From NCBI GenBank assembly GCA_018780035.1, contig JADMKE010000021.1, forward strand, positions 27,844-91,843: a stretch of DNA of 64,000 nucleotides, in the 5' to 3' direction. The notes beneath the pieces are model-generated. The model was given only the letters and a program-made list of their open reading frames with translations, had not been told where the DNA came from and made no database searches. The translations under genes and the position numbers were made by a program. The DNA is from Candidatus Sericytochromatia bacterium. Its GTDB lineage: Bacteria; Cyanobacteriota; Sericytochromatia; UBA7694. Positions 1 to 64,000 of this stretch are shown piece after piece (within the stretch, counting starts at the first letter, position 1; every line of letters starts with the position of its first letter).

Positions 1-494
1 TCCAAAAGGAACTGGCCAATTATCCCGCCAAACTCAGCGATAAGAAACAGATTTTGGTACTCAACAAATCAGATCTCAAGCTGCCTGAAGAAGTCGAAGA
101 GTTAAAACAGATCTTTGAAAAGCTCACAGGTGAGCCGGTACAGGTCATTTCAGCCGCAACCCAGCAGGGTACCCAGGTACTTATTCGCACAATCCAACAA
201 CAGTTGGCACTCTTTCCACCGATTCCCGAAAGTGAATTGGAGGTACCCGAATCCTTACCGCGTCCAGATAAGGACTTCAGTCAATTTGAAGTCTTCCTCG
301 ATAAAGAAATTTATGTGGTGGAAAGTGAAGCATTGGAACGCCTCTTAAATCTCTCAGATCTTCAGGATTCCCGTGCCCTACAGCGTTTTCACAAACAAAT
401 GGAAAAAATGGGTGTGATCGACGCTCTCAAAGAGGCGGGCGCCTCTTCGGGTGATACCGTCAGGATTGGCTGGTTAGAATTTGACTATCTCTAG
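1..494 (+). CDS. obg: GTPase Obg/CgtA, C-terminal part (gene starts upstream of window)
   Basis: The reading frame is open from the window edge. NKSD (G4 motif) lies at the start, and the C-terminal OCT/TGS-like tail ends ...RIGWLEFDYL, typical of Obg. The listed ORF start at 54 is an internal TTG. Confidence 0.8.
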   Translation, partial: QKELANYPAKLSDKKQILVLNKSDLKLPEEVEELKQIFEKLTGEPVQVISAATQQGTQVLIRTIQQQLALFPPIPESELEVPESLPRPDKDFSQFEVFLDKEIYVVESEALERLLNLSDLQDSRALQRFHKQMEKMGVIDALKEAGASSGDTVRIGWLEFDYL

Positions 495-509
495 AAAGGG
501 TCTTGATGG

Positions 510-2228
510 GTGAGTACAGGGCCACTCAGAACCGTTAACTCGCGTGTCGGTCTGCTTATGGCCTCCTGGAATCAGGCGGATTCATTGTCTAAATCCCTGG
601 GCTCACTTTTGAGCCAAACCCATGACCTTTTTACCATCACCTTGGTGGTGGATAGTCAGGATCAGGCCACAGCGGAGGTCTTAAAGTACCAAAAAGATCC
701 CCGCATCAAAATTGTCGAAACCCAACAGCCACAGCATTTTATTGCAGCTTTAAATTTGGCCATGCAGCACAGCAAACCTGCGACGTTTTATGCGGTGGTC
801 TATGCCAATTATTTTTATGCACCCACATTTTTAACGGCGATGCTCATGACAGTCTTGCGCAACCCCACCTCTGGGGGCTCCTTTTGCGGCAACCATCAGG
901 GAGCCTCAAACGCCCATCATCCCTTTCACTCGGAACCCAATTACCGTTATACCGAATTGCTGTCTCGCAATTTTTTGGGTCCTGGGGTGCTGTTTCGCTT
1001 AGACACCTTCAAACAAGCGGGCGGGCTGTTTTTGTCTGAGAAACAAGGCATTTGGGAAACCTGGAAACGCATGGCCAAACTCAAACCCTTTGTCCAAAAT
1101 CCAGATATCTTGCTCCGGCGCATCGCTCCCTCCCATTATGAATTCCCAAGCGAGCCCTATACCTTGGTCCCCGAAAAAGATATTTTGCCCAGTCTCAAAC
1201 TGCGCTGCCTGATTCTGGATCGCAGCAGCATAGATCCTGAGTTTTTGCGTCTGCTGCGCGGCGCCGGTCATGAGATTTTGAACAGTCTCCCCGCTGAAGG
1301 GGTACTGGATCTGATTGTCTTGGGCAGTTTATTGCAATTGGATCAGGCCTGCCGCCTCGCAAAGCAACACTTTCTGCCCGTTTTATTTATCACCGACCAG
1401 GACAGCGACCTGGCCCAGATTTATTATCAACACCCACCGCTGATTCGTGGCTTCTCATTTGCGACCTCCTCCAAACAGATCATTCAACGTCTGATTCAGA
1501 TCGACCAACAAGAAGCCGTGACCTATTTTACAGGCATGCGGCCACTGGATTTTAACCGCCAATTGAGCAAAATTCCGCTCTTGCTCAGCCGCTTTCGCAC
1601 CACCTTATTGGTGAGATGTTATACCAACCCCCTCTATTTACAAAATACCCTCGATTGGCTGATGCGACTCAGCCATCCCGAAGATTGGGGAGATCTGCTG
1701 ATCATTTGCCCAGAAGCCCCGCCAGATACAATTAAATGGCTCAAGAACCAACCGTATACATGGTATGCCCCACAATCACAAACCTATTTCCCAGAACTTT
1801 TGCATTTGCTCAAACAAATGCGCAGCAGCCTGGTCTTGGGCATCGATGCAGGGGTACTGGTCCCACCAGAATGGTTCTTAAAAACCCTGCCCTATTTAAG
1901 TGACCCCCATGTGGGAATGGTGTCCACCCTTTTACACAACTCCGAAATTCCCGCTCAGCATTTGCCCTTTAAAGTGCAATCGATGCCACAGGTGGAGCAA
2001 AGCTGGAAACACTACACAGAGAAAGTACCCCATATTCGCCAAGAATCTTTGCCCTTGCTCTCTGATGGACTATTTCTCATGCGCAAACATGTACTGGAAC
2101 GGGTCTTAATTGCTGGCCCGAAAGTTTTGCCCTTGGGCTATCCAGCCAGTATTGCCCATCTGCTCGCGCAGCTGAAGTACCCCCGCCTGATGACCCGCGA
2201 CTCAATGGCTTTTAATCTGTTGATGTGA
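510..2228 (+). CDS. putative glycosyltransferase-like protein with two tandem GT-A/GT2-like regions
   Basis: 572-aa ORF with a GTG start 4 nt after a plausible RBS. The N-terminal region ITLVVDSQDQATAEVL...RIKIV resembles the GT2 DXD region, but it is degenerate (DSQD instead of DDGS). A second similar block lies in the C-terminal half. Confidence 0.45.
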   Translation: MSTGPLRTVNSRVGLLMASWNQADSLSKSLGSLLSQTHDLFTITLVVDSQDQATAEVLKYQKDPRIKIVETQQPQHFIAALNLAMQHSKPATFYAVVYANYFYAPTFLTAMLMTVLRNPTSGGSFCGNHQGASNAHHPFHSEPNYRYTELLSRNFLGPGVLFRLDTFKQAGGLFLSEKQGIWETWKRMAKLKPFVQNPDILLRRIAPSHYEFPSEPYTLVPEKDILPSLKLRCLILDRSSIDPEFLRLLRGAGHEILNSLPAEGVLDLIVLGSLLQLDQACRLAKQHFLPVLFITDQDSDLAQIYYQHPPLIRGFSFATSSKQIIQRLIQIDQQEAVTYFTGMRPLDFNRQLSKIPLLLSRFRTTLLVRCYTNPLYLQNTLDWLMRLSHPEDWGDLLIICPEAPPDTIKWLKNQPYTWYAPQSQTYFPELLHLLKQMRSSLVLGIDAGVLVPPEWFLKTLPYLSDPHVGMVSTLLHNSEIPAQHLPFKVQSMPQVEQSWKHYTEKVPHIRQESLPLLSDGLFLMRKHVLERVLIAGPKVLPLGYPASIAHLLAQLKYPRLMTRDSMAFNLLM

Positions 2229-2350
2229 GGCTTCAAACGCCCGATTGACAGCATCATGCTGCGAAAAGGGCCTGGCCTACGGCAAAAAAGAAAAAAGGCG
2301 GGTCATAATGCCCGCCCAATAGCGTAGAGTAGAGAATCAAAAAACTTTGT

Positions 2351-3697
2351 TTAGTAGCGACGCCCCTGAGTAGCTGTTTGGGGAGCAGGTGCGTAAGCGG
2401 CACCTTGTTGCGTCGCGTAAGTGCCATAGGCAGGAGCGGTTCCATAACCGGGGGTTGTGCCGTAACCACCGCCATAAGCGGGGGTTGTACCATAACCGGG
2501 AGTAGTTCCGTAGCCACCCCCATAAGCGGGAGCCGTGCCGTAACCGGGGGTGGTACCATAACCACCGCCATAACCAGGGGTCGTACCGTAACCGGGAGTA
2601 GTGCCGTAACCACCGCCATAAGCAGGGGCCGTACCATAACCAGGGGTGGCATAAGGATCACTGCCGGGAATGCCCATGCCGCTGCCGTTGGGAGGGCCAA
2701 ATTTGAGAATTTTGCTGTCTTTATTGCTGGTACCAAAGTCTGAAATATAGACATTGCCAGATTCATCAATGGCGATGCTGGTGGGCTGTGCTGCATTGTG
2801 GGCAAAGCTGGAGAGCAATTGGCCATTCATGCTGAAGCGTTTGATTCCACCCTGTTCGAGCACATAAATATCACCGGTACGGCCATCACCCGCTACGTCA
2901 AGCGGATTGACCAAACCCTGCATAATCACATCACGGGGCATGCCATTCAGATCCAAAACACCGATACGGCCATTGGCGATGAAAAAGACCTCACCACGGC
3001 TGTTGGCACCGATGCCAGCCAGCGCGGGAATCCCATTCATGGGAGCACGGGCCATACCGCTCATATCACTGCGTTCGAGCATGCCGTTGGCCGCCACGAA
3101 AATACCATTATTGCTACCAGCCAGGTCCATCCCGCCGGTGCCTTTGAGTTCTTTGATATTGCCGCCAGAAGCACTCAATGAGTACATGCCTTTGTTGGCA
3201 TCCAGGGCGAAGAGATTGCCACCGGCCAGGGCCACACCCTGCAAGGTGTCATACATTTTGTGGCTCAGACCCAGGAGGCTGGAGCCCAGATTTTTCCAAT
3301 TTTTGCCAGTATTGGCGTCCATTTTGACGATGGTGCCTTTTTTGGAGAGGCCACGGGTATCCACGGCGGCGATATAAATGCTGCCACCGCTGACGGCGAT
3401 GCCACGACCTTGCCATTCATTTAAGAAAGAATCTTGATCGACTTCGTATTGACCCAGACTGGGGTTGGCCACTTGGCTGGGTTGGGTTGGCATATTGCCA
3501 ACAGGGTATTGATCTGTGGGATAGGTAGCGGGGGGAGTCATGGGAGCGGTGTCTACAGGGGGCAATGGGTTGATCGAAGGAGGTTGGGTGGGCAGCACGT
3601 CGGGAGTCACGCCGGGAGCGCGGCCACCACAGGCGGTGAGGCTCAAACTGGCCAGCAAAAGGGTAATTGTAAATGCTGACTTCTGACTCCGTTTCAT
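2351..3697 (-). CDS. NHL-repeat beta-propeller lipoprotein with C-terminal Gly/Tyr/Thr/Pro-rich repeat tail
   Basis: The N-terminus MKRSQKSAFTITLLLASLSLTACGG is a lipoprotein signal with an LTAC lipobox. An AGGAGA RBS is upstream. A Pro-rich linker follows, then repeated G-x-IYV/a-D...G motifs typical of NHL propellers. The C-terminus is about 3.5 copies of GGYGTTPGYGTAPAYG. Confidence 0.7.
   Translation of the reverse strand: MKRSQKSAFTITLLLASLSLTACGGRAPGVTPDVLPTQPPSINPLPPVDTAPMTPPATYPTDQYPVGNMPTQPSQVANPSLGQYEVDQDSFLNEWQGRGIAVSGGSIYIAAVDTRGLSKKGTIVKMDANTGKNWKNLGSSLLGLSHKMYDTLQGVALAGGNLFALDANKGMYSLSASGGNIKELKGTGGMDLAGSNNGIFVAANGMLERSDMSGMARAPMNGIPALAGIGANSRGEVFFIANGRIGVLDLNGMPRDVIMQGLVNPLDVAGDGRTGDIYVLEQGGIKRFSMNGQLLSSFAHNAAQPTSIAIDESGNVYISDFGTSNKDSKILKFGPPNGSGMGIPGSDPYATPGYGTAPAYGGGYGTTPGYGTTPGYGGGYGTTPGYGTAPAYGGGYGTTPGYGTTPAYGGGYGTTPGYGTAPAYGTYATQQGAAYAPAPQTATQGRRY
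2400..2650. repeat. 48-nt (16-codon) imperfect tandem repeats encoding the GYGTTPGYGTAPAYGG tail
   Basis: Direct inspection shows recurring ccataaccgggggt.../ccgtaaccaccgccataagc... units. Out-of-frame shadow ORFs (2254..2826, 2378..2743) are created by this repeat. Confidence 0.7.
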
Positions 3698-3839
3698 ACT
3701 CTTCTCTCCTCTTTTTTGAACTCGCTACATCTTGATAGTCTACTTATCCTTGAGAGCCGTTCAAGACTTGCGCCTTCGCATTTAAGAAGAGATTAAGTTA
3801 AACTGAATTTTGAGTTAATGTTTAAGATCCCCAGAATGT

Positions 3840-4751
3840 TCAACAATTCTCAAGCTCACAGGCTTCGGAGGGAGCTTCCAACTCCAGGGTGAGGTGATCA
3901 ATTCCGCGTTTTTGGGCCAGGGCCTTGATGGTCTGTTTAAGCGCCAAATTGTCAGCGGTCAAGCCCAGATCTTGTACCACCACATGTAAGGTCAGGATGT
4001 TGAATTCTCCGTCGAGAGACCAAGAGTGTAAATCGTGAACAGAGAGCACACCTGCCAAGGCCTGAATTTCTTGCTGCAAACCCTCCAGATCGACATTTTC
4101 GGGAATCATCTGCAATAAAATACCGAGATTCTGATAGAGGCCGCGCAGGGCATTCCAACTCACCCATGTGGCAATACCCAGAGCCAAGAGACTATCGAGC
4201 AGATACCAATGGGTGAAATACATCACCACTCCCCCGATCAAAACAGCCGCCCAGCCCATCACGTCTTCGAGCAAATGCAATATCACCACGCGCTCATTGG
4301 CCGAACGGCCTCCGCGCAGACGCCAAACGGCAAAGCCATTGACCGACAGCCCGACCAAAGCCAGCAGAATAATACCCGGCGTTTGCAAAGGTGTTGGGGT
4401 CTGCCAAAGCCGGGGCAGGGTTTCACGCAGAATTAACAGCGAACCACCGACCAGGATCACGCCATTGATCACCGCTGCCAAAAGCGAAAAACGCCGGTAG
4501 CCGTAGCTAAAATGCCGATCGCGCTTTTTGCCCGATAATTTGTGAAAGTACCAGGCCAGCCCAAGCGCCAAACAATCGCCAAAATCGTGAAGGGCATCGG
4601 CCAAAATGGCCATGCTGTTAAGAAAAAAACCACCCCCAATTTCCAGCAGGGCAAAGCCCAAATTGAGCCAGAAAACCAGGCCCAAGCGCTGACTTGCATC
4701 GTGGGAATGGCCGTGCCCATGGGAATGGCCATGGTGTGAGTGTTGGTGCAT
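3840..4751 (-). CDS. cation diffusion facilitator (CDF) family divalent-metal efflux transporter
   Basis: His-rich N-terminus MHQHSHHGHSHGHGHSHD, six predicted TM helices, and the conserved CDF core (LADALHDFGD...). A GGAGG RBS is upstream. Confidence 0.85.
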   Translation of the reverse strand: MHQHSHHGHSHGHGHSHDASQRLGLVFWLNLGFALLEIGGGFFLNSMAILADALHDFGDCLALGLAWYFHKLSGKKRDRHFSYGYRRFSLLAAVINGVILVGGSLLILRETLPRLWQTPTPLQTPGIILLALVGLSVNGFAVWRLRGGRSANERVVILHLLEDVMGWAAVLIGGVVMYFTHWYLLDSLLALGIATWVSWNALRGLYQNLGILLQMIPENVDLEGLQQEIQALAGVLSVHDLHSWSLDGEFNILTLHVVVQDLGLTADNLALKQTIKALAQKRGIDHLTLELEAPSEACELENC

Positions 4752-5042
4752 GCGGGTTTCTCCTGCCTCCAGTATATCTGTCAGCTCGTGACCAGGGATA
4801 GATCAATGCCCGATCTGCGCAATTTCGCAAACAATGCAATTAACACTTTGATAACATACGCTTTTTTAACAAAAACAATCAAAAATAGGCATAAAACAAT
4901 AAATATAGCTTGTCCAAATATTCAAAAAGAGTTAAGTTAGATATGTGATTCGGAAATGAATGACTCAATCATAAAAATTAAGATATTCAAATCAGATGAA
5001 ACTAACAACATTATTATTAAATATTTAAAGGAGAGTCAAAAA

Positions 5043-5429
5043 ATGGCTTCAAATAATCAAATTATCGTAATTGGTCGTGTCGGAAATGCTGTCGCAGAGG
5101 AGATCAAACATCTCGCCAGCGGTAGCACCGTGGCAGAAATTCGCTTGGCTGTGCCCCGCCATGGCAAAGCGGAAGGGCAAGAAGTGACCGATTGGATTGC
5201 CTGCAAATTCTGGGATCGTCAGGCAGAGATCTTGTCGGACTACGTGAATAAAGGCGATTTGCTCAGCGTCACAGGCGCATTGCGGGTCGATCATTGGGAA
5301 ACCCCAGAAGGCAATCGCCGTCAGCGCTATTATATCCAAGCAGAAAACTTTCAAATGCTCGGTGGCCGCCGCCGCCCCAAAATGGAAGAAAAAATGGAAA
5401 AATCAGAAAGAGAGTTGGTTGCTGCATAA
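5043..5429 (+). CDS. ssb: single-stranded DNA-binding protein
   Basis: MASNNQIIVIGRVGN... is an OB-fold SSB N-terminus. The ATG at 5043 is preceded by AAAGGAGAG. The longer ORF from 4956 has an AT-rich, unconserved extension. The C-terminal tail is acidic/charged. Confidence 0.8.
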   Translation: MASNNQIIVIGRVGNAVAEEIKHLASGSTVAEIRLAVPRHGKAEGQEVTDWIACKFWDRQAEILSDYVNKGDLLSVTGALRVDHWETPEGNRRQRYYIQAENFQMLGGRRRPKMEEKMEKSERELVAA

Positions 5430-5635
5430 ATTTTACTAAACAGTAATAAATTCGGGAACAAAAACGTCCTGAATCCCGCCTTCTAAAACTGAGCCTGTTT
5501 GATCCTCGGCAGGCTCAGTCTGACACCGCAACAGCCTCCGGGTTGGTACGGTCACACCTCCTCTCCCGCATGGGTCCATCCCCTGTGGGATTTTTCTTTG
5601 GGGGGATTTTTTTGGCTCAAAGTGTGAAGCAAAAT

Positions 5636-6262
5636 TTAATAGGCAATGCCCACCCTTTGCCGCATAAACTGCCGGGCCAGGATCTCTTTCAAAATAAAAT
5701 CTGCCACGTCTTCAACAAAGATCTGTTGCCCACCTTCGGGAAAATAATCGCCTAAAACCCGGTACTGTCCCGTGCGCACCCGCTCAGGCATGGTCGGCGG
5801 GCAGATCATTGTCCATTCGCGATCACTGGCTTTTAAGAGTTCATAGACCCGCAGATAATCTTCGCTGATCGCCTTAAAAAAAGGCGGAAAGCCAGGACTT
5901 TCCATTTTGAAGCGGTCGGGAGTCTCTTGTAAAATACCCGCTCCGCCCACAGCCAAGATACGCGGAACCTGAAAACGCACCATGGCGTCGAGCATGAACA
6001 AGACCGCGTCCGACATCAGAGTAATGGGCGGTTTGAGATTGTTTACCCCCAAACAGGAAATGATCAGGTCTTTGCCTGGTACTGCATTTTCAATCGCCTC
6101 GGGATCTTCGGCATCGCCCTGAATAAGCTGTAATTGGGGGTGCTGAAAAGGCAGACGCGCAGGATTGCGCAAAAAGCCAAACATCTCGTGACCCTCTTGC
6201 AATCCATATTCCAGAATTTTACGTCCGAGACGGCCAGTGGAGCCAAACACCAAAATTTTCAA
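5636..6262 (-). CDS. NAD(P)-binding oxidoreductase, atypical SDR/NmrA-like
   Basis: MKILVFGSTGRLGRKILE matches the GxxGxxG Rossmann motif of NmrA/SDR-a family proteins. Confidence 0.7.
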   Translation of the reverse strand: MKILVFGSTGRLGRKILEYGLQEGHEMFGFLRNPARLPFQHPQLQLIQGDAEDPEAIENAVPGKDLIISCLGVNNLKPPITLMSDAVLFMLDAMVRFQVPRILAVGGAGILQETPDRFKMESPGFPPFFKAISEDYLRVYELLKASDREWTMICPPTMPERVRTGQYRVLGDYFPEGGQQIFVEDVADFILKEILARQFMRQRVGIAY

Positions 6263-6463
6263 AATCCAGCCCCTTCCTGTAAAGAAACTAAGAAAATCTT
6301 AACACAGGCAAAGCCATTGGCAATTTCAAAACCTGTTCTTAAGCTAACGTTCCCTTTAGAAGGTTAAGTTTTGGCAAAAGAATTGTTTTGTTTGTTTTAG
6401 GTCAGGTATCTTTTCTGGGGTTTGTCTGGATACACTGCTTAACTTTCCCAAGGAGTTTTGCTC

Positions 6464-7312
6464 ATGTCTTATCCCGCTGTATCTGATCGCTCAAGCCTGA
6501 TTCAGACCCCCGAAAAACCCATTTTCCTGCCTCAACTCAAGGTGCCTTTAGGAACATCCACAGGGACTTCTTCCAGTTCTTCCCCGGCTCCTTTTTCCTC
6601 CCCCCAGGATCTCTTTCTGCCAGGAACAGCACAAACTACAGCACAGGCAAAAACGCCAAAAGCCTCAGCAGCTCCCCTTCAAGCCTTCGTCGATGATACG
6701 CTTGAATCCCCTTCTTTGGCAGCAATTCGCCAGGGAAAAATCATGGACCTTGGCCAGAGCGGCACCAGTGTCAAAGAAATTCAAAAGATGTTGAGCAAAG
6801 CCGGATTTGGTGTCGCGCCAAGTGGCAACTTTGGTCCCACCACCCAAGGCCAAGTCAAAGCCTTTCAAAAGTGCTGGAAGATTTCGGAAACCGGCCAAGT
6901 CGGACCCACCACATTGAAAATACTGGAACAGGCCCAAGATGGCAGCAGCCCCCTGGCCAAAGCCATGGCCCAAAGTGCCAGAGCAATCGCCAATGCCAGA
7001 GGCACCACCGGCCAATGTTATAACGCTGTGGCCGAAGCAATTGAAAACAATTTGCCTCCTTTTCTCTGGGGCATGCATGCCTATATGGCCGCCGATCAAC
7101 TGGCCGCCCACCCCCGTTTTCGCGAAATCCCCGTTCCGGCAGACATGAATAAATTGCCCATCGGTGCAATTGTGGTCTGGGGCCAGGGCCAAAGTGAAAG
7201 TGGCCATATCTCTGTCCATCTTGGCCAGGGGCTCGAAGCAAGTGATCATATTGCCGCGCAAATGCAGTCCCATTATGGCGGTGGCTCAGCGCGGGTCTTT
7301 GTGGCCCGTTAA
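6464..7312 (+). CDS. putative cell-wall hydrolase: peptidoglycan-binding domain plus CHAP/NlpC-like Cys-His peptidase domain
   Basis: An AAGGAG RBS sits 8 nt before the ATG at 6464. The central region ...VKEIQKMLSKAGFGVAPSGNFGPTTQGQVKAFQK is PG_binding_1-like. The C-terminus has Cys (GQCYNAV) and His (SGHISVHLG), typical of CHAP amidases. The N-terminus is Ser/Pro-rich with no signal peptide. Confidence 0.55.
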   Translation: MSYPAVSDRSSLIQTPEKPIFLPQLKVPLGTSTGTSSSSSPAPFSSPQDLFLPGTAQTTAQAKTPKASAAPLQAFVDDTLESPSLAAIRQGKIMDLGQSGTSVKEIQKMLSKAGFGVAPSGNFGPTTQGQVKAFQKCWKISETGQVGPTTLKILEQAQDGSSPLAKAMAQSARAIANARGTTGQCYNAVAEAIENNLPPFLWGMHAYMAADQLAAHPRFREIPVPADMNKLPIGAIVVWGQGQSESGHISVHLGQGLEASDHIAAQMQSHYGGGSARVFVAR

Positions 7313-7331
7313 GCAATCAACGGCCTAACGG

Positions 7332-9896
7332 CTATCCTTCAAACAGACTCAATTGAACCGATTCGGGTGTCGGGGCATCCCCCCGACTCCGTTTCATCAG
7401 TCCCGACTGAATCCGGCTGCGCTTTTCAATATCTTGCAGCAGGCCACGGGCACGTTCCAAAACGGGCAAGGGCAAGCCAGCCAAGCGGGCCACTTCAATC
7501 CCATAGCTGCGATCGGCGCCACCGGGCACCACTTTGTGTAAAAAGACAATCCCATCGGCATTTTCTTGCACAGACACCTGGTAATTTTGCACCCCATCGA
7601 CACTTTCAGTCAGGCGATTGAGTTCGTGATAATGGGTGGCAAAGACAGTTAGAGACTGTAATTCCCGTGCAATATATTCACTCACCGCCCAGGCAATACT
7701 GACCCCATCAAAGGTGCTGGTGCCTCGGCCAATTTCGTCCAACAAAACCAAACTGCGGGCCGTGGCATGGTGCAAAATATTTGAGGTTTCCATCATTTCG
7801 ACCATAAAGGTACTCTGCCCGGTGGCGATATCATCGACAGCCCCCACGCGGGTAAAAATCCGGTCACAAATGCCAATTTGTGCGCTTTCAGCAGGCACAA
7901 AACTGCCCATCTGGGCCATCAAGACAATCAGGCCGGTTTGGCGCATAAAACTCGACTTGCCCGACATATTGGGGCCTGTGAGAATGATCAGACGCTGGTC
8001 ATGCCCATTGAGGGTGGCATCATTGGGCACATATTGGCCCGCTGGCAGCGTTTTTTCGATCACCGGGTGGCGCCCCCCACGGATATTTAAGCCCGGCAAG
8101 GCCTGAAAACGGGGGCGGCAATAGCGATTGTGAACAGCCACCTCGGCCAAAGCAGTCAAGACATCGAGCGCTGCTGTGGCGCCCGCCAAGGCCTGTAGCT
8201 CTTTTAAGTGAATCGCCACTTCTTGGCGCAAATTCAAATACAATTCATATTCCAGCTGCTTGACCTGCTCATCGGCATTGAGAATGGCAGCTTCTTTCTC
8301 TTTTAAAGCCGGGGTAATAAAACGCTCCGCATTGGTCAGGGTCTGCTTGCGCAAATAGTCAGAGGGCACATTGTCTTTATTGGCCTGGGTCACTTCGATA
8401 AAATAACCAAAGGTCTTGCTATAACCCACTTTTAACGATTTAATGCCTGTCCGTTCTCGCTCCTGTTGCTCCAACTCATTGAGCCAGGTCTTGCCCCCGC
8501 TCATCAATTCCCGCAATTCATCCAACTCTGGATTCAGGCCCGATTTAAAAATCCCGCCTTCCTGGATTTTAACGGGCAGAGTCTCTTGCAAACTGGCTTC
8601 AACCTTCTGCGCCATGGCCAACACTTCGGAGGGAATCTCGCGCAGGGCCTGAAAGAGTGAGGCATCTAAACCGTCTAAACAGCTGGCCAAAGCGGGCAAG
8701 CGAAGCAAACTCTCAGCCAGGGCCCGCAATTCTCGGGGGTTGGCGCCCTGGGTGGCGACGCGGGCCGAGAGGCGCTCCAGATCGCGTATGCCGTCGAGCT
8801 GCTCACGCAGATCAAAACGCAGATTGGGTTCCATCATCAGGGCCTGCACAGCATCCAAACGGGCTTCAATCGCTGGACGATCCAACAGGGGGTGATTGAG
8901 CCAATTGCGCAAGAGGCGCCCCCCCATGGCCGTACGGGTCTGATCCAAGACCCAGAGCAACGAACCTGCAAAGCTGTTTTCGCGGTAGGTCTGGGTCAAC
9001 TCTAAATTGCGCCGGGTGCTGCGGTCCAAAACCAAAAGATGGCTCAATAAATAAGTCACAGGTGGCTGTAATTGTTTTAAAGCACTCATTTGGGTTTGGC
9101 TCAAATAATGCAAGACGGCACCCGCAGCAGCCACGGCCAAAGGCATGTCTTGGCAGCCATAACTTTCAAGTGAGACCACACCAAAATGGTGCAAGAGCCG
9201 ATCGCGGCCCGTGCGCGGCTCAAAAATCAGGTGTGATTCCCAAGTCACCCCCTGGGGATCGGGAATCAGCGAGGCCCAATCACTGTTTTCGAGGGTCTGT
9301 TCACCCCAACCCAAACGGGTGGGCAACAACGTCTCTGCCAGCTCCAAGCCTGCCAATTCGCGCAGAATCAAATCTGCTGCGCCCTCTCCTGTCGCTTGGG
9401 TCAGGCGGAATTCACCGGTCGAGATATCGGTATAGGCCAAACCAAAGCCACTTTTGGCACGGTAAACCGCCCCCAAATAATTATTGCGCTTTTCTTGCAA
9501 CAGGGCCCCTTCAAGCAGAGTGCCTGGAGTAATCACCCGAATCACTTCGCGTTTGACCAATTTGCCGGGTTTGGGGGCCTCCATTTGCTCACAAATGGCC
9601 ACTTTATAACCTTTGCCAATTAAACGGGGCAAGTAGGCCTCCAGAGAGTGATAGGGAATACCGGCCATATCAATCCGCTTGCCTTGCCCCCCGTCGCGGG
9701 CCGTTAAGGTAATTTCCAATTCACGTGCAGCCGTGCGGGCATCTTCAAAAAAGGTCTCGTAAAAATCACCCATGCGGTAGAGCAAAAGGGCGTGGGGATA
9801 TTGCCTTTTGACCTCCAAAAATTGTTGCATCATCGGCGTAAATTGGTTGGGATCAAGATCAGCAGTAGTGATGGGGGAATTCAAACTGGGATTCAT
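7332..9896 (-). CDS. mutS: DNA mismatch repair protein MutS
   Basis: 854 aa with Walker A GPNMSGKSSFMRQ, the TFATHYHEL motif, and full MutS domain order. Confidence 0.95.
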   Translation of the reverse strand: MNPSLNSPITTADLDPNQFTPMMQQFLEVKRQYPHALLLYRMGDFYETFFEDARTAARELEITLTARDGGQGKRIDMAGIPYHSLEAYLPRLIGKGYKVAICEQMEAPKPGKLVKREVIRVITPGTLLEGALLQEKRNNYLGAVYRAKSGFGLAYTDISTGEFRLTQATGEGAADLILRELAGLELAETLLPTRLGWGEQTLENSDWASLIPDPQGVTWESHLIFEPRTGRDRLLHHFGVVSLESYGCQDMPLAVAAAGAVLHYLSQTQMSALKQLQPPVTYLLSHLLVLDRSTRRNLELTQTYRENSFAGSLLWVLDQTRTAMGGRLLRNWLNHPLLDRPAIEARLDAVQALMMEPNLRFDLREQLDGIRDLERLSARVATQGANPRELRALAESLLRLPALASCLDGLDASLFQALREIPSEVLAMAQKVEASLQETLPVKIQEGGIFKSGLNPELDELRELMSGGKTWLNELEQQERERTGIKSLKVGYSKTFGYFIEVTQANKDNVPSDYLRKQTLTNAERFITPALKEKEAAILNADEQVKQLEYELYLNLRQEVAIHLKELQALAGATAALDVLTALAEVAVHNRYCRPRFQALPGLNIRGGRHPVIEKTLPAGQYVPNDATLNGHDQRLIILTGPNMSGKSSFMRQTGLIVLMAQMGSFVPAESAQIGICDRIFTRVGAVDDIATGQSTFMVEMMETSNILHHATARSLVLLDEIGRGTSTFDGVSIAWAVSEYIARELQSLTVFATHYHELNRLTESVDGVQNYQVSVQENADGIVFLHKVVPGGADRSYGIEVARLAGLPLPVLERARGLLQDIEKRSRIQSGLMKRSRGDAPTPESVQLSLFEG

Positions 9897-10112
9897 AGCT
9901 GGATTTAAATGGCCCTGTATTTTTGGTCTTGTATTTGTTCTGGTAACGGAATTCTTGGTATTTTATCACATCTGTTTTGGTTAATTTTGTAGCGAAAACT
10001 TTACATAAGGGCCTGTCAGACTTTAGAATAAAGATTGGGTTAATTTTAAAAAACGTTCTGAAATCGTTTTTTATACCCTAATTTTTAGATTCATTTTTAA
10101 CCCATTGTATCT

Positions 10113-10126
10113 GCCCAGTTGGGCAT
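10113..10126. promoter_or_regulatory. 14-bp palindrome TGCCCAGTTGGGCA about 60 bp upstream of the degenerate-GGDEF gene
   Basis: Perfect 6-bp inverted arms (TGCCCA/TGGGCA) within the 270-bp AT-rich mutS/GGDEF divergent intergenic region. Confidence 0.3.
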
Positions 10127-10184
10127 AGTTAAGCCAGTTTCATAACCTCTATTCTGAATTAAAAAAGTGTATTTAAGACCCGCT

Positions 10185-11030
10185 ATGAAAATACGTTCTG
10201 TTCTTTCTCCAGAATTAAGCACCCTGTTGCAAACCCAGATCCAAGAGCTCGCACCCAATGCTGAGTGGCAAAATGCCAACTGGGAAGATTTAAGCAACCT
10301 CTCCGAGCCACTGCCAGATTTGCTTTTGCTCTCACCGGACAATCTGCAACCCGTGCAATTGATGCAGGTTCTCTACCCCCTGATCCGTCTGGAATTGCCC
10401 ACCTTGGTCTTTGTTGACGAAAGCCAACAAGAGCAAGATTGGCCCGAAGGCGGGCGCCTGGATTTTGTCTTTGCCCCCTGGAACCCCCGCAGCTTAAGCC
10501 AACACCTCAAATTGGCTCTCAAAATGGCAGAGGCCGTGCAGGAGCGCCGTCAAATAGCCCAAGAGGTCCAAAGCCTTTATGCCCGCTTAGAAGCCATCAA
10601 CCCCCTGGACTCCTCAACAGGACTTTACAATCGGCGCTGTTTTGAGGAACGCCTCAATGAAGAGTGGCGCCGTTCTCACCGCCATGCTTTGAGTATTTCG
10701 CTCTTGCTTTTGCGCTGGGTGGGCCCGGCGTCTGAGACAGATACAGCCAGCATCTTTCCCGAATTGCTCAAAGACATGAGTCCCTTGCGCTGTTCCGATT
10801 TGGCCGCCCGTTTGGACCCCACCACCTTGGCCATCCTCTTGCCCCAAACCCTGGAAACAGGAGCTGAGACCGTCGCCCAAGGCCTCTATCAGTCACTTCT
10901 GCCCAGGGCCATACAATCGGGTTATGAATTACAAATTGGGCTGCACTCATGCCAACCCCCCAGTCTCTTGGGTTCAGAAGATCTGATTACTCAAACCGAA
11001 GCCACACTGCGTTCTGGGGTTTTTTGTTAA
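10185..11030 (+). CDS. receiver-like N-terminal domain plus degenerate GGDEF domain protein (probably catalytically inactive)
   Basis: SSTGLYNRRCFEERL...RRSHRHALSISLLLLRWVG matches GGDEF-domain spacing. The signature position reads RLDPTT instead of RxGGDEF. Start taken at the ATG at 10185; the ORF begins at a GTG at 10167. Confidence 0.55.
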   Translation: MKIRSVLSPELSTLLQTQIQELAPNAEWQNANWEDLSNLSEPLPDLLLLSPDNLQPVQLMQVLYPLIRLELPTLVFVDESQQEQDWPEGGRLDFVFAPWNPRSLSQHLKLALKMAEAVQERRQIAQEVQSLYARLEAINPLDSSTGLYNRRCFEERLNEEWRRSHRHALSISLLLLRWVGPASETDTASIFPELLKDMSPLRCSDLAARLDPTTLAILLPQTLETGAETVAQGLYQSLLPRAIQSGYELQIGLHSCQPPSLLGSEDLITQTEATLRSGVFC

Positions 11031-11120
11031 ACAGCCCAAAGTCGCTACCAGGTGAAAGAGAAAGAATAGGCCACTTCTTGGCTATAATCACAGCAGAACA
11101 CAGACAAGGATAGCACCTAC

Positions 11121-11618
11121 ATGAGTGATTTTAAAATTTCAGTGGCTGGCCAAGCCCTCGAAAACTACCAATTGCGCCAAGTTCGCAGCGACAAATCCCT
11201 GCTTGAAGTAGAACAGCACCTCAAAGACAATCCCGATGGTTTCGACACGATTGGGATTAAAATTGAAGATCAGGACTATTTGATCATTGGCAAAGGACTC
11301 AAAGCCCATGCTGGAGATCCTGTCACAGTTGAAGGAAAAGCCTCTGGCAGTGTGGCTTTTGTTGAAAATGAAGAAAACTCATTTGGTGAAGGTTTTAAAG
11401 CGGGCTTAAAAACCAAGATGATGGGATTGGAATACAGTGTCGCTGGTGCTCCCTTTTTGATCGGCGAAGGGCTTATCAAAGGAACCAAAGCAGCGATTCG
11501 CAGCGGTCAGGCTCACGAAAAAGAAATTGAAAAAGTAACCGAAGGCCCGCCACTGACGCGGAAAATGTTCGAAGATGCGGCAGAGGCCATTTCAAATATG
11601 TTTGGCGGCGGCGACTAA
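11121..11618 (+). CDS. hypothetical protein
   Basis: 165-aa ORF with an AAGGA RBS 12 nt upstream. No recognisable motif. Confidence 0.45.
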   Translation: MSDFKISVAGQALENYQLRQVRSDKSLLEVEQHLKDNPDGFDTIGIKIEDQDYLIIGKGLKAHAGDPVTVEGKASGSVAFVENEENSFGEGFKAGLKTKMMGLEYSVAGAPFLIGEGLIKGTKAAIRSGQAHEKEIEKVTEGPPLTRKMFEDAAEAISNMFGGGD

Positions 11619-12586
11619 ACGCCCGGCGCTGGGTGTTGAATCCGCTCAGCCAAATTTATTTGGGCTTGTTGGGCCCGCTCGGGCATGTCAGCCACGCTCT
11701 GCCAGCGGGTATGTAAAAAGCCATAGAGCTGGAGATCGCGCCAGTGAAAAAACAGAGGAAGTTCTGTCTCAAAAGTCTCTGACCAGGGCCGCACAGCTGA
11801 GTATCCCTCCCGTAAATAGTGGATCAGAAAAGCCACAAAGGCAGGGTCCTGGGTGTATTGTGCGCCCACAATATAATACAAAATCAGGGCCAAGTCCTGA
11901 TTAAACCAGCCCCGGTGACAATCATCAAAATCAAAAAGCCAAGCTTGACCCGCTTGCAAAAGGAAATTCCCACTGTGGATATCCCCGTGAATCAGGCCAA
12001 AGCAGTCAGAGTCAGAGGGCAATAGATGTAAAGCCTGTTGGGCTTTTTCCACAGCCCGCCAAAACCAAGCTGATTCAAGTTTGCTTTGGTGCGGCTGAAA
12101 AAAAGAAGGCACCCAATCCGGACGGGCCAGATAAAGCGGCTCAGGTAGAACATGGGCCCGCAAATGCATCTGGGCTGCCAAAGCCCCCAAAGCCCGGAGC
12201 AATTCAGGGCTCCAGCTTTGGCGATCGTCACGGCTTACCGGCTCCCCTGCAATCCAGGCAAAAGCTGAAAGCCAAAAGGTCTCACCACCGATCTCTCGAC
12301 ACTCTAACAACACATCATGTTCACTCAACAATGGCTGGCAGACAGAGAGCCCAGCCTGGCTCAAGGTCTCTAACCAGGCCATTTCAGCTTGCAATTGTAA
12401 CTGATTGCGGTGGCTTTGATGTACAAAACGCAAGGCAAAGTCGGGCTCTCCCTGGCAGCGGTAGACCAAATTTTCGGTATCCCCGACTTTGCCCTGAATC
12501 TGCCCCTGCCAGAGGCAAACAGCCTGTTCCAAATCTTCGGGCTGGATCAGGCCAAGTAATTCAGCCGTCAGCATGTTTTTGCCCAC
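11615..12586 (-). CDS. phosphotransferase-family kinase (APH/homoserine-kinase-II-like)
   Basis: LIHGDIHSGNFLL...WLFDFDDC matches the Brenner HGDxxxxN and DFD motifs of the APH/choline-kinase fold. Confidence 0.7.
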   Translation of the reverse strand: MGKNMLTAELLGLIQPEDLEQAVCLWQGQIQGKVGDTENLVYRCQGEPDFALRFVHQSHRNQLQLQAEMAWLETLSQAGLSVCQPLLSEHDVLLECREIGGETFWLSAFAWIAGEPVSRDDRQSWSPELLRALGALAAQMHLRAHVLPEPLYLARPDWVPSFFQPHQSKLESAWFWRAVEKAQQALHLLPSDSDCFGLIHGDIHSGNFLLQAGQAWLFDFDDCHRGWFNQDLALILYYIVGAQYTQDPAFVAFLIHYLREGYSAVRPWSETFETELPLFFHWRDLQLYGFLHTRWQSVADMPERAQQAQINLAERIQHPAPGV

Positions 12587-14009
12587 CGGATTGATTCAAA
12601 TTGAGTCGGGCTGTGGCCAATCCCAGGGCAATACAGACCCACAAGACAAAATGGAAAATGCCATGATTGGTCAAATCAAAGGCCAGACAGCCCACAAAGG
12701 CCACCAACCAAGTCATTTGTAGATCTTTTAAAGCGCGGTCTTGTGCCAAACGCCAGGCTTTCCAAAAGGTCCAAAGAATCCAGGCCATGGCCCCATAAAA
12801 GACCAAAAGCCCCAAGATCCCAGTTTCGGCCAATAATTGCAAAGGCACATTGTGGGTACCCACAAACCGGCCCAACCCATTGCCAATCCAAGGACTGTCG
12901 AGAAAATACTGCCAGGCCAACCCCCAGGTCTCCAAGCGCTGACCAGCAGATTCCACCGTCACATCCGACAATTCCCCAAAGCGCTGCCCGACCGTCACCA
13001 GCAATCCCGCTTCGCTGATCAATTGACTCAAGCGAAAGAGCCCCGCAAAAATGCCATAAAACATTCCGCCCAAAAGACAGAGTCGCCAAAAAGGGGGTCG
13101 GGCCAACGCCAAAAGAAAAAAGGCTCCGGTCACAAAGACCAGCCAGGAGGCGCGGGTAAAATTGATCACCAATGATGCCACCACCCAGGCCAAAAGCAGA
13201 TTCAGCAAGAGGCGCTTGCGCCCTTGAAAACGCAAAGGGTCGAGATAGAGCAAACCGATTAATAAAATGCCCACAGTCTGCAATATTTCGCCATATTCAT
13301 TTGCAAAGGTCCCCGGCGAAATGCGCAAAAACGGGCCATAAAAATCCACCAGAGAAGCGTGTTTGCCAATATATTCAAGTGGGTTGTAAAGGCCCGTATA
13401 AAAACCAACTTGCATCAACCAACCCACGGCCAACGAGAGAGCACAGGAACAGAGCAGGAGATAGATCCGGTTCCAAAGTGCTTCGGGCCTTGTCACAGAG
13501 GCAAATAAGACCCCTGCGGCCAAAACCAGCAGCCCATAATTAAACACCAAGCGAATCCCCGTCATATCCTGGCTCATAGCCAAATGCGCGGTTTCCGACC
13601 GCCCCAGCGAAGGCAACCAGGACAGGCCAATCCAAATAAAGGGCAGACACCAGGCCCAAGGCCAGGATTGCCCTGAACGTGAACCCAAACACCAGCGAAT
13701 GGTGTAGGCCACCAGGGCCAACAGCGCAAAGAGTTGGGGGGCTTTAAAACTAAACCCAACCTCCGCAGCAGTGAGAATCCCGAGAAAGACAAAAAGCGCC
13801 ACGGCTTGTGCCGATAAGCGCGGAGAGGCCAAAGACACAACAATAAAAACCAGAGCAAGGCAGCCCGCCAGAGCCAAGCGCAAACTTTCAAAAGGCCATG
13901 CCAGGGCCAAGAGCAGTGTGAGCAAAGTAGCCAGCCCCCACCAACGCAGTGAAGGCCCTTCGCGCACAAACAGAAGCCGATTCCCGAGACCCTTCACAGG
14001 CCCACTCAC
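12561..14009 (-). CDS. O-antigen ligase/polymerase (Wzy_C) family integral membrane protein
   Basis: About 12 TM segments. The HNVPLQLLAETGILGLLVF motif is characteristic of WaaL/Wzy_C periplasmic loops. Confidence 0.65.
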   Translation of the reverse strand: MSGPVKGLGNRLLFVREGPSLRWWGLATLLTLLLALAWPFESLRLALAGCLALVFIVVSLASPRLSAQAVALFVFLGILTAAEVGFSFKAPQLFALLALVAYTIRWCLGSRSGQSWPWAWCLPFIWIGLSWLPSLGRSETAHLAMSQDMTGIRLVFNYGLLVLAAGVLFASVTRPEALWNRIYLLLCSCALSLAVGWLMQVGFYTGLYNPLEYIGKHASLVDFYGPFLRISPGTFANEYGEILQTVGILLIGLLYLDPLRFQGRKRLLLNLLLAWVVASLVINFTRASWLVFVTGAFFLLALARPPFWRLCLLGGMFYGIFAGLFRLSQLISEAGLLVTVGQRFGELSDVTVESAGQRLETWGLAWQYFLDSPWIGNGLGRFVGTHNVPLQLLAETGILGLLVFYGAMAWILWTFWKAWRLAQDRALKDLQMTWLVAFVGCLAFDLTNHGIFHFVLWVCIALGLATARLNLNQSGGQKHADG

Positions 14010-14018
14010 AGAATCACC

Positions 14019-14960
14019 TCAAGCGCTGACCTGGTTGTCCTTGTTGACTTTTAAATAGAGCAGGCTGAAGAGACTGAGGATGAACAAAATCACCACAGCA
14101 TAGGCGCAAGCCAGGCCATATTCGCCGCGCACAAAGAAGGCTTTAAAGGCAAAGGTGGCGAGAATATCCGTGTGGGGATTGTCTTGGGTGACCAGATAAA
14201 TAATATTAAACATATTAAAGGTCCAAACGATACCCAGCAGAACGGTCACCATTGCGACCGGTTTGAGCATGGGCAAGGTCACTTGCCAAAATTGCTGTGC
14301 TTTGGTGGCGCCATCGATTTGAGCGGCTTCGTAGAGTTCATTGGGAATGCCTTGCAGACCGCCCAGCAGGGTGATCATCATAAAAGGCACACCCAGCCAG
14401 ATATTGGTCACACAGACCGCAAACATCGACCAGGTCGAATCCGATAACCAGGACACCCCTGCAATCCCAAATTTGGCCAAAATATAATTAAAAAAGCCAT
14501 AGTCACCATTAAACAGCCAGCGCCAGGAAAAGGCCGTAATATACGAAGGCACAGCCCAAGGTATCAGCAAAAGCGCCCGCCAGATGGCTTTTTGTTTGAG
14601 CTGCTGATTGAGAATCAGGGCCAAGCCCAAACCGAGCACAAAGTGAAAAAAGACATTGGTAAAGGTCCAGATCAGGGTTTGGCCAAAAACCTTCCAAAAG
14701 TCCCGGCTGGCAAAAACTTTATTGTAGTTCTCGATACCCACATATTTGACCGTAGCAGGATACACCTCGGTCTTCACCGCCACAGCCCCATCGGCCTGCA
14801 TCTCGGTCACGCGAAAAACCTGTTCATAGGCATTGCGCTGGGTAATATTTTGAAAACTAAAGCCAATCCCGATGAACAAGGGCAAAAAAACCAACAAGAG
14901 CATCATGCCAAAACCAGGAAAGAGGAAAAGATAAGGGGTCTGACGTTCTACTTTTAACAT
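14019..14960 (-). CDS. ABC transporter permease (sugar-type, MalF/UgpA-like)
   Basis: Six TM helices, with the EAA loop EAAQIDGATKAQQFWQVTLPMLKP. Confidence 0.85.
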   Translation of the reverse strand: MLKVERQTPYLFLFPGFGMMLLLVFLPLFIGIGFSFQNITQRNAYEQVFRVTEMQADGAVAVKTEVYPATVKYVGIENYNKVFASRDFWKVFGQTLIWTFTNVFFHFVLGLGLALILNQQLKQKAIWRALLLIPWAVPSYITAFSWRWLFNGDYGFFNYILAKFGIAGVSWLSDSTWSMFAVCVTNIWLGVPFMMITLLGGLQGIPNELYEAAQIDGATKAQQFWQVTLPMLKPVAMVTVLLGIVWTFNMFNIIYLVTQDNPHTDILATFAFKAFFVRGEYGLACAYAVVILFILSLFSLLYLKVNKDNQVSA

Positions 14961-14961
14961 C

Positions 14962-16254
14962 TTAGTCTGCGCTCAGAAGCCGTTTCCAGGCTTCTTCAAC
15001 CTCCTTCAAGGCGGCACCGGCCTCTTTTTCTTCCAAGAGCGCCGCCTGATAAGCGGGCTTAAGATCAATAAAAATGGCACCCGACTGTGGAATCACAGGC
15101 CGGGTATTGGCTGCATCCAGCACATGTTTAAATGACTGGATCACGCGATTGGCTTTGACAGCAGGCAAATCATAGGTGGATTTGCGCGTAGGCAATAAAT
15201 TGTTTTTGAGGGCAAAGCGGGCCTGAATCTCAGGACGGCTCAAATAGTGAATCACTTCCCAAGAGGCCCAAAGTTTTTTGGTATTGGAGGCAATCACATA
15301 ATTGTGCCCGCCCACAGGCGAGCCCCAACCACCGGGCCCCTGAGGAATGCGGGCAATACCGAGATTTTCTGGGTTTTTGAATTCAGGTCCCGCCAGCAAA
15401 TCAGCGGTAGACCAAGGACCATTGATAATCATGGCATATTGGCCATTTTTGAAGCCAATTTGCATATTTTCATAGTCATTGGCAAAATCGACAGAATCGG
15501 GCACAATTTTGTATTTCTTGCGCAGGTCTATCAAAAAATTCAAAGCTTTGACGGCAGGTTCTTCGGCAATTTTGACTTTGAGAGTTTGGCTGTCAATCAG
15601 ATCGCCCCCAAAGGCCCAGACAAACGGCGTAAACCAATAGGGGTCGCCACGGTAAAAGAAGGCATATTGCTTTTTAGAGGCATCCGTCAACTCTTGACCG
15701 CGCCGCAAAAATTGCTCCAGGGTTTTGGGCGCTTCGGGCCCCACCAAGCGCTTATTGTAAAACAGGGCCAAACAATCGGTGACTTGGGGCAAGCCCCAAA
15801 TATGGTTTTTGTAGCGAGAATAAGCCAGAGATTGTGGTACAAAATCAGCTTGGGCTTTTTGATCGACAAAGGCATCGAGAGACATGAGATAGCCCATGGA
15901 GGCCAATTCAGTTGTCCAGGCAATCTCTGCCCTGAAGATGTCAGGGGCATTGCCCGCCTGAGCCAAGGTCTTGTATTTGTTTAAAGCATCAGAGAAAGGC
16001 ACCTGTTGCAAATTGACGGTGATATAGGGGAATTCTTGTTTGAAGCTCGACAAAGCCTCTTTAAGGGTGCCCGCTTCTTCATCATTAAAGGTATGCCAAA
16101 AATCAACCGTGACGGGATCCGTGCTACGGCGCAGCACCTGTGTTTCCGTGGAAGTCTGATCTTGGCCACGGAAAAGACAACCGGCCAACAAAGACAACAA
16201 ACACAAGGCAAAGATCCATTTAAGGCGCAAACAAAGGGCTTTCATGGCGTTCAC
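14962..16254 (-). CDS. ABC transporter extracellular solute-binding protein (family 1, carbohydrate-type)
   Basis: Signal/lipobox LLSLLAGCLF. SBP_bac_1-like size and composition. Placed 1 nt upstream of the permease. Confidence 0.8.
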   Translation of the reverse strand: MNAMKALCLRLKWIFALCLLSLLAGCLFRGQDQTSTETQVLRRSTDPVTVDFWHTFNDEEAGTLKEALSSFKQEFPYITVNLQQVPFSDALNKYKTLAQAGNAPDIFRAEIAWTTELASMGYLMSLDAFVDQKAQADFVPQSLAYSRYKNHIWGLPQVTDCLALFYNKRLVGPEAPKTLEQFLRRGQELTDASKKQYAFFYRGDPYWFTPFVWAFGGDLIDSQTLKVKIAEEPAVKALNFLIDLRKKYKIVPDSVDFANDYENMQIGFKNGQYAMIINGPWSTADLLAGPEFKNPENLGIARIPQGPGGWGSPVGGHNYVIASNTKKLWASWEVIHYLSRPEIQARFALKNNLLPTRKSTYDLPAVKANRVIQSFKHVLDAANTRPVIPQSGAIFIDLKPAYQAALLEEKEAGAALKEVEEAWKRLLSAD

Positions 16255-16319
16255 TATACTATGAGACGCCTCGAAAGCAAAGCATCAGACCTGATTTTTT
16301 TTACCAATCAAAGGGGAAA

Positions 16320-17486
16320 TTATTCAAATCGGGACTGGTAATTGACACCGATGCCAACATCTTTGACCTCAAGCCCCGAAAAAGTTTGGTTATAAAGGCC
16401 ATACAGTCCCATTGAAGAGTCGGGAGAGATCTGTTTTCTCACACCCAAAGTGGCCTGAACACGGTTTTCTTCAAAATTATAATGGGCACGGGTTTCGGCA
16501 TATATATTTTCTTTGAGGTTACCATATTCACCGGGTTTGGCATTGATCATCCGACGGGCGCTGATCTCCGCTTCGGGATAGTATTTGCCACTGAACTCAA
16601 AAGGCACTTCGGCAGTCACACGCACTTCGGTATGGGCCGGGCCCCGCAATTGAATCAAATCCACTTTGGGTTTGACTTTGACTTCTTTAAAATCCAAGCC
16701 GCGCACACTGATACCCACACGCGGTCGCACAAAACGCCATTTGTATTTTTCTTCTTCAGGTTGGGCTGTCACTGCCGCGGGGGCACTGGCCGTTGAGACC
16801 GAATTGGGCTGAATTAAATCGTTGCTCACGGCATTTTGACCGGCTTGATCGGCGGCAAAATTCTGAAAGCCACCTTTAAAATAGTCTTGGAACTCTTCTT
16901 TGTCGCGGTCGAAGATCGTAATAAAGAACTTGTCTTCCAGGTGGCGCTGCAAATCTTTGCGATTGCGGCCGGTGATGCCAATAGCAGCCACATCTTCGCC
17001 ATATTTTTTTAAGGCGTCCATGATCTGATCTTTTTCGCCGTCACTGATACTCATCGCGGAAGTATGAGCCGAATAACCCGGATTATAAACATCGACAGCT
17101 GCTTGGCGCATCTTCGCCTGGATCGAGCCTCGCTCGGGAGAATAGCCAACTGAAGTAAAGCGATCAAAAGCCCGGGATTCTGCGGCTTGAATCTGACGTT
17201 CTTGGTCAGAGGTCATCGAAAAATAACCCAGCAGGGTTTTCATTTCTTTGTGGTTGGAGGCATCCACCTGAACAGCGCTGCCAAATTCCGTTTTTTCTTT
17301 TGCAGTAGGTTCAGAAAAGGAAATGCGGGCTGAGGGAACCTGGCTGCCACGGGCACTGAAATGAACCGTGTCTTGGGTGGGAATCTGGGTATAAGTTTTA
17401 TCTTGCGGGGCCACCGGGCGCGGCGCAGGAACCGAGAGCTGCGGGGGTTTTACCGGAGCCGACGACTGATTTACACGAATTTCCAT
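16320..17486 (-). CDS. hypothetical protein
   Basis: 388-aa ORF with a Pro-rich N-terminus and no signal peptide. It heads the minus-strand gene string. Confidence 0.45.
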   Translation of the reverse strand: MEIRVNQSSAPVKPPQLSVPAPRPVAPQDKTYTQIPTQDTVHFSARGSQVPSARISFSEPTAKEKTEFGSAVQVDASNHKEMKTLLGYFSMTSDQERQIQAAESRAFDRFTSVGYSPERGSIQAKMRQAAVDVYNPGYSAHTSAMSISDGEKDQIMDALKKYGEDVAAIGITGRNRKDLQRHLEDKFFITIFDRDKEEFQDYFKGGFQNFAADQAGQNAVSNDLIQPNSVSTASAPAAVTAQPEEEKYKWRFVRPRVGISVRGLDFKEVKVKPKVDLIQLRGPAHTEVRVTAEVPFEFSGKYYPEAEISARRMINAKPGEYGNLKENIYAETRAHYNFEENRVQATLGVRKQISPDSSMGLYGLYNQTFSGLEVKDVGIGVNYQSRFE

Positions 17487-17591
17487 GGTGACTTTCTCCC
17501 TACCTCAAGACTGTTATAATAGCTATCGGTGAGACCCGCTCCATTCTGGCTTATATTAAACGAAAGTTAACCTCAATATATCCATAAGACA

Positions 17592-18062
17592 ATGTTTGAA
17601 AAATATTTTGAACTCTCGCAACTGCCCTCCAAGCTGGCTCCTCTGCGCCAGCAAAACAGCCGTTTGGTCTTGACCAATGGCTGTTTTGATCTCTTACATA
17701 TTGGACATGTGCGCTATTTACAGGCCGCAAAAAAGCAAGGAACTCATTTGATTATTGGGGTAAATACGGACCGATCGGTGAGTGCGATCAAAGGCCCGTC
17801 TCGTCCGCTTAATTCAGAAATGGACAGGGCTGAAGTCTTGGCCGCCTTGGCCTGTACAGATTTTATTACCCTTTTTGACCAAGATACCGCAGATGAGCTG
17901 ATTTCCGTGCTGCACCCCGATCTTTATCTCAAAGCCGGAGACTATAGCTTGGAGACCCTACCAGAGCGAGAAACCCTGCTCAAACTGGGCATAGAAGTGG
18001 CTTTCATGCCTTTTGTCCAAGGGCATTCTACGACCGGACTGATCAGCCGCATGCAAAGCTGA
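17592..18062 (+). CDS. cytidylyltransferase-like nucleotidyltransferase (RfaE domain II / D-beta-D-heptose 1-phosphate adenylyltransferase-like)
   Basis: LVLTNGCFDLLHIGHVRYLQAAK matches the (H/T)xGH nucleotidyltransferase signature and the RfaE-II length. Confidence 0.75.
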   Translation: MFEKYFELSQLPSKLAPLRQQNSRLVLTNGCFDLLHIGHVRYLQAAKKQGTHLIIGVNTDRSVSAIKGPSRPLNSEMDRAEVLAALACTDFITLFDQDTADELISVLHPDLYLKAGDYSLETLPERETLLKLGIEVAFMPFVQGHSTTGLISRMQS

Positions 18063-18143
18063 GTCCCAGAGATCTGTATTCTCTTTTGACTGAATGATTC
18101 TGTATAATAGGGAAACCCGTGGTGGTGAAAGAGGTCAGTTAGC

Positions 18144-18593
18144 ATGAAGCAACCGCACCCGGATCAACAGATCCCCTGCATTATCGAAAATGGTATTGTC
18201 TACGGTCTCAAAGATATCTACAGAATTATCAGAGACATGGGGCATGTGCGCTATGCAGAAGTGGTTGACGGTCACATCCGGGTTTCAGGTGAAGGTTATA
18301 TCATGAGCGTGGTAGCCAATCACCACAGTGCAACAGTGATCGCCAATCGCAGAATTTATCTCAACGTCTGCGGCTTTGACTATCTGAATATCCGCACGGA
18401 AGCCGACGGAAACGTTCATTTTGAACTGGTGGATGCATGCAGATTGCTGCGTTTAACCCCCACGGCCGATCTCAATCCTGAAGACAACACAGAAGACAAG
18501 CCCACGCGTTTTGAAGAATACCTGCCCTTTGAACAAGAAGAATTCGCAGAAATACATTTGGATGACGATGACGATTTTATAGATGGAGATTAA
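18144..18593 (+). CDS. hypothetical acidic protein
   Basis: 149-aa ORF with an acidic C-terminus DDDDDFIDGD. An AGGT-like RBS is upstream. Confidence 0.4.
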   Translation: MKQPHPDQQIPCIIENGIVYGLKDIYRIIRDMGHVRYAEVVDGHIRVSGEGYIMSVVANHHSATVIANRRIYLNVCGFDYLNIRTEADGNVHFELVDACRLLRLTPTADLNPEDNTEDKPTRFEEYLPFEQEEFAEIHLDDDDDFIDGD

Positions 18594-18596
18594 CCC

Positions 18597-19637
18597 GTGC
18601 AAATCCACCTCAAATCCCTGCTTACACTCAGTTTAAGTCTGACCATGGGCCTGTCGGTGATCTCAATGGCTCACGCCAATGATGAAACCATGTGGGACAG
18701 TCAAAGGCAAATGGAGGCTTATTTTACCCCTCTCAATGGCCTTGAACAGACTGACCTGAACACCTATGAAAAGGCCCAGGCCACACTCGGCGAAGGCAAT
18801 TTTGAAGGGGCCCGTGAGTTATTCGAACCTCTTTGCCAAAAATACCCAGATGTCTTGGTTCTGCAGCTCAAATTGGCAGAGACCTACTTGGGCGAAGCCA
18901 ACCCAGAGCAGGCCCAAGAATTACTCCAAGCCATTGAAGCCAAAATCTTACCTGAAGAAGATAGGGCTGTTGAAGATACCCAAATCTATTTTCAGACCCG
19001 TGTGTTGCTCGCCAAAAGCTGGATGATTCAAAACGAACCCGAAAAAGGGCTGAGCGTGTTGAAAGAGAGCAAATACAATGGCGCTCATCTCTCCGCCCTT
19101 CACTGGTCTGAGTTGCATGTGTTCAGAGCCAAAGCCTATCAAAGTCAGGGCAAATGGATAGAAACCCAGGCAGAGCTCAATTTTGCCAAGCGTTATACGC
19201 CTCTTTCGGCAGAAATTTCCGCTTTACTTGAAAAATTAGCCCCTCAAATCGCAGAAGCCTATTACCGCAAAGGGTTGGCCGCTTTCCGGAGTTATGACTT
19301 TAGTAAAGCACTGCCACTGGCCCACGAAGCCCACCGTCTCAATCTGAAGAGCCAAGCTTATCTGGCCCTGTATCTGGAATCCCACGAGCGTCTGCAAGAT
19401 GAAACGATGCGCCGTTTTCTTAAGGTGCGTCAGCCCTTTGCTGAAAGCCTCAAAAAAATTCGCTGGGCCCTGGAAGTTGAAGACAATGCCAAAGCCCGTG
19501 AACTCTATGATCAAATGTTATTAAACAAAGACATCGCCTATTTGCTCGAACCAGTTCCGCGCAGTATGTTGCCCGTTTTTATGCAACAGACCTTGAGCAG
19601 CCTGGACCTCAGCATGAAAAACGAAAGCCTTTCTTAG
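18597..19637 (+). CDS. secreted TPR-like repeat protein, hypothetical
   Basis: Signal peptide MQIHLKSLLTLSLSLTMGLSVISMAHA, followed by helical repeat-like sequence. Confidence 0.5.
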   Translation: MQIHLKSLLTLSLSLTMGLSVISMAHANDETMWDSQRQMEAYFTPLNGLEQTDLNTYEKAQATLGEGNFEGARELFEPLCQKYPDVLVLQLKLAETYLGEANPEQAQELLQAIEAKILPEEDRAVEDTQIYFQTRVLLAKSWMIQNEPEKGLSVLKESKYNGAHLSALHWSELHVFRAKAYQSQGKWIETQAELNFAKRYTPLSAEISALLEKLAPQIAEAYYRKGLAAFRSYDFSKALPLAHEAHRLNLKSQAYLALYLESHERLQDETMRRFLKVRQPFAESLKKIRWALEVEDNAKARELYDQMLLNKDIAYLLEPVPRSMLPVFMQQTLSSLDLSMKNESLS

Positions 19638-19889
19638 CGCGATTCAAGTGCAATCCAAGCTCTCGCCAGCGCGCCTCGTTTCGGTTAACCCCGAAGCAGA
19701 GGTGCGCTGTTGCTTTTGTTATGGGCTAATTGAAGATGTCTACTGCCTCTTGGGAAATCAAGAGCGAATCCACAGAGACTGTCTCCAGCCTCTGCTTAAA
19801 GCCCAGGAACACCCTGATTTAGACCTGCATTTGCCCGATGGACAGATTGAAAAGGTCAAAGGCTATCAACCAGCTCACCCTTGGTCGCA

Positions 19890-20864
19890 TTAAAGGCCTT
19901 TTGGAATGCCGCGCTGAATTAAATCCGCCAGTTCAGCCAATAAACGAGCGCGGTTTTGCAAGCGGGGCAAACAAGAGTGGGGAGCCAAGGTAAGTTGGCC
20001 TTGGGGATCGATCTCGACCCAAAACTCAAGCGCCAAAGAACCTGTATCTGCCAACAATCCTTTTAAGAGCAGGCTCTCACCCGAACGATAACAGGCCAAG
20101 AATTTCAGAACTTGATTGGGATTTAGGGCTTTAAGGGGTTGAAAATTTTGCCAAAAAAGCAGGGCCTTTTCAGCATCCCAATCCTTGATTAGAATCGCAG
20201 CACGGGGATCATAGCCCGGCCAAAGCGCGGGCTCAGGCCCATCTACCAGCTGATAAGCGTAACGGTGAATGGTTTTGTCCTGCTCTAGCCATTTGCGTTC
20301 ATATTTGGTTCGCGTTTCCAAATCCGGAAAAGGCACAGCTTTCAAATGCGAACAGGCCTCCAACAATTGCAAAGCATCTGCGGCATAATCAGCGTCATCG
20401 GAGACAAAATGGAGACAGCCCCCCGGTTTTAAAACACGCAAGAGTTCGGGCAGGGTCTCCGAGCGCAAGATGCGCCGTTTTAAGCGCCGTTCTTTGAACC
20501 AAGGATCGGGAAAGAGAATATAGATATTGGCCAATGACCCGCTCGGAAATAATTCGCGCAGTGCGACCACAGCATCCAATTTGCAGACACAGGCATTGTC
20601 TAAGCCCTCCCGCTGCAAGCGGCGATCGACCTGCAAGAGAATCTTGTTGATAATGTCGAGCCCGATAAAGCGCTGCTCAGGAAAGCGCCTGGCCATATAG
20701 CTGAGAAAATGACCATAACCACAGCCAATTTCAAGATTGAGCGGGCCGTCTCCTGGTAACCAGGCCTGCCAACCTTGGGCGAGAAAAGTGGGTTCAAGAA
20801 AGAGGTGGCGGGGATAGAGCAACATATTGACCAAAGGTGTGGCGCAGCAATGCAAGCTGGGCAT
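19890..20864 (-). CDS. trmB: tRNA (guanine46-N7)-methyltransferase TrmB with about 100-aa C-terminal extension
   Basis: LEIGCGYGHFLSYMARRFPEQRFIGLDI...ILFPDPWFKERRLKRRI matches the TrmB SAM-binding and catalytic motifs. Confidence 0.8.
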   Translation of the reverse strand: MPSLHCCATPLVNMLLYPRHLFLEPTFLAQGWQAWLPGDGPLNLEIGCGYGHFLSYMARRFPEQRFIGLDIINKILLQVDRRLQREGLDNACVCKLDAVVALRELFPSGSLANIYILFPDPWFKERRLKRRILRSETLPELLRVLKPGGCLHFVSDDADYAADALQLLEACSHLKAVPFPDLETRTKYERKWLEQDKTIHRYAYQLVDGPEPALWPGYDPRAAILIKDWDAEKALLFWQNFQPLKALNPNQVLKFLACYRSGESLLLKGLLADTGSLALEFWVEIDPQGQLTLAPHSCLPRLQNRARLLAELADLIQRGIPKGL

Positions 20865-21153
20865 CGTTTTCTTTTAACCAGTCCAAAAGTCCCTGCAAAG
20901 CGGGCTGCAACTGTTTATAGTCCAATTCTTCGCCCTCTCTGAGCACATGTAAAATCATCTGCCCCCCAGATAAAGGCCGCAAGGCCAAATATTCATGCTG
21001 GCTTTGCTGTGGCAATCTCAGCTCCAAAAGCAGTTCTTGTTGGTCTGAAGACAACCAACTTTTGACAAAAGCTGAACAGCTGCTTTGTAAACTCAAAAAA
21101 TGGCTGTGGAGCAAAGAAGGTTGAAGAGGTGTTTGTAGGATTAAATGACTCAT
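20794..21153 (-). CDS. hypothetical protein overlapping the trmB 5' end
   Basis: 119-aa ORF with a 70-nt overlap onto the long trmB ORF. The true trmB start may be the internal Met at 20825. Confidence 0.3.
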   Translation of the reverse strand: MSHLILQTPLQPSLLHSHFLSLQSSCSAFVKSWLSSDQQELLLELRLPQQSQHEYLALRPLSGGQMILHVLREGEELDYKQLQPALQGLLDWLKENDAQLALLRHTFGQYVALSPPPLS

Positions 21154-21216
21154 GACGGTTGAAATAATAACACAGTTTGATGGCCCTCACCGTTTTTCTC
21201 TCTCCAACCACAATTG

Positions 21217-23253
21217 TCATTCTTTTTGCAAAAACAGGGGAAAAGTCAGCAGATGTTGCTGTGCTGACTCCAGCGCAAATTGCTGAATATCATTCAAGAG
21301 TACAAAGGCAAAATTTTTCAAACGGGGCTCGGTGTAACGCTCAGCAAGCAGCAATAATTCTGATGCAAAATTTTCTAACTCATTCACAACCATCGATTGT
21401 TGAAGCACTTCCCAGCGTGGCAAGCACTCTTGTTTTAAAATCAAGATCAAATCCTTTTTGAGCGCCGTCTCTTGGCAGAGAAAGTCATTGAGCGGCTCTG
21501 TATCCGGTCTTTGCAGTTTTAAAATGGCCTGCAGACACGCCCACAACTCAACTTTACTGACAGGTTTACGCAGATAGCCATCAAACCCCATCTCCAAAAA
21601 ACTATTTTTTTCCTGCTGTAAAGAATATGCCGTCAGGGCAATGACGGGAATCGACGCTGTGAGAGGGTTGGACTTGAGCTGACGCAAAGCTTCTGTTCCA
21701 TCCATAACAGGCATACGAATATCCATCAAAATCAAATCGGGCTGACTTTGCAAGGCTTGCTCACAGGCTTCTTGGCCATTGTGTGCCAGCAAGATCTGAA
21801 AAGGCTGCTCTTCTAGGTAGGCCTGCAATAATTGAAGATTGGTAGGTTGGTCATCCACCAGCAATAAACAGGCTGGCGCAAAGTTCAAAAATAGCGTGTC
21901 TGAACGGGCTTCGGTGCTTGAACTGAGCGATGATTGGCGGATATCTGACAACAAAATCTGGAAAGAGGTCCCGACTCCCAGCTGGCTTTCAAGCAAAATC
22001 TGTCCCTGCATCAATTCCACCAATTGATAGGTGATCGCCAGCCCAAGTCCTGTCCCAGTTGAAGTCTGTTCAGAAGAGGGTTCTTGCTCAAAGGGTTGAA
22101 AAATGCGCGATTTAAAATGGTCCGAGATGCCAACCCCTGTATCACTCACGCTTAAGCTGAGTTGACCTGATTCCGCCGAAGTAGCTAAATAAGAAATTCG
22201 CAGTATAACAGAGCCTTTTGTGGTAAATTTAAGTGCGTTATTGAGTAAATTTATCAGTATCTGTCGCAGACGCAAGGGGTCCAAGCTGAGGGAAATGGGA
22301 AGATCTGGATCTGTTTGAACTTCAAATTTCAGCCCTTTTTCTGCAAACGATTTTCGCAACAAGAGATCGAGTTCCTGGACGAGTTGGCGCAGATCAATTG
22401 CGGTCGGTTTGATCTCAATTTTTCCGGCTTCAATTTTACTCAAATCCAAAATATCATCAATAATGTGCAACAGCGTTTTGCCACTGCTATTAATGGCCTG
22501 TAGATAGTTCTGCCAGCGGGGTTCATGTAATTGTTGCTGCATCAGCTCACTGAAACCCAAAATCGCATTCAAGGGGGTGCGAATTTCATGGCTCATGTGG
22601 GCCAAAAATCGGCTTTTGGCCTGACTGGCAAACTCGGCTTTTTGCCGCGCTTGGCGTTCCGTTTCCAATTGTTTTAATTCGCTGATATCACTCAAGATCA
22701 AGAGAAAAATCGGATCCCCGTGGCGGTTTGAAGAGAGCAGTGAACCATTGAGATACAACCATGTTGGTTGACCCTCTGTGAGGTGACGCAAGCGCAATTC
22801 ACAGGTCTGAGCTTGACCCGTTGAGAGGATATTTTTGCGGTGATGATAAAACACATCCTGGTCTTCTGGCAGAATAAAACGGAAAATGGGCTGTTTCAGA
22901 AGCTCCAATTGAGATAGATTCAAAAGCGCTGAGGCACTGAGATTGGCTTCCAAAATCAGTCCCTTTTGGCTCACAGAGAGATAACCCACAGGCGCCAAAT
23001 TATAGAGTTCATAATAACGACTTCGCGCGGCATCAAGTTCTAACTGTGTTCGGTGCAGTTCGTCATTCTGCATTTCAAGCTCAATCTGATGGACCAGCAA
23101 TTCATGAACGAGATGCTGAATATCATCCACCTCCATACCTTCCAGGTCTGTGGGATTCTGTGATTTTTTTTTCAGATAGAGTTCTTCCGCCAGTTTGCGC
23201 AATTGCAAAGAACTGTCGGGCATCGGATTTGTGCCTTTATCGGTATTTGTCAT
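21217..23253 (-). CDS. hybrid sensor histidine kinase/response regulator (coiled-coil/PAS - HisKA - HATPase - REC - C-terminal helical, possibly HPt)
   Basis: HisKA box HMSHEIRTPLNAILGF. Receiver domain LLLVDDQPTNLQLL...LILMDIRMPVMDG. Confidence 0.9.
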   Translation of the reverse strand: MTNTDKGTNPMPDSSLQLRKLAEELYLKKKSQNPTDLEGMEVDDIQHLVHELLVHQIELEMQNDELHRTQLELDAARSRYYELYNLAPVGYLSVSQKGLILEANLSASALLNLSQLELLKQPIFRFILPEDQDVFYHHRKNILSTGQAQTCELRLRHLTEGQPTWLYLNGSLLSSNRHGDPIFLLILSDISELKQLETERQARQKAEFASQAKSRFLAHMSHEIRTPLNAILGFSELMQQQLHEPRWQNYLQAINSSGKTLLHIIDDILDLSKIEAGKIEIKPTAIDLRQLVQELDLLLRKSFAEKGLKFEVQTDPDLPISLSLDPLRLRQILINLLNNALKFTTKGSVILRISYLATSAESGQLSLSVSDTGVGISDHFKSRIFQPFEQEPSSEQTSTGTGLGLAITYQLVELMQGQILLESQLGVGTSFQILLSDIRQSSLSSSTEARSDTLFLNFAPACLLLVDDQPTNLQLLQAYLEEQPFQILLAHNGQEACEQALQSQPDLILMDIRMPVMDGTEALRQLKSNPLTASIPVIALTAYSLQQEKNSFLEMGFDGYLRKPVSKVELWACLQAILKLQRPDTEPLNDFLCQETALKKDLILILKQECLPRWEVLQQSMVVNELENFASELLLLAERYTEPRLKNFAFVLLNDIQQFALESAQQHLLTFPLFLQKE

Positions 23254-26200
23254 TTACACGACCGGCTTCTGAGGCAAGATCTCTTCAATCGCCAGCAAAA
23301 TAGATGAGACCTGCCCTGTTTGGTTAACGATCCGGCGGGCATTGAGACTGAGCACCCGCAAGCCAATTTTTTTAAAGGCATGAGACAAAACATAATCTAG
23401 GCAAATCGGACTTTGAGACAAATACTGTTCAAACAGGACTCTCAAGGCCGGGATATCCCATTCTTGCTGCTCCAAATCAAAGATCAACTGCCCAATAATG
23501 GCTTCTGGTTCCAGCTCAAAAAAACGGCCAAATGCAGCGTTTGCTGAGCGAATCCGCAAATCGTCAGACAAAAGCAAAAGGGGTTGATGTGCCGTTGCCA
23601 TCATGGCATTGAAAGTCTGATTGATGGTGTCAGTTAAAGCAATCTGCGCCTGCTTGGCAGCTTCAATATCCACAAAGGTGATCACAGCACCTTCAATCAC
23701 ATTTTCCAACGTCCGATAGGGCAGAATATGCATGGCAAACCATTTTCCCGCTTTGCTCTGGACTTCAACATCAACAGGAATAAGCGTATCCAAAACCCGC
23801 TGAATATCTTGTGAGAGCTGATCATAGCCCACCAGATTGGAGACGATATGGGCCACAGGGCGCCCCATGTCGCTCTGAATCAGATTGATAATCCGGGTTG
23901 CGGCAGGCGTAAAGCGCAAAATATGAAGATCATGGTCAACAAAGACTGTGGCAATGCCTGTGCCGGCCAAGAGATTGTTCATATCGTTGTTGACACGGGA
24001 TAAATCTGTCACCTTGGTCTGCAATTCTGTGTTGATGGTGGCCAACTCCTCGTTGATGGATTGCAATTCCTCTTTGGCTGTTTCCAACTCTTCGTTGGTG
24101 GACTGCAACTCTTCGTTCATCGACTGCATCTCTTCATTGGAAGCTTTGAGTTCTTCATTGGCCGTTTCCAGCTCTTCATTGATGGTACTCAAAAAGGCTT
24201 CTTTGGCCTGCAACTCCTGTTTCAGTGCGTTAATTCGGGATTCAGAACCGCTGTCGGAACCCGTTCCCGATCCCGCTTCTGCCCTGGCCCCCCGCTCATC
24301 ACCTGCTTGGGGCAATAAGCCCTGGTGGTCGTTTTCAGCAGGCTTGGCCTGTTCGAGCAAAACCAAGAACAGCGTTTCCTCTCGCCCCTCACCCGGCCCC
24401 CACGTGAGTGGGTAGACCTTTAGGTCGGTTAGCGTATAATCGCCATTGGTTTTGACGCGTAACCCGTTACAATGCACGATTTCGACATGCTGAGAGGCCT
24501 TGTGCAAGGCCAATGTCAGATCCCGCCCCAGGCCTTCTCGGGCCATTTTGATGATATTGTTGACGCCCGCTTCCCCTTGGGCTGGCTCGAGGTAAGAACC
24601 TGTACGGCCATGCAAGTAGAGAATATCGCCATTTTTTTTCACAAGTGCAGCAGTTGGTACAGCGTTTTGCAAAAGCGCTTGTTCCGTCAATTCGCGCAGG
24701 GAGAGCTTTTCCTGTGAGCCTTTTTGGGGGTTCACAGGGGAAAAGCGCAGATCCAAGCTCAGGGCCGGTGAAACAAATTGTGTCAAACCCCGCTGGCGAG
24801 AATCGGGCTTGCGCCGATAGATTTTCTCTTTGCGATCTTCTGTGCTAAACAAAGCTTCGGTATCACCCACCGTCTCAGAGGTGCCCAAAAACAAATACCC
24901 TGTTGGGTTTAAAGCGTAGTGAAAGAGCGGAATTATTTTTTTTTGTAAGGCCGCCCCCATATAAATCAATAAATTGCGGCAGCTGATCAGATCCAATTTG
25001 GAAAAAGGCGGATCTTTAATCAGATCCTGTTCAGAAAAAATCAACCTATCGCGAATGGTCTTGTGAATGCGATAGCTGCTCTGCTCCTGCTCAGCAGATG
25101 GGGGCTCAAGCGAAAAGAAACGGGCCAGGCGCTCAGCGGAGAGACCGGCCGTATTGCTGAGAGGGTAGACCCCAGCTCGGGCCGTTGCAATGGCTGATTT
25201 ATCGATATCTGTGGCAAAAATTTGCACCTTTGGATTGTGTTTACTCAGCGCCTGCTGTTCGGCCAACAAAATAGCAAGCGAATACGCTTCTTCGCCGGTG
25301 GAACAAGCGGGCACCCAAACCCGAATCGTGCTCTGCTCAGATAGATTCGCAAAAAGCTGGGGTATCACCTTTTTTTCTAAGGCGAGAAAGGCCTCTGGAT
25401 CGCGAAAAAAATGGGTGACCCCAATCAAAAGATCGCGAAAGAGAGCGTTGATTTCGGCCGGCTCTGCTTGAGCGTAAACCACATATTCATCCAGGGTCTT
25501 GAGCTGATGCAGGGCCAAACGGCGTTCAATCCGACGATAGAGGGTATTGAGCTTGTATTGAGAAAAATCATGCCCGGTCTGGACAGATAAAAGTGAAAAA
25601 AGGGTGTTTAATCCTGGTTCAGGATCCGATTCTGAGTTCGATTCGGATCCTGGCAAAAAGCCTGTGTCGGACTCCTGAGAGGGTTTGGGTTCTTGTACGG
25701 GAAGAATTGGAGCAAGGCGAGTAAACGTCTTTTCAACATAAGCCATTAGCCGTTCTGGCATCTCTTTGGGCAGGAGTTCAAAGTCCACCAGCCCAGTGGC
25801 CAGTGCACTGCGGGGCATGCCATCGTATTCCGCAGAGCCCAATTCTTGTACCAGCACCCATCCGCCAGCTTCTTTGATGGCCCGCAAACCCACGGAGCCA
25901 TCCGAACCGGTGCCCGAAAGCACAATGCAAATCGCACGTTCATGCAACTCTCGCGCCAAAGATGAAAAAAAGAAATCGATCGGCAGGCGTTGGCCTCGGG
26001 GAGCAGCGGGTTCGGATAATTGCAAGCGCCCCTTGAGCAGGGCCATATCGCAATTGGGTGGAATGATATAAACACAATTTGGCTGGATCTCTAAGCCATC
26101 TGAGACCTCAAAGACCTGCATCTGGGTGTATTTCTGAATCAATTCAGCCAAGAGGCTTTGATGGTCGGGGGCCAGGTGTTGAACCAGAACAAAGGCCATG

Positions 26201-26376
26201 CCGGGTTCGCACTCCAGCGGCAAGCCCGAAAAAAAGGCCTCAAAGGCAGCCAGTCCGCCCGCAGAAGCGCCCAAGCCCACGACAGGAAAAGAAAGCGACA
26301 GAGCAGGGGAAAGATCCATTGGCATAACCCTATCATTTGTTTGAGAGGTCAAGTCAACGATGCCTGATCCTGTCAA
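23254..26376 (-). CDS. chemotaxis methylesterase CheB / methyltransferase CheR fusion with coiled-coil and PAS sensor domains
   Basis: CheB catalytic region (GASAGGLAAFEAFFSGLP...ICIVLSGTGSDGSVGL). CheR SAM motif (IRVWVPACSTGEEAYSLAILLAE). A heptad-like NEEL repeat coiled coil, then two PAS-like segments. The stop abuts the start of the histidine kinase. Confidence 0.9.
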   Translation of the reverse strand: MTGSGIVDLTSQTNDRVMPMDLSPALSLSFPVVGLGASAGGLAAFEAFFSGLPLECEPGMAFVLVQHLAPDHQSLLAELIQKYTQMQVFEVSDGLEIQPNCVYIIPPNCDMALLKGRLQLSEPAAPRGQRLPIDFFFSSLARELHERAICIVLSGTGSDGSVGLRAIKEAGGWVLVQELGSAEYDGMPRSALATGLVDFELLPKEMPERLMAYVEKTFTRLAPILPVQEPKPSQESDTGFLPGSESNSESDPEPGLNTLFSLLSVQTGHDFSQYKLNTLYRRIERRLALHQLKTLDEYVVYAQAEPAEINALFRDLLIGVTHFFRDPEAFLALEKKVIPQLFANLSEQSTIRVWVPACSTGEEAYSLAILLAEQQALSKHNPKVQIFATDIDKSAIATARAGVYPLSNTAGLSAERLARFFSLEPPSAEQEQSSYRIHKTIRDRLIFSEQDLIKDPPFSKLDLISCRNLLIYMGAALQKKIIPLFHYALNPTGYLFLGTSETVGDTEALFSTEDRKEKIYRRKPDSRQRGLTQFVSPALSLDLRFSPVNPQKGSQEKLSLRELTEQALLQNAVPTAALVKKNGDILYLHGRTGSYLEPAQGEAGVNNIIKMAREGLGRDLTLALHKASQHVEIVHCNGLRVKTNGDYTLTDLKVYPLTWGPGEGREETLFLVLLEQAKPAENDHQGLLPQAGDERGARAEAGSGTGSDSGSESRINALKQELQAKEAFLSTINEELETANEELKASNEEMQSMNEELQSTNEELETAKEELQSINEELATINTELQTKVTDLSRVNNDMNNLLAGTGIATVFVDHDLHILRFTPAATRIINLIQSDMGRPVAHIVSNLVGYDQLSQDIQRVLDTLIPVDVEVQSKAGKWFAMHILPYRTLENVIEGAVITFVDIEAAKQAQIALTDTINQTFNAMMATAHQPLLLLSDDLRIRSANAAFGRFFELEPEAIIGQLIFDLEQQEWDIPALRVLFEQYLSQSPICLDYVLSHAFKKIGLRVLSLNARRIVNQTGQVSSILLAIEEILPQKPVV

Positions 26377-26610
26377 GAGTCACAAAAAGCCCCGACTGGA
26401 TTTAAATGGATTCGGATGGATTCATAGAAATATGTCCAGTTACCTGCAAAGGTACCGTCCCAGTTTAACACACCCCAAAACGTTGCTCGCCGAGATATAA
26501 AACCAGCTACGGCAAAGAAGTGTGAGGGATTAAGTGACTCTCGCTGGCTAAGAATGCTACCATAGAGGTGCTTTCTGGGATCTTTTTAGAGAAAGGGAAC
26601 AACGTACTCA

Positions 26611-29106
26611 ATGAAAGCCGTACTCATGGCCGGAGGCTCCGGCACCCGACTCAGACCACTGACCTGCGATCTGCCCAAACCGATGGTGCCGATTGTCAAT
26701 AAACCGATTATCGAACATATTATCGACCTGCTTAAAAAACACAGTTATGACGATATTTATGTCACCCTTTATTATCTGCCCCACCTGATTCAAAATTATT
26801 TGCTCAACGGAGAAGAGCTGGGCGTGCGTGTCAATTACGCCCTCGAAGAGGAGCGCCCCCTGGGCACCGCCGGTTGCGTTAAAAATATCGAACAGCACCT
26901 CGACGACACTTTTTTGGTGATCAGCGGGGACTCCCTGACAGATTTTGATCTGAGCCAAGCCCTGAAGTTTCACAAAGAAAAAGGTTCCAAAGCCACGATT
27001 GTCTTAACCCGCGTTGAAAATCCGCTCGACTATGGCGTGGTCATCACCGACGAAGAGGGCCGGATTCAACGCTTTCTGGAAAAACCCACCAGCAGCGAGG
27101 TGTTTAGCGACACGATCAATACCGGCATTTATGTACTCGAACCCGAATTATTGGCCCTTTTGCCTGCCAACGAAGAGAAAGACTTTTCCAAAGATCTCTT
27201 CCCCTTGATTCTCGAAAAAGGCCTGCCGATGTACGGCTATGTCGCCGAGGGCTATTGGTGTGATATCGGCAATTTGACCACCTACCGCCAGGCCCATTAT
27301 GACGTGCTGGCTGGCAAGGTTCAGGTTGAGATGCCCTACCAACAGAAAGAAAATGGCGTTTGGATTGGTGAAGGTGTCGAAATGGAGAGCTCGGTGAGCC
27401 TCGAAGGCCCCGCCGTGATTGGGCACAATACCTATATCGGCAAAAATGTGCGCATCAGTGCCAATACCGTGCTGGGAGACAATGTGGTGGTTGGCCAAAA
27501 TGCCACACTCAAACGCCCCATTGTCTGGAATGGCGTGCATATCGACCGGGGCGCCTCCCTGCGCGGCTGCACCCTGGGCAAAAATGTGATCGTGCACAAA
27601 GAGGCCCAGATCCTGGAAGGGGCCGTGGTCGGCGACGACTGCTCCCTGGGTGAAAAAACCTTGGTCAAACCCGAAGTGCGCATCTGGCCCAATAAACATC
27701 TCGAACCCAACTCCATTGCCACCGAAAGCATTATCTGGGGGAGCGGTCAGCTCCAGAGTATCTTTGGCGAATTGGGCATTTCGGGCACCGTCAATACAGA
27801 TATTACCCCCGAATTGGCCGTCAAGATGGGGGCCGCTTATGGTGCCACCATTGGCATGGGCAAAAGTATCTCACTCAGTCGGGATCAATCTGCCGCCTCG
27901 CGCCTGTTCAGTCGCGCCTTTGCCTCGGGGGTGCTCTCAGTCGGTGTGCATATCCAAAACCTGGAAGCCTGCGCTTTGCCCGTGGCCCGCATTCAGATCC
28001 CCTCATTGGATGTCGCCGGGGGCGTACATGTGCGCTTGGCTGCAGATACCAGCCGTGAGAAAATCAGCATTGAATTTTTGGACTCATCGGGCCTGAATAT
28101 CTCCCCCCAGAGCGAGAAAAAAATCGAGGCCACTTACCAAAAAGAAGATTTCCGCCGGGCCCGCGTGGTCGAGTTGGGTGAAATTCAATACCCCTCCCGG
28201 ATTATTGAAAAATACCAGGAGGGCTTTGTTAAAACCCTCAGCCGCTTTAAACCCAGCCGCCCGATGAAAGTGGTACTGGACTATATGTTCCAGGCCAGCC
28301 ACGTCATTTTGCCCACCCTCTTGGGCCGCATGGGCATGGATACGGTGGTACTCAACGCCCACGTCGCCGAAGGGGCCCTGCGCAATTACGAAGAGCTGAC
28401 CCTGCAGACCTCCAATGTCGTTCGGGCCCTGAATGCCGACTTTGGTGTGCGCATGGATGCCAATGGCGAGCGCATGACCGTGGTCGACGAAAAGGGCGAG
28501 ACCATTGATCACAATCTGCTGATGGCAGCTTTTGTCAAAATGATGTTACACACCTTTCCAGGTAAAAAAGTGGCTGTCCCTGTGATGGCACCCAGCCTGA
28601 TCGAAGAGGTTGCCGCTCAGTTTGAAGGCCAGGTGATTCGCTCCAAAGCGACCACCCGCTCGTTAATGGAAGCAGCCCAGGAGCCCGATGTGATTCTGGC
28701 GGGCTTTGGCGGCCAATTGATCTTTCCGGCCTTTCATGGCGGCTTTGATGGCATGATGGCCGGAGCCACCCTGGCCACCTTGCTGGCATTGGACAATAAA
28801 AAGCTCTCGGAGGTCATTCAGGATCTGCCCCCGCTGCATATTCTCAGTGATCAACTGACTTGCCCGACCACGGTCAAAGGCACGTTGATGCGCCTGATGC
28901 TCGAAAAATATGGCCAGGAAAATATTTCCACCCTGGATGGCGTCAAACTCTTTGATGCTGAAGGCTGGACCTTGATTCTGCCCGATCCGAGTTATCCCAA
29001 AGTGCATATCTACAGCAATGGTTCGTCTCAGGAGTATTGTCAGACCCAATTGAACAAATACCGCGAAGACGTTCAACAGATGATCACCCACTCCAGTCAG
29101 ACCTAA
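26611..29106 (+). CDS. bifunctional mannose-1-phosphate guanylyltransferase / phosphomannomutase-phosphoglucomutase
   Basis: N-terminal NTP-transferase [18 protein letters not shown] plus left-handed beta-helix repeats. The C-terminal 400 aa has PGM/PMM architecture. Confidence 0.85.
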
Positions 29107-29112
29107 ACACCT

Positions 29113-29994
29113 GTGGAAGATCTGTTGCTGCAACTCCTGCCACTGGGCATTGGCGCTGCCATTTTTGTCAGCGTCCTCATGCTCATGCTGCTTTTTTCGG
29201 GCAATACCGAAAAAACCCTGAATGCACTCACTGGGCGTTATGCCCAAGCACTCAAGGTTGAGTTTGATCAGCTGCAATTGCCACTCAGCCCGAGTCAGTT
29301 CATCTTTTTTCAGACTGGACTGGCTCTGGCCTTGTTTGCAATTGGGGTCGTCACAGGCCCTGATGCTCTGACCAAGATTGCCATGGGCCTGCTCTTTGCC
29401 TATCTGGGTTTTTGGGGCTGTCGGCGCTGGCTCAAAGACCAACATGTGCGCCGCAAACGCAAATTTCAGGAGCAATTCGCCGATGCTGCAGCCCTGATTG
29501 GCAACACGGTGCGCTCGGGGCTGAGTTTGGTCCAGGCACTGGAAGTGGTGGTGCGCGAGATGGACGATCCGATGGCCTATGAACTGTATCAGGTGCTGCA
29601 GGCTACCCGTGTGGGTGCCCCCCTCGACTCAGTCCTGGAAGACTGGGCCGCACGCATGAACAATACCGATTTGGATATTTTTGTAACTGCCATTATTATC
29701 CAGCGCCAGACCGGAGGCGATTTGGCCCATGTGCTCAATACCCTCGCCCATACAGTTCGGCAACGCCAACGGATTCAAGGCCAGATCAGTGCACTGACAG
29801 CCCAAGGGCGTTTGGGAGCCATGGTCTTGGCAGGTCTGCCGGTTTTTATGGGGGTGATTCTCTATTTCCTCAATCCCGGCCGCATGAGCCTGATGGTCTC
29901 TCACCCAATTGGCTGGGGGATGCTCTTTGCCAGTGCCGCGACAATTATTGGCGGCATTGTGGTCGTGCAGAAAATTGTGGAGATTGATATATGA
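29113..29994 (+). CDS. type II secretion system F-family membrane protein (TadB-like)
   Basis: GTG start 6 nt after the upstream gene. T2SSF helical domain with flanking TM helices. Confidence 0.7.
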   Translation: MEDLLLQLLPLGIGAAIFVSVLMLMLLFSGNTEKTLNALTGRYAQALKVEFDQLQLPLSPSQFIFFQTGLALALFAIGVVTGPDALTKIAMGLLFAYLGFWGCRRWLKDQHVRRKRKFQEQFADAAALIGNTVRSGLSLVQALEVVVREMDDPMAYELYQVLQATRVGAPLDSVLEDWAARMNNTDLDIFVTAIIIQRQTGGDLAHVLNTLAHTVRQRQRIQGQISALTAQGRLGAMVLAGLPVFMGVILYFLNPGRMSLMVSHPIGWGMLFASAATIIGGIVVVQKIVEIDI

Positions 29995-30914
29995 CCTGGC
30001 TCATTTATGTCCTCTTTTTTCTGGCTGTGATGCTGGTAGTGCTGGCTTTTGCCAAGCCCCAGTCCAAAGAAGAGGCCTCGGCCCGTCTGCAATACCTCAA
30101 GGTCAAAAAAAATCTCGAGGAAGACAGCAAAGAAGGCCTAGAAAAAGCCCGCGCCATGGGACAGCAGTGGGCCTCTGAAAGCCACAGCCAATTGGCGCCC
30201 ATCGCCGCCCGTCTGATTCCCTCCAATCTGTATAAACTGATTCGCAGAAAGCTCGATTTGGCAGGCCTTTACACCACGACGGTTGAAATTTATGCCGTCA
30301 ATCAGTTGATCTACATGGCGGGACTGCCACTGGCATTTTTGGCCTTGAACCTGTTTTTGTTTAAATACCCGCTCAATACCGTTTTATATGCGGTGCCCGC
30401 TTTGCTGGCGATTGGCTATTATTTTCCAATTGTGCGCCTCAACACCCTGGTCGAAAACCGCCGCAGAGCGATGTTCCGCGCCTTTCCCGACTTTGTAGAT
30501 CTGATGACCATCTGCCTGGAAGCAGGTATGGGCATTGACGCCGCGCTGACGCTGATGATCAAAAAAGGCCAGCCGAGCCCGTTGCGCGACGAATTGAGCA
30601 AGACATTGCAAGAAATCCGCGTTGGCAAACCGCGTGTGCAGGCCCTCAAAGATCTGGCCAAACGGGTCGATATGAAAGAGATCACCTCTTTTGTTGTGGC
30701 CGTGGTTCAAGCCGAGCAAATTGGCGGAAACCTCAGCCAGACCCTCAAAATTCAGAGCGAAATCGCCCGCGATGCGCGCTGGCAAAAGGCCCAAGAACTG
30801 GCCCAGAAAGCGCCGATCAAATTGCTCTTCCCCATGCTGTTGCTGATTTTTCCGAATATATTCTTGATCATTTTTGGCCCGATTCTGCTGGGCTATATTA
30901 CCGGCAAACTTTAA
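29991..30914 (+). CDS. type II secretion system F-family membrane protein (TadC-like)
   Basis: 4-nt ATGA overlap with the TadB-like gene. A second T2SSF domain. Confidence 0.7.
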   Translation: MTWLIYVLFFLAVMLVVLAFAKPQSKEEASARLQYLKVKKNLEEDSKEGLEKARAMGQQWASESHSQLAPIAARLIPSNLYKLIRRKLDLAGLYTTTVEIYAVNQLIYMAGLPLAFLALNLFLFKYPLNTVLYAVPALLAIGYYFPIVRLNTLVENRRRAMFRAFPDFVDLMTICLEAGMGIDAALTLMIKKGQPSPLRDELSKTLQEIRVGKPRVQALKDLAKRVDMKEITSFVVAVVQAEQIGGNLSQTLKIQSEIARDARWQKAQELAQKAPIKLLFPMLLLIFPNIFLIIFGPILLGYITGKL

Positions 30915-30926
30915 GGGAGACGAACA

Positions 30927-32633
30927 ATGCACAGTCTCTCAGCGCATGATACCCTGAGACTCTGTTTGGCTTTGGCTTTGATGCTGGGTCTGGGCCGGAT
31001 TTTTGCAATTTTGAGCCAGCGCTTACAACAGCCCGCTGTCTTGGGGGAGATTGTGGCGGGCGTTGTCTTGGGGCCCACACTGCTGGGCGTGGTTTGGCCA
31101 GAAGCCTTTGGCTTTTTTTTCCCGCGCCAAGGCCCATTGGGACTGGCTTTAAGTGTGTTCACCAGCCTGAGCATTATCCTCTTTCTCTGTGTGGCGGGCA
31201 TGGAAGTGGATCTCAATACCGTTTGGAAACAGGGCAAACGGGCCTTGATTGTCGGCACCGGCGGCATGGTCTTTCCCTTTGTTTTGGGTTGGGGCAGTGT
31301 GTGGCTCTTTCCCAGTCTATTTGCAGCTGGCACCCCCAATTTACAGCTTTTCAGCATCTTTTTTGCCACAGCGCTGTCCATTTCTGCTTTGCCCGTGATC
31401 GCCAAAACCCTGATGGATCTGGCCCTGCTGCGCTCTGATTTGGGGGTGGTGATCATGGCTGCCGCGATTATGAATGATCTAATGGGTTGGATTATTTTTG
31501 CCCTTTTGATGGGGCAAATGCAAAGTGATGGTCACCATACCGCCACCCCCGGTCTGACCACGATTGTGATGATCTTGCTCTTTGCGGGTTTGATGCTCAC
31601 AGCCGGCCGTTGGGTCTTTAACAAGAGCTTGCTTTGGCTTTCGGCCCATACAGAGGGCCCCGGCCCCATTTTAAGTCTGGCAATCTGTGGGGCATTGCTC
31701 GGTGCCGCAGCCACCGAGGCCCTTGGCATTCATCCCATTTTTGGTTCTTTTTTGGTTGGAGTCGCATTGGGCAATTCAGCCCACCTGCTCGAACGCAACC
31801 GCCAAACCCTGGAACATTTTATTTCCTGTATCCTGGCGCCTCTATTTTTTGTCAGTATTGGGCTCAAAGTCAATTTTGTCGCTCATTTTGATTGGAAATT
31901 AACCTTGGTTGTGGTTGTGATTGCCTGTCTGGGCAAAATTGTCGGCTGCAGCCTGGCCGCTTGGTGGAGTGGCATGCAATTGCGGGAATCTTTGGCCGTC
32001 GGCTTTGGGCTGAATGCCCGAGGAGCAATGGAGATCATTCTCGGGCTGCTGGCCTTGGAGTCGGGGCTGATCAAAGAAAATATGTTTGTGGCTTTGGTGA
32101 TTATGGCTTTGCTGACCTCGATGCTCTCAGGGGGAATGATTCGCTGGATTCTGCAACAGCAACGCAAACTCACATTGGCAGATTATTTGGATTCCCGTGC
32201 CATTGTTTACCGCCTTGAAAGTGAAAACCACGAGAGCGCCATTGCGCAGCTCTGTCAACGTTTGGCTCAGATCAGTGGTTTGCCCGTGGCCCCTCTGCAA
32301 TCAGCGGTCTTGGATGAAGAATCGGTATTGTCGACCGGCCTGGGCTACGATATCGCAGTCCCCCACGCGGGGGTCAAAGGTTTGCCAGCTCCCCTGCTCG
32401 CAGTCGGTCTGTCTCCAACAGGTCTGAATTTTAACGCCCCAGATGGTCAAAAAGCCCACCTGATACTGCTTCTGCTCACCCCAGAGGAAGACAAAGTTTT
32501 GCAATTACAGCTCTTTACCGAGATTGGCCAGGTCTTTAACAAAGAAGAAGATCGCCAAGCCTTTTTGAAAATGGACAATTTCACCGAACTCAAGGCCTGG
32601 GTTCGGGGCCGCCTGCACAGCAATGGACATTAA
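30927..32633 (+). CDS. CPA2-family cation:proton antiporter fused to C-terminal PTS EIIA(type 2/Ntr) regulatory domain
   Basis: AAGGGAGA RBS. 12-13 TM Na_H_Exchanger core. The C-terminus DIAVPHAGVKGLPAPLLAVG...HLILLLL is PTS_EIIA_2-like with the phosphorylatable His. Confidence 0.8.
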   Translation: MHSLSAHDTLRLCLALALMLGLGRIFAILSQRLQQPAVLGEIVAGVVLGPTLLGVVWPEAFGFFFPRQGPLGLALSVFTSLSIILFLCVAGMEVDLNTVWKQGKRALIVGTGGMVFPFVLGWGSVWLFPSLFAAGTPNLQLFSIFFATALSISALPVIAKTLMDLALLRSDLGVVIMAAAIMNDLMGWIIFALLMGQMQSDGHHTATPGLTTIVMILLFAGLMLTAGRWVFNKSLLWLSAHTEGPGPILSLAICGALLGAAATEALGIHPIFGSFLVGVALGNSAHLLERNRQTLEHFISCILAPLFFVSIGLKVNFVAHFDWKLTLVVVVIACLGKIVGCSLAAWWSGMQLRESLAVGFGLNARGAMEIILGLLALESGLIKENMFVALVIMALLTSMLSGGMIRWILQQQRKLTLADYLDSRAIVYRLESENHESAIAQLCQRLAQISGLPVAPLQSAVLDEESVLSTGLGYDIAVPHAGVKGLPAPLLAVGLSPTGLNFNAPDGQKAHLILLLLTPEEDKVLQLQLFTEIGQVFNKEEDRQAFLKMDNFTELKAWVRGRLHSNGH

Positions 32634-33072
32634 ACCGCTCAGCGAGAGCAACACAACCATGCCCGCGCGCCAATGCTCCTGTCGCCCCGGTGAATTTTTA
32701 AACCTGCCTCAGCCGCTGTTTAGCATGGTCTGCCACTGTCAGACCTGCCAGGCTTTTTTTGGCAAGCCCTATACCGATGAATGTACATTTTGGTTTGGAG
32801 ACGTGGCGGGAATTTCTCTGGAGAACATGGAGTTTAAAGCATACCAGTCGCAGCTATCCCCCATTCGCCGTGGCACATGCCTGCTCTGTGGCAAAGTGAC
32901 CTGCTGTCTGGCCAAAGTGGGACCAATTGTGCTCTTTTTGATGGTGTCAAGCGATCAATTGAGGCAGGAAAACTGCCCAAAACCAGTCTCCCATATCTAT
33001 TACCACCGCCGATTGGCCAACGCAGCAGAATCAAGCCCGAAAGATCTCTGGCCATTTTTTCAGCCAGCTTGA
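32623..33072 (+). CDS. Cys-rich small protein, possible GFA/Mss4-like zinc-binding fold
   Basis: CSCRPGEF...CHCQTCQ...CLLCGKVTCC cysteine pattern. 11-nt overlap with the antiporter gene. Confidence 0.35.
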   Translation: MDIKPLSESNTTMPARQCSCRPGEFLNLPQPLFSMVCHCQTCQAFFGKPYTDECTFWFGDVAGISLENMEFKAYQSQLSPIRRGTCLLCGKVTCCLAKVGPIVLFLMVSSDQLRQENCPKPVSHIYYHRRLANAAESSPKDLWPFFQPA

Positions 33073-33158
33073 GATTGTCCGAGCCGTTGTTTCCAGTCTT
33101 GGACAGCGTTTGAAACACAGGGCACAGCATTCAGGCACAAAAGATTAAAGCCTGTGGC

Positions 33159-34514
33159 TCAGGGCTGCGGAGCCCCATAGACCACCCAGGTCGCAAAGGT
33201 CTCCGAAATCTTGAGCGAACGGGCCACGTAATTGCCAGGATAGGCCTTGACGTAGCGCAAAAAGGCCTGCAAATCTGTCTCGCCAATCACCATCATCACT
33301 TCAGACAGTGGCAAATTGGCATAAGGACCTTCGGTTGCCGGTGGAATAGCGCTGGCACGGGGCGCGCATTCGCGAATGGAATAAAGCGCCATTTCCATCG
33401 CCTGGGGATCGACAATCATTTTGCTCACGGTATAGCGGCTATTGGCATAACGCGAAAAGTCAAAGAGTGGCTGATCGTAATTATCCGTAAAGTCCACATT
33501 TAATTCATGTAAATCGACAAAGCTGACAGGGGTGTAATTTTGAACCGGTGGTGGAGGCTGTCCGGGCGGATAGGCAGGATCTCCGGGTGCCATAGGCTGC
33601 TGGCCATGCTGATAGGGCAAACTGACTGGGCTTTTGTGCCGCAATTGATCGAGCAAGCCTTTAAAAGCTTGGCCAAACGCCTCTTTGAGCTCTTTTTGAA
33701 CATGCTCTTGAATCTCAAGCACCATATCCGTGTAATAGGTAAGCTTTTGTGCCAGAAATTTGTATTTGGCGAGCAGCAGGCGAACATATTTTGCAATTGG
33801 CCCAAGCAAATCCAAGAGCGAATTACGGGGAATCAGGTGTTCAGGGGTATTGGAACCTGGGTGAACCGGGCGAAAGGTTTGACCTGTTTCTTCATATGGG
33901 GATTCCTCTGAATCTGTGGCAAAGAGCTGGCCTTCCCCCAACATCTGGCGGTAATAGTCCTCAGCCGTTTTGGGTTTGCGCTTGGGACGGGTGGTAGGCG
34001 GGGGCGCGTCATAAGGGTTGTAGTCAGAATGTGGATCCGCATAAGTTTGGTTGGAGCCATAATTCGGGTCGTAATAGCCCTGGTTGGGGTCTGCTGCGTA
34101 CTGCTGGTTGGGGTCATAATTCGGGTCGTAATAACCCTGGTTGGGGTCTGCTGCGTACTGCTGGTTGGGGTCATGGTATGTCTGGGACTGCGCTTGATAA
34201 GCCTGATTTTGGTCGTACATGCCTTCAGGGGCGACATAACCCGAGGCATCTTGCTGGTAATAGGGATTTTGCTGCTGGTGAGTTTGGCGCTGTTTGACCT
34301 CTTGCTGCCGGTCCAATGCCTCATCCGTCAGGGTCAGAGAACTGGTCACACGGTAAGATGTGACCCCTTCTCCCCTGGCACGTCGCTTTTTACGGTTGTT
34401 TTGCTTATCCACCCTTTTATTATAGCTTCTGAATTTACAGGATTTCCAGAAAGCATACAAAAAGGGGGTATACTGAAGCACATTTTTGAGGAGAAATCCC
34501 GATGGACTATGCAC
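33159..34514 (-). CDS. hypothetical protein with Q/N/Y/P-rich low-complexity N-terminal half (true start uncertain, probably internal)
   Basis: DPNQQYAADPNQGYYDPNY is duplicated. The C-terminal 250 aa are globular with no motif I recognise. The longest ORF would share its first 13 nt head-on with the divergent yjbR-like gene (its first codon lies at 34512..34514), so an internal start, for example the Met near 34220, is more likely. Confidence 0.5.
   Translation of the reverse strand: MHSPSGFLLKNVLQYTPFLYAFWKSCKFRSYNKRVDKQNNRKKRRARGEGVTSYRVTSSLTLTDEALDRQQEVKQRQTHQQQNPYYQQDASGYVAPEGMYDQNQAYQAQSQTYHDPNQQYAADPNQGYYDPNYDPNQQYAADPNQGYYDPNYGSNQTYADPHSDYNPYDAPPPTTRPKRKPKTAEDYYRQMLGEGQLFATDSEESPYEETGQTFRPVHPGSNTPEHLIPRNSLLDLLGPIAKYVRLLLAKYKFLAQKLTYYTDMVLEIQEHVQKELKEAFGQAFKGLLDQLRHKSPVSLPYQHGQQPMAPGDPAYPPGQPPPPVQNYTPVSFVDLHELNVDFTDNYDQPLFDFSRYANSRYTVSKMIVDPQAMEMALYSIRECAPRASAIPPATEGPYANLPLSEVMMVIGETDLQAFLRYVKAYPGNYVARSLKISETFATWVVYGAPQP
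34059..34172. repeat. two tandem 57-nt units (one mismatch) inside the Q/N-rich protein gene
   Basis: ataattcgggtcgtaata(g/a)ccctggttggggtctgctgcgtactgctggttggggtc appears twice back to back. Confidence 0.8.
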
Positions 34515-34855
34515 AACTTCGTATTTTTTGCCTGGATTTAAACGGCGCCGAAGAAACTTGGCCCTTTGGGCCCGAAGTAACCGTGTTTAAATTAGCGGGA
34601 AAAATGTTTGCCCTGTGTAACCCCGCCCAATCCCCTCTGCGCATCAATCTCAAATGTGAACCGGGTCTGGCAGAATTGCTGCGCGAAAATTATGCAGCGG
34701 TTCAGCCCGGTTGGCACATGAACAAACGCCACTGGAACACCGTCACGCTCAACTCAGATCTGCCTGATCAAGAAGTCTGTAAACAAATCGTCCATTCTTA
34801 TGCCCTGATCAAAGCCAGTCTGCCCAAGCGCATTCGCGAAACCCTCTCAGACTAA
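34502..34855 (+). CDS. MmcQ/YjbR-family DNA-binding protein
   Basis: GAGGAG RBS. PGWHMNKRHWNTV matches the YjbR signature. Confidence 0.7.
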   Translation: MDYAQLRIFCLDLNGAEETWPFGPEVTVFKLAGKMFALCNPAQSPLRINLKCEPGLAELLRENYAAVQPGWHMNKRHWNTVTLNSDLPDQEVCKQIVHSYALIKASLPKRIRETLSD

Positions 34856-34930
34856 AGGCCTTTCTCACAGGCAAATCCCAGCGGATATGCTACCCTGAAA
34901 AACAGTTGAAACCCCAACAGGAAACACACA

Positions 34931-36343
34931 ATGAGCAATTTATCTTCTCCTTCCTTTGCAATTGCGATCATGGCCGCAGGCAAAGGCACGCGCATGAAGT
35001 CCGAAACCACCCCCAAAGTCCTACATACCTTGGCCGGCCGCAGCATGATTGGCCATGTTTTACACGCATCAATGGGTCTCGAACCCGAAAAAATTCACGT
35101 GATTGTCGGCCACTGTGCCGAACAGGTGCAAAACTTTGTCGAAACCAATGGCAGCCCAGAATTGCGCTCGCGTCTGGGTTGGGTCGAGCAAAAAGAGCAA
35201 TTGGGCACTGGCCACGCAATCATGCAACTCATGCCCGTACTCGAAAATTTCAAAGGCAGCTTGATGATCGTCAATGGCGATGTGCCCCTGCTGCGCAGCG
35301 AAACCTTGCAATTGCTGCGAGAAACCCACGAAGAGTTGGATTATGCTGCCACACTGCTCACAACCAAAGTCGCAGATCCCACAGGTTATGGCCGAATTGT
35401 CAGGCATCACCAGCAATTTGTTAAAATTGTCGAACACAAAGATGCCAATGCCAAAGAATTGCAAATTCAGGAGATCAACACAGGGGTCTACGTTTTTTCT
35501 TGGCCTGTGCTGCAGCAATACCTGCCCAAACTCAGCAATGCCAATGCCAAAGGCGAATATTATTTGACCGACGTGATCGAAATGCTGGTGCAAGATCGCA
35601 TGCGCATTGGCACAGTCACCGCCGAAAACCCCCTCGAAGTCTTGGGTGTCAACAGCCGCAAAGAATTGGCTGAAATGGAATGTATCTTACACAGGCGCAT
35701 CAACGACCATTGGATGGAAGCGGGGGTGACCCTGCGCGATCCCTCGTCGATTTATATCGATAGCCAGGTTGATTTAGCGGTCGATGTCGAAATTTTGCCA
35801 GGCACGATGCTGCAAGGCCGCACAAAGATTGGTTCAGGATCTCGAATTGGCCCCAATTGCCAGATTCGCAACAGCGCCATTGGTGAAGACTGCGAAATCC
35901 GTTTTTCGGTGATCGAACAAGCCCAAATCAAAGCTGGTGTCCAGATTGGCCCCTATGCCCATTTGCGCCCCGCAACCGTGGTCGAAAAAAATGCCAAAGT
36001 CGGCAATTTTGTGGAACTCAAAAAAGCCCATCTGGGTGAGAATTCCAAAGCCTCCCACCTGAGTTATCTGGGGGATGTCGAAATTGGCAAAAATTGCAAT
36101 ATTGGCGCAGGCACCATTACCTGCAATTACGATGGCGCTCAGAAGCACAAAATCACGATGGAAGAGGGCGTCTTTACAGGCAGCAATAGCACACTTGTGG
36201 CGCCTTTGAATTTTGGCAAAGACGCCTATGTGGCAGCCGGATCGGTGATCACCGAAGACCTGCCTGCAGGCAGTTTGGGCTTGGGCCGAAGCAGACAGGT
36301 CACCAAAGAGGGCTGGTCTGAGAGCCGGCGGCCGCGCAAATGA
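34931..36343 (+). CDS. glmU: bifunctional UDP-N-acetylglucosamine pyrophosphorylase / glucosamine-1-phosphate N-acetyltransferase
   Basis: AIMAAGKGTRMKS N-terminal nucleotidyltransferase, with a C-terminal hexapeptide-repeat acetyltransferase. Confidence 0.95.
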   Translation: MSNLSSPSFAIAIMAAGKGTRMKSETTPKVLHTLAGRSMIGHVLHASMGLEPEKIHVIVGHCAEQVQNFVETNGSPELRSRLGWVEQKEQLGTGHAIMQLMPVLENFKGSLMIVNGDVPLLRSETLQLLRETHEELDYAATLLTTKVADPTGYGRIVRHHQQFVKIVEHKDANAKELQIQEINTGVYVFSWPVLQQYLPKLSNANAKGEYYLTDVIEMLVQDRMRIGTVTAENPLEVLGVNSRKELAEMECILHRRINDHWMEAGVTLRDPSSIYIDSQVDLAVDVEILPGTMLQGRTKIGSGSRIGPNCQIRNSAIGEDCEIRFSVIEQAQIKAGVQIGPYAHLRPATVVEKNAKVGNFVELKKAHLGENSKASHLSYLGDVEIGKNCNIGAGTITCNYDGAQKHKITMEEGVFTGSNSTLVAPLNFGKDAYVAAGSVITEDLPAGSLGLGRSRQVTKEGWSESRRPRK

Positions 36344-36349
36344 GGGCCC

Positions 36350-36943
36350 ATGACTGATTGGTTGATCGTCGGCCTGGGCAATCCGGGTCAACAATACGAA
36401 AAAACCCGGCACAATATTGGCTGGCTCTTGATTGACGAACTCAGTCAACGCTGGCAAGTGTCATTGCAAAACCGCAGCAAAGAGAAATGCCTGCTGGGCT
36501 CCGCCCGTGTGGGAGAGCATAAGGTTTGGCTCTGCAAGCCGATCACCTTTATGAACCTCAGTGGTGAAGCTGTTCAGCCGCTGATGGCCTATTACAATAT
36601 TCCCAACGAAAATTTACTCGTGCTCTCCGATGACGTCAATCTGGACTTTGGCCGGGCCCGGCTCAGGGCCAAAGGCAGTGCTGGAGGTCAAAAAGGCATT
36701 CAGAATATCATTCAAAGACTCGGTAGTGAAGAGTTTGCCCGTTTAAGAATCGGCGTAGGCCCGCTTTTGCCCGGCAGAAATTTATCGAACTTTGTTTTGG
36801 ACCGCTTGCCAAAATCTGAATTGGAGGCCTTGCCCGAACTTATGGGTGTAATGGCCGAGGCTGTTGAGCGCTGCATACGCAATGGGATCGAAGCAACTGT
36901 GCCGTTTGCCAATGGTTATCGCTTACCCCAAATTGAAAAATAG
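36350..36943 (+). CDS. pth: peptidyl-tRNA hydrolase
   Basis: LIVGLGNPGQQYEKTRHNIGW. Confidence 0.95.
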   Translation: MTDWLIVGLGNPGQQYEKTRHNIGWLLIDELSQRWQVSLQNRSKEKCLLGSARVGEHKVWLCKPITFMNLSGEAVQPLMAYYNIPNENLLVLSDDVNLDFGRARLRAKGSAGGQKGIQNIIQRLGSEEFARLRIGVGPLLPGRNLSNFVLDRLPKSELEALPELMGVMAEAVERCIRNGIEATVPFANGYRLPQIEK

Positions 36944-37035
36944 ACGAAATAGGCCTTTTAGATTCTGCTGCAGAAACGCCAGAGCGGGTGCTAATATAGA
37001 ACCATGGATTGTTTGAAAGGATCGTCGCCTCCCTT

Positions 37036-38214
37036 ATGAAATTCAGTCAACTCAAAAAAACCGCATTGCTTTCGGCACTGATGGCCGCCTCTTTTGCCGC
37101 CGGGGTCACCCTTCAGCCCGTTTTAGCTGAATCTGGCGGTTTCCGCGTTTTTCTCGAAGTGTATGATTTGGTCAAAATGGAGTATGTCGAGAAAAAAGTA
37201 GACGACCAGAAATTGGTCAAAGGCGCGATCGATGGCATGTTAAGCATGTTGGACGATCCCTATACCCGCTATATCGCCCCTGACGAATTTAAACAGATGA
37301 ACGAAGAGCGCGAGGGCAGCTTCAGCGGCATTGGTATCCAAATTGGCACCCGCGACAATAAGCTGACCGTGATTGCCCCCATCGAAGATACCCCCGCATG
37401 GCGGGCCGGTCTTAAAGCCGGAGACTGGATCAAGGCGATTGATGGCAAAAATACCGAGACCATGGTCGTGGATGACGCCGTTAAATTGATTCGTGGCAAA
37501 GAGGGTACGGCAATCAAGCTCCTGATCTACCGCGAAGACAGCAAAAAGACCTTGGATATTTCCGTTACCCGCGGAAAAATCGAAAACAAAGTCGTTAAAT
37601 ACAAGATGATCAAAAACAATATTGGCTATCTGCGTTTAACGACATTTATGCAGAATAATTCCCCAGAAGAAATGAAAAATGCAATTAATGAGCTAAAAAA
37701 ACAGGGAATGTCGGCATTGATTTTTGATATTCGCAGCAATCCGGGCGGTCTCTTGCCCAATGCTGTAGATATTGGCAGCCTTTTTGTCAGCGAAGGACCG
37801 ATCGTGCGGATTGTCGATCGCGATGGCAAAGAAGAAAAACTCAATGCCAGCGGACGAATTGCCCTGGATAAAAACACCCCCATGGCTGTTTTGATCGATG
37901 GTGGCAGTGCCAGTGCCTCTGAAATTGTGGCCGGCACACTCAAAGACAATCAACGTGCTATTTTGATTGGCACACGCACCTTCGGCAAAGGTTTGGTTCA
38001 AACCGTACACAACCTCAGCAACGGCTCAGGGATTGCAATTACCACCAATAAGTACCTCACGACCAAAGGCACGGATATCAACAAAAAAGGCATTGATCCC
38101 GATGTCCTGGTGACCGTTCCCAAAGAAGTGCTCGACAAACCCTATTCTGAGAGCCTCGATGTACAATTGCAAAAAGCAATTGAATTGATGAGTGAACGGA
38201 TCGCCGCAAAATAA
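37036..38214 (+). CDS. ctpA: carboxyl-terminal processing protease (S41) with PDZ domain
   Basis: Signal peptide from the ATG at 37036. S41 Ser/Lys catalytic region ([12 protein letters not shown]...TFGKG). Confidence 0.9.
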
Positions 38215-38660
38215 TGCGTCTGGTGCTGCAAAGAGTCTCTTATGGTGCTGTGCGCGTCGAAGAACAACTCGTGGGAGAGGTCAAAGGCCCCGGATTGGTT
38301 TTATTGGTGGGCATAGGCCCCAACGATCACAGTGATGAATTGCGCTTTTGGGCTCAGAAATGTATCAATTTACGGGTATTTCCAGACGAGGAAGGCAAAA
38401 TGAACCGCTCCCTGCTGGAGATTGGCGGAGGGGTTTTGGCCGTTTCGCAATTTACGCTCTATGGCGATGCCCGCAAAGGCCGCCGCCCCGGTTTTTCAGG
38501 GGCAGCTCAACCTGAACTGGCCGCGCGGCTCTACGATGAATTTGTGGGCTATTTGCGCGAAACCGGCGTGCCCGTGGCCACCGGTATTTTTCAGGCCCAT
38601 ATGGACGTCGAAATCCACAACGATGGGCCCGTGACCCTCTTACTTGGCAGTGACTGTTAA
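38214..38660 (+). CDS. dtd: D-aminoacyl-tRNA deacylase
   Basis: MRLVLQRV...SQFTLYGD...NDGPVT match the Dtd motifs. The TAATG overlap is with the ctpA stop. Confidence 0.9.
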
Positions 38661-39819
38661 ATTCCGTCTCCATCTGCCATTTTTACTGCCCTTACTGGCC
38701 GGTATGCTCTTCGCTTTTCTGGCTGGGCTCAATCTGCCTCGGGCAGAAGCAGGTCTGAGCCGTGAAATGGCCAGTTTGCAGGAATTGGCACAGATTCTGC
38801 AGCAGAAACCACTCAAAGCGTTATCCGAGGCCAGCCTGTGGCAAGCAGCCACACGTGGTATGTTGGCCAGCCTGGGAGACCCCTATAGCTATTATTTAAA
38901 TGTGCAGGAATACACCGAAATCAAACAGCTCAAGACGGGCGAAGTCGCAGGTATTGGCATTGAGGTGGGGGTTCAAAACGGTGAATTAAAGGTGATCAGT
39001 GCACTCGATCATTCCCCCGCCTGGAAAGCCGGTTTACAAGCGGGAGACCTGATACGCAAAATCGAAGCAAAGAGCACGGCCCAATTGAGTTTTGCAGAGT
39101 CTTTGCAATTATTGCAGGGGGAAACGCAGACCTGGGTTCAATTGGAAATTGAGCGCCCCCCGAGCCTCACCCGCTTTAATCTGCGTATACAACGCGAAAT
39201 TCTCGATCTCAATCCTGTGCGCTATCAAATGCTGCCCAATCAAATCGGTTATATTCGCCTCAATTCTTTTTTTTCAGATCAGGTACCGGAATCAATGCAA
39301 ACAGCCCTAACAGCCTTAGATGAAGCCGGCATGCGGGCCTTGATCTTGGATTTGCGTAACAATCCGGGGGGCACGCTTAGCAATGCCATCGAAGTCTGCA
39401 GCTTGTTTTTGCCCCAAGGCAATGTGGTGCGGGTGGTTGATCGGGAAAATCAAGAGACCTTGCACACTGTCACAGGTTTGCCACTTTTGGATTCTGGCAA
39501 AGAATTGGTGCTTTTGGTCAATCAGGGCACTGCCAGTGCAGCAGAAATCGTGGCAGGCAGCCTGCAAGAACAGGGACGGGCCGTTTTACTCGGCAAAAAG
39601 ACCTTTGGCAAGGGTCTGGTTCAAAGTCTTCAGAGTTTATCAGATGATTCGGGGCTTTCACTGACAACGAGCAAATATCTCACGGCCTTTGGTCAAGCGG
39701 TACATGGAAAAGGGATCGAACCCGATCTCGAAGTTGAATTGCAAACGGGCGTTCAACAGGGCTCAGAGCAAGACACCCAGCTTCAAAGCGCTTTGGCCTT
39801 TGTCCAAGACGCACTTTAA
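38644..39819 (+). CDS. second carboxyl-terminal processing protease (S41) with PDZ domain
   Basis: Paralogous layout to ctpA ([13 protein letters not shown]...TFGKG). A TTG/GTG start overlaps the dtd 3' end. Confidence 0.85.
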
Positions 39820-39933
39820 AACTTGAAGACAAGTTAAACAAAGAATATTTTTCACTTAACTTTATTAAGGTCAGAAAGACCTGTCTGCAGCGATAACCAA
39901 GGTATCCCCGATCAACGTAGAGGTGTTCTAGAG

Positions 39934-41235
39934 ATGTTTCAGAAAGTCAAAACTCTGTTTGCCGCCACATTGCCGCTTTTACTCAGCTTAACCGCCTGTT
40001 CAGGCCAGGTGCCCCTGGGTTTGAACCCCGCCAATAATCCAGCAACACTCACTCGCTTTTCTCAACCGTTGAGACCCGTCAAAGCCCAATTGCCACCCGC
40101 CCGTGGCGAACGCCCCGTGACCATGCTCTCTTATATTGCCATGGATGACAACCTCTCCCAAGCCGGTGCTCTGATGCTGGATGCCATGGAGCAAAGTGTC
40201 AGTGAACGCGGCTATTATCTGGCCTTCGCCGATTTACAGGGTCCCGATAATTCTTTCTTGGCTTATCTCATGAACGATGGCAAACCTCAGCAAATTGGTT
40301 CTGCGGTCTCTTATCTCACGCCCAAAACCAAAGAAGTTGATTCCAATGATCCTGCAACCCTCTCCCAGACCATCAATTGGGCCTTTTCAAATTATCCCGG
40401 CAAAGTCAAAATTTTTGACATCCTCGCCCATGGTGGTGGCTATTTTGGCATTGGCACCGATGATCACAAGGTCAGCGCCAATCCCCGCGAAATTATGAGT
40501 GTTGGCGATTTTGGCACGGCTGTGCGCCAGGGCCTCAAAGGCCGTCAATTTGATGTCATGAACTTTCTCTCCTGTTTGATGGGCAATGTCGAAGCCATGT
40601 ATGAATTGCGCGATCTGGCCAAAGTGGTGATTGCCTCCGAAGACAGCGTGTCGGCCACCCAAGACACCGTGGTAAATTTTACCCGTGAATTGACCCGCCT
40701 CTCCGCCCAGCCCCTGAGCCCCCAACAAATTGGCGCCCAAATGGTGGCATTTGCCGACGTGCGCAATCCGCAACACGGCTATTTTTCACTCGCGGCCCTG
40801 GATATGCGCTATATGGGCGAATTCAAAACCAGCATGAACGTGCTCAGCAATACCCTGATCCGCGCTCTGCCCGCTCACAAGGCCCAAATTCTGGCCGCCT
40901 ACGATCAGGTGCCTGAATTGGTGAATTCCCCCAATACCGGCCAGCGCGATCTGATCACCTTCTTGAACAATCTGCTGCGCCTGGTGCCCAATCAAGCGGT
41001 TCAACAATCTGCACTGAGCGTCAAACAGGTGTTGAAAAAACGCCTGATGATCGCAGCCAAAGACAAAGAGGGCATTGCCGCCAACGGCCTGTCGATCTTC
41101 TTGCCCCCTTCCAAAGTGGGCCCCACACAAATGCCTCCCGATTTTGGTATGATCTCCAATACCGGCTATTTCAAAAGCCGTTTTGCCAGAGAGACCAGCT
41201 GGGATCAATTTATTGCTGCTCTGCTCAAACCTTAA
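39934..41235 (+). CDS. lipoprotein, possible clostripain-like (C11) cysteine peptidase
   Basis: Lipobox LSLTACSG. His (ILAHGGGYFG) and Cys (FLSCLMGN) spaced as in C11 His-Gly...Cys dyads. Confidence 0.45.
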   Translation: MFQKVKTLFAATLPLLLSLTACSGQVPLGLNPANNPATLTRFSQPLRPVKAQLPPARGERPVTMLSYIAMDDNLSQAGALMLDAMEQSVSERGYYLAFADLQGPDNSFLAYLMNDGKPQQIGSAVSYLTPKTKEVDSNDPATLSQTINWAFSNYPGKVKIFDILAHGGGYFGIGTDDHKVSANPREIMSVGDFGTAVRQGLKGRQFDVMNFLSCLMGNVEAMYELRDLAKVVIASEDSVSATQDTVVNFTRELTRLSAQPLSPQQIGAQMVAFADVRNPQHGYFSLAALDMRYMGEFKTSMNVLSNTLIRALPAHKAQILAAYDQVPELVNSPNTGQRDLITFLNNLLRLVPNQAVQQSALSVKQVLKKRLMIAAKDKEGIAANGLSIFLPPSKVGPTQMPPDFGMISNTGYFKSRFARETSWDQFIAALLKP

Positions 41236-41324
41236 TTGAGTTTGCGCAAGTTCAAAACATAATGAAGCAAAAGCCCCGCTCGTTCGCGGGGCTTTGTGAT
41301 TGAGAGTGGTTTGGCAGAACTAAA

Positions 41325-42683
41325 CTAATCCGTTAAAGACCAAGCCTCTCCGATTTGAATCACCCGCTGCTCTTGTCTCAACTTCAGCAAATGGGCTTGC
41401 AGTGAGCGACGGGCCAGGGGCCAAGCCCGCGAATCGGTATCCACGTAAACCTGTTCGAGCAATGCCCTTTCAGCCAGTGGACCAGAAGCCAAAGCTGCAA
41501 GCACTTTTTCTTCGCGATTGAGGCGGTGCCTATAATACTGCCGACAACTGGCGGAGGGGTCTTGTAAAATCGGTCCATGTGAGGGAATCGCTGAGTGAAG
41601 CTGGGCTGCCTCTAGTTTTTTGAGTGAGTCCAAATACTGCCCCATATCCCCATCTGAGGGATCAATCAAAATTGAGCCAATCCCCGCCAACATGTCTCCG
41701 ACATGGGCCACACGGTGGCGCAGGTCGATCAGACAGAGATGGCCGGGGGCGTGGCCGGGCGTAAACAGGGCCTCAACGTCCCAGCTCTGACCCGTGGCAG
41801 GATCTGCGCCCAATTGCCAGCGAAAGCCATCGGAAATCTCCTGGCTGATTTCCAATTGGCCTGTCAATAGCGCAGAGGTCTGGGCGTGGGCCTGGATGGG
41901 CAGTTCCAATGCCTCACTCAAAGCACGGGCACCGCTGACATGATCGACATGGTGATGCGTCAAAACAATGGCGACAGGCCTATCCCCCCGCGCCTGACGG
42001 GCCGCAATTCGCGCTTGCAGCAAGGCCTGTTCTTCGGGATAGGGCGAAGCCGGATCGACAATCAAAAATTGGGGCCCGCCGATCAGGGCACAATTGGTAT
42101 GGGTGGCAGGCAGCAAAGTGGGCGTACGCAGTGGAATCACCTCAATCCCTGGATGCAGTTCTAAATCGGAATAGAGATGCTCACGATCATTTTCCAGATT
42201 TTTGAGGGCCGAGAGATCCAGCCCCGAGACTGCCAATTCTGCCAAAATCCCACGGATCGGGGGAGGCAGTCGCAATAGCCCCCTTTGCCAGCGTTGCAGC
42301 AAAGCTGCAGGTTCAATCCAAATTGCCTCCGACAACTCCGGGCTCAACACCCCCAGAGGCATGGCTTCGGGCAGTTCATGCAAAAAATAGCGGGTCTCAA
42401 AGCGCTTGGGCGAAAAGGGGGGGGTGACCCGCCAACCCAGGTCATGGATTTTGGCCTGAACATCAATCACTATCCCCACTTCTTCAGCAGTTTCGCGCAG
42501 GGCACAGCTCAAAAAGGACCCCAACTCCGATTCAGGCCCATCTTCGGGATCAAGTTTGCCCCCCGGAAAGGTCCAATGGTCGGGAAAACTGCGCTGATCT
42601 GAGGCCCGCTTGCCAATCAAGACCTGCAAACGGGGCTGCTGTGCAACCAAAATGAGGAGGGCGGCAGGGATAAAATCAGGCAT
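41325..42683 (-). CDS. Nudix hydrolase fused to metallo-beta-lactamase-fold hydrolase
   Basis: Nudix box GGKLDPEDGPESELGSFLSCALRETAEEVG. MBL motif LTHHHVDHVSG. The ATG at 42683 overlaps the kinase stop by 8 nt; an alternative start lies at 42728. Confidence 0.75.
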   Translation of the reverse strand: MPDFIPAALLILVAQQPRLQVLIGKRASDQRSFPDHWTFPGGKLDPEDGPESELGSFLSCALRETAEEVGIVIDVQAKIHDLGWRVTPPFSPKRFETRYFLHELPEAMPLGVLSPELSEAIWIEPAALLQRWQRGLLRLPPPIRGILAELAVSGLDLSALKNLENDREHLYSDLELHPGIEVIPLRTPTLLPATHTNCALIGGPQFLIVDPASPYPEEQALLQARIAARQARGDRPVAIVLTHHHVDHVSGARALSEALELPIQAHAQTSALLTGQLEISQEISDGFRWQLGADPATGQSWDVEALFTPGHAPGHLCLIDLRHRVAHVGDMLAGIGSILIDPSDGDMGQYLDSLKKLEAAQLHSAIPSHGPILQDPSASCRQYYRHRLNREEKVLAALASGPLAERALLEQVYVDTDSRAWPLARRSLQAHLLKLRQEQRVIQIGEAWSLTD

Positions 42684-45024
42684 CCACCGGCAAAGAGGGG
42701 GCCATGAGTTGTACACCACCATTTTCATTAAACTGGGCCAAAAACAGGAAGTAGCCTTTGTTCCAACCCATTTTCACAAAACCCCTTTCGCTTTCACCCA
42801 TGCCAAACAAACCGGGTTTGCCTGTCAATTGATTGAACTTGGCCAAAACGCCCGCAGACAGAGGCTGATAGGCCACCAGCATGGCAGCCTGAATATCGTC
42901 TTGGGCCCGCTCGGTCTTGATCCTGCGAACATCTTCAACCATATTCGAAAGCGTCTCTTCGCTGATCTCGTTTTCAAAGCGAAACAGCGCAGTGAGTTGG
43001 TCCTGATTATTATAGGCCAAAATATCAAAAGTGGCGCTGAAGCTACCCATTTTGACAGGCTGGAGAAATTTGAGCGCTTTAAACTGCCAAGCCCAGGTAA
43101 AACGGCGTTTGAGCGATGAAAACGCCGATGAGCGCGAAAGCCCGTACATAAATTCATACAAGAGCCAATCCACAGCTTTAAAATGATTGGTCTCTTTGAG
43201 AATATCAGAATATTTGATCGTGCGGTTGCCAATTTCAAAGGTCGCATCTTTGGGCAAGATGGTGGTGGTATCGGTATTGCGCAGCGCCTCTTCCATCATT
43301 TCTGAACTGAGTTGTTTTTCTTTGGCTCCGGCATAATGGGCCAAAACAGGGCGGTTGATCGATTTACTCACGATTTGCAACTGGGCTTCAACCAATAATT
43401 TGCGCAAACTCGGTCCGATCAGATTAAAGCGAGGGGCATAAATGCTGAGATCAAAATACTCCCCATCATAATTCCCGGCAGGATAGGGCATCGCGATCGA
43501 AAAGACCTGCTGTCCATCGAGAAAACCCAACCATTTAAGCGTGCGTTTTTCAATCACCTTTAACATGCCACTGAAGCGCTTGGACTTTTGCAATTCAATC
43601 GCTTTGGTCACATCGCCTTTGGAACACATCGGATTGTGCTCCATCAGGGTATGTGCCCCCACCATGATCGCCAGCAACACCAGCCAGGGTTCTTCTTTTT
43701 CCATCGGCATACACTGGGTCATTTCAAACTTCTGCCAAGAGGCCATGTGTTGATAAGCAGCGGGTCCGGATAACTCAGGCTTGTTGACCATGGCACCGAC
43801 GATCAGGCCTTTGTAGATCAAGAGAATCACCGAATTGTTGATGATCAAGCCCTGGCTTTTGCCCTCGTATTTATAAATCGCTTCGAGCATGGTATTGGTG
43901 GTCAGATTTTCGACTTTCCAACCGCGCAAAATGCGCAAGACAGCTGAAAAAGCCGTCGGGTCGTCGATGCCTTCGACCAAATTAAATTCTTTGCTGCGCG
44001 GGGTGGGCGTTCCACTCATGCCCATATTCAGGGTACCCGTACTGAGGGTTGAGGAATTGCCCGTGGACGTGCCTACGCCATATTGGGTGGGTGTATTGTC
44101 GTGATGTTTGACAACATGTTCAATCCCCCGATTGGAATGGCTCAGATCCACGCTGGGCATGGGTGTGCTCTCAAAGCTTGAAGAACCCGTCAACGTTTGC
44201 AAAACGGCCTCTAAATCAGCGGCAAAATCTTTGGCCGTGTCGTAACGCATATCCACGGTTTTGGCCATGGCCTTAAAAATAATCCCATCCAATTCAGCCG
44301 GGATTTGCGGGTTGAGTTCACTCGGACGGGGAGGCTCACTTTGCATGATTTTCATGACAATTTCGCCAATATTGGAGCCGTTATAAGGCAATTGGCCGGT
44401 TAAAATTTCATAAGCGGTCACACCCAAAGAATAGATATCTGCACGTTTGTCGACATCTTTGGGGTTCATCAATTGTTCGGGTGAGATATACAATAAACTG
44501 CCCAAAATCGAACCTGCTTTGGTCAAATCCGACTGGGTAGACTCCAGACGGGCAATCCCAAAATCGGTGAGTTTGGTGGTGCCATTGTCCAAAATGACAA
44601 TATTGGCAGGTTTAATATCGCGGTGAATGATCCCCTGGAAATGGGCAAAGTCCAGCGCGTCACAGGTTTGAATCATCGATTTGATCGCCACAGGCACGGA
44701 AAGAGGTGAGTGAATTTTGAGCAATTGCGCCAGGTTTCGCCCTTGCAAAAACTCCATCACCATATAATAACGGCCTTCATATTCGCCGAAATCAAAAATA
44801 CTGACAATATTGGGATGATTGAGTTTGGCACTGGCTTTGGCCTCACGCTTAAAGCGCTCAATCAATTCGTCTTTGGTCTGTTGCGTCATATTGGGGTCAT
44901 GGGGCAATTCAATCACTTTGATGGCAACATGACGATCCAGACGGGGATCGATGGCATCAAGCACAACACCCATGCCCCCCCGGCCCAGCTCACCCAAAAT
45001 ATCGTATTGTGCTATTTTTTCCAC
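42676..45024 (-). CDS. Ser/Thr protein kinase with large uncharacterised C-terminal domain
   Basis: GELGRGGMGVV...AIKVI...HRDIKPANIVIL...DFGIA are Hanks kinase subdomains. About 480 aa follow with no recognisable motif. Confidence 0.85.
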   Translation of the reverse strand: MEKIAQYDILGELGRGGMGVVLDAIDPRLDRHVAIKVIELPHDPNMTQQTKDELIERFKREAKASAKLNHPNIVSIFDFGEYEGRYYMVMEFLQGRNLAQLLKIHSPLSVPVAIKSMIQTCDALDFAHFQGIIHRDIKPANIVILDNGTTKLTDFGIARLESTQSDLTKAGSILGSLLYISPEQLMNPKDVDKRADIYSLGVTAYEILTGQLPYNGSNIGEIVMKIMQSEPPRPSELNPQIPAELDGIIFKAMAKTVDMRYDTAKDFAADLEAVLQTLTGSSSFESTPMPSVDLSHSNRGIEHVVKHHDNTPTQYGVGTSTGNSSTLSTGTLNMGMSGTPTPRSKEFNLVEGIDDPTAFSAVLRILRGWKVENLTTNTMLEAIYKYEGKSQGLIINNSVILLIYKGLIVGAMVNKPELSGPAAYQHMASWQKFEMTQCMPMEKEEPWLVLLAIMVGAHTLMEHNPMCSKGDVTKAIELQKSKRFSGMLKVIEKRTLKWLGFLDGQQVFSIAMPYPAGNYDGEYFDLSIYAPRFNLIGPSLRKLLVEAQLQIVSKSINRPVLAHYAGAKEKQLSSEMMEEALRNTDTTTILPKDATFEIGNRTIKYSDILKETNHFKAVDWLLYEFMYGLSRSSAFSSLKRRFTWAWQFKALKFLQPVKMGSFSATFDILAYNNQDQLTALFRFENEISEETLSNMVEDVRRIKTERAQDDIQAAMLVAYQPLSAGVLAKFNQLTGKPGLFGMGESERGFVKMGWNKGYFLFLAQFNENGGVQLMAPSLPVDA

Positions 45025-45030
45025 GCTAGA

Positions 45031-47094
45031 TTACTTCCACTGAGTTTCTTGTGTGCCTTTGACCCACTTGGTATCGCGAATTTCGGTAGCCGCACCCGCT
45101 TCGTCTTTCCAACCCAGGACCTCAAAAACCGACACGGTTTCTTCTTTGCCCTTGACTTTCGCATTGCCACAGTGGCGAGCATTGACACGATCTTTGACCA
45201 AATCATAGGTGTTTTGGCTGATCAAAATGCTGGAATTAAACTCTTTATTCAGGCCTTCAAGCCGCGCGGCGGTATTAACAGCATCCCCAATCACGGTATA
45301 GTCCATTTTTTGCGGAGAGCCAAAATTGCCCACCAGGGCTTCTCCCGTATTGATGCCAATGCGGATTTGCAGGGGCACCATGCCTTCAGAAAGCCATTTT
45401 TCGCGCAAATGCGCCAAAGTACGCTGCATTTGAATCGATGTATTTACAGCTTTATAAGCATCGGTTTTGGGATTACTCGACCCCACATTGCCCCAAATCG
45501 CCATAACAGCATCGCCGATGTATTTATCCAAGGTGCCATCATTGCTGAAGACGATTTCACTCATCGCGGTCAGGTATTCATTCAAAATATGCTCGACCTC
45601 ATCGGGTGGCAGGCTTTCAGACATTGAGGTAAAACCAGCAATATCGGAGAAGAGAACGCTGACCATGCGGCGCTCACTTTTGAGGCTGGGCATCGTAGAG
45701 GGATCTTTGAGCAATTCTTCGACCAATTTGGGCGAGACGTACGACTTAAAGAATTTGCGAATGCGCCGTTTTTCCCGCTCTTCAACCAGGTAACGATAGG
45801 CATAACTCACGGTATAACTGCCTACCATCGCCACCATGGGTGCAAACCAATCAATAAACAGGCGTTGAAAATTAAAGAAATAGACATTAAAAACAGAATA
45901 AGCCGCCATTAGACCGATCACCATCGCCAGTCCACCCAGCGGCCCCAAGAACGAAAGTCCCAAAGCAGTCACCACAGCAAAAGCCAGAATTAAAAGATAA
46001 TTCAGACTGCTGGGCGCTTGGATATACGGATTGTCCTGGCGCAGGGTTTCAAAAAGATTGGCGTGGACCTCAACCCCCGGCATTTTGGTTGAACCCGCAG
46101 AGACAAAAGGCGCATTTTTATTGTCTTGCAAAATCTCCGCCGAAGCACCGATCAGGACAATTTTATTTTTAAAAAAGTCTTTGGGGCGTTGTTTGACCAA
46201 TTGCTGAAAGTAATTATCGTCAAAGCCCGGCTGGCCAAGTTTGTGAACAATATAATAAGACAGCGTTTTAAAGCTCTGAGGGGGACCCGCAAAATTGATC
46301 CAAAGGGGTTGATCCGCGTATTTGTCGATCAGGGCATCCGCTTTTTTGGGGTCGAGCTGACGCAGCATGCTCAGGGTAAAATGCGGTTCATACTTTTTTC
46401 GCAGGGTCATGGCCGTCGGCAAAAGCTGTTCTGTTTCCAGATTATAGACAATCTGCGCACGGCGAATCTGATTGTCAACCATCCCTTCATCGACATTGGC
46501 AAAACCAAACTTGGCATCAGACTCAAAGATCGGGGGGCTATAAGAAGCAGATTCAGTGGTATCCACGGATTGTTCATCGTTCCCCCCACTGGCACCTGAG
46601 CCGCTGATCCGAGAGGTCGAGCCAAATTCAAATTTGCTGACAACCACAGTTTTATCGGCATGTTTGGCCAAAGTCTGTTTCAGGGCGGCATCTGCTTCGG
46701 GAAACTGGGAGGGGGTTAAAAACATAATATCAAAGGCAACCAACTTGGCTCCGAGGGCGATCAGTTTCTCGGCGACGCGGGCATGCACATCCCGCCGCCA
46801 GGGATAGGGACCAACTTCTTCGAGAGAGGCTTCGTCCATGGCCAAAATGACCACATCATCGGGGGTGGGGCGCGTGCCCCTGAAGGTTTCAAAGCGGGTA
46901 TTGTAAAGCATCAACTCGACCTGTTTAAAGGTCGGCATTTTTTCATTTGCGGCCAGGAACAGACCGCCCACCAAAAGACCAATTCCCAAATTGATCAAAA
47001 TCCGTTTCCAGAGCATAGACGCATCCTCGCTGCTTAAGCCATTGTTCTCAGCATTGTAACACACCCAAAGTCTCAGCTCTGTGAGCCAGTTCAT
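45031..47094 (-). CDS. CHASE2 sensor domain-containing class III adenylate/guanylate cyclase
   Basis: Periplasmic CHASE2-like region, TM helices, and a C-terminal cyclase homology domain (VLFSDIAGFTSMSE...GDAVMAIWG...GINTGEALVGNFG). The start may be the internal Met at 47016. Confidence 0.85.
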   Translation of the reverse strand: MNWLTELRLWVCYNAENNGLSSEDASMLWKRILINLGIGLLVGGLFLAANEKMPTFKQVELMLYNTRFETFRGTRPTPDDVVILAMDEASLEEVGPYPWRRDVHARVAEKLIALGAKLVAFDIMFLTPSQFPEADAALKQTLAKHADKTVVVSKFEFGSTSRISGSGASGGNDEQSVDTTESASYSPPIFESDAKFGFANVDEGMVDNQIRRAQIVYNLETEQLLPTAMTLRKKYEPHFTLSMLRQLDPKKADALIDKYADQPLWINFAGPPQSFKTLSYYIVHKLGQPGFDDNYFQQLVKQRPKDFFKNKIVLIGASAEILQDNKNAPFVSAGSTKMPGVEVHANLFETLRQDNPYIQAPSSLNYLLILAFAVVTALGLSFLGPLGGLAMVIGLMAAYSVFNVYFFNFQRLFIDWFAPMVAMVGSYTVSYAYRYLVEEREKRRIRKFFKSYVSPKLVEELLKDPSTMPSLKSERRMVSVLFSDIAGFTSMSESLPPDEVEHILNEYLTAMSEIVFSNDGTLDKYIGDAVMAIWGNVGSSNPKTDAYKAVNTSIQMQRTLAHLREKWLSEGMVPLQIRIGINTGEALVGNFGSPQKMDYTVIGDAVNTAARLEGLNKEFNSSILISQNTYDLVKDRVNARHCGNAKVKGKEETVSVFEVLGWKDEAGAATEIRDTKWVKGTQETQWK

Positions 47095-47224
47095 CGATTT
47101 TGTCGAATTTGGGACAATTATTTGTGGCCAAATTGCATTAAAAATGATTTAAATTTTTTAAGCCTTTTGATAATTTCTGATGATTTGTGGAATAGAGTTA
47201 AGAGAGTAGACGAAAAATCAAGGG

Positions 47225-57065: not shown

Positions 57066-59141
57066 ATGAAACTTAAGCAGACAGCAATGTTCGCACTTGC
57101 TGCCACATTTACCGTTTCCGGTCTCACTGTTTTCACCGCTCCGGCCAAAGCCGAAGTGACTTTTGAAAGCATGTTGATGGAAAACGGCGGCGACCTCGAC
57201 AGAACACATTGGGCGTCTAACGCCATCCAAGAACTCGTTGACAAATACAAAGTCATGAGTGGCTTCCCCGACAAAAAATTCCGCGGTTCCAAAACCCTGT
57301 CCCGCTATGAAATGGCTGCAGCTCTGTACCAGGTCATGAAATACGTGGACAGCAGCGTTGCTAACGTTCCCGTACAAAAAATTGACACGAGCAAATTTGC
57401 AACCAAAGAAGACCTGAAACAGATCGCCGCTTTGCAGATGGAGTTCAAAAAAGAACTCGATATGCTCAAAGAAGGCCACATGGAACTGGCCAAGCGTGTT
57501 GACATGCTTGAGCGCGTCCGTGTCCACGGCAAAGTTGAAGTGCGTTACCGCGATCGCGTCTCCGTCACCGATGGTACCGATAAAGCTTCTCCCCTCTTCG
57601 GCGCTGGCAACCAGAACGCAACCAAAGTCGTGGGCGCAGCTCCCGACCTGACCGTTTCTGATCGCCCTGCAACCGATGACAAAACAACCTATACCAACAA
57701 CAATGGCCAAACTTCTCGCGCTGCTGGTCTGCCCAAGACCTTCAACAGCCCTGCAAGTGCCAATGTCACCATTGATGACCTCGTGCCCTTCCGCGTTCGC
57801 AGCAACCTCAGCGTTTCTGCCATGCTGACCGATGGCCTGATGGCTCACACCAGCTTCGACATGTTCGAACTCGGCTCTGCCGGTGGTGTTGCTGTCGGCA
57901 ACGGTGGCCATGACGTCAACGAAGGTGGCGCTGGTGGCGGTGGTTTTGTGTTCCGCAAAGCCTACCTCGCAGCGGGTGGACTTGACGACAAAGACATGGG
58001 TGCCGCATTCAAAGTCGGTCTGATGAACTTCAGCAAAGACTTCAACCCCAACTCTGGCCTGATGAACCACTTCGGCAACAACAATTGGACTGGCCGTGGT
58101 TACGGTCTCGTTGGCTGGGGCGCAGCTGATATTGCTCTGAGCAATGCCAACAGCACCAATCCTTATGTCAACAGCGTGTCCCGTTATTGGGCCGGTGGTC
58201 TGAATTCCTCTATGGTCGACCCCGACAGCCACAACTACAACCAAGCCACTTCTCCCTCCGCCTCTTTTGGCGCTGGCTGGGGCTGGGGCAAGTTCTTCGT
58301 GGGTGCCAACTACGGTTCCGTTCAGACTGATCGTTCCGCAGCTGCTGCAGGCAACCTGAGCAGCGGTGCCGCTGTCAATGGTGCAGACGCCAACTTCAAA
58401 GTTGAGAATGCTGATTCTGCCCTGTTCGCAGGTGCAGTTCTGCAGGGTCTGGATCGCAAAACAGGCACCAACGGCAAACGTCTGGTCGCCAACAACCTGG
58501 CTCTGCCTTCCCAGTATGGTGATGGCTACATGGTTGCAGGTCTCGACCTGAGCTTTTTCAAAGAAGCTTTCCCCGTTCGCCTGAACCTGTCTGCCATGAG
58601 CTACCTGAACGACAATATGCTGGACTTCTCCAAAGCCAGCCGTAAAGAAGTTTCAGGCGTTCTGGATTTGGGCTGGAGCAAAAACTTCGGTCTGACCGTC
58701 GGCGTGAACAAATCCTTCATCGGCTATGATCGTCACTCCATCGGCTTGCTCTTCAACGACCTCGGCGGCAGCGGCTTCGACATCCAATTGGGTGCCAACC
58801 TTGCTACTCGTGGTCTGTTCAACGTAGGTGACCTGGCTTCCGGCAACGCCGGTCTGGCCATTGGTGTCCCCTTCCTGAACATGGGCAAAGGCAAAGACAA
58901 TATCAAATTGGTTCTGGCCGCCCGTCAGTCTCTGGGTGACAGCTTTGGTGGTTCCACCGATGCTGGCGCTCCCAACCAGATGTTCAAAGATTCAGGTTTA
59001 ACTGTTTCTCTGCCCTACATGAACGTAGCCGGCAGCCCCCTGAACATCCGTGCTGAATACAGCATGCTCTTGGCTGATGCTCTGTGGCAGTTCCGCCCCG
59101 TGGCACATGACGTTTCTGTCGTGACCAGCTACATGTTCTAA
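57066..59141 (+). CDS. SLH-domain outer-membrane porin (N-terminal SLH, coiled coil, C-terminal beta-barrel; OmpM/Slp/SomA-like)
   Basis: Signal peptide. SLH motif ...FPDKKFRGSKTLSRYEMAAALYQV. Coiled coil. Gly/Asn/Ser-rich alternating beta-strand region ending ...SYMF (C-terminal Phe). GGAGGA RBS. Confidence 0.8.
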   Translation: MKLKQTAMFALAATFTVSGLTVFTAPAKAEVTFESMLMENGGDLDRTHWASNAIQELVDKYKVMSGFPDKKFRGSKTLSRYEMAAALYQVMKYVDSSVANVPVQKIDTSKFATKEDLKQIAALQMEFKKELDMLKEGHMELAKRVDMLERVRVHGKVEVRYRDRVSVTDGTDKASPLFGAGNQNATKVVGAAPDLTVSDRPATDDKTTYTNNNGQTSRAAGLPKTFNSPASANVTIDDLVPFRVRSNLSVSAMLTDGLMAHTSFDMFELGSAGGVAVGNGGHDVNEGGAGGGGFVFRKAYLAAGGLDDKDMGAAFKVGLMNFSKDFNPNSGLMNHFGNNNWTGRGYGLVGWGAADIALSNANSTNPYVNSVSRYWAGGLNSSMVDPDSHNYNQATSPSASFGAGWGWGKFFVGANYGSVQTDRSAAAAGNLSSGAAVNGADANFKVENADSALFAGAVLQGLDRKTGTNGKRLVANNLALPSQYGDGYMVAGLDLSFFKEAFPVRLNLSAMSYLNDNMLDFSKASRKEVSGVLDLGWSKNFGLTVGVNKSFIGYDRHSIGLLFNDLGGSGFDIQLGANLATRGLFNVGDLASGNAGLAIGVPFLNMGKGKDNIKLVLAARQSLGDSFGGSTDAGAPNQMFKDSGLTVSLPYMNVAGSPLNIRAEYSMLLADALWQFRPVAHDVSVVTSYMF

Positions 59142-59163
59142 ATTTGTCTCACTGAGACACCTG

Positions 59164-59195
59164 AGCCCTCGGCGCAAGCCGGGGGCTTTTGTTTT
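59164..59195 (+). terminator. Rho-independent terminator with GNRA (gcaa) loop after the porin gene
   Basis: AGCCCTCGGCgcaaGCCGGGGGCTtttgtttt. Confidence 0.6.
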
Positions 59196-59291
59196 GAAGG
59201 GCCTTCAGAGAAATTGATCCCGGTCATGCCCGCTCCTGCAAAAATGCGTTACCATGGGTGCAAACTTCAGGAAAAATCGGAGTCACAATCC

Positions 59292-60566
59292 ATGAAACAT
59301 GCTATTTCTGCTGACGATGCAGTCTCGGTCATCAAAACTGGGGACCGGGTCTATATCCAGGGCGTAGCAGCCACGCCCCACAGCCTGATCAACGCCATGG
59401 TGCGCCGGGCTGACGAATTGCGCAATGTGGAGATCGTCCACCTGCACACAGAGGGGGAGGCCCCTTATACCGCCCCCCAATACGCCGAAAGTTTTTTTAC
59501 CAATGCCCTGTTTGTGGGCCCCAATGCCCGCCAAGCGATTGAAGAAGGCCGGGGTGACTACGTGCCTGTTTTTTTGAGTGAAGTGCCGGGATTGTTTACC
59601 AAAGGAATTTTGCCCCTGGATGTCGCTCTGATTCACGTCTCTCCGCCAGATCAACACGGCATCTGCTCACTGGGCACCTCTGTCGACTGCACTTGGGCCG
59701 CCGTACATGCAGCCCGCCATGTGATCGCCCAGGTCAACCCCCATATGCCGAGGACCCATGGCGATGGCTTTATTCACGTGAGCAAAATCGATGCCTTGGT
59801 CAAAGTGGATGATCCCTTGCCCGAAACGCCCCACCATGATCTCAGTGAGATTGAAAAACGCATTGGCCACCACTGCGCCAATTTAATTGAAGACGGCTCA
59901 ACCCTGCAAATGGGCATTGGGGCCATTCCTGATGCGGTTTTAGCGGCGTTACACAACCACCACCGACTCGGGGTACACACCGAAATGTTTTCCGATGGCC
60001 TGATTGATCTGGTCGAAAAAGGGGTGATCACAGGCGAATGCAAAAAAGTGCATCCCGATAAAATAGTCACCGGCTTTGTAATGGGTACGCGCCGCCTCTA
60101 TGATTTTGTCGACGACAATCCGATGGTTGTGTTTGTGGATATTGGTTATGTCAATCGCACGGATGTAATTCGCCGTAATCCCAAAGTGGTGGCCATTAAT
60201 AGCGCCATTGAAGTCGATTTGACTGGGCAGGTCTGTGCTGATTCGATTGGCTATAAACAGTATTCAGGTGTAGGTGGCCAAATGGACTTTATTCGAGGCG
60301 CTTCGCTCTCAGAAGGGGGCAAACCGATCATTGCTCTGCCAGCCAGTACCAGCAAAGGTTTGTCCCGGATTGTGCCCTGCCTCAAAGAAGGGGCTGGAGT
60401 CGTCACCACCCGCGCCCACGTACATTATGTGGCCACGGAATATGGCGTGGCCGATCTCTACGGCAAAAACCTGCGCCAACGCGCCAAAGCCCTGATCGAA
60501 ATTGCCGATCCCAGCCAACGTGAGCATTTAGAAAAAGCCGCTTTTGAGCGCTTTAAACAGCGTTAG
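59292..60566 (+). CDS. acetyl-CoA hydrolase/CoA-transferase family protein (4-hydroxybutyrate/succinyl-CoA:acetate CoA-transferase-like)
   Basis: GGAG RBS 9 nt before the ATG at 59292. The conserved family core includes ...GIGAIPDAVLAAL... and GGQMDFIRGA. Confidence 0.8.
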   Translation: MKHAISADDAVSVIKTGDRVYIQGVAATPHSLINAMVRRADELRNVEIVHLHTEGEAPYTAPQYAESFFTNALFVGPNARQAIEEGRGDYVPVFLSEVPGLFTKGILPLDVALIHVSPPDQHGICSLGTSVDCTWAAVHAARHVIAQVNPHMPRTHGDGFIHVSKIDALVKVDDPLPETPHHDLSEIEKRIGHHCANLIEDGSTLQMGIGAIPDAVLAALHNHHRLGVHTEMFSDGLIDLVEKGVITGECKKVHPDKIVTGFVMGTRRLYDFVDDNPMVVFVDIGYVNRTDVIRRNPKVVAINSAIEVDLTGQVCADSIGYKQYSGVGGQMDFIRGASLSEGGKPIIALPASTSKGLSRIVPCLKEGAGVVTTRAHVHYVATEYGVADLYGKNLRQRAKALIEIADPSQREHLEKAAFERFKQR

Positions 60567-60655
60567 ATTCACGCGCTGCGTCATTTTCCGCCGTCTGGTT
60601 CTTGAACCAGACGGGTGGTATGATGTGATGAGAGATTTTGGGAGGAGCCTGCTGC

Positions 60656-62305
60656 ATGAGTCCCATGACGATCAATACCAACTCACCAATTTTCCAGATG
60701 CAGGAAAACGAAGAGGCCATTATTGCGGAAGTGGTTGAGCGCTCTCTGGAAAAGGTGCTGGCCGATTTCAGTGCTGAGTTTATGCTCAACGACGCCGCTT
60801 ATAAAGAGCTGATGCGCTTGCACAAAAAGCACCCCAAAGTGCCCCATTGGCAGAATATTTACCGCTCGCTCAATCGCACAGGCCCCCAGGAGCATCGCAA
60901 ATTGCTGGAAGACCTGGCCGAAGAACATGCCCGCGACATTATTGGGCATTTTAATCCCAAGGTCTATGGTTTTGCCACCAGTATGGTGCCTGCGGTAATG
61001 TCACTGTTTTTTGATCCTCAGTTTAGTTGGCGCAAGCGCAATAGCTTTCAAGAGCGGGTCATGATCGAAGGCCATGTCGAATCAGCGCGAAAATTGTCAG
61101 AAAAAGGCACGGTCATCCTTGTGCCCACCCACAGCAGCAATATGGACTCAATCGCGGTGGGCTGGTCTGCGTTTAAATCGGGCCTGCCCCCTGTGACCTA
61201 CGGTGCCGGAAAAAACCTGTTTACCAACCGCATCTTGAGCTTTTTTATGCACAATCTGGGCGCCTACCGCCTCGATCGCCGCCTCAAACACGAACTCTAC
61301 AAAACGGTGCTGAAAACCTACTCGCTGGTGATCTTGGAGCGTGGCTTTCACAGCCTCTTCTTTCCGGGGGGAACCCGCAGCCGGGCAGGTGAAATAGAAC
61401 AAAAACTCAAATTGGGTCTGATGGGCACAGGCTTGGAAGCGTACATCAACAATCTACGCAAAGGCAAAGACAAACCCAATATTTATTTGGTGCCCTGCAC
61501 GATTAATTATTATTTGGTCTTGGAAGCCGAAACCCTGATCGATGACTTTCTCAAAGAACAGGGCAAATCGCGGTATATCATCGAAGACGATGAATCCTCC
61601 AAATTTATTAAGACCTTTAGCTACCTCAAAAAAACCCTCGATCTTGATGCCAGTCTGTTTATCCGCTATTGCCCGCCTTTGGACATCTTCGGCAATCGCG
61701 TTGATGACGAAGGCCAATCCTATGATGAACAGGGCCGGACGATTGACCCCACCAGCTATGTGCGCAATTGGGCCGGTGAAATCAGCATGGACGAAAACCG
61801 TGACCATGAATACACCCGCGAAGCAGGCCGAAGGGTAGCGGAAAGCTATCTCAAAAACAATGTCATTCTCTCGACCCAGCTCTTTGCCTATGTGATGTTC
61901 CGTTATTTGGTGCATATTAATCCCCGCCTCGATCTCTACCAATTGATCCGGATTGGTGCGCGTGAGGCCCGAATTCAGCGCACAGAGCTGATTCAAATTG
62001 TTGATCGCTTTAAGAAGCTTCTTTCTGAGCAGGAGAAAAACGGGGTTTTGCGCTTGGCCACAACCCTCAAAACCAAACCCGCTGAACAGATCGTCAATGA
62101 AGCCATTCGCTATTTACAGATGTTCTATTCCAAAGAGGTGGTCCTTGATGGGGGGCATCAGATCCACGTTCAAGACATGCGCCTGCTCTTTTATTACCAC
62201 AATCGCCTCAAGGGCTATGGTTTTGAACATGTCTTTACGCGGCAAATTCTGGAGCCTGTCATGGGCTCACGCACCCCCACAGGTGAGCTTTCTCGCATCG
62301 GTTAG
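60656..62305 (+). CDS. PlsB-like glycerol-3-phosphate/lysophospholipid acyltransferase family protein
   Basis: GGGAGGAG RBS. HSSNMD is the HX4D acyltransferase motif. FFPGGTRSR is the FPEGTRS-like block III. Confidence 0.6.
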   Translation: MSPMTINTNSPIFQMQENEEAIIAEVVERSLEKVLADFSAEFMLNDAAYKELMRLHKKHPKVPHWQNIYRSLNRTGPQEHRKLLEDLAEEHARDIIGHFNPKVYGFATSMVPAVMSLFFDPQFSWRKRNSFQERVMIEGHVESARKLSEKGTVILVPTHSSNMDSIAVGWSAFKSGLPPVTYGAGKNLFTNRILSFFMHNLGAYRLDRRLKHELYKTVLKTYSLVILERGFHSLFFPGGTRSRAGEIEQKLKLGLMGTGLEAYINNLRKGKDKPNIYLVPCTINYYLVLEAETLIDDFLKEQGKSRYIIEDDESSKFIKTFSYLKKTLDLDASLFIRYCPPLDIFGNRVDDEGQSYDEQGRTIDPTSYVRNWAGEISMDENRDHEYTREAGRRVAESYLKNNVILSTQLFAYVMFRYLVHINPRLDLYQLIRIGAREARIQRTELIQIVDRFKKLLSEQEKNGVLRLATTLKTKPAEQIVNEAIRYLQMFYSKEVVLDGGHQIHVQDMRLLFYYHNRLKGYGFEHVFTRQILEPVMGSRTPTGELSRIG

Positions 62306-62315
62306 CCCGGAAGGG

Positions 62316-63287
62316 TTACATCATGCCCTTTTGTTTGAGAATCACCCGCATCCGCCGTTTATAATCATGTACGGCGGGTTCAGCACTGTTCTCCTCGGCA
62401 AAATTATTAAATGCGACCACAGCAGAATAGACATTGGCTTCCCCATCGGCTTTTTCGACCTCTTCAAACAGGCGTTTTAACTCTTTTTTGGGGTCGGGGG
62501 GGCGAACGCGCTCACGCAAAGCCTCTAATTCTTGGCGCTGTTGGGGGTTGGCTATTTCTTTGAGGTAATTGGCACAGATTGAGACATGGTCCAAGGCTTT
62601 ATAGCGCATATCAAAAAAGCGATTTTGCTCCAAATAGGCCACATGTTCTTCCAGCAGCCCAATCGCCCGGGCATCCCCAGCCGTCTTGGCGGCAGAATAG
62701 TCGACTTTTTTAAAATACTCCGCGTAAATTTGATAGGCTTTTTGCAGCTTGTGGCGCTCAACCTCATTATAATCTGCGGGTTTATTCCGGGCCTCAATCG
62801 CTTTAAGCACCTTCATTAAGGCCTGAATCAACTCTTGCTCCTGCTGCAAATCCGCTAATTTGGCGTCGCGCTGCACCTTCATCTCTTCACCGGGATTGTT
62901 ATACGCCATATAAATCGAAGAGTGAATGCTGTTAAAGGTGATATTGACAATAAAATATTCGCCCTTACGCAGGGCTTCTTGGATGGTTTGTTGATTGCGT
63001 TTGATTTCGGTTTCTATCAATTGGGTCGTCATTTGATCCAAAGAACGCTGCATGACCTCAAAGCGATGAAATTGCTGGGGCGTCATCATGGCGTGGTAAA
63101 GGCTAAAAAACGACTCCCCTTCGCCCGTGGCCTCAGAGAGGCGACGGGTGATTTCACCCAAGTTAATTTCTGAACGCATATATTGGTCGCAATAATACCC
63201 AAACTCTACGCATTTATGTGAGAAACTGTCTAAAAATTCCTCAACATAATTTGGATTAAAGCTATCAGCGCTAAATTCAGCCGTCAT
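62316..63287 (-). CDS. hypothetical protein
   Basis: 323-aa ORF. Helical, with no recognised motif. Confidence 0.45.
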   Translation of the reverse strand: MTAEFSADSFNPNYVEEFLDSFSHKCVEFGYYCDQYMRSEINLGEITRRLSEATGEGESFFSLYHAMMTPQQFHRFEVMQRSLDQMTTQLIETEIKRNQQTIQEALRKGEYFIVNITFNSIHSSIYMAYNNPGEEMKVQRDAKLADLQQEQELIQALMKVLKAIEARNKPADYNEVERHKLQKAYQIYAEYFKKVDYSAAKTAGDARAIGLLEEHVAYLEQNRFFDMRYKALDHVSICANYLKEIANPQQRQELEALRERVRPPDPKKELKRLFEEVEKADGEANVYSAVVAFNNFAEENSAEPAVHDYKRRMRVILKQKGMM

Positions 63288-63386
63288 CTTACTATATATA
63301 ATCTCATTAATTTTATGCTCGATTTTCAGACTGGCATTCAGTCTGAATTACACCTTATCCCTCTATCTTATCAACAAGCTTGTATA

Positions 63387-64000
63387 ATGAAAAACATGGA
63401 CAACATACATTTTATCGGAGTGGCCGGTGGATCCGGCTCAGGAAAGTCAACCGTCGCCCGCAATGTGCTCGAAGCCGTGGGCGCAGAAGACGTCACATAT
63501 ATCCAGCAAGACTCATATTATAAAGATCTAAGTCATTTGCCTGCTGATGTACGGATGAAGCTCAATTTTGATCATCCAGACGCATTTGATAACACTCTTT
63601 TCTTTGAGCATCTCCAGGCTATCAAAAACAACTTACCCGCCGAAAAACCCCTTTACGATTTTAAAACATTTGCTCGAATTGGCTTCGAAAAAATTGAGCC
63701 GCGTAAGGTGATTCTGGTCGAAGGTATCCTCGTACTCGGCTATCAAGAAATCCGCGATATGCTCGGCATTAAAATTTTTGTCGATACCGATTCCGATTTG
63801 CGTATCATTCGCCGGATTCGCCGCGATGTACTGGAACGTGGCCGCTCGTTGGAATATGTTTTAAGCCAATATCTTGAAACCGTCAGGCCCATGCATCAAC
63901 AATTCATCGAACCCACCAAACGCTTCGCAGATATCATTATTCCCGAAGGTGGCAATAATTTGGTGGCCATGGATATGCTGATTACAAAAATTCAGGCCCT
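63387..64000 (+). CDS. udk: uridine kinase (3' end beyond window)
   Basis: FIGVAGGSGSGKSTVA P-loop, and DSYYKDL, IFVDTDSDLRIIRRIRRD. Not in the ORF table because no stop lies in the window. Confidence 0.85.
   Translation, partial: MKNMDNIHFIGVAGGSGSGKSTVARNVLEAVGAEDVTYIQQDSYYKDLSHLPADVRMKLNFDHPDAFDNTLFFEHLQAIKNNLPAEKPLYDFKTFARIGFEKIEPRKVILVEGILVLGYQEIRDMLGIKIFVDTDSDLRIIRRIRRDVLERGRSLEYVLSQYLETVRPMHQQFIEPTKRFADIIIPEGGNNLVAMDMLITKIQA

What the first reader, a model, noticed from the sequence alone, without database searches (positions are those of the whole stretch)
26611..33072. Orphan TadB/TadC-like pair embedded between a GDP-mannose enzyme and a Kef-EIIA antiporter
Two T2SSF-family inner-membrane platform genes overlap each other by 4 nt and start 6 nt after the GMP/PMM gene. 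There is no adjacent CpaF/TadA ATPase, pilin, prepilin peptidase or secretin in the remaining about 35 kb. They are followed 12 nt later by the antiporter. Platform proteins without their ATPase are unusual. Linkage to nucleotide-sugar synthesis hints at a glycosylation or secretion role distinct from canonical Tad pili.
Basis: partly seen in the sequence, partly recalled or inferred. Interest (0 to 1): 0.55.

Follow-up and report, generated by a model that had tools for sequence, protein, structure and literature searches.

The report
Displaced TadB/TadC pilus platform pair
These are two ordinary, functional Tad-pilus membrane platform genes in a non-photosynthetic relative of cyanobacteria whose Tad genes are unusually scattered: close relatives carry the motor ATPase at another locus, so the pair is displaced, not ATPase-less.

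Summary
Five same-strand genes lie at 26611-33072: a sugar-1-phosphate nucleotidylyltransferase/phosphohexomutase fusion, a TadB-like gene, a TadC-like gene, a CPA2 antiporter fused to an EIIA domain, and a small GFA-family gene. No T2SSE ATPase, secretin, prepilin peptidase or Flp-like pilin occurs anywhere in the 64 kb.

The organism is a Sericytochromatia/Blackallbacteria-type bacterium. Lacking an adjacent ATPase is unusual: in 25 of 25 unrelated TadB loci, CpaF lies directly upstream.

The pair is probably not orphan at genome level. In two relatives (TadB 87% and 65% identical), the same MAG has a TadZ-like::CpaF fusion ATPase at another locus. A small TPR gene precedes it and no tadB/C follows it.

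Adjacency of the sugar enzyme to TadB is conserved down to 61% TadB identity. The antiporter adjacency is not. TadB and TadC are under strong purifying selection.

Most likely this is a rare multi-locus Tad system. A glycan-related role is not excluded but has no direct support. "GDP-mannose" specificity is unproven. Interest is modest.

The parts
26377..26610 (+). Intergenic region upstream of the operon, divergent from the CheB/CheR gene. It holds a likely promoter and a conserved AAGGGA-type ribosome-binding site just before the ATG.
   Evidence: The sequence AGAAAGGGAA precedes the start codon in the window, L003 and L006. The consensus promoter scan was uninformative. Promoter assignment is inferred only.
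26611..29106 (+). Fusion enzyme of 831 aa: sugar-1-phosphate nucleotidylyltransferase with a left-handed beta-helix, joined to a phosphohexomutase (PGM/PMM domains I-III). It is the first gene of the operon. Sugar specificity (GDP-Man or UDP-Glc) is unsettled.
   Evidence: Pfam. NCBIfam best hits are below equivalog cut-offs (243 vs 440 bits; 240 vs 439). The best PDB hit is 8x7s, a UTP-glucose-1-P uridylyltransferase. Orthologues at 90, 76 and 67% identity sit upstream of TadB in L003-5, L006 and L176.
29113..29994 (+). TadB-like inner-membrane platform protein, 293 aa, GTG start 6 nt after the upstream stop codon, with no Shine-Dalgarno sequence of its own.
   Evidence: T2SSF at residues 128-251, E 3e-19. 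The start column is invariant M in 16 homologues. It is 41% identical to the TadB of a canonical secretin-CpaF-TadB-TadC locus, L007. The AF2 model (pLDDT 73) has a cytoplasmic domain matching EpsF/OutF/PilC with target TM-score 0.75-0.80. Hydropathy peaks indicate a polytopic membrane protein. dN/dS is 0.075 against the 87% orthologue.
29991..30914 (+). TadC-like inner-membrane platform protein, 307 aa, with an ATGA start/stop overlap with TadB.
   Evidence: T2SSF at residues 168-294, E 9e-20. It is a 29%-identical paralogue of TadB. The ATGA overlap is conserved in L003 and L006. dN/dS is 0.078.
30927..32633 (+). CPA2-family cation/proton antiporter fused to a PtsN-like PTS EIIA domain, 568 aa. 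It has its own GGGAGA ribosome-binding site. Its neighbourhood with TadC is specific to this strain.
   Evidence: Pfam and NCBIfam. It is absent downstream of TadC in L003-5, L006 and L176. It is present only in near-identical contigs L001 and L002.
32623..33072 (+). GFA-family (glutathione-dependent formaldehyde-activating-like) small protein, 149 aa, last gene of the same-strand run.
   Evidence: Pfam PF04828, E 7e-7. The next gene, 33159-34514, is convergent.

Best explanation
The two genes encode the TadB/TadC inner-membrane platform of a Tad (type IVc) pilus-type machine, in a Sericytochromatia/Blackallbacteria lineage where the normally single tad locus has broken into separate loci.

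The hexameric motor they dock is most likely the TadZ-like::CpaF fusion ATPase. In close relatives this is encoded elsewhere, always just downstream of a ~210-250-aa TPR protein and never followed by tadB/C.

Here the pair is transcribed from the promoter of the upstream nucleotide-sugar gene. The 6-nt gap and missing ribosome-binding site suggest translational coupling. The pair therefore rides on that gene's expression.

Shown: gene identities, locus structure, conservation of the sugar-gene/TadB adjacency, purifying selection, and presence of a tadB/C-less CpaF in the same MAGs as orthologous triads.

Inferred: that this CpaF is the partner, that the window's own genome has one, that a Flp-type pilus is built, and co-transcription.
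For: - Domain and fold identity as platform proteins.
- 41% identity to the TadB of a canonical secretin-TadZ::CpaF-TadB-TadC locus in another Sericytochromatia MAG.
- Same-genome co-occurrence, case 1: in GCA_053550095.1 the triad is on JBMQPV010000011.1 and the TPR-CpaF module is on JBMQPV010000010.1.
- Same-genome co-occurrence, case 2: TadB P0002 and CpaF P0259 each carry three NCBI accessions with matching prefix series. This is consistent with both being in each of the three Blackallbacteria CG MAGs.
- In four lineages (L011, L092, L093/L094, L095) this CpaF clade is preceded by a TPR gene and lacks adjacent tadB/C.
- Divergence is similar for the two sets: TadB 65% for window vs L006, and CpaF 69% for L095 vs P0189.
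- dN/dS is 0.06-0.08 with dS above 1, so the genes are maintained.
- Scattered Tad systems are acknowledged as rare but real (PMC6668835).
Against: - The window's own genome could not be searched, so its CpaF is inferred from relatives.
- No Flp pilin, TadV peptidase or secretin was found in any fetched locus of this clade. A complete Tad machine is therefore not demonstrated.
- The sugar-gene/TadB adjacency outlasts even the TadB-TadC adjacency in L176. That is more than a purely accidental neighbourhood would predict.
- Only a few independent lineages could be sampled.
Confidence: 0.7

Rival explanations
1. The TadB(/TadC) platform has been functionally coupled to nucleotide-sugar supply. 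Possible forms are a glycosylated pilin or filament, or Tad-type export of a glycoconjugate. The operon link would then be selected, not inherited by chance.
For: - Adjacency of the sugar enzyme and TadB is kept in four lineages down to 61% TadB and 67% enzyme identity, while all other flanks change.
- In L176 TadC has left the locus but the sugar gene-TadB pair remains.
- A 44% relative (L009) again lacks an ATPase and sits beside a Wzx-like flippase and a YfhO glycosyltransferase-like gene.
- 0 of 25 generic TadB loci show such a link.
Against: - TadB and TadC have standard length, a single T2SSF domain and no extra domain.
- A dedicated CpaF exists elsewhere.
- From general knowledge, the 830-aa fusion enzyme looks like the general housekeeping type of cyanobacteria, so its neighbour may simply borrow a constitutive promoter.
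- The sample is four lineages of one clade, and adjacency could be plain vertical inheritance.
- Closer to the root (49% and 41% relatives) the link is absent.
Confidence: 0.13
2. The pair serves a different ATPase than the TadZ::CpaF fusion. One candidate is the PilB-like (MshEN+T2SSE) ATPase that lies divergently next to TPR-CpaF in some relatives. Another is a second, unseen tad locus, which would make this an accessory or alternative platform.
For: - A PilB-like gene is adjacent to TPR-CpaF in L092 and L095.
- Other CpaF types (438 aa, unfused) exist in some Sericytochromatia (P0193).
- Partner assignment here rests on co-occurrence only.
Against: - From established knowledge, T4aP PilB works with the two-domain PilC, not with TadB/C.
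- 25/25 control loci pair TadB with CpaF.
- The tadB/C-less CpaF and the CpaF-less tadB/C are complementary within the same MAGs.
Confidence: 0.1
3. The pair is a decaying remnant of a lost tad locus with no current function.
For: No partner genes are present in 64 kb. TadC is absent next to TadB in L176 and L177.
Against: - Intact full-length ORFs occur in all lineages.
- dN/dS is 0.075 (TadB) and 0.078 (TadC) at dS above 1.
- 90 invariant columns among 16 homologues.
- The ATGA coupling is conserved.
Confidence: 0.03

Closest known systems
Tad / Flp (type IVc) pilus system: TadB-TadC platform with TadA/CpaF ATPase (Aggregatibacter tad, Caulobacter cpa, Pseudomonas rcp-tad loci)
   Same: - Two adjacent ~300-aa paralogues, each with one T2SSF domain, and start/stop coupling.
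- An EpsF/PilC-like cytoplasmic helical domain and a polytopic membrane topology.
- A CpaF-family ATPase, fused to a TadZ/CpaE-like ParA domain, is present in the same genomes of relatives.
   Different: - The genes are split over at least two loci (sugar gene-TadB-TadC, and TPR-TadZ::CpaF) instead of one operon.
- No pilin, TadV, RcpA or RcpC has been located.
- The pair lies in an operon headed by a nucleotide-sugar enzyme.
Type IVa pilus systems, which are multi-locus and vertically inherited (PilB/PilC/PilM-Q)
   Same: A dispersed genomic organisation of a type IV filament machine, with apparently vertical inheritance within a lineage.
   Different: The T4aP platform PilC is a single ~400-aa protein with two T2SSF domains, and its ATPase is PilB with an MshEN/GSPII N-domain. 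Here the components are TadB/C- and CpaF-type.
Canonical tad-like locus of other Sericytochromatia (L007: secretin - TadZ::CpaF - Uma2 - TadB - TadC - DUF192)
   Same: Same phylum-level group, same TadZ::CpaF fusion architecture, and the same TadB-then-TadC order. Identity is 41% for TadB and 34% for TadC.
   Different: There everything is contiguous and a secretin is present. In the window's clade the ATPase has moved away and a sugar-nucleotide gene sits in its place.
Cyanobacterial NTP-transferase family enzymes: the GDP-mannose pyrophosphorylase/PMM fusion type and the CugP-type UDP-glucose pyrophosphorylase (named from my own knowledge)
   Same: An NTP_transferase + LbH domain joined to PGM/PMM I-III domains. 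The best PDB match is a UTP-glucose-1-P uridylyltransferase (8x7s).
   Different: Specificity is untested, and scores are below the NCBIfam equivalog cut-offs.

Membership tests
TadB/TadC platform proteins of Tad (type IVc) pili | A single T2SSF (PF00482) domain in a ~290-330-aa protein | tested here: met
   293 aa with T2SSF at 128-251 (69.6 bits, cut-off 25.2); 307 aa with T2SSF at 168-294 (71.4 bits).
TadB/TadC platform proteins of Tad (type IVc) pili | Two adjacent paralogous genes (tadB then tadC), co-oriented and usually coupled | tested here: met
   A 4-nt ATGA overlap, conserved in L003 and L006. The two proteins are 29% identical over 104 aa.
TadB/TadC platform proteins of Tad (type IVc) pili | Polytopic inner-membrane topology with a cytoplasmic helical bundle of the EpsF/PilC type | tested here: met
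   Hydropathy peaks lie at the N-terminus, the middle and the C-terminus. The AF2 model is all-helical with pLDDT 73. Foldseek hits to EpsF, OutF, PilC and TcpE cytoplasmic domains have prob 1.00, target TM-score 0.75-0.80 and rmsd 2.4 A. TadC was not modelled.
TadB/TadC platform proteins of Tad (type IVc) pili | Sequence relatives sit in bona fide tad loci next to CpaF/TadA | tested here: met
   L007 is secretin-TadZ::CpaF-TadB-TadC at 41% identity. 25/25 loci of 30-37% relatives have CpaF upstream.
Tad (type IVc) pilus system as a whole | CpaF/TadA ATPase encoded next to tadB/tadC | tested here: not met
   No T2SSE-domain protein in the 64-kb window, nor within 10 kb in L003-L006 and L176.
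Tad (type IVc) pilus system as a whole | CpaF/TadA ATPase present somewhere in the genome | tested here: inconclusive
   Met for relatives: GCA_053550095.1 and the three Blackallbacteria CG MAGs. The window's own genome could not be searched.
Tad (type IVc) pilus system as a whole | Flp-type pilin and a dedicated TadV/CpaA prepilin peptidase | tested here: inconclusive
   None in the window or in any fetched Sericytochromatia locus, by Pfam and by a G-x4-E-Y/F motif scan (and the locus tables). Genome-wide absence is not testable with these tools.
Tad (type IVc) pilus system as a whole | RcpA/CpaC secretin and RcpC/CpaB (in diderms) | not testable with these tools
   Absent from the window. 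A secretin is present in the canonical L007 locus of a more distant relative. The whole genome is unavailable.
GspF / PilC platform (T2SS, T4aP) | One ~400-aa protein with two T2SSF domains | tested here: not met
   One domain per protein. NCBIfam GspF, HofC and XpsF hits score only 17-19 bits against cut-offs of 400-650.
Bifunctional mannose-1-phosphate guanylyltransferase / phosphomannomutase | NTP_transferase + LbH fused to PGM_PMM domains I-III | tested here: met
Bifunctional mannose-1-phosphate guanylyltransferase / phosphomannomutase | Specificity for mannose-1-P/GTP (score above equivalog cut-off, or closest to characterised GMPPs) | tested here: inconclusive
   man1P_GTase_Rv scores 243 bits against a cut-off of 440. 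PDB 8x7s, a UTP-glucose-1-P uridylyltransferase, scores 233 bits against 166 bits for GMPPs.
Kef-type glutathione-gated K+ efflux systems | CPA2 membrane domain plus a C-terminal KTN/RCK (TrkA_N) regulatory domain | tested here: not met
   The CPA2 domain is present (Na_H_Exchanger 193 bits; TIGR00932 scores 144 against a cut-off of 238). The C-terminal domain is PTS_EIIA_2, not KTN.

The most novel reading that the evidence does not exclude
In this Sericytochromatia clade a minimal Tad motor (TadZ::CpaF + TadB ± TadC) has been uncoupled from the classical tad locus. Its platform gene has been wired into an operon with a nucleotide-sugar synthase because the machine assembles or exports a glycosylated product, such as a glycosylated filament or surface glycoconjugate, and not a plain Flp pilus. 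This would explain why the sugar gene-TadB adjacency is kept even where TadC has moved away, and why no Flp pilin, TadV or secretin is found nearby.
Probability: 0.12. Interest if true: 0.6.

Novelty: new member of a known kind. Interest (0 to 1): 0.3.

Why it matters
Tad pilus genes are textbook single-locus, horizontally mobile modules. A lineage of non-photosynthetic cyanobacterial relatives in which they are stably scattered is a natural test of an idea from Denise et al. 2019: that single-locus organisation goes with transfer and multi-locus organisation with long-term vertical residence.

Practically, it warns annotators and locus-based detectors (MacSyFinder/TXSScan-type models) that Tad systems in Sericytochromatia will be missed or called incomplete. 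It also shows that the Blackallbacteria CpaF is mis-annotated as a 508-aa fragment.

If the sugar-gene linkage were functional, it would point to glycosylated Tad filaments in this group. That is not shown.

Tried and rejected
1. Genome-contig scan with the Sericytochromatia CpaF.

2. Metagenome-contig scan with a TadB-clade alignment. It was swamped through the universal IQRQTGGD motif and returned only 30-42% relatives. I reused these as the control set.

3. The listing of cluster members on ten CpaF hits gave no accessions to tie them to genomes.

4. Sequence search of TadB and TadC against the PDB gave no hits. The fold search worked instead.

5. The promoter/terminator consensus scan showed no convincing internal terminator or promoter and was not informative.

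6. The Flp and type IVa pilin motif scan gave only one spurious antisense hit.

7. Literature searches found nothing on Tad pili in Sericytochromatia, on orphan tadB/C, on sll1496, or on Flp glycosylation.

8. The pseudogene/remnant idea was rejected on dN/dS.

9. Functional linkage to the antiporter was rejected because it is not conserved beyond near-identical contigs.


Full report
**What is there**

The region 26611-33072 holds five co-oriented, tightly packed ORFs.
- 26611-29106 is an 831-aa fusion of an NTP_transferase/left-handed beta-helix domain with phosphohexomutase domains I-III.
- 29113-29994 (293 aa) and 29991-30914 (307 aa) each carry one full-length T2SSF domain (E 3e-19 and 9e-20).
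- 30927-32633 is a CPA2 Na+/H+-exchanger-type transporter with a C-terminal PTS EIIA-2 domain.
- 32623-33072 is a separate GFA-family protein.

The gaps are 6 nt, a 4-nt ATGA overlap, 12 nt and an 11-nt overlap. The GTG start at 29113 is supported by an invariant first column in 16 homologues. The first gene has an AAGGGA ribosome-binding site that is conserved in relatives. TadB has none, which suggests translational coupling (inference).

**Rest of the window**

I Pfam-scanned all 51 ORFs of 70 aa or more that a greedy non-overlapping selection chose. There is no T2SSE ATPase, secretin, A24 peptidase, RcpC or Flp. A motif scan of small ORFs found no Flp-like or type IVa pilin.

**Organism**

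The closest TadB homologues are labelled Candidatus Blackallbacteria (87% identity), Candidatus Sericytochromatia (65%) or Obscuribacterales. NCBI lists three Blackallbacteria MAGs, and places Sericytochromatia in the Cyanobacteriota/Melainabacteria group. Near-identical contigs occur in Logan assemblies SRR12964613 and SRR12964611.

**Is it unusual?**

Yes. Among the generic TadB loci returned by a metagenome scan (30-42% identity to the window's TadB), 25 had at least 3.5 kb of upstream sequence. All 25 have CpaF directly upstream (gaps of 194-680 nt), and none has the sugar enzyme. [quoted passage not shown]

**Synteny of the TadB clade**

| Locus | TadB identity | Arrangement |
|---|---|---|
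| Window, L001/L002 | 100% | sugar gene-TadB-TadC-antiporter-GFA |
| Blackallbacteria CG MAGs and others (L003-L005) | 87% | sugar gene-TadB-TadC, then unrelated genes |
| GCA_053550095.1 (L006) | 65% | same triad, all flanks different |
| L176 | 61% | sugar gene-TadB only; TadC is gone and the next gene is on the other strand |
| L177 | 49% | TPR gene-TadB-unknown gene |
| L009 | 44% | radical-SAM gene-TadB-TadC-Wzx-like flippase, with YfhO nearby and again no ATPase |
| L007/L008/L010 | 41% | canonical secretin-TadZ::CpaF-Uma2-TadB-TadC-DUF192 |

The sugar-gene adjacency is therefore conserved within the 61-100% clade. The antiporter adjacency is strain-specific. The lineage shows stepwise break-up of an originally contiguous tad locus.

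**Where is the ATPase?**

I used the L007 TadZ::CpaF as a query and then P0189. This found a clade of ~750-aa TadZ-like::CpaF fusions, 65-81% identical to one another.

P0189 lies in the same assembly as the L006 triad but on another contig. There it is preceded by a 213-aa TPR protein and followed by Usp, NfeD and other genes, with no tadB/C, secretin or pilin within 10 kb.

The same TPR-CpaF module without tadB/C recurs in L092, L093/L094 and the Blackallbacteria contig L095. In L095, NCBI calls a 508-aa protein, but the ORF 9251-11527 is 758 aa and aligns to P0189 end to end. A 758-aa gene call also exists in other sources.

TadB P0002 and CpaF P0259 each carry three NCBI accessions with matching prefix series. 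This is consistent with both being present in each of the three Blackallbacteria MAGs. So in two relatives of the window's organism, a CpaF that lacks tadB/C coexists with a tadB/C pair that lacks CpaF.

**Are the genes functional?**

Against the 87% orthologues, dN/dS is 0.075 (TadB), 0.078 (TadC) and 0.056 (sugar enzyme), with dS above 1. There are 90 invariant columns among 16 TadB homologues.

An AlphaFold model of TadB (mean pLDDT 73) is all-helical. Its cytoplasmic domain superposes on EpsF, OutF, PilC and TcpE domains (prob 1.00, target TM-score 0.75-0.80, rmsd about 2.4 A). No extra domain is present.

**Interpretation**

The best explanation, at about 0.7 confidence, is an ordinary TadB/TadC platform belonging to a rare multi-locus Tad system. 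The TadZ::CpaF motor and a TPR protein are encoded elsewhere. The pair is expressed from the promoter of a nucleotide-sugar gene.

The qualifier is that the "elsewhere" locus is not a complete tad locus, and that pilin, peptidase and secretin remain unlocated.

The reading that the sugar-gene link is functional (glycosylated filament or glycoconjugate export) is not excluded. The adjacency outlives the TadB-TadC adjacency in L176, and L009 is again next to glycan genes. However, it rests on four lineages of one clade and has no direct support. I give it about 0.12-0.13. A remnant or pseudogene reading is rejected.

**Corrections to labels**

"GDP-mannose enzyme" is unproven. The N-terminal domain scores 233 bits to PDB 8x7s (a UTP-glucose-1-phosphate uridylyltransferase) against 166 bits to Man-1-P guanylyltransferases. 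NCBIfam equivalog cut-offs are not reached. "Kef" is also loose, because the regulatory domain is EIIA and not KTN.

**Limits**

- The window's own genome could not be searched.
- Both large-collection scans were swamped by conserved motifs.
- Co-transcription and the CpaF-TadB/C partnership are inferred.

Noticed in passing
window 30927-32633: A CPA2 cation/proton antiporter carries a C-terminal PtsN-like PTS EIIA-2 domain instead of the usual KTN/RCK domain. This suggests regulation by phosphotransfer or the nitrogen-PTS. An overlapping GFA-family gene follows at 32623-33072.
   Followed up: partly
L176:9883-10000: In the 61% relative, the 118-nt spacer between the sugar gene and TadB folds into a long, very stable hairpin (-47.5 kcal/mol, z = -5.4). 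It is absent from the window, whose spacer is 6 nt. It could be an inserted repeat element, an attenuator or a processing site.
   Followed up: partly
L011:9352-12271, L092:2356-5323, L093:9303-12301, L095:8492-11527: A conserved two-gene module: a ~210-250-aa TPR protein abutting or overlapping a TadZ-like::CpaF fusion ATPase. In L092 and L095 a PilB-like (MshEN+T2SSE) ATPase lies divergently just upstream. The TPR protein matches only generic TPR models such as PilW/PrsT, all below cut-off.
   Followed up: partly
L095:9251-11527 (GCA_002783405.1 PFGG01000072.1): The Blackallbacteria CpaF is annotated in NCBI as a 508-aa 'type II secretion system protein E'. The uninterrupted ORF is 758 aa and includes the ParA/TadZ-like N-domain, so the NCBI start looks miscalled.
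   Followed up: yes
L009:389-8214: A second ATPase-less TadB/TadC pair (44% identity) sits between a B12-binding radical-SAM gene and a Polysacc_synt (Wzx-like) flippase. YfhO and a polysaccharide deacetylase lie nearby. The taxon is unknown.
   Followed up: no
window 10167-11618 vs L095:4728-6164: The window's GGDEF-like gene and the following 165-aa gene are homologous (47% and 62%) to the two genes that, in the Blackallbacteria contig, directly precede PilB-like/TPR/CpaF. In the window they are followed instead by a kinase, a Wzy_C O-antigen-ligase-like gene and ABC sugar transporter genes. This may be a rearrangement breakpoint.
   Followed up: partly
window 21217-26376 (- strand): Divergent from the operon lie a 1040-aa CheB-methylesterase/CheR-methyltransferase/PAS fusion and a 678-aa PAS hybrid histidine kinase-receiver. 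They are conserved upstream in the 87% relatives but absent in L006 and L176.
   Followed up: no
window 26611-27780: The nucleotidyltransferase domain is closer to a solved UTP-glucose-1-phosphate uridylyltransferase (8x7s, 233 bits) than to GDP-mannose pyrophosphorylases (166 bits). The common 'mannose-1-phosphate guanylyltransferase' label for this fusion family may therefore be wrong.
   Followed up: partly
window 37009-39819: Two paralogous S41 (CtpB-like, PDZ) peptidase genes flank a D-Tyr-tRNA deacylase gene. A second GlmU-like NTP-transferase/hexapeptide gene lies at 34931-36343, just downstream of the region.
   Followed up: no

Follow-up and report, generated by a model that had tools for sequence, protein, structure and literature searches.

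Comparative analysis indicates that the locus at 33159..34412 on the minus strand of the window, by which we mean the whole 64,000-nt stretch of DNA analysed here, is a genuine, translated gene of this Candidatus Sericytochromatia genome, and that its product is a cytoplasmic, modular protein. Within this gene, a 57-nt tandem duplication is the present state, in this genome, of an array evolving by in-frame slippage or unequal recombination. Alignments of related loci show that turnover is much more rapid in the array than in the sequence on either side, and that selection keeps the encoded composition constant in the form of evenly spaced Tyr, Gln/Asn/Gly/Pro spacers and net negative charge. 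The reading that best explains the whole, and which we put forward with moderate confidence, is that of a slippage-evolved array serving as a length-tunable, acidic, Tyr-rich linker in a modular protein made from a leaderless mRNA.

A preliminary description of the region, made from the DNA letters, had reported an open reading frame (ORF) at 33159..34514, which is present in the ORF listing of the window (451 aa, minus strand), and had regarded its start as ambiguous owing to a collision with a divergent yjbR-like gene. The collision is real: the longest ORF (GTG 34514) overlaps the divergent gene, whose start lies at 34502 and which is assigned by Pfam to YjbR (E 7e-29). The first 34 codons of this ORF show no conservation as protein. 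Because homologues conserve residues upstream of the NCBI-annotated start (alignment A1), and because GTG 34412 is the only conserved start, we selected the latter, which yields a protein of 417 aa; in two related loci (L003 and L004) its equivalent is the sole possible start upstream of an invariant motif. By this comparison the ambiguity is resolved, and the NCBI start codon is mis-annotated. The features of the locus are the following:

33159..34412, minus strand: proposed coding sequence, 417 aa plus stop, GTG 34412 start; 58 homologues, conservation from the MDKQNNRKKRR N-terminus
34413..34448, minus strand: promoter-like element TGGAAA-18-TATAAT, 10/12 consensus matches in scan; -10 hexamer ending 6 nt upstream of the GTG
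34314..34412, minus strand: aa 1-33, basic patch NRKKRRAR followed by TSYR(V/I)TSxLxL (A1 conservation)
33999..34313, minus strand: IDR1, aa 34-138, disordered, acidic and Tyr/Gln/Asn/Pro/Asp-rich (AlphaFold pLDDT 33-48)
34059..34172, minus strand: two tandem units of 57 nt, aa 81-99 and aa 100-118, both coding for DPNQQYAADPNQGYYDPNY (Tandem Repeats Finder and unit comparison)
33804..33998, minus strand: aa 139-203, basic patch TRPKRKPKT, then GxxxxATD motif and acidic stretch (A1 conservation)
33633..33803, minus strand: aa 204-260, single long amphipathic helix (AlphaFold helix, pLDDT 65-81)
33543..33632, minus strand: aa 261-290, Pro/Gln-rich second linker, 37 % Pro (AlphaFold and composition)
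33162..33542, minus strand: aa 291-417, conserved alpha/beta domain of 127 aa (confident AlphaFold model; domain family)

The interval between TATAAT and GTG is too short to hold a Shine-Dalgarno sequence; the mRNA is accordingly predicted to be leaderless, probably beginning at GTG 34412. The arrangement TGGAAA-18-TATAAT-6-GTG shows the leaderless pattern of a -10 hexamer 5-7 nt before the start and no Shine-Dalgarno. TATAAT and its spacing to the start are kept in L001-L004 and L008-L012, and the short-form loci L005 and L007 present GATTAT or GATAAT 5 nt before an ATG; in all, the promoter arrangement is kept in 11 of the 11 homologous loci examined, corresponding to 9 distinct sequences since L008 and L010 are re-fetched contigs of L002 and L001. 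The neighbouring genes (yjbR, glmU, pth and a Na+/H+ exchanger) are syntenic within the genus only: across the homologous loci compared, synteny is lost beyond the genus, no recurring neighbour was found there, and no conserved gene neighbourhood hints at function.

Homologues of the 417-aa protein number 58 (P0001-P0058), with E values down to 1e-280, and one of them (P0002), from a Sericytochromatia MAG, is 100 % identical to it; an exact look-up of P0002 returned no contig. We assign the protein, on the strength of these alignments, to an unnamed family restricted to Sericytochromatia, all of whose features are found in it: TSYR(V/I)TSxLxL, GxxxxATD, a central helix and a C-terminal domain ending ...SETFATWVVYGAP. 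Alignment A1 (32 sequences) contains 55 invariant columns, and outside the array the protein is 75-95 % identical to its closest relatives. Pfam, NCBIfam, PHROG and PADLOC returned no significant match for the window protein or its short-form homologues, searches of PDB sequences with profiles A1 and A3 yielded no match better than E 0.07, Foldseek of the full model against PDB gave no match with E < 4, and a Rfam search of 32500..35500 gave no match. The metagenome matches L013-L021 were discarded as spurious low-complexity matches; L017 holds a Q/G/Y-rich ORF of eukaryotic appearance.

From N- to C-terminus, the protein consists of a basic patch with an invariant motif, the acidic Tyr-rich array, a second basic patch with an ATD motif, a long amphipathic helix, a Pro/Gln linker and a 127-aa C-terminal domain, with disorder and domain boundaries taken from AlphaFold models. 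T23, S24 and L26 of the N-terminal motif are invariant, and conservation of S19, Y20, R21 and L28 reaches at least 90 % (32 sequences); pLDDT in aa 1-33 is below 50 and no fixed fold is predicted, as expected of a short linear motif. The N-terminal ~130 residues had been described as low-complexity, which is correct for aa 34-138 of the 417-aa protein but not for aa 1-33, with their conserved basic patch and invariant motif. Residues 53-138 comprise Y 17 %, Q 16 %, D 13 %, P 13 %, A 12 % and N 10 %, with a Tyr every 6-8 residues and a net charge per residue of -0.14. Basic patches flank the array on both sides across the long-form clade, the second being found in all long-form homologues, and the ensuing GxxxxATD motif has invariant A165 and D167 and almost invariant G161 and T166 (alignment A1). 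The helix at aa 204-260 has a hydrophobic moment of 1.8 and too little hydrophobicity for a membrane helix. Neither a signal peptide, the absence of which had been noted earlier, nor a membrane helix is predicted in the 417-aa protein, which has no hydrophobic N-terminal region and a maximum 19-residue Kyte-Doolittle value of 1.02; a Tat signal at the N-terminus was likewise rejected, the RR pair being present and the hydrophobic region absent. In short-form homologues the repeat array is wholly absent and the second linker is 31-36 % Asp+Glu instead of Pro/Gln-rich, most of the short forms examined having an acidic disordered region at this other linker. In the AlphaFold model, the N-terminal motif makes no confidently predicted contact with the C-terminal domain.

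The earlier statement that the C-terminal half has no recognisable motif stands for curated libraries, but overlooks a widespread conserved domain, found in 305 cluster representatives. A domain of 120 to 130 aa, matching the C-terminus of the window protein, recurs near the N-terminus of giant TPR-CHAT and TPR-caspase (Peptidase_C14) proteins, with the shared signature G-x-Y ... FL-x-(Y/F)-V ... P-x-x-Y ... K-I-S-E-T-F-A-T-W. Unlike these giants, the window protein has neither TPR repeats nor a protease domain (no TPR, CHAT or C14 domain by Pfam), and the 127-aa domain alone is common to both. Plasmids searched by tblastn with the domain yielded no match, no second copy (paralogue) is present in the window, and when the domain profile A3 was run in a word-indexed protein search, only 10 unnamed fragments came back, adding nothing. 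Cys349 was rejected as a candidate catalytic residue for lack of conservation in the wider domain family.

The duplication itself is located by Tandem Repeats Finder at 34048..34174 (period 57, 2.2 copies, 95 % matches, score 233) and is far beyond chance. Between its two full units (34116..34172 and 34059..34115, minus strand) a single base is changed, as previously reported, and the change (GGT to GGC) is synonymous. Head-to-tail, near-identical units with a period that is a multiple of 3 and a single mismatch mark it as a coding tandem repeat of slippage type, in keeping with the mechanism first proposed; its designation as fresh is less secure, for a longer array may instead have contracted to the two-copy state or been collapsed by short-read assembly.

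Copy-number variation had been anticipated between strains, and it is pronounced among related genomes. Arrays at the equivalent site in sister species range from 4.6 to 20 copies, with units of 39 to 54 nt: expressed as unit length by copies, the window array is 57 x 2.2 and those of relatives are 54 x 10, 42 x 12.3, 42 x 15.2, 39 x 17.9, 39 x 19.9 and 51 x 4.6, the copy numbers of relatives deriving, like that of the window, from short-read metagenome assemblies. Unit length varies as strongly as copy number does. The closest relative (L002) is ~92 % identical in nucleotide sequence in the flanks, yet has a different repeat unit, and two assemblies of one sister species (L011 and L012) present 0 mismatches over 3,848 flanking nt and arrays differing by 78 nt, exactly two units. 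Array composition in the long-form clade nevertheless stays constant, at 17-19 % Tyr, 12-18 % Asp+Glu and 23-32 % Gln+Asn. Differences between adjacent units are mostly synonymous (synonymous/non-synonymous counts of 45/2 in L002, 39/6 in L009, 17/4 in L004, 26/13 in L003 and 30/24 in L001), showing that the repeat peptide is translated and under selection.

The same data bear on whether the repeat is a protein feature at all. An untranslated or misframed repeat in a spurious ORF could be suspected from an overlapping alternative-frame ORF (33833..34324, 163 aa) and from the discrepancy between the NCBI start and GTG 34412, but the frame is kept in the 58 homologues, seven of seven array periods are multiples of 3, and variable columns by codon position in this frame (1/0/10, 0/1/9 and 0/2/12) concentrate at third positions, so that we take this account to be almost certainly wrong. 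A further rival account is assembly collapse, to which near-identical repeats are prone in de Bruijn assemblers. The organism would then carry a longer array of near-identical 57-nt units, reduced to ~2 copies in a short-read MAG, and the fresh duplication would not be biological. The richer arrays of the relatives, the position of the window IDR1 and array as the shortest of their clade, the 98 % identity of the two units and the existence of a single assembly of the window species in the collections searched all lend it some credit; the contig is, however, continuous through the repeat site, the units are not perfectly identical, and relatives' arrays were assembled at full length, those of P0003 and P0005 each being recovered identically from two samples. 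We regard a collapse as possible but rather unlikely.

What the array does at the protein level admits of several answers. Bacterial proteins with variable Pro/Gln-rich linkers include ZipA, FtsK and TonB, and phase-separating bacterial disordered regions include the SSB linker, McdB and PopZ; the window protein shares with them the joining of conserved modules by a low-complexity linker whose length varies with lineage, but no sequence or domain homology, and it is distinguished by its Tyr/Asp-rich composition and recent, clean tandem repeats. By analogy with the linkers of ZipA, FtsK and TonB, the array could be a passive entropic spacer, a flexible and soluble tether separating the N-terminal motif from the C-terminal modules with no self-association. 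Predicted disorder, high Pro and Asp contents that favour expanded, soluble chains, a length that varies greatly in an otherwise well-conserved protein and short forms that are presumably functional without any array agree with this account, which we nonetheless deem unlikely, as a pure spacer would need neither evenly spaced Tyr, constant through full unit turnover, nor near-exclusively synonymous variation between units. A true bacterial prion domain, in which Q/N/Y repeats, like the oligopeptide repeats of yeast Sup35, would form a self-propagating amyloid acting as a heritable activity switch, with repeat number setting the switching frequency, appears highly improbable. The prion-like label holds only in part: the aromatic content of 17 % comes close to the 17.8 % given for Sup35's prion domain, Q+N is 27 %, and tandem expansion of short polar/aromatic units in yeast leads to length-dependent prion activity (PMC4964860). 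The array also shares with the Sup35 N-domain and other PLAAC/PAPA-type domains its disorder, short tandem Gln/Asn-Tyr-Gly/Pro units and variable repeat number, and its units recall in flavour the PQGGYQQYN of Sup35. Charged residues and proline, however, strongly inhibit prion formation (PMC4964860, PMC7865556), as their classes in PAPA reflect (PMC4964860), and the region is depleted in neither: it has 14 % Asp+Glu and 13 % Pro, evenly distributed, each 19-aa unit holding 3 Asp and 3 Pro. The corresponding Sup35N figures are 2 % and 4 %, with 44 % Q+N. Yeast-type prion-like domains span at least ~60 disordered residues with strong Gln/Asn enrichment; here the disordered region is 86-105 aa long, with 27 % Q+N. 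The array is in addition bacterial and net negative, and its acidic character is kept across the clade, which suggests selection for solubility or charge. The prion-like designation was thus half right, and an acidic, Tyr-rich sticker-and-spacer linker with flanking Arg/Lys patches fits better.

According to the favoured reading of a length-tunable linker, the array would act as a sticker-and-spacer linker or scaffold segment in which Tyr and Asp contact the flanking Arg/Lys patches of the same or neighbouring molecules. Such contacts could produce reversible self-association or autoinhibition rather than a heritable amyloid prion, and the C-terminal domain and the N-terminal motif may serve as specific binding modules. 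Phase separation of FUS is driven by Tyr-Arg contacts, and negative charges in prion-like domains inhibit self-assembly and promote assembly with Arg-rich regions (PMC7865556). The low-complexity domains of FUS and hnRNPA1 resemble the array in their evenly spaced Tyr, polar, aliphatic-poor disordered chain and adjoining Arg/Lys segments as possible cation-pi partners (PMC7865556); the array differs in being acidic instead of near-neutral, with Asp/Pro-rich spacers and no RNA-binding domain. It also resembles VNTR and contingency loci in its near-identical, head-to-tail, in-frame units and in the copy-number difference between otherwise identical genomes (L011 and L012), but it has long units, of 39-57 nt, and the protein is predicted to be cytoplasmic, not a surface antigen. 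Because unit changes always leave the frame intact, the array modulates length and not on/off expression.

A more ambitious proposal, which we consider quite improbable, is that of a bacterial condensate or scaffold system whose hypermutable acidic, Tyr-rich array tunes assembly by copy number, with docking through the undescribed domain also present in TPR-CHAT and TPR-caspase proteins. If true, it would connect caspase-like signalling in cyanobacterial relatives with a disordered region of variable length; taken to its extreme, the proposal would make the array a true bacterial prion switch. The analysis further defines an uncharacterised domain of ~125 aa, common to TPR-CHAT and TPR-caspase proteins and lacking a Pfam model or PDB fold match, and the locus hints at leaderless, GTG-initiated transcripts in Sericytochromatia. 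If the linker reading is right, the family is a natural experiment on the grammar that disordered regions obey: within one genus, and apparently even inside a population, the unit is replaced and copy number changes tenfold, yet the spacing of Tyr, the polarity and the negative charge do not move. Evidence of this sort is what a case for selection on composition, and not on sequence, in a bacterial low-complexity domain would require.

The repeat feature is genuine and does not stand alone as a duplication: it represents this genome's form of a hypervariable, composition-constrained array in a conserved, uncharacterised Sericytochromatia protein, and belongs among the low-complexity, repeat-encoded disordered regions. 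The open frame (33159..34514, minus strand) encodes 451 aa when counted from its first GTG, and Tandem Repeats Finder reports at 34048..34174 a period of 57 nt with 2.2 copies, 95 % matches and a score of 233. One base, a synonymous GGT to GGC change, separates the two units:

34172..34116, minus strand: 57-nt unit encoding DPNQQYAADPNQGYYDPNY
34115..34059, minus strand: 57-nt unit encoding DPNQQYAADPNQGYYDPNY

The longest ORF extends over the beginning of a divergent YjbR-family gene (34502..34855, Pfam E 7e-29), and the preliminary description of ORF, repeat and collision proved accurate on ORF calling, Tandem Repeats Finder and Pfam. An alternative-frame ORF (33833..34324, minus strand, 163 aa) crosses the repeat and reads ...TPTSSTQQTPTR...; it was rejected as coding and regarded as a by-product of the repeat, since third-position variation in the relatives fits the DPNQ frame only.

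Protein searches returned 58 homologues, among which all organism-named hits are Sericytochromatia and no Pfam domains were found. P0002, among these, matches at 100 % identity and is annotated as "hypothetical protein IV090_15930" of a Candidatus Sericytochromatia MAG; a genome scan adds locus L009, from a MAG labelled Candidatus Blackallbacteria. Long forms (473-599 aa) carry a Q/Y/D/G/N/P-rich array and short forms (268-325 aa) do not. The metagenome contigs L013-L021 were discarded as homologues, since what matches aa 75-97 in them is low-complexity sequence of unrelated Q/G/Y-rich ORFs; the ORF of L017 is eukaryotic in appearance.

The start codon had been called ambiguous, and comparison bears this out while placing it at GTG 34412. 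The NCBI model (P0002, 396 aa) starts at GTG 34349 with MTSSLTLT. In the family alignment A1 (32 sequences), conservation of the residues upstream of that codon persists to an overall identity of 36 %, with ...NRKKRRARGEGVTSYRVTSSLTLT of the flagged protein pairing with ...KSSGDGVTSYRITSYLTLS of the short forms; the A1 motif keeps T23, S24 and L26 without exception, with conservation of 90 % or more at S19, Y20, R21 and L28. An in-frame GTG at 34412 (VDKQNNRKKRR) is found in all long-form loci, and in two of these upstream stop codons, 11 (L003) and 6 (L004) codons away, leave its equivalent as the sole possible start. We therefore place the start at 34412, yielding a protein of 417 aa; on this comparative evidence the annotated start is 21 codons too late and cuts into the invariant N-terminal motif. 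The conserved RGEG is encoded by an internal GGAGAAGGGG that is probably a mimic of a ribosome-binding site. Directly upstream of GTG 34412 lies the following element:

34413..34448, minus strand: promoter-like TGGAAA-18-TATAAT, 10/12 consensus matches

Its TATAAT hexamer sits exactly 6 nt before the GTG, an arrangement conserved in L001-L004 and L008-L012 (L008 and L010 being the same contigs as L002 and L001). Short-form loci L005 and L007 have GATTAT or GATAAT 5 nt before an ATG; by comparison, long forms start with GTG and short forms with ATG. In the window, L001-L005 and L007-L012 the gap between the -10-like hexamer and the start is too short for a Shine-Dalgarno sequence. Because the hexamer lies 5-6 nt before the start and no Shine-Dalgarno sequence fits, a leaderless mRNA from GTG 34412 would be the simplest reading, and leaderless transcripts are predicted family-wide. 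The window holds a second leaderless candidate (63380..63398, plus strand), where a uridine-kinase-like gene (Pfam PRK domain starting at residue 6, E 2e-39) has an extended -10 box, TGTATAAT, followed by 7 nt and ATG 63396.

Taken with the pattern of conservation, an AlphaFold2 model built on the family alignment yields this division of the 417 aa:

aa 1-33: basic patch and invariant motif (pLDDT <50)
aa 34-138: disordered low-complexity region, IDR1 (pLDDT 33-48)
aa 139-203: second basic patch TRPKRKPKT and invariant GxxxxATD motif (conservation pattern)
aa 204-260: single long amphipathic helix (pLDDT 65-81)
aa 261-290: linker, 37 % Pro (composition)
aa 291-417: compact alpha/beta domain (pLDDT 84-95)

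Modelled alone, the C-terminal domain reaches a pLDDT of 89.3 and a pTM of 0.82. The flagged protein has neither a predicted signal peptide nor a predicted membrane helix (maximum 19-residue Kyte-Doolittle 1.02); the central helix of the short forms reaches 1.5-1.7, so that it may associate with the membrane.

An exhaustive profile search (E 1e-3 or better) finds the C-terminal domain in 305 cluster representatives, with the signature ...N(I/V)xFxD...PL(Y/F)...G-x-(Y/F)-x-G...D-(V/L)-x-x-F-L-x-(Y/F)-V...P-x-x-Y...(K/R)-I-S-E-T-F-A-T-W. The Trp is its sole invariant residue, and Cys349 of the flagged family is not conserved in the wider domain family. The domain also occurs in a paralogous family of equal overall layout with a Ser/Thr/Pro-rich disordered region. 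One such paralogue, P0199 (IV090_11265), is encoded in the window's MAG outside the window; in it an N-terminal SSRxTxFLxSS motif is followed by a disordered region, Ser/Thr/Pro-rich where that of the flagged protein is Tyr/Gln/Asp-rich, then by a helix and the shared C-terminal domain. Tandem copies are seen in P0080 (two) and P0061 (five). In proteins of 1,300-1,850 aa (P0120, P0123, P0131) the domain lies at residues roughly 110 to 500, ahead of TPR arrays and a terminal CHAT or Peptidase_C14 domain; P0125 and P0134 are examples of shorter TPR proteins that also carry it.

Within the genus (L001, L002) the flagged gene lies between yjbR-glmU-pth and a Na+/H+ exchanger; in more distant genomes its neighbours are unrelated, so context yields no functional clue. 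A GFA-family ORF (32623..33072, plus strand, Pfam GFA E 7e-7) occupies 32605..33160. This stretch of about 555 nt, between the flagged gene and the exchanger, is missing from the syntenic L001 and L002 and is on that comparison a lineage-specific insertion or loss. Elsewhere in the window, a putative lipoprotein (2351..3697, minus strand, 448 aa) has a signal peptide ending ...LTACGG, a weak NHL repeat match and a C-terminal Tyr-rich array (2423..2649; GYGTTPGYG(T/A)..., period 48/96 nt, 4.7 copies), so Tyr-rich coding repeats are not confined to the flagged gene in this genome. A 1040-aa ORF (23254..26376, minus strand) contains a 21-nt (7-aa) repeat at 24015..24139 encoding ...NEEL(Q/E)xx... 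heptads that probably form a coiled coil.

Arrays of the window and, at the homologous site, of its relatives (period; copies; unit identity; synonymous/non-synonymous differences between adjacent units; variable columns by codon position)
Window: 57 nt; 2.2; 95 %
L001: 54 nt; 10; 90 %; 30/24; 7/6/10
L002: 42 nt; 12.3; 89 %; 45/2; 1/0/10
L009: 42 nt; 15.2; 92 %; 39/6; 0/1/9
L003 / L012: 39 nt; 17.9; 93 %; for L003, 26/13; 1/4/9
L011: 39 nt; 19.9; 93 %
L004: 51 nt; 4.6; 86 %; 17/4; 0/2/12

Every period is a multiple of three, and adjacent units in the relatives differ overwhelmingly at synonymous sites, which fixes the reading frame and, at the sequence level, shows purifying selection on the array peptide; this answers the refuting condition of the preliminary description, an invariant repeat count together with a lack of translation. 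Flanks are about 92 % (L002) and about 86 % (L001) identical to those of the window; the L001 unit is of the window's type and that of L002 is a 14-aa unit (DPNQPYGDQQQGYY), so a nucleotide divergence of roughly 8 % was enough for one unit to give way to another. The slippage proposed in the preliminary description is supported, and the copy-number variation it predicted between strains is seen, but in a sister species. L011 and L012, from two metagenome samples, have 0 mismatches in 3,848 nt outside the array and differ inside it (1634..2409 in L011) by 78 nt, exactly two 39-nt units; this is either assembly noise or, barring such noise, a polymorphism of copy number in a single population. 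The 12.3-copy protein was recovered in identical form from two independent samples, as was the 17.9-copy protein.

Short-read assemblers collapse arrays of near-identical units, and the window array may itself be a longer one so reduced: its IDR1 is the shortest in its clade, its two units are 98 % identical, and such an assembler would shrink a long near-identical array to about this size. We consider collapse rather unlikely, the alternative being a true contraction or a young duplication; protein, genome and metagenome searches turned up no other assembly of the species to which the window belongs.

Composition is strikingly constant over the long-form clade despite unit turnover: Tyr (plus Phe and Trp) 17-19 %, Asp+Glu 12-18 %, Gln+Asn 23-32 %, aliphatic residues 2-4 % and net charge per residue -0.09 to -0.15. 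Degenerate arrays (e.g. P0010, P0012) match the regular ones, and the window array has one Tyr per 6-8 residues. Most short forms have no IDR1 but a linker of 31-36 % Asp+Glu ahead of the C-terminal domain, so most members examined carry an acidic disordered segment.

The label "prion-like" is only half supported. Disorder and aromatic content (17 %, against 17.8 % in the Sup35 prion domain; PMC4964860) are shared with yeast prion domains, and so, in part, is Q/N enrichment (27 % Gln+Asn). Charge and proline set the region apart: each 19-aa unit has three Asp and three Pro, which brings acidic residues to 14 % and Pro to 13 %. In PAPA both charged residues and prolines count as strongly prion-inhibiting (PMC4964860), and core charges inhibit in-register amyloid (PMC7865556). 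In FUS, phase separation is driven by Tyr-Arg contacts, and negative charges inserted into the prion-like domain inhibit self-assembly and promote assembly with the Arg-rich domain (PMC7865556). In all long forms NRKKRRAR and TRPKRKPKT lie on either side of the acidic Tyr-rich block. We favour a mechanism in which the array would serve as a sticker-and-spacer linker of tunable length, with Tyr and Asp contacting the Arg/Lys patches intra- or intermolecularly.

Follow-up and report, generated by a model that had tools for sequence, protein, structure and literature searches.

The cyclases CyaB of Pseudomonas aeruginosa (PDB: 3R5G) and CyaC of Spirulina possess a catalytic domain with metal-binding aspartates, a Lys/Thr specificity pair and an Asn/Arg pair, and in CyaB the sensor is a membrane MASE2 domain. 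Hanks kinases of the PknB/Stk1 type contain a kinase domain with all catalytic motifs, and the fusion proteins typified by the TOMM kinase/cyclase family (NCBIfam: TIGR03903) unite a Ser/Thr kinase and a class III cyclase, which act together beside a peptide-modification cluster. The MBL-fold enzymes include human LACTB2 (PDB: 4AD9), which combines the MBL domain with a C-terminal winged helix, glyoxalase II (GloB, YcbL) and PqsE, and the Nudix proteins include the uncharacterized 3QSJ and the CoA diphosphatases DR_1184 (PDB: 1NQZ), NUDT7 and E. coli NudL. The MBL fold is also found in atypical class II cAMP phosphodiesterases, namely Rv1339, B. subtilis YfhI/YhfI and C. glutamicum CpdA, which carry a [T/S]HxHxDH motif (PMC9293780).

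Domains related to those of the above systems are encoded side by side in the window, that is, the entire 64,000-nucleotide stretch of Sericytochromatia/Blackallbacteria DNA analyzed here, by three adjoining minus-strand ORFs (positions 41325-47094) in the order cyclase, kinase and hydrolase. An earlier note on this DNA had interpreted the three genes as a self-contained circuit that synthesizes, transduces and degrades a nucleotide second messenger. The ORFs and inspection of the sequence confirm the layout which it described: the cyclase and kinase genes are separated by a 6-nt spacer (TAA-tctagc-GTG), and the kinase stop and the hydrolase ATG at 42683 overlap by 8 nt (ATGCCTGA). A scan of the minus strand from 41000 to 47400 recovered a single terminator-like hairpin, a consensus match at 41264-41277 just 3' of the hydrolase stop, with site counts not above those of shuffled sequences. 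Upstream of the cyclase gene, a divergent intergenic region of 130 bp (47095-47224) separates the trio from a 972-aa gene. From the spacing of the three genes we infer that they are co-transcribed.

The same genes, in the same order, on one strand and with short spacers, are retained in L001-L013 and L027/L028, 15 loci besides the window; hence, the arrangement is more than chance, and the trio forms a conserved, tightly spaced unit, which supports this part of the note. The trio persists down to about 60% identity, and identities to the window proteins across these loci range over 83-99% for the kinase domain, 64-98% for the cyclase, 59-99% for the kinase tail and 38-94% for the hydrolase. 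Since all 15 loci (16 with the window) belong to a single class, the Sericytochromatia, shared ancestry could account for part of this synteny. In L001 a Crp-type gene, in favor of a cAMP receptor encoded outside the operon, is found approximately 10 kb from the trio.

The first gene (45031-47094, maximal ORF of 687 aa) codes for a CHASE2-linked cyclase, whose true start is probably Met27 (ATG 47016), given that relatives align only from about residues 25-27 and that the L001 orthologue has 666 aa. In agreement with the note's description of a periplasm-sensing class III cyclase, Pfam profiles detect a CHASE2 domain (PF05226, E 3e-42, 145 bits; residues 49-376, positions 45967-46950) and a Guanylate_cyc domain (PF00211, E 3e-25, 89.3 bits against a gathering cut-off of 21.9). 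The former is flanked by hydrophobic segments at residues 30-50 and about 360-407, as expected of an outward-facing extracytoplasmic sensor. The cyclase homology domain (residues 476-654, positions 45133-45669) can be aligned end to end with those of CyaB, its closest solved structure (160 bits), and CyaC. The metal-binding Asp484 and Asp528 and the transition-state Asn607 and Arg611 align with their CyaB counterparts, and Lys524 and Thr600, embedded in the sequences DKYIGD and DYTVIG which conform to the shared DKxxGD and DYTxIG motifs, are identical to the CyaB residues, whereas in the same alignment these two specificity positions are occupied by Glu and Gly in Cya2, a guanylyl cyclase. The differences from CyaB are the periplasmic CHASE2 sensor and the sharing of an operon with a kinase. 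Since it has the full set of catalytic residues as well as the Lys/Thr pair, the protein is predicted to be a class IIIb adenylyl cyclase of the ordinary kind; this pair, together with CyaB being the closest structure, suggests that its product is most likely cAMP. Thus, the examination of specificity residues that the note had recommended points to ATP as the substrate, and argues against its suggestion that the messenger need not be cAMP or cGMP.

The second gene (42676-45024, GTG start) encodes a soluble protein of 782 aa, in which a Hanks domain is followed by about 500 additional C-terminal residues. The kinase domain (residues 7-260, positions 44245-45006; Pfam Pkinase, E 7e-50) displays all the catalytic motifs, namely GRGGMG (14-19), VAIK (33-36), HRDIKPANI (134-142), DFG (154-156) and SPEQ (181-184), and is predicted to be an intact Hanks-type Ser/Thr protein kinase, as the note had recognized. 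A PknB/Stk1-type PASTA kinase was considered and rejected: the match to NF033483 (326 bits, family cut-off 450) is confined to the kinase domain (residues 9-272), and the protein has neither PASTA repeats nor a transmembrane segment, its single hydrophobic stretch being modelled as β-strands. In contrast to the PknB/Stk1 kinases, it contains a low-complexity Ser/Thr/Gly-rich linker, evident from direct reading of the sequence (residues 281-343, positions 43996-44184), and a rare, family-specific tail of 440 aa comprising a middle region with two small α/β units (residues 344-559, positions 43348-43995) and a DUF7527 domain (residues 567-782, positions 42679-43326). The note had found no recognizable domain beyond the kinase domain; this stands for the middle 216 aa, which has no match by sequence or fold, but not for residues 567-777, to which Pfam assigns DUF7527 with a score above its cut-off (E 2.6e-9).

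The structural model of the tail is confident (pLDDT 88.7, pTM 0.81) and retrieves only restriction-endonuclease/NucS-like folds, with no similarity to the CAP/cNMP_binding, GAF or PAS domains detected in the tail by sequence or by fold. This speaks against the note's proposal that the kinase transduces the messenger, for which it had suggested searching this very region for cNMP-binding or GAF folds. As modelled, the DUF7527 domain adopts a restriction-endonuclease-like α/β fold of the PD-(D/E)xK class resembling NucS/EndoMS, with an apparently degenerate active site. NucS/EndoMS, AF1548, BglII, NucC and Can2 match with 6-13% sequence identity and low TM-scores; unlike these nucleases, the window version is fused to a kinase, and its family does not conserve the D...(D/E)xK residues. 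Position 324 is Asp in 14 of the 28 family representatives and Ser in seven, and the third strand carries R-x-G/E and no ExK motif, while Lys360 on the following helix is kept in 26. As the family lacks a conserved catalytic Asp and (D/E)xK triad, the tail probably has a non-nuclease role. Given that the fold of the middle 216 aa has no match, this region may harbor a novel site for a ligand, conceivably for cAMP itself. Kinase family members that are more distantly related occur without both the cyclase and the hydrolase partners, and thus the kinase does not need either of them.

The third gene (41325-42683) specifies a Nudix-MBL-winged-helix fusion protein of 452 aa; a longer ORF (41325-42728) would give 467 aa, but homologues begin with MP(D/N/E)FI, which supports the ATG at 42683 as the true start. 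The Nudix domain (residues 7-130, positions 42294-42665; NUDIX, E 8e-13) includes the segment KRAsdqRsfpDhwtFPGG (25-42) and the box REtaEEvG (63-70), of which R63, E64, E67 and E68 vary little or not at all among 24 family members, with an insertion lengthening the spacing before the RE. The MBL domain (residues 194-360, positions 41604-42104; Lactamase_B, E 1e-23) bears the motif THHHVDH (242-248), and the metal ligands H243/H245/D247/H248, H311, D330 and H369 are invariant in the family alignment. At the C-terminus is a BLACT_WH winged helix (residues 407-448, positions 41340-41465; Pfam, E 9e-11), as in LACTB2. Judging from these residues, both active sites are intact, in line with the Nudix/MBL hydrolase described in the note. 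At least 1771 homologues were recovered, most of them with the same three-domain architecture.

In profile searches against the PDB, the MBL and winged-helix portion is closest to LACTB2 (3e-42 over residues 200-449), followed by glyoxalase II and the CoA thioesterase PqsE. These share its metal ligands, while lacking the N-terminal Nudix fusion, and their similarity places the MBL domain in the LACTB2/glyoxalase II branch. Rv1339, YfhI and CpdA belong instead to the Lactamase_B_2/RNase Z-related branch, and although THHHVDH fits the literal [T/S]HxHxDH pattern, this motif is shared by enzymes of the glyoxalase II type in general and alone does not discriminate. Pfam detects no PDEase_II domain (PF02112) in the hydrolase, and neither a class II phosphodiesterase, typical or atypical, nor a YhfI chain is among the 60 top-ranking PDB profile matches (all E <= 2e-6); the protein was accordingly rejected as a member of the PF02112 family or of the Rv1339/YfhI clade. 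The Nudix half matches 3QSJ over its whole length (about 4e-30 to 4e-29), and then MutT, the CoA pyrophosphatase DR_1184 and NUDT7, with E-values to the CoA enzymes (~1e-7 to 1e-8) on par with those to MutT and ADP-ribose pyrophosphatases. The best Nudix-type NCBIfam match is to the CoA pyrophosphatase PRK10707 (1.7e-7), at 31 bits far under the cut-off of 134. The family consensus RRAxxLRFLPGFWAFPGG fits the CoA-diphosphatase motif LLTxR[SA]x3Rx3Gx3FPGG (PROSITE PS01293) from the Arg onward, but lacks the initial LLT, and Asp takes the place of the motif Gly in the window protein, which also differs from 3QSJ and the CoA diphosphatases in the insertion in its Nudix box. This CoA- or RNA-type signature is suggestive, and its CoA part is weak in the Nudix domain; the nearest characterized relatives, namely the CoA diphosphatases, glyoxalase II and PqsE on the CoA/thioester side and LACTB2 on the RNA side, point to a CoA/thioester or RNA substrate. 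The note had itself named an unrelated fold in the kinase tail and a clear signature of this type as findings that would undo its proposal; with the former seen in the model and the latter suggestive rather than clear, these findings largely count against that proposal, and the note's interpretation is supported in part only.

These observations bear directly on whether the cyclase makes a nucleotide messenger which the kinase tail receives and the Nudix/MBL enzyme destroys. The conservation and tight coupling of the trio are consistent with such a closed loop, the 216 aa without a fold match could hide a new binding site, and MBL-fold cAMP phosphodiesterases with the motif seen in the hydrolase do exist. 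The evidence as a whole nevertheless argues against it and renders it improbable: the tail shows no kinship to CAP, GAF or PAS domains, the relatives of the MBL domain are LACTB2, glyoxalase II and PqsE, cNMPs lack the pyrophosphate bonds that Nudix enzymes cleave, and the cyclase residues are the standard ones for ATP. Moreover, the hydrolase family is widespread, and no cyclase or kinase adjoins the hydrolase in the five Myxococcota/groundwater loci examined outside Sericytochromatia, which further weakens the case for it as the enzyme degrading the messenger. A contrasting possibility is that the three genes are functionally uncoupled and are adjacent merely by descent in one lineage. All 16 loci are indeed from Sericytochromatia, the hydrolase diverges much faster than its neighbors (38-49% as against 60-85% identity), and the kinase and hydrolase families each occur alone elsewhere. 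However, the genes 3' of the hydrolase show at least six configurations across the loci, implying as many rearrangements of this boundary, and yet the hydrolase was never parted from the kinase; the genes likewise keep to a single strand with spacers of -8 to about +60 nt, with the ATGnnTGA overlap retained in several lineages. An absence of coupling is therefore conceivable, but unlikely.

The divergent plus-strand neighbors raise the alternative of a larger unit. They encode the 972-aa HExxH (VHELGH) protein (47225-50143), with weak matches to Peptidase_Mx1 and TIGR04549, a small protein of 171 aa (50289-50804) and a radical SAM/SPASM protein (50798-51910), which on profile matches most resembles the peptide maturases WgkB, ScmE, GeoRSP and mycofactocin. 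All three adjoin the trio in every locus reaching that far, the HExxH gene being present in 12 of 12 such loci. The small protein, compared between 11 loci and the window, is 171-208 aa long with a very divergent body, and yet in every case its last residues are PGC or PSC. By analogy with the kinase/cyclase fusions beside TOMM peptide clusters, and with the weak domain-level matches of TIGR03903 to the cyclase and the kinase (27 and 145 bits against a cut-off of 706) in its favor, the six genes might make a modified peptide or protein which the cyclase and kinase sense or regulate. Against this, every radical SAM match falls far below its family cut-off, the small protein is long for a precursor and belongs to no known family found by profile searches, CHASE2 is not known to be linked to a peptide ligand, and co-conservation in a single class may be plain synteny. 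Furthermore, the window kinase and cyclase are separate genes with other extra domains, and their neighbor cluster is of the radical SAM/SPASM rather than the cyclodehydratase type. We consider the six-gene unit distinctly unlikely. Very improbable is a Pycsar- or CBASS-like anti-phage system, in which infection would elicit a cyclase signal answered by the nuclease-like, kinase-fused effector and the nucleotide hydrolase. While PADLOC models for PycC match the cyclase domain (5e-33) and those for the PD-T4-6 kinase match the kinase domain, these reflect generic domain homology, CyaB outscoring PycC, and the likeness to NucC and Can2 is that of a common nuclease fold whose catalytic residues are degenerate in the tail. 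A periplasmic CHASE2 domain is ill-suited to sensing intracellular infection, neither Pfam nor the fold search detects in the operon the cNMP-binding effector expected of Pycsar, and the locus lies amid housekeeping genes (glmU, pth, dtd, ctpA, gpsA) in clade-wide synteny rather than sporadically.

We favor, tentatively and with a probability of about 0.4, the reading of the trio as a clade-specific, co-transcribed sensory operon of Sericytochromatia that is not a closed messenger circuit. Under this sensory-operon reading, CHASE2 would sense an extracytoplasmic cue and cause the cyclase to make cAMP from ATP, to be read by receptors encoded elsewhere. The kinase tail would most likely serve targeting or regulation by binding a partner or nucleic acid, and not a cyclic nucleotide, and the co-expressed hydrolase would most likely be an enzyme at the output end of the pathway or one of its targets, and not a messenger phosphodiesterase, with possible cross-talk among the three proteins. 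The operon would then most likely have two outputs, with a CoA/thioester or RNA hydrolase expressed alongside.

On the whole, the trio appears to be a genuine operon, retained in a single group of cyanobacterial relatives that do not photosynthesize. We give little credence to a fuller version of the six-gene reading, in which the radical SAM/SPASM and HExxH proteins would process the small protein with its invariant C-terminal Pro-Gly-Cys, the CHASE2 cyclase would sense the product, whether directly or not, and the intracellular outputs would be the NucS-like kinase and the Nudix/MBL hydrolase, or to its narrower variant, with the unmatched 216-aa region of the kinase tail as a new kind of cAMP receptor. 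If true, the fuller version would represent a circuit that responds to a signal of its own making, in the deepest-branching non-photosynthetic cyanobacteria.

The first gene of the operon, a maximal ORF of 687 aa at 45031-47094, encodes a class III nucleotidyl cyclase with an N-terminal sensory domain (Pfam CHASE2, residues 49-376; Guanylate_cyc, 476-654). It is followed by a kinase gene with a GTG start (782 aa, 42676-45024; Pkinase 7-260, DUF7527 567-777), and by a hydrolase gene with a three-part architecture (467-aa ORF, 41325-42728; NUDIX 7-130, Lactamase_B 194-360, BLACT winged helix 407-448). All three lie on the minus strand, and the 6-nt gap and 8-nt overlap described in the earlier note are borne out by the ORFs and by direct reading of the junctions. 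The cyclase/kinase junction reads ...TGGAAG TAA tctagc GTG GAA..., while at the kinase/hydrolase junction (...GGTGG ATGCCTGA...) the overlap is formed by the kinase stop and an ATG at 42683. The homologous hydrolases start with MP(D/N/E)FI, in keeping with this ATG. A terminator-like hairpin, recognized by consensus match only, lies directly 3' of the hydrolase stop and is the only one on the minus strand of the scanned region.

The cyclase is an ordinary member of its class. Its catalytic domain is nearest to CyaB of P. aeruginosa (3R5G, 160 bits), with Synechocystis Cya2 and Spirulina CyaC next, and it has the full set of six canonical residues (Asp484, Lys524, Asp528, Thr600, Asn607 and Arg611). 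CyaB has the same Lys/Thr pair, whereas in that alignment Glu and Gly take its place in the guanylyl cyclase Cya2. This pair is the class IIIb, ATP-specific pattern among class III cyclases, so the enzyme is expected to make cAMP. The specificity residues of the cyclase homology domain (Lys524/Thr600) are of the standard ATP type, and the idea of a messenger other than cAMP or cGMP finds no support. The CHASE2 domain is preceded by one hydrophobic segment and followed by a hydrophobic block, the usual arrangement for a domain that faces outward. The maximal ORF, starting at 47094, carries 26 N-terminal residues absent from relatives; because the alignment with the latter begins only near residue 25, and the orthologue in the related locus L001 has 666 aa, the true start is probably Met27 (ATG 47016).

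The kinase domain retains all Hanks motifs intact and is joined through a Ser/Thr/Gly-rich linker (281-343) to a tail of about 440 residues. The claim that its C-terminal part has no recognizable domain holds for a 216-aa middle region (344-559), the sole domain here outside known superfamilies, and fails for residues 567-777, where DUF7527 is found. A PATAN/DUF4388 identity for the middle region, guessed from sequence pattern, was discarded, as no such match was obtained with six members at E-values up to 10. The kinase-tail family is rare, comprising only 28 clusters (50% identity) in a set of 1.84 billion representative proteins; in its alignment the kinase domain is present in 22 of 28 members and a DUF7527 match in 27. 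The structure prediction proposed in the earlier note yielded a confident AlphaFold model of the tail from 34 sequences (pLDDT 88.7, pTM 0.81). When this model was searched against the PDB with Foldseek, the top matches were EndoMS/NucS nucleases, with over 300 columns aligned, at the modest E-value of 4e-4 and probabilities of 0.84-0.96. On the strength of these matches, the DUF7527 part is predicted to adopt the PD-(D/E)xK fold, and the tail as a whole may have a two-domain layout like that of NucS. Column statistics over the 28 members show that only 14 have the expected active-site Asp (324) and that the third strand lacks an ExK, leaving Lys360, on the next helix, as the only conserved one of these site residues. 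These features argue for a nuclease site that is non-catalytic or strongly modified.

More distant loci of this kinase family, namely L014 (32% identity) and L015 and L020-L023 (about 20-25%), have no adjacent cyclase or Nudix/MBL gene. Two Amidase_2 genes adjoin the homologue in L014 (4160-7028), a PBP2-type transpeptidase that in L020 (4150-5880), and DUF547 genes lie downstream of those in L021 and L022. The proximity of some distant homologues to cell-wall genes hints at an ancestral role related to the cell envelope.

The hydrolase belongs to a very large family, with at least 1771 homologues, most of which share the same Nudix-MBL-winged-helix architecture. In a 24-member alignment the Nudix residues R63, E64, E67 and E68, as well as the MBL ligands H243, H245, D247, H248, H311, D330 and H369, are invariant or nearly so, suggesting that both halves are probably active. 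When the family profile was compared with the PDB, the MBL half matched human LACTB2 (3e-42) over both the MBL domain and the winged helix, followed by glyoxalase II enzymes, the CoA thioesterase PqsE and persulfide-dioxygenase-type proteins. The Nudix half matched the uncharacterized 3QSJ (4e-30) and then MutT, the CoA pyrophosphatase DR_1184 and NUDT7; its top Nudix-type NCBIfam match was the CoA pyrophosphatase PRK10707, at 31 bits, far under the cut-off. The stretch preceding the Nudix box (RRAxxLRFLPGFWAFPGG in the family versus KRASDQRSFPDHWTFPGG in the window protein) matches most of the CoA-diphosphatase motif, a suggestive, not decisive, fit. The Nudix half may also resemble mammalian NUDT19, a protein with an interrupted Nudix box and WxTP...RRFDT...FFL-type motifs for which we know of no solved structure. 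An insertion in the Nudix box of NUDT19 has been described (PMC12894707).

MBL-fold cAMP phosphodiesterases such as Rv1339, YfhI and CpdA carry the motif [T/S]HxHxDH (PMC9293780). This motif is literally present in the window hydrolase, but it is common to glyoxalase II-type enzymes. The role of messenger degrader assigned to the hydrolase in the earlier note finds no support in the profile comparisons: there is no PDEase_II Pfam match, and the best 60 PDB matches include no phosphodiesterase of class II or of the atypical class II type. Nudix/MBL fusions also occur in Myxococcota and groundwater genomes in quite different contexts, with no adjacent cyclase or kinase in the loci examined. Taken together, the LACTB2 and glyoxalase II relatives, the lack of phosphodiesterase matches, and the occurrence of the fusion elsewhere without a cyclase make the enzyme look like a hydrolase of general function, for metabolites or RNA, that was recruited to the operon rather than a dedicated messenger phosphodiesterase. 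In three Myxococcota-type contigs (L016, L019 and L029) the fusion has a small ORF upstream, then a PocR-sigma54 activator, YacG and PilZ, with ArsA-like ATPase and PEGA genes nearby, a conserved neighbourhood that could help in assigning the substrate.

The proteins matching the kinase tail, both 100% and 53-89% identical, are annotated as Candidatus Blackallbacteria or Sericytochromatia, and a scan of one genome per species recovered 11 loci, all 11 from Sericytochromatia. The order and strand of cyclase, kinase and hydrolase are constant in loci L001-L013, as established by tblastn and ORF clustering, and in L027/L028, with spacers ranging from an 8-nt overlap to about 60 nt. Relative to the window, identity in these loci is 83-99% for the kinase domain, 64-98% for the cyclase, 59-99% for the kinase tail and 38-94% for the hydrolase. 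The surrounding genes are of the housekeeping type (glmU-like, pth, two ctpA-like peptidases, dtd and gpsA). The dtd gene (D-Tyr-tRNA deacylase) lies between two paralogous CtpA-like S41 peptidases (37009-39819, plus strand), an arrangement kept in closer relatives. The downstream neighbours of the hydrolase fall into at least six configurations: a C11 peptidase, ctpA directly, a small ORF with radA, SnoaL/DUF2202, two further gene sets and a 4HBT thioesterase. The clostripain-family (C11) peptidase gene, convergent to the hydrolase at 39934-41235 (plus strand), occurs only in the closest relatives (L004-L007). The 4HBT (hotdog) gene, of the acyl-CoA thioesterase type, directly follows the hydrolase in L027/L028 (8340-8810, minus strand), and another lies a few genes after it in L001 (16652-17116, plus strand), a faint echo of the CoA/thioester theme. 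An apparent kinase-hydrolase fusion in L007 (a single 1192-aa ORF) is an artefact of a 100-N run at 7506-7605, from assembly or masking.

The best explanation, to which we tentatively assign a probability of about 0.4, is a sensory operon whose anatomy is established and whose couplings we infer as follows. An extracytoplasmic cue would act on CHASE2, and the cyclase would raise cAMP, whose receptors would be encoded outside the operon. One Crp-type gene is present in L001, about 10 kb from the trio; in the window a tblastn search with an E. coli CRP query, a weak test, found none. The co-transcribed soluble kinase would add a second output, based on phosphorylation, or a cross-regulatory link, with its nuclease-like tail as a targeting or partner-binding module. 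The hydrolase, which would be translationally coupled to the kinase in several lineages, might be a target of the pathway or an enzymatic output of it, with RNA or a CoA/thioester-type compound as substrate. Plain synteny without functional coupling is somewhat unlikely: all trio loci come from one class, and shared descent therefore contributes to the conservation, but the kinase-hydrolase adjacency is unbroken in all of them despite the downstream changes, which is fair evidence for a functional unit.

A larger six-gene unit would include the cassette divergent from the cyclase (47225-51910, plus strand), comprising a 972-aa HExxH protein, a small protein of 171-208 aa and a radical SAM/SPASM enzyme. 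It adjoins the trio in every locus reaching that far (among them L001, L003-L006 and L009-L013), and although the small protein is very divergent, its C-terminus is PGC or PSC in every case, the window and all 11 other loci alike. The radical SAM enzyme is nearest to peptide maturases, yet far under any family cut-off, and we regard the six-gene unit as unlikely. The cassette looks like none of the described families and may be a peptide- or protein-modification set linked to signalling genes, which, if true, would recall the TOMM kinase/cyclase fusion, where signalling genes lie beside a peptide-modification set. The closed loop proposed in the earlier note, in which one messenger is made, sensed and destroyed within the operon, is quite improbable given the nature of the cyclase and hydrolase. 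A Pycsar-like defence system is highly improbable: we judge the PADLOC matches that might signal one to reflect generic domain homology, no cNMP-binding effector is present, and the locus is syntenic and of housekeeping character.

Elsewhere in the window, an ORF at 10167-11030 (plus strand) has a C-terminal half that is GGDEF-like by eye (…GLYNRRCFEERL…) and, if of GGDEF type, would be another nucleotide-signalling gene. The strong AT-skew outlier (0.33) at 12001-14000 corresponds to an ordinary minus-strand gene for a 482-aa multi-pass membrane protein.

The Sericytochromatia are uncultured, non-photosynthetic relatives of the cyanobacteria, and to our knowledge almost nothing is known of their signalling; the literature search returned nothing specific on DUF7527, NuCoA, a Sericytochromatia adenylate cyclase or CHASE2 with a kinase. 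The operon reveals neither a new messenger nor a new kind of circuit. What is new is the clade-specific combination of the three genes, the architecture of a kinase with an unmatched fold and a nuclease-like domain, which defines a rare kinase family, and the possible link to the radical SAM cassette. The analysis also flags a very large uncharacterized Nudix-LACTB2 fusion family, whose domain pairing suggests a CoA/thioester or capped-RNA substrate. On the whole, the operon is a concrete example from the Sericytochromatia in which cAMP synthesis is paired, and conserved, with Ser/Thr phosphorylation.

Follow-up and report, generated by a model that had tools for sequence, protein, structure and literature searches.

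This analysis of a 64,000-nucleotide (64-kb) stretch of genomic DNA, hereafter called the window, identified a gene whose product is, with a probability of roughly 0.78, an OmpM-like protein that serves a Sericytochromatia (Blackallbacteria) bacterium both as outer-membrane tether and as channel. The ORF (57066-59141, + strand) starts with an ATG and encodes 691 aa. The initial annotation had read in it an SLH domain, a coiled coil and a barrel ending in Phe, and all these elements were recovered: (i) the SLH domain by a PF00395 match, (ii) the coiled coil by its heptads and by an AlphaFold2 (AF2) helix, and (iii) the barrel by predicted strands that run up to a C-terminal SYMF (Table 1). The OmpM-type architecture that had been proposed also agrees with OmpM as defined in the literature, by an SLH domain joined to a beta-barrel porin (Witwinowski et al., bioRxiv 10.1101/2021.05.31.446380). 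The interpretation of an SLH-tethered envelope is supported and was essentially right.

In the proposed mechanism, the porin would be exported by Sec and its C-terminal domain of ~540 residues would be inserted by BAM as a channel of ~18-20 strands, with Y-x-F as beta-signal. The protein would trimerize through its coiled coil of ~36 residues, which would place three single SLH domains at the distal end of a stalk within the periplasm. This SLH trimer would bind the cell wall non-covalently, its likeliest ligand being a pyruvylated secondary cell-wall polymer (SCWP) made with CsaB, and the barrel would act as a diffusion or uptake pore. We infer trimerization, ligand and pore function by analogy. 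In OmpM1 of Veillonella parvula, a coiled-coil stalk presents three SLH domains and the protein combines the roles of tether and pore (PMC10628300).

Table 1. Features of the porin gene and of its product (window coordinates)
Feature	Position	Strand	Basis and remarks
Sigma-70-like promoter, TTGACA-18-TATAGT	56749..56778	+	Consensus scan, 11/12 positions
Conserved 5'-leader hairpin, ~95 nt	56918..57015	+	Alignments, per-lineage MFE folds, covariance model
Shine-Dalgarno sequence, GGAGGA	57050..57055	+	Sequence reading; 10-15 nt 5' of ATG
Sec signal peptide, residues 1-29	57066..57152	+	Sequence reading; cleavage after AKA
Single SLH domain, residues 43-99	57192..57362	+	Pfam PF00395, alignment to 8bz2
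Coiled-coil stalk, residues 114-149	57405..57512	+	Heptad pattern, AF2 helix
Predicted outer-membrane beta-barrel, residues 151-691	57516..59138	+	~18-20 strands; C-terminal Y-x-F signal
Intrinsic terminator	59163..59198	+	Terminator scan; 11-bp stem, 8 G-C pairs, T-rich tail

The porin gene, its N-terminal module and its host

Comparison of the porin gene with its counterpart at locus L006 revealed 59 synonymous versus 17 non-synonymous codon differences and therefore purifying selection. This substitution pattern, together with 55 full-length homologues found by database search (98% down to 32% identity), indicates that the ORF is a genuine gene. An antisense ORF (57039-58244, - strand) was rejected as a side effect of the porin frame, since it is without homologue support and the substitutions fit the + frame. 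With a promoter of its own, a leader that is long and structured, and a strong terminator, the porin gene forms a stand-alone unit. The promoter, predicted from its consensus match ~290 nt 5' of the ATG, has both hexamers invariant across five loci, including the 74%-identical locus of the CG Blackallbacteria. The GGAGGA is preserved in all eight aligned porin leaders with an offset of 1-2 nt, and the terminator begins 22 nt past the stop codon (stem 59163-59188). A small ORF in the leader was also considered and set aside: it stops after 7 codons in the window, where locus L010 has a called ORF of 59 aa.

The putative signal peptide, read from the sequence, is MKLKQTAMFALAATFTVSGLTVFTAPAKA, cleaved before E, and the mature protein is devoid of Cys, with a composition dominated by Gly, Ala, Ser and Asn. 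The PF00395 match (residues 43-84) scores 29.3 bits versus a gathering cutoff of 20.8. The SLH domain bears W49, G74 and an S-R-Y-E motif (79-82), of which W49, G74, R80 and E82 are invariant across the porin family. In VpOmpM1, W34, G58 and TRYE (63-66) are the SCWP-binding motifs, which contact the sugars of the SCWP and the pyruvate ketal (PMC10628300). They align with W49, G74 and SRYE of the window porin, and the position of the Negativicute-specific Tyr36 of OmpM1 is occupied by Ser51. Judging from these residues, the SLH domain of the window porin may bind a pyruvylated polymer. Downstream, an a/d heptad pattern spans L117 to L148 and the AF2 model has one helix over the whole stalk.

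A profile built from 30 homologues matches the V. parvula OmpM1 structures 8bym, 8bys and 8bz2 (the last a crystal structure of the stalk) with E-values of 1e-13 to 1e-17 (9.5e-17 for 8bym) and Deinococcus radiodurans SlpA (7zgx) with an E-value of 8e-15 over positions 7-275, both of them over the SLH and stalk part. Furthermore, comparison of the full-length profile with SomB-type porins gave an hhalign probability of 99.8% and 30% identity, limited to residues 38-322. The N-terminal module is thus common to cyanobacterial, Negativicute and Deinococcus tethers.

Close relatives of the porin are found at nine loci, all of them from metagenome-assembled genomes (MAGs) labelled Candidatus Sericytochromatia/Blackallbacteria and from one "Cyanobacteria bacterium UBA7694". 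The window is colinear with loci L003 and L006 over 17 kb with 92% nucleotide identity, and it shares gene order and 74% identity with the CG genomes of Blackallbacteria. Since this 17-kb colinearity at 92% identity involves several independently assembled MAGs, the identity of the organism can be considered as settled. NCBI places Sericytochromatia within the Cyanobacteriota/Melainabacteria group of Bacillati. They are non-photosynthetic relatives (a sister class) of cyanobacteria, and to our knowledge this lineage has no cultured member. The initial annotation had deduced a less-studied lineage outside the classical cyanobacteria, partly from the near-absence of HIP1 (GCGATCGC). Both the deduction and the observation hold (one HIP1 in the window versus 0.97 expected), and the locus groups with Sericytochromatia/Blackallbacteria MAGs rather than with Proteobacteria. 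Of the two housekeeping genes that it had placed in the window, mutS was found (7332-9896, - strand); obg was not, since no ORF of at least 150 aa matches the Obg family and a scan of the window for the G.PN.GKS motif came back empty. None of the 47 window ORFs scanned (150 aa or more) corresponds to csaB, pal, ompA or lpp.

For a relative of the host, Blackallbacteria CG13, these genes are tabulated in the published OmpM survey: CsaB is present (PIW46716.1) together with 11 SLH proteins, OmpA, Pal, Lpp and LolA are absent, and OmpM is represented by two adjacent genes, PIW48745.1 and PIW48746.1 (10.1101/2021.05.31.446380). The presence of CsaB in this genome makes a pyruvylated polymer the most likely ligand of the window porin. 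Since OmpM and CsaB without Pal, OmpA and Lpp were already published for Blackallbacteria, the envelope inferred here was expected, and the finding of the SLH porin does not overturn current views: SLH tethering in Blackallbacteria/Sericytochromatia is published knowledge. The window is an independent genome fragment that confirms a Terrabacteria-type SLH tether in the non-photosynthetic sister class of cyanobacteria, and it agrees with the proposed ancestral status of OmpM-type tethering in the Terrabacteria half of the bacterial tree. The architecture had been described initially as restricted to a few diderm lineages; it is instead the main tether across diderm Terrabacteria (10.1101/2021.05.31.446380). 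Therefore, as a phylogenetic marker, it indicates only a Terrabacteria-type envelope.

The survey includes the counterpart of the window porin in CG13 under another heading. PIW50349.1 (P0004), which is 88% identical to the window porin and syntenic, is very likely its ortholog; it was entered only as an SLH protein and not as an OmpM. Its omission from the OmpM column reflects the barrel predictors and curation of the survey, not failed biology. What is new here is thus the SLH-barrel nature of the PIW50349.1-type protein, which went unrecognised in the survey, and the finding that its barrel forms a small family of its own.

The barrel domain and its family

The predicted barrel covers ~540 residues and ends in ...SYMF, of which Y689 and F691 are invariant in the 30 homologues; its loops at 168-241 and 416-487 are long. 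The AF2 monomer computed from the 30-sequence alignment is of moderate confidence (pLDDT 73.9, pTM 0.69, with pLDDT <65 in the SLH region). It has 20 long amphipathic strands after the stalk helix, the last of them reaching residue 690. Since the best superpositions of this model are on 18-stranded channels, the strand count is given as 18-20 and is uncertain. Among homologues, the loops predicted to be long (168-241, 416-487 and 624-639) take up the largest insertions. Since two predicted turns on the periplasmic side (305-310 and 359-368) contain indels as well, the topology of the barrel is uncertain there.

These features bear on a very improbable reading, in which the protein would be a wall-anchored surface or S-layer protein and not an integral outer-membrane barrel. 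Public annotation of the homologues as "S-layer homology domain-containing protein" or "hypothetical protein" would fit it, as would the failure of the CG13 counterpart to pass as a barrel in the barrel prediction or curation of the survey. However, the window porin carries one SLH domain versus three in tandem, 20 amphipathic strands are present in its model, its terminal Y-x-F is conserved without exception, and its Cys-free, Gly/Ala/Ser/Asn-rich composition is typical of outer-membrane proteins.

The family of the barrel was delimited by a barrel-only profile (residues 150-691 of eight diverse members) run against 1.84 billion representative proteins, which revealed 22 clusters at E<=1e-3, 11 of them at E<=1e-30. 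All nine full-length barrel hits scanned have an N-terminal SLH domain and none of them has an OprB domain; the remaining family members had already been annotated with SLH in the homologue search. Therefore, the SLH-barrel fusion is obligate. All named full-length homologues come from non-photosynthetic lineages of Sericytochromatia/Blackallbacteria type; beyond the 55 homologues, only cyanobacterial SLH-OprB porins were found, and these match through their N-terminus alone. In the window porin, Pfam detected no barrel match at E<=1, PF04966 included. In PDB sequences, the barrel-only profile found nothing credible, the OmpM1 barrel included; a match to Glr2806 (E 0.059) was taken as chance. 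These searches indicate that the barrel constitutes a small sequence family, restricted in its lineage distribution, for which no curated model exists. Two further searches targeted the relatives of the porin. A search with the N-terminal 122 residues gave only six hits, most of them short fragments, and did not recover the other OmpM paralogues of Blackallbacteria. No tandem pair of SLH porins like PIW48745/PIW48746 was found near distant family members or weak barrel relatives.

Membership of the cyanobacterial SomA/SomB "iron uptake porin" family (SLH + OprB, NF033921) is suggested by several observations, some of them already given: NF033921 is the best NCBIfam match (67.5 bits), the hhalign probability versus SomB-type proteins is high, OprB is the top Foldseek match, and some weak barrel relatives carry the name "iron uptake porin". 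This assignment is nevertheless improbable. The NF033921 match is below the cutoff of 100 bits and is restricted to profile positions 9-110 of 485, that is to the SLH domain and stalk, PF04966 is not matched, and the hhalign probability versus SomB/OprB-type proteins drops to 0.07% when the barrel alone is compared. The NCBIfam name "iron uptake porin" can thus be triggered by SLH and stalk alone. Furthermore, since barrel predictors, Pfam and NCBIfam all failed to recognise this SLH-barrel family, OmpM paralogues are likely to be undercounted in these lineages.

As the survey reserves the name OmpM in CG13 for PIW48745.1 and PIW48746.1 and counts the counterpart of the window porin among the SLH proteins only, the window porin may be an accessory channel and not the principal tether. 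In its strongest form, which we regard as rather unlikely, the protein would be mainly a substrate-specific uptake channel anchored to the wall, bulk tethering being ensured by the counterparts of PIW48745.1 and PIW48746.1. This possibility draws on the presence in CG13 of 11 SLH proteins and of two further genes classed as OmpM. It also draws on polar motifs that are strictly invariant and lie outside or at the ends of predicted strands (GH..E 281-286, VDP 384-386, P481, DGY 486-488 and RK 526-527), on Met/His-rich inserts in some homologues, and on the presence of two diverged family paralogues within single MAGs (69% and 38% copies in JACYMC01, 69% and 40% copies in HEY98…/MEZ03…). The closest structural matches of the model are monomeric, substrate-specific 18-stranded channels, not trimeric general porins. 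However, such a function is compatible with tethering and does not exclude it, because OmpM1 has both roles (PMC10628300). Moreover, conservation of the SLH domain and stalk equals that of the barrel, which argues that anchoring is under selection, and the gene neighbourhood, conserved among close relatives only, offers no clue to a substrate. The preferred reading is thus still that of a tether that is also a channel.

A conserved hairpin in the porin leader

The leader of the porin gene (~285 nt) is far more conserved than the adjacent coding DNA. Its core, TGGAGGAAACNCGGNNACTCCA, is retained even in orthologues of 62-70% protein identity, the copy at locus L007 differing at few positions. 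An exact scan of a metagenome collection for this 22-mer gave six hits: four lie 90-115 nt upstream of porin-family genes, a fifth precedes a truncated ORF that encodes a signal peptide and has an SLH-like start, and the remaining one is probably due to chance. MFE folds of every lineage place the core at the tip of an imperfect ~95-nt hairpin whose arm sequences differ between lineages. Its apical stem (UGGAG/CUCCA) is invariant and encloses a 12-nt loop, GAAACNCGGNNA.

A covariance model of this hairpin scores 123 bits in the window and has one hit per orthologous locus; it found no copy upstream of distant paralogues. In the alignment, which was fitted to the covariance model and comprises only ~5 independent lineages, 92% of cells can pair, compared to 76% for shuffled controls and no more than 47% when the partners are slid, and 15 of the 28 pairs exhibit a compensatory change. 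Rfam gave no match, neither for the whole window at gathering thresholds nor for the leader at E<=1.

The hairpin is a candidate cis-regulatory or stabilising RNA. Its arms hold an SD-like GGAGG and a complementary, anti-SD-like CUCC, and it could act either as a stabilising 5' structure or as a regulatory site that binds a protein or an RNA. Stabilising 5' structures are known on the mRNAs of other abundant outer-membrane proteins. A broader proposal, which we put forward tentatively and with less than even confidence, would combine a lineage-specific SLH channel missed by the survey, its unclassified barrel of ~18-20 strands and a hairpin (loop GAAACNCGGNNA) that governs its expression as a new class of cis-regulatory RNA. 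If true, this class would be specific to envelope genes of the non-photosynthetic relatives of cyanobacteria. In any case, the porin leader is a candidate RNA for study.

Comparison with known SLH-barrel proteins and channels

The proteins that most resemble the barrel model are Occ/OprD-type 18-stranded channels (OpdQ 3T24, OccD2 3SY9 and ChiP 7VTZ) and Campylobacter MOMP (5LDT). They share only 9-14% identity with the window barrel, are proteobacterial and carry neither SLH domain nor stalk, so that the resemblance is one of fold class only.

SlpA/Slp proteins of Deinococcus-Thermus (7ZGX/7ZGY) combine an SLH domain, a coiled coil and an outer-membrane barrel as the window porin does, in a chain of 1167 aa versus 691 aa. 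SlpA has a 30-stranded barrel, the window barrel being half that size, and a much longer coiled coil.

Among diderm Firmicutes, the reference OmpMs are V. parvula OmpM1 (8BYM/8BYS/8BZ2) and Selenomonas Mep45. OmpM1 has a 16-stranded barrel of roughly 300 residues in a chain of 435 aa, compared to ~540 aa and ~18-20 predicted strands for the window barrel, and the two barrels exhibit no sequence similarity. Negativicute hallmarks, namely the 16-stranded barrel and Tyr36, are absent from the window porin (~20 predicted strands and Ser51). The expected ligands also differ: a pyruvylated polymer for the window porin, polyamine-modified peptidoglycan for Negativicute OmpM1.

Finally, the cyanobacterial SomA/SomB porins, which belong to the sister lineage, are the closest relatives of the N-terminal SLH and coiled-coil module. 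They carry a PF04966/OprB barrel whereas the window porin does not, the barrel profiles being dissimilar, and the recovered cyanobacterial SLH-OprB porins have ~515-680 aa versus 691 aa for the window porin. The characterised cyanobacterial copy resembles an SLH domain transferred to a different porin (10.1101/2021.05.31.446380), and binding to pyruvylated SCWP has been reported for cyanobacterial SLH-OprB porins (10.1101/2021.05.31.446380; PMC10628300).

A conserved hairpin and a second near-palindrome in the leader of the porin gene

The 5′ UTR of the gene encoding the OmpM-like SLH porin carries a conserved hairpin (see the table below), and the same hairpin was found at eight related metagenomic loci (L004, L005, L008, L010, L017-L019 and L022). 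Its apex consists of an invariant UGGAG/CUCCA stem closing the loop GAAACNCGGNNA, and 15 of its 28 base pairs show compensatory changes. No Rfam family matches this element. It is present 5′ of the porin orthologues and was not found 5′ of distant porin paralogues. The leader also contains a second near-palindromic stretch, which was detected as an nhmmer self-match on the reverse strand and includes the conserved GGGAACAAA.

A variant of the apical motif was also identified at another metagenomic locus, L021, upstream of a truncated ORF that begins with MKKLLITLLAALVVCGAFAQDTSFPDIP. The start of this ORF looks like a signal peptide with an SLH-like beginning after it. Since the motif precedes an ORF with such a start, the leader element may be used by additional SLH-protein genes besides that of the porin.

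Other genes of the window

Further proteins encoded in the window, two unusual fusions among them, are listed in the table. The dispersed envelope-glycan genes encode a GT2 glycosyltransferase, a Wzy_C/O-antigen-ligase-like protein, a cytidylyltransferase and a GlmU-like protein, a set that fits a diderm or glycan-decorated envelope; csaB was not found in the window. Among the four ORFs without Pfam match, those at 53043-54137 and 62316-63287 are the ones located within the stretch common to related loci, and both are conserved in Blackallbacteria loci.

Features of the leader and of other genes (window positions unless a locus is named)
Feature	Position	Strand	Remark
Conserved hairpin, ~95 nt, porin 5′ UTR	56918-57015	+	inside leader 56779-57065
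Second near-palindromic stretch, porin leader	56822-56887	+	MFE hairpin
Apical motif variant GGAAACTCC	L021:156-261	-	~65 nt 5′ of truncated ORF
Nucleotidyl transferase + hexapeptide domain + phosphoglucomutase/phosphomannomutase	26611-29106	+	831 aa; unusual fusion
Na+/H+ exchanger with C-terminal PTS EIIA-2 domain	30927-32633	+	unusual fusion
CheB methylesterase + CheR methyltransferase + coiled coil + PAS	23254-26376	-	1040 aa; fusion
PAS hybrid histidine kinase/response regulator	21217-23253	-	immediately downstream of CheB-CheR fusion
Ser/Thr protein kinase with C-terminal DUF7527, adjoining CHASE2-adenylate/guanylate cyclase	42676-47094	-	
Protein with weak Peptidase_Mx1 match	47225-50143	opposite to kinase/cyclase pair	972 aa; next after the pair
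Envelope-glycan genes	510-2228, 12561-14009, 17592-18062, 34931-36343		dispersed
Four ORFs, 323-451 aa	53043-54137, 16320-17486, 33159-34514, 62316-63287		no Pfam match

A risk for annotation transfer, and Met-rich inserts in porin homologues

Five proteins (P0087, P0090, P0097, P0102 and P0106) score above the 100-bit cutoff of NF033921, the NCBIfam ‘iron uptake porin’ model. Their matches are confined to the SLH and coiled-coil regions (positions ~2-111, up to 182, of the 485 of the model), and the OprB barrel is absent from all of them. One of these proteins carries the name ‘iron uptake porin, partial [Bacteroidota bacterium]’. Passing the cutoff through SLH and coiled coil alone is a hazard for annotation transfer.

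Five homologues of the window porin (P0014, P0021, P0023, P0027 and P0028) possess Met-rich inserts aligned to its residues 305-310; the window porin itself has no such insert. In P0014, P0021 and P0023, the inserts additionally include several His (for example MGMMGMDGMDEKTMMMMHHHMDPMTMDMMSMQHD). The Met-rich inserts are similar to Met motifs that bind Cu(I) or metals.
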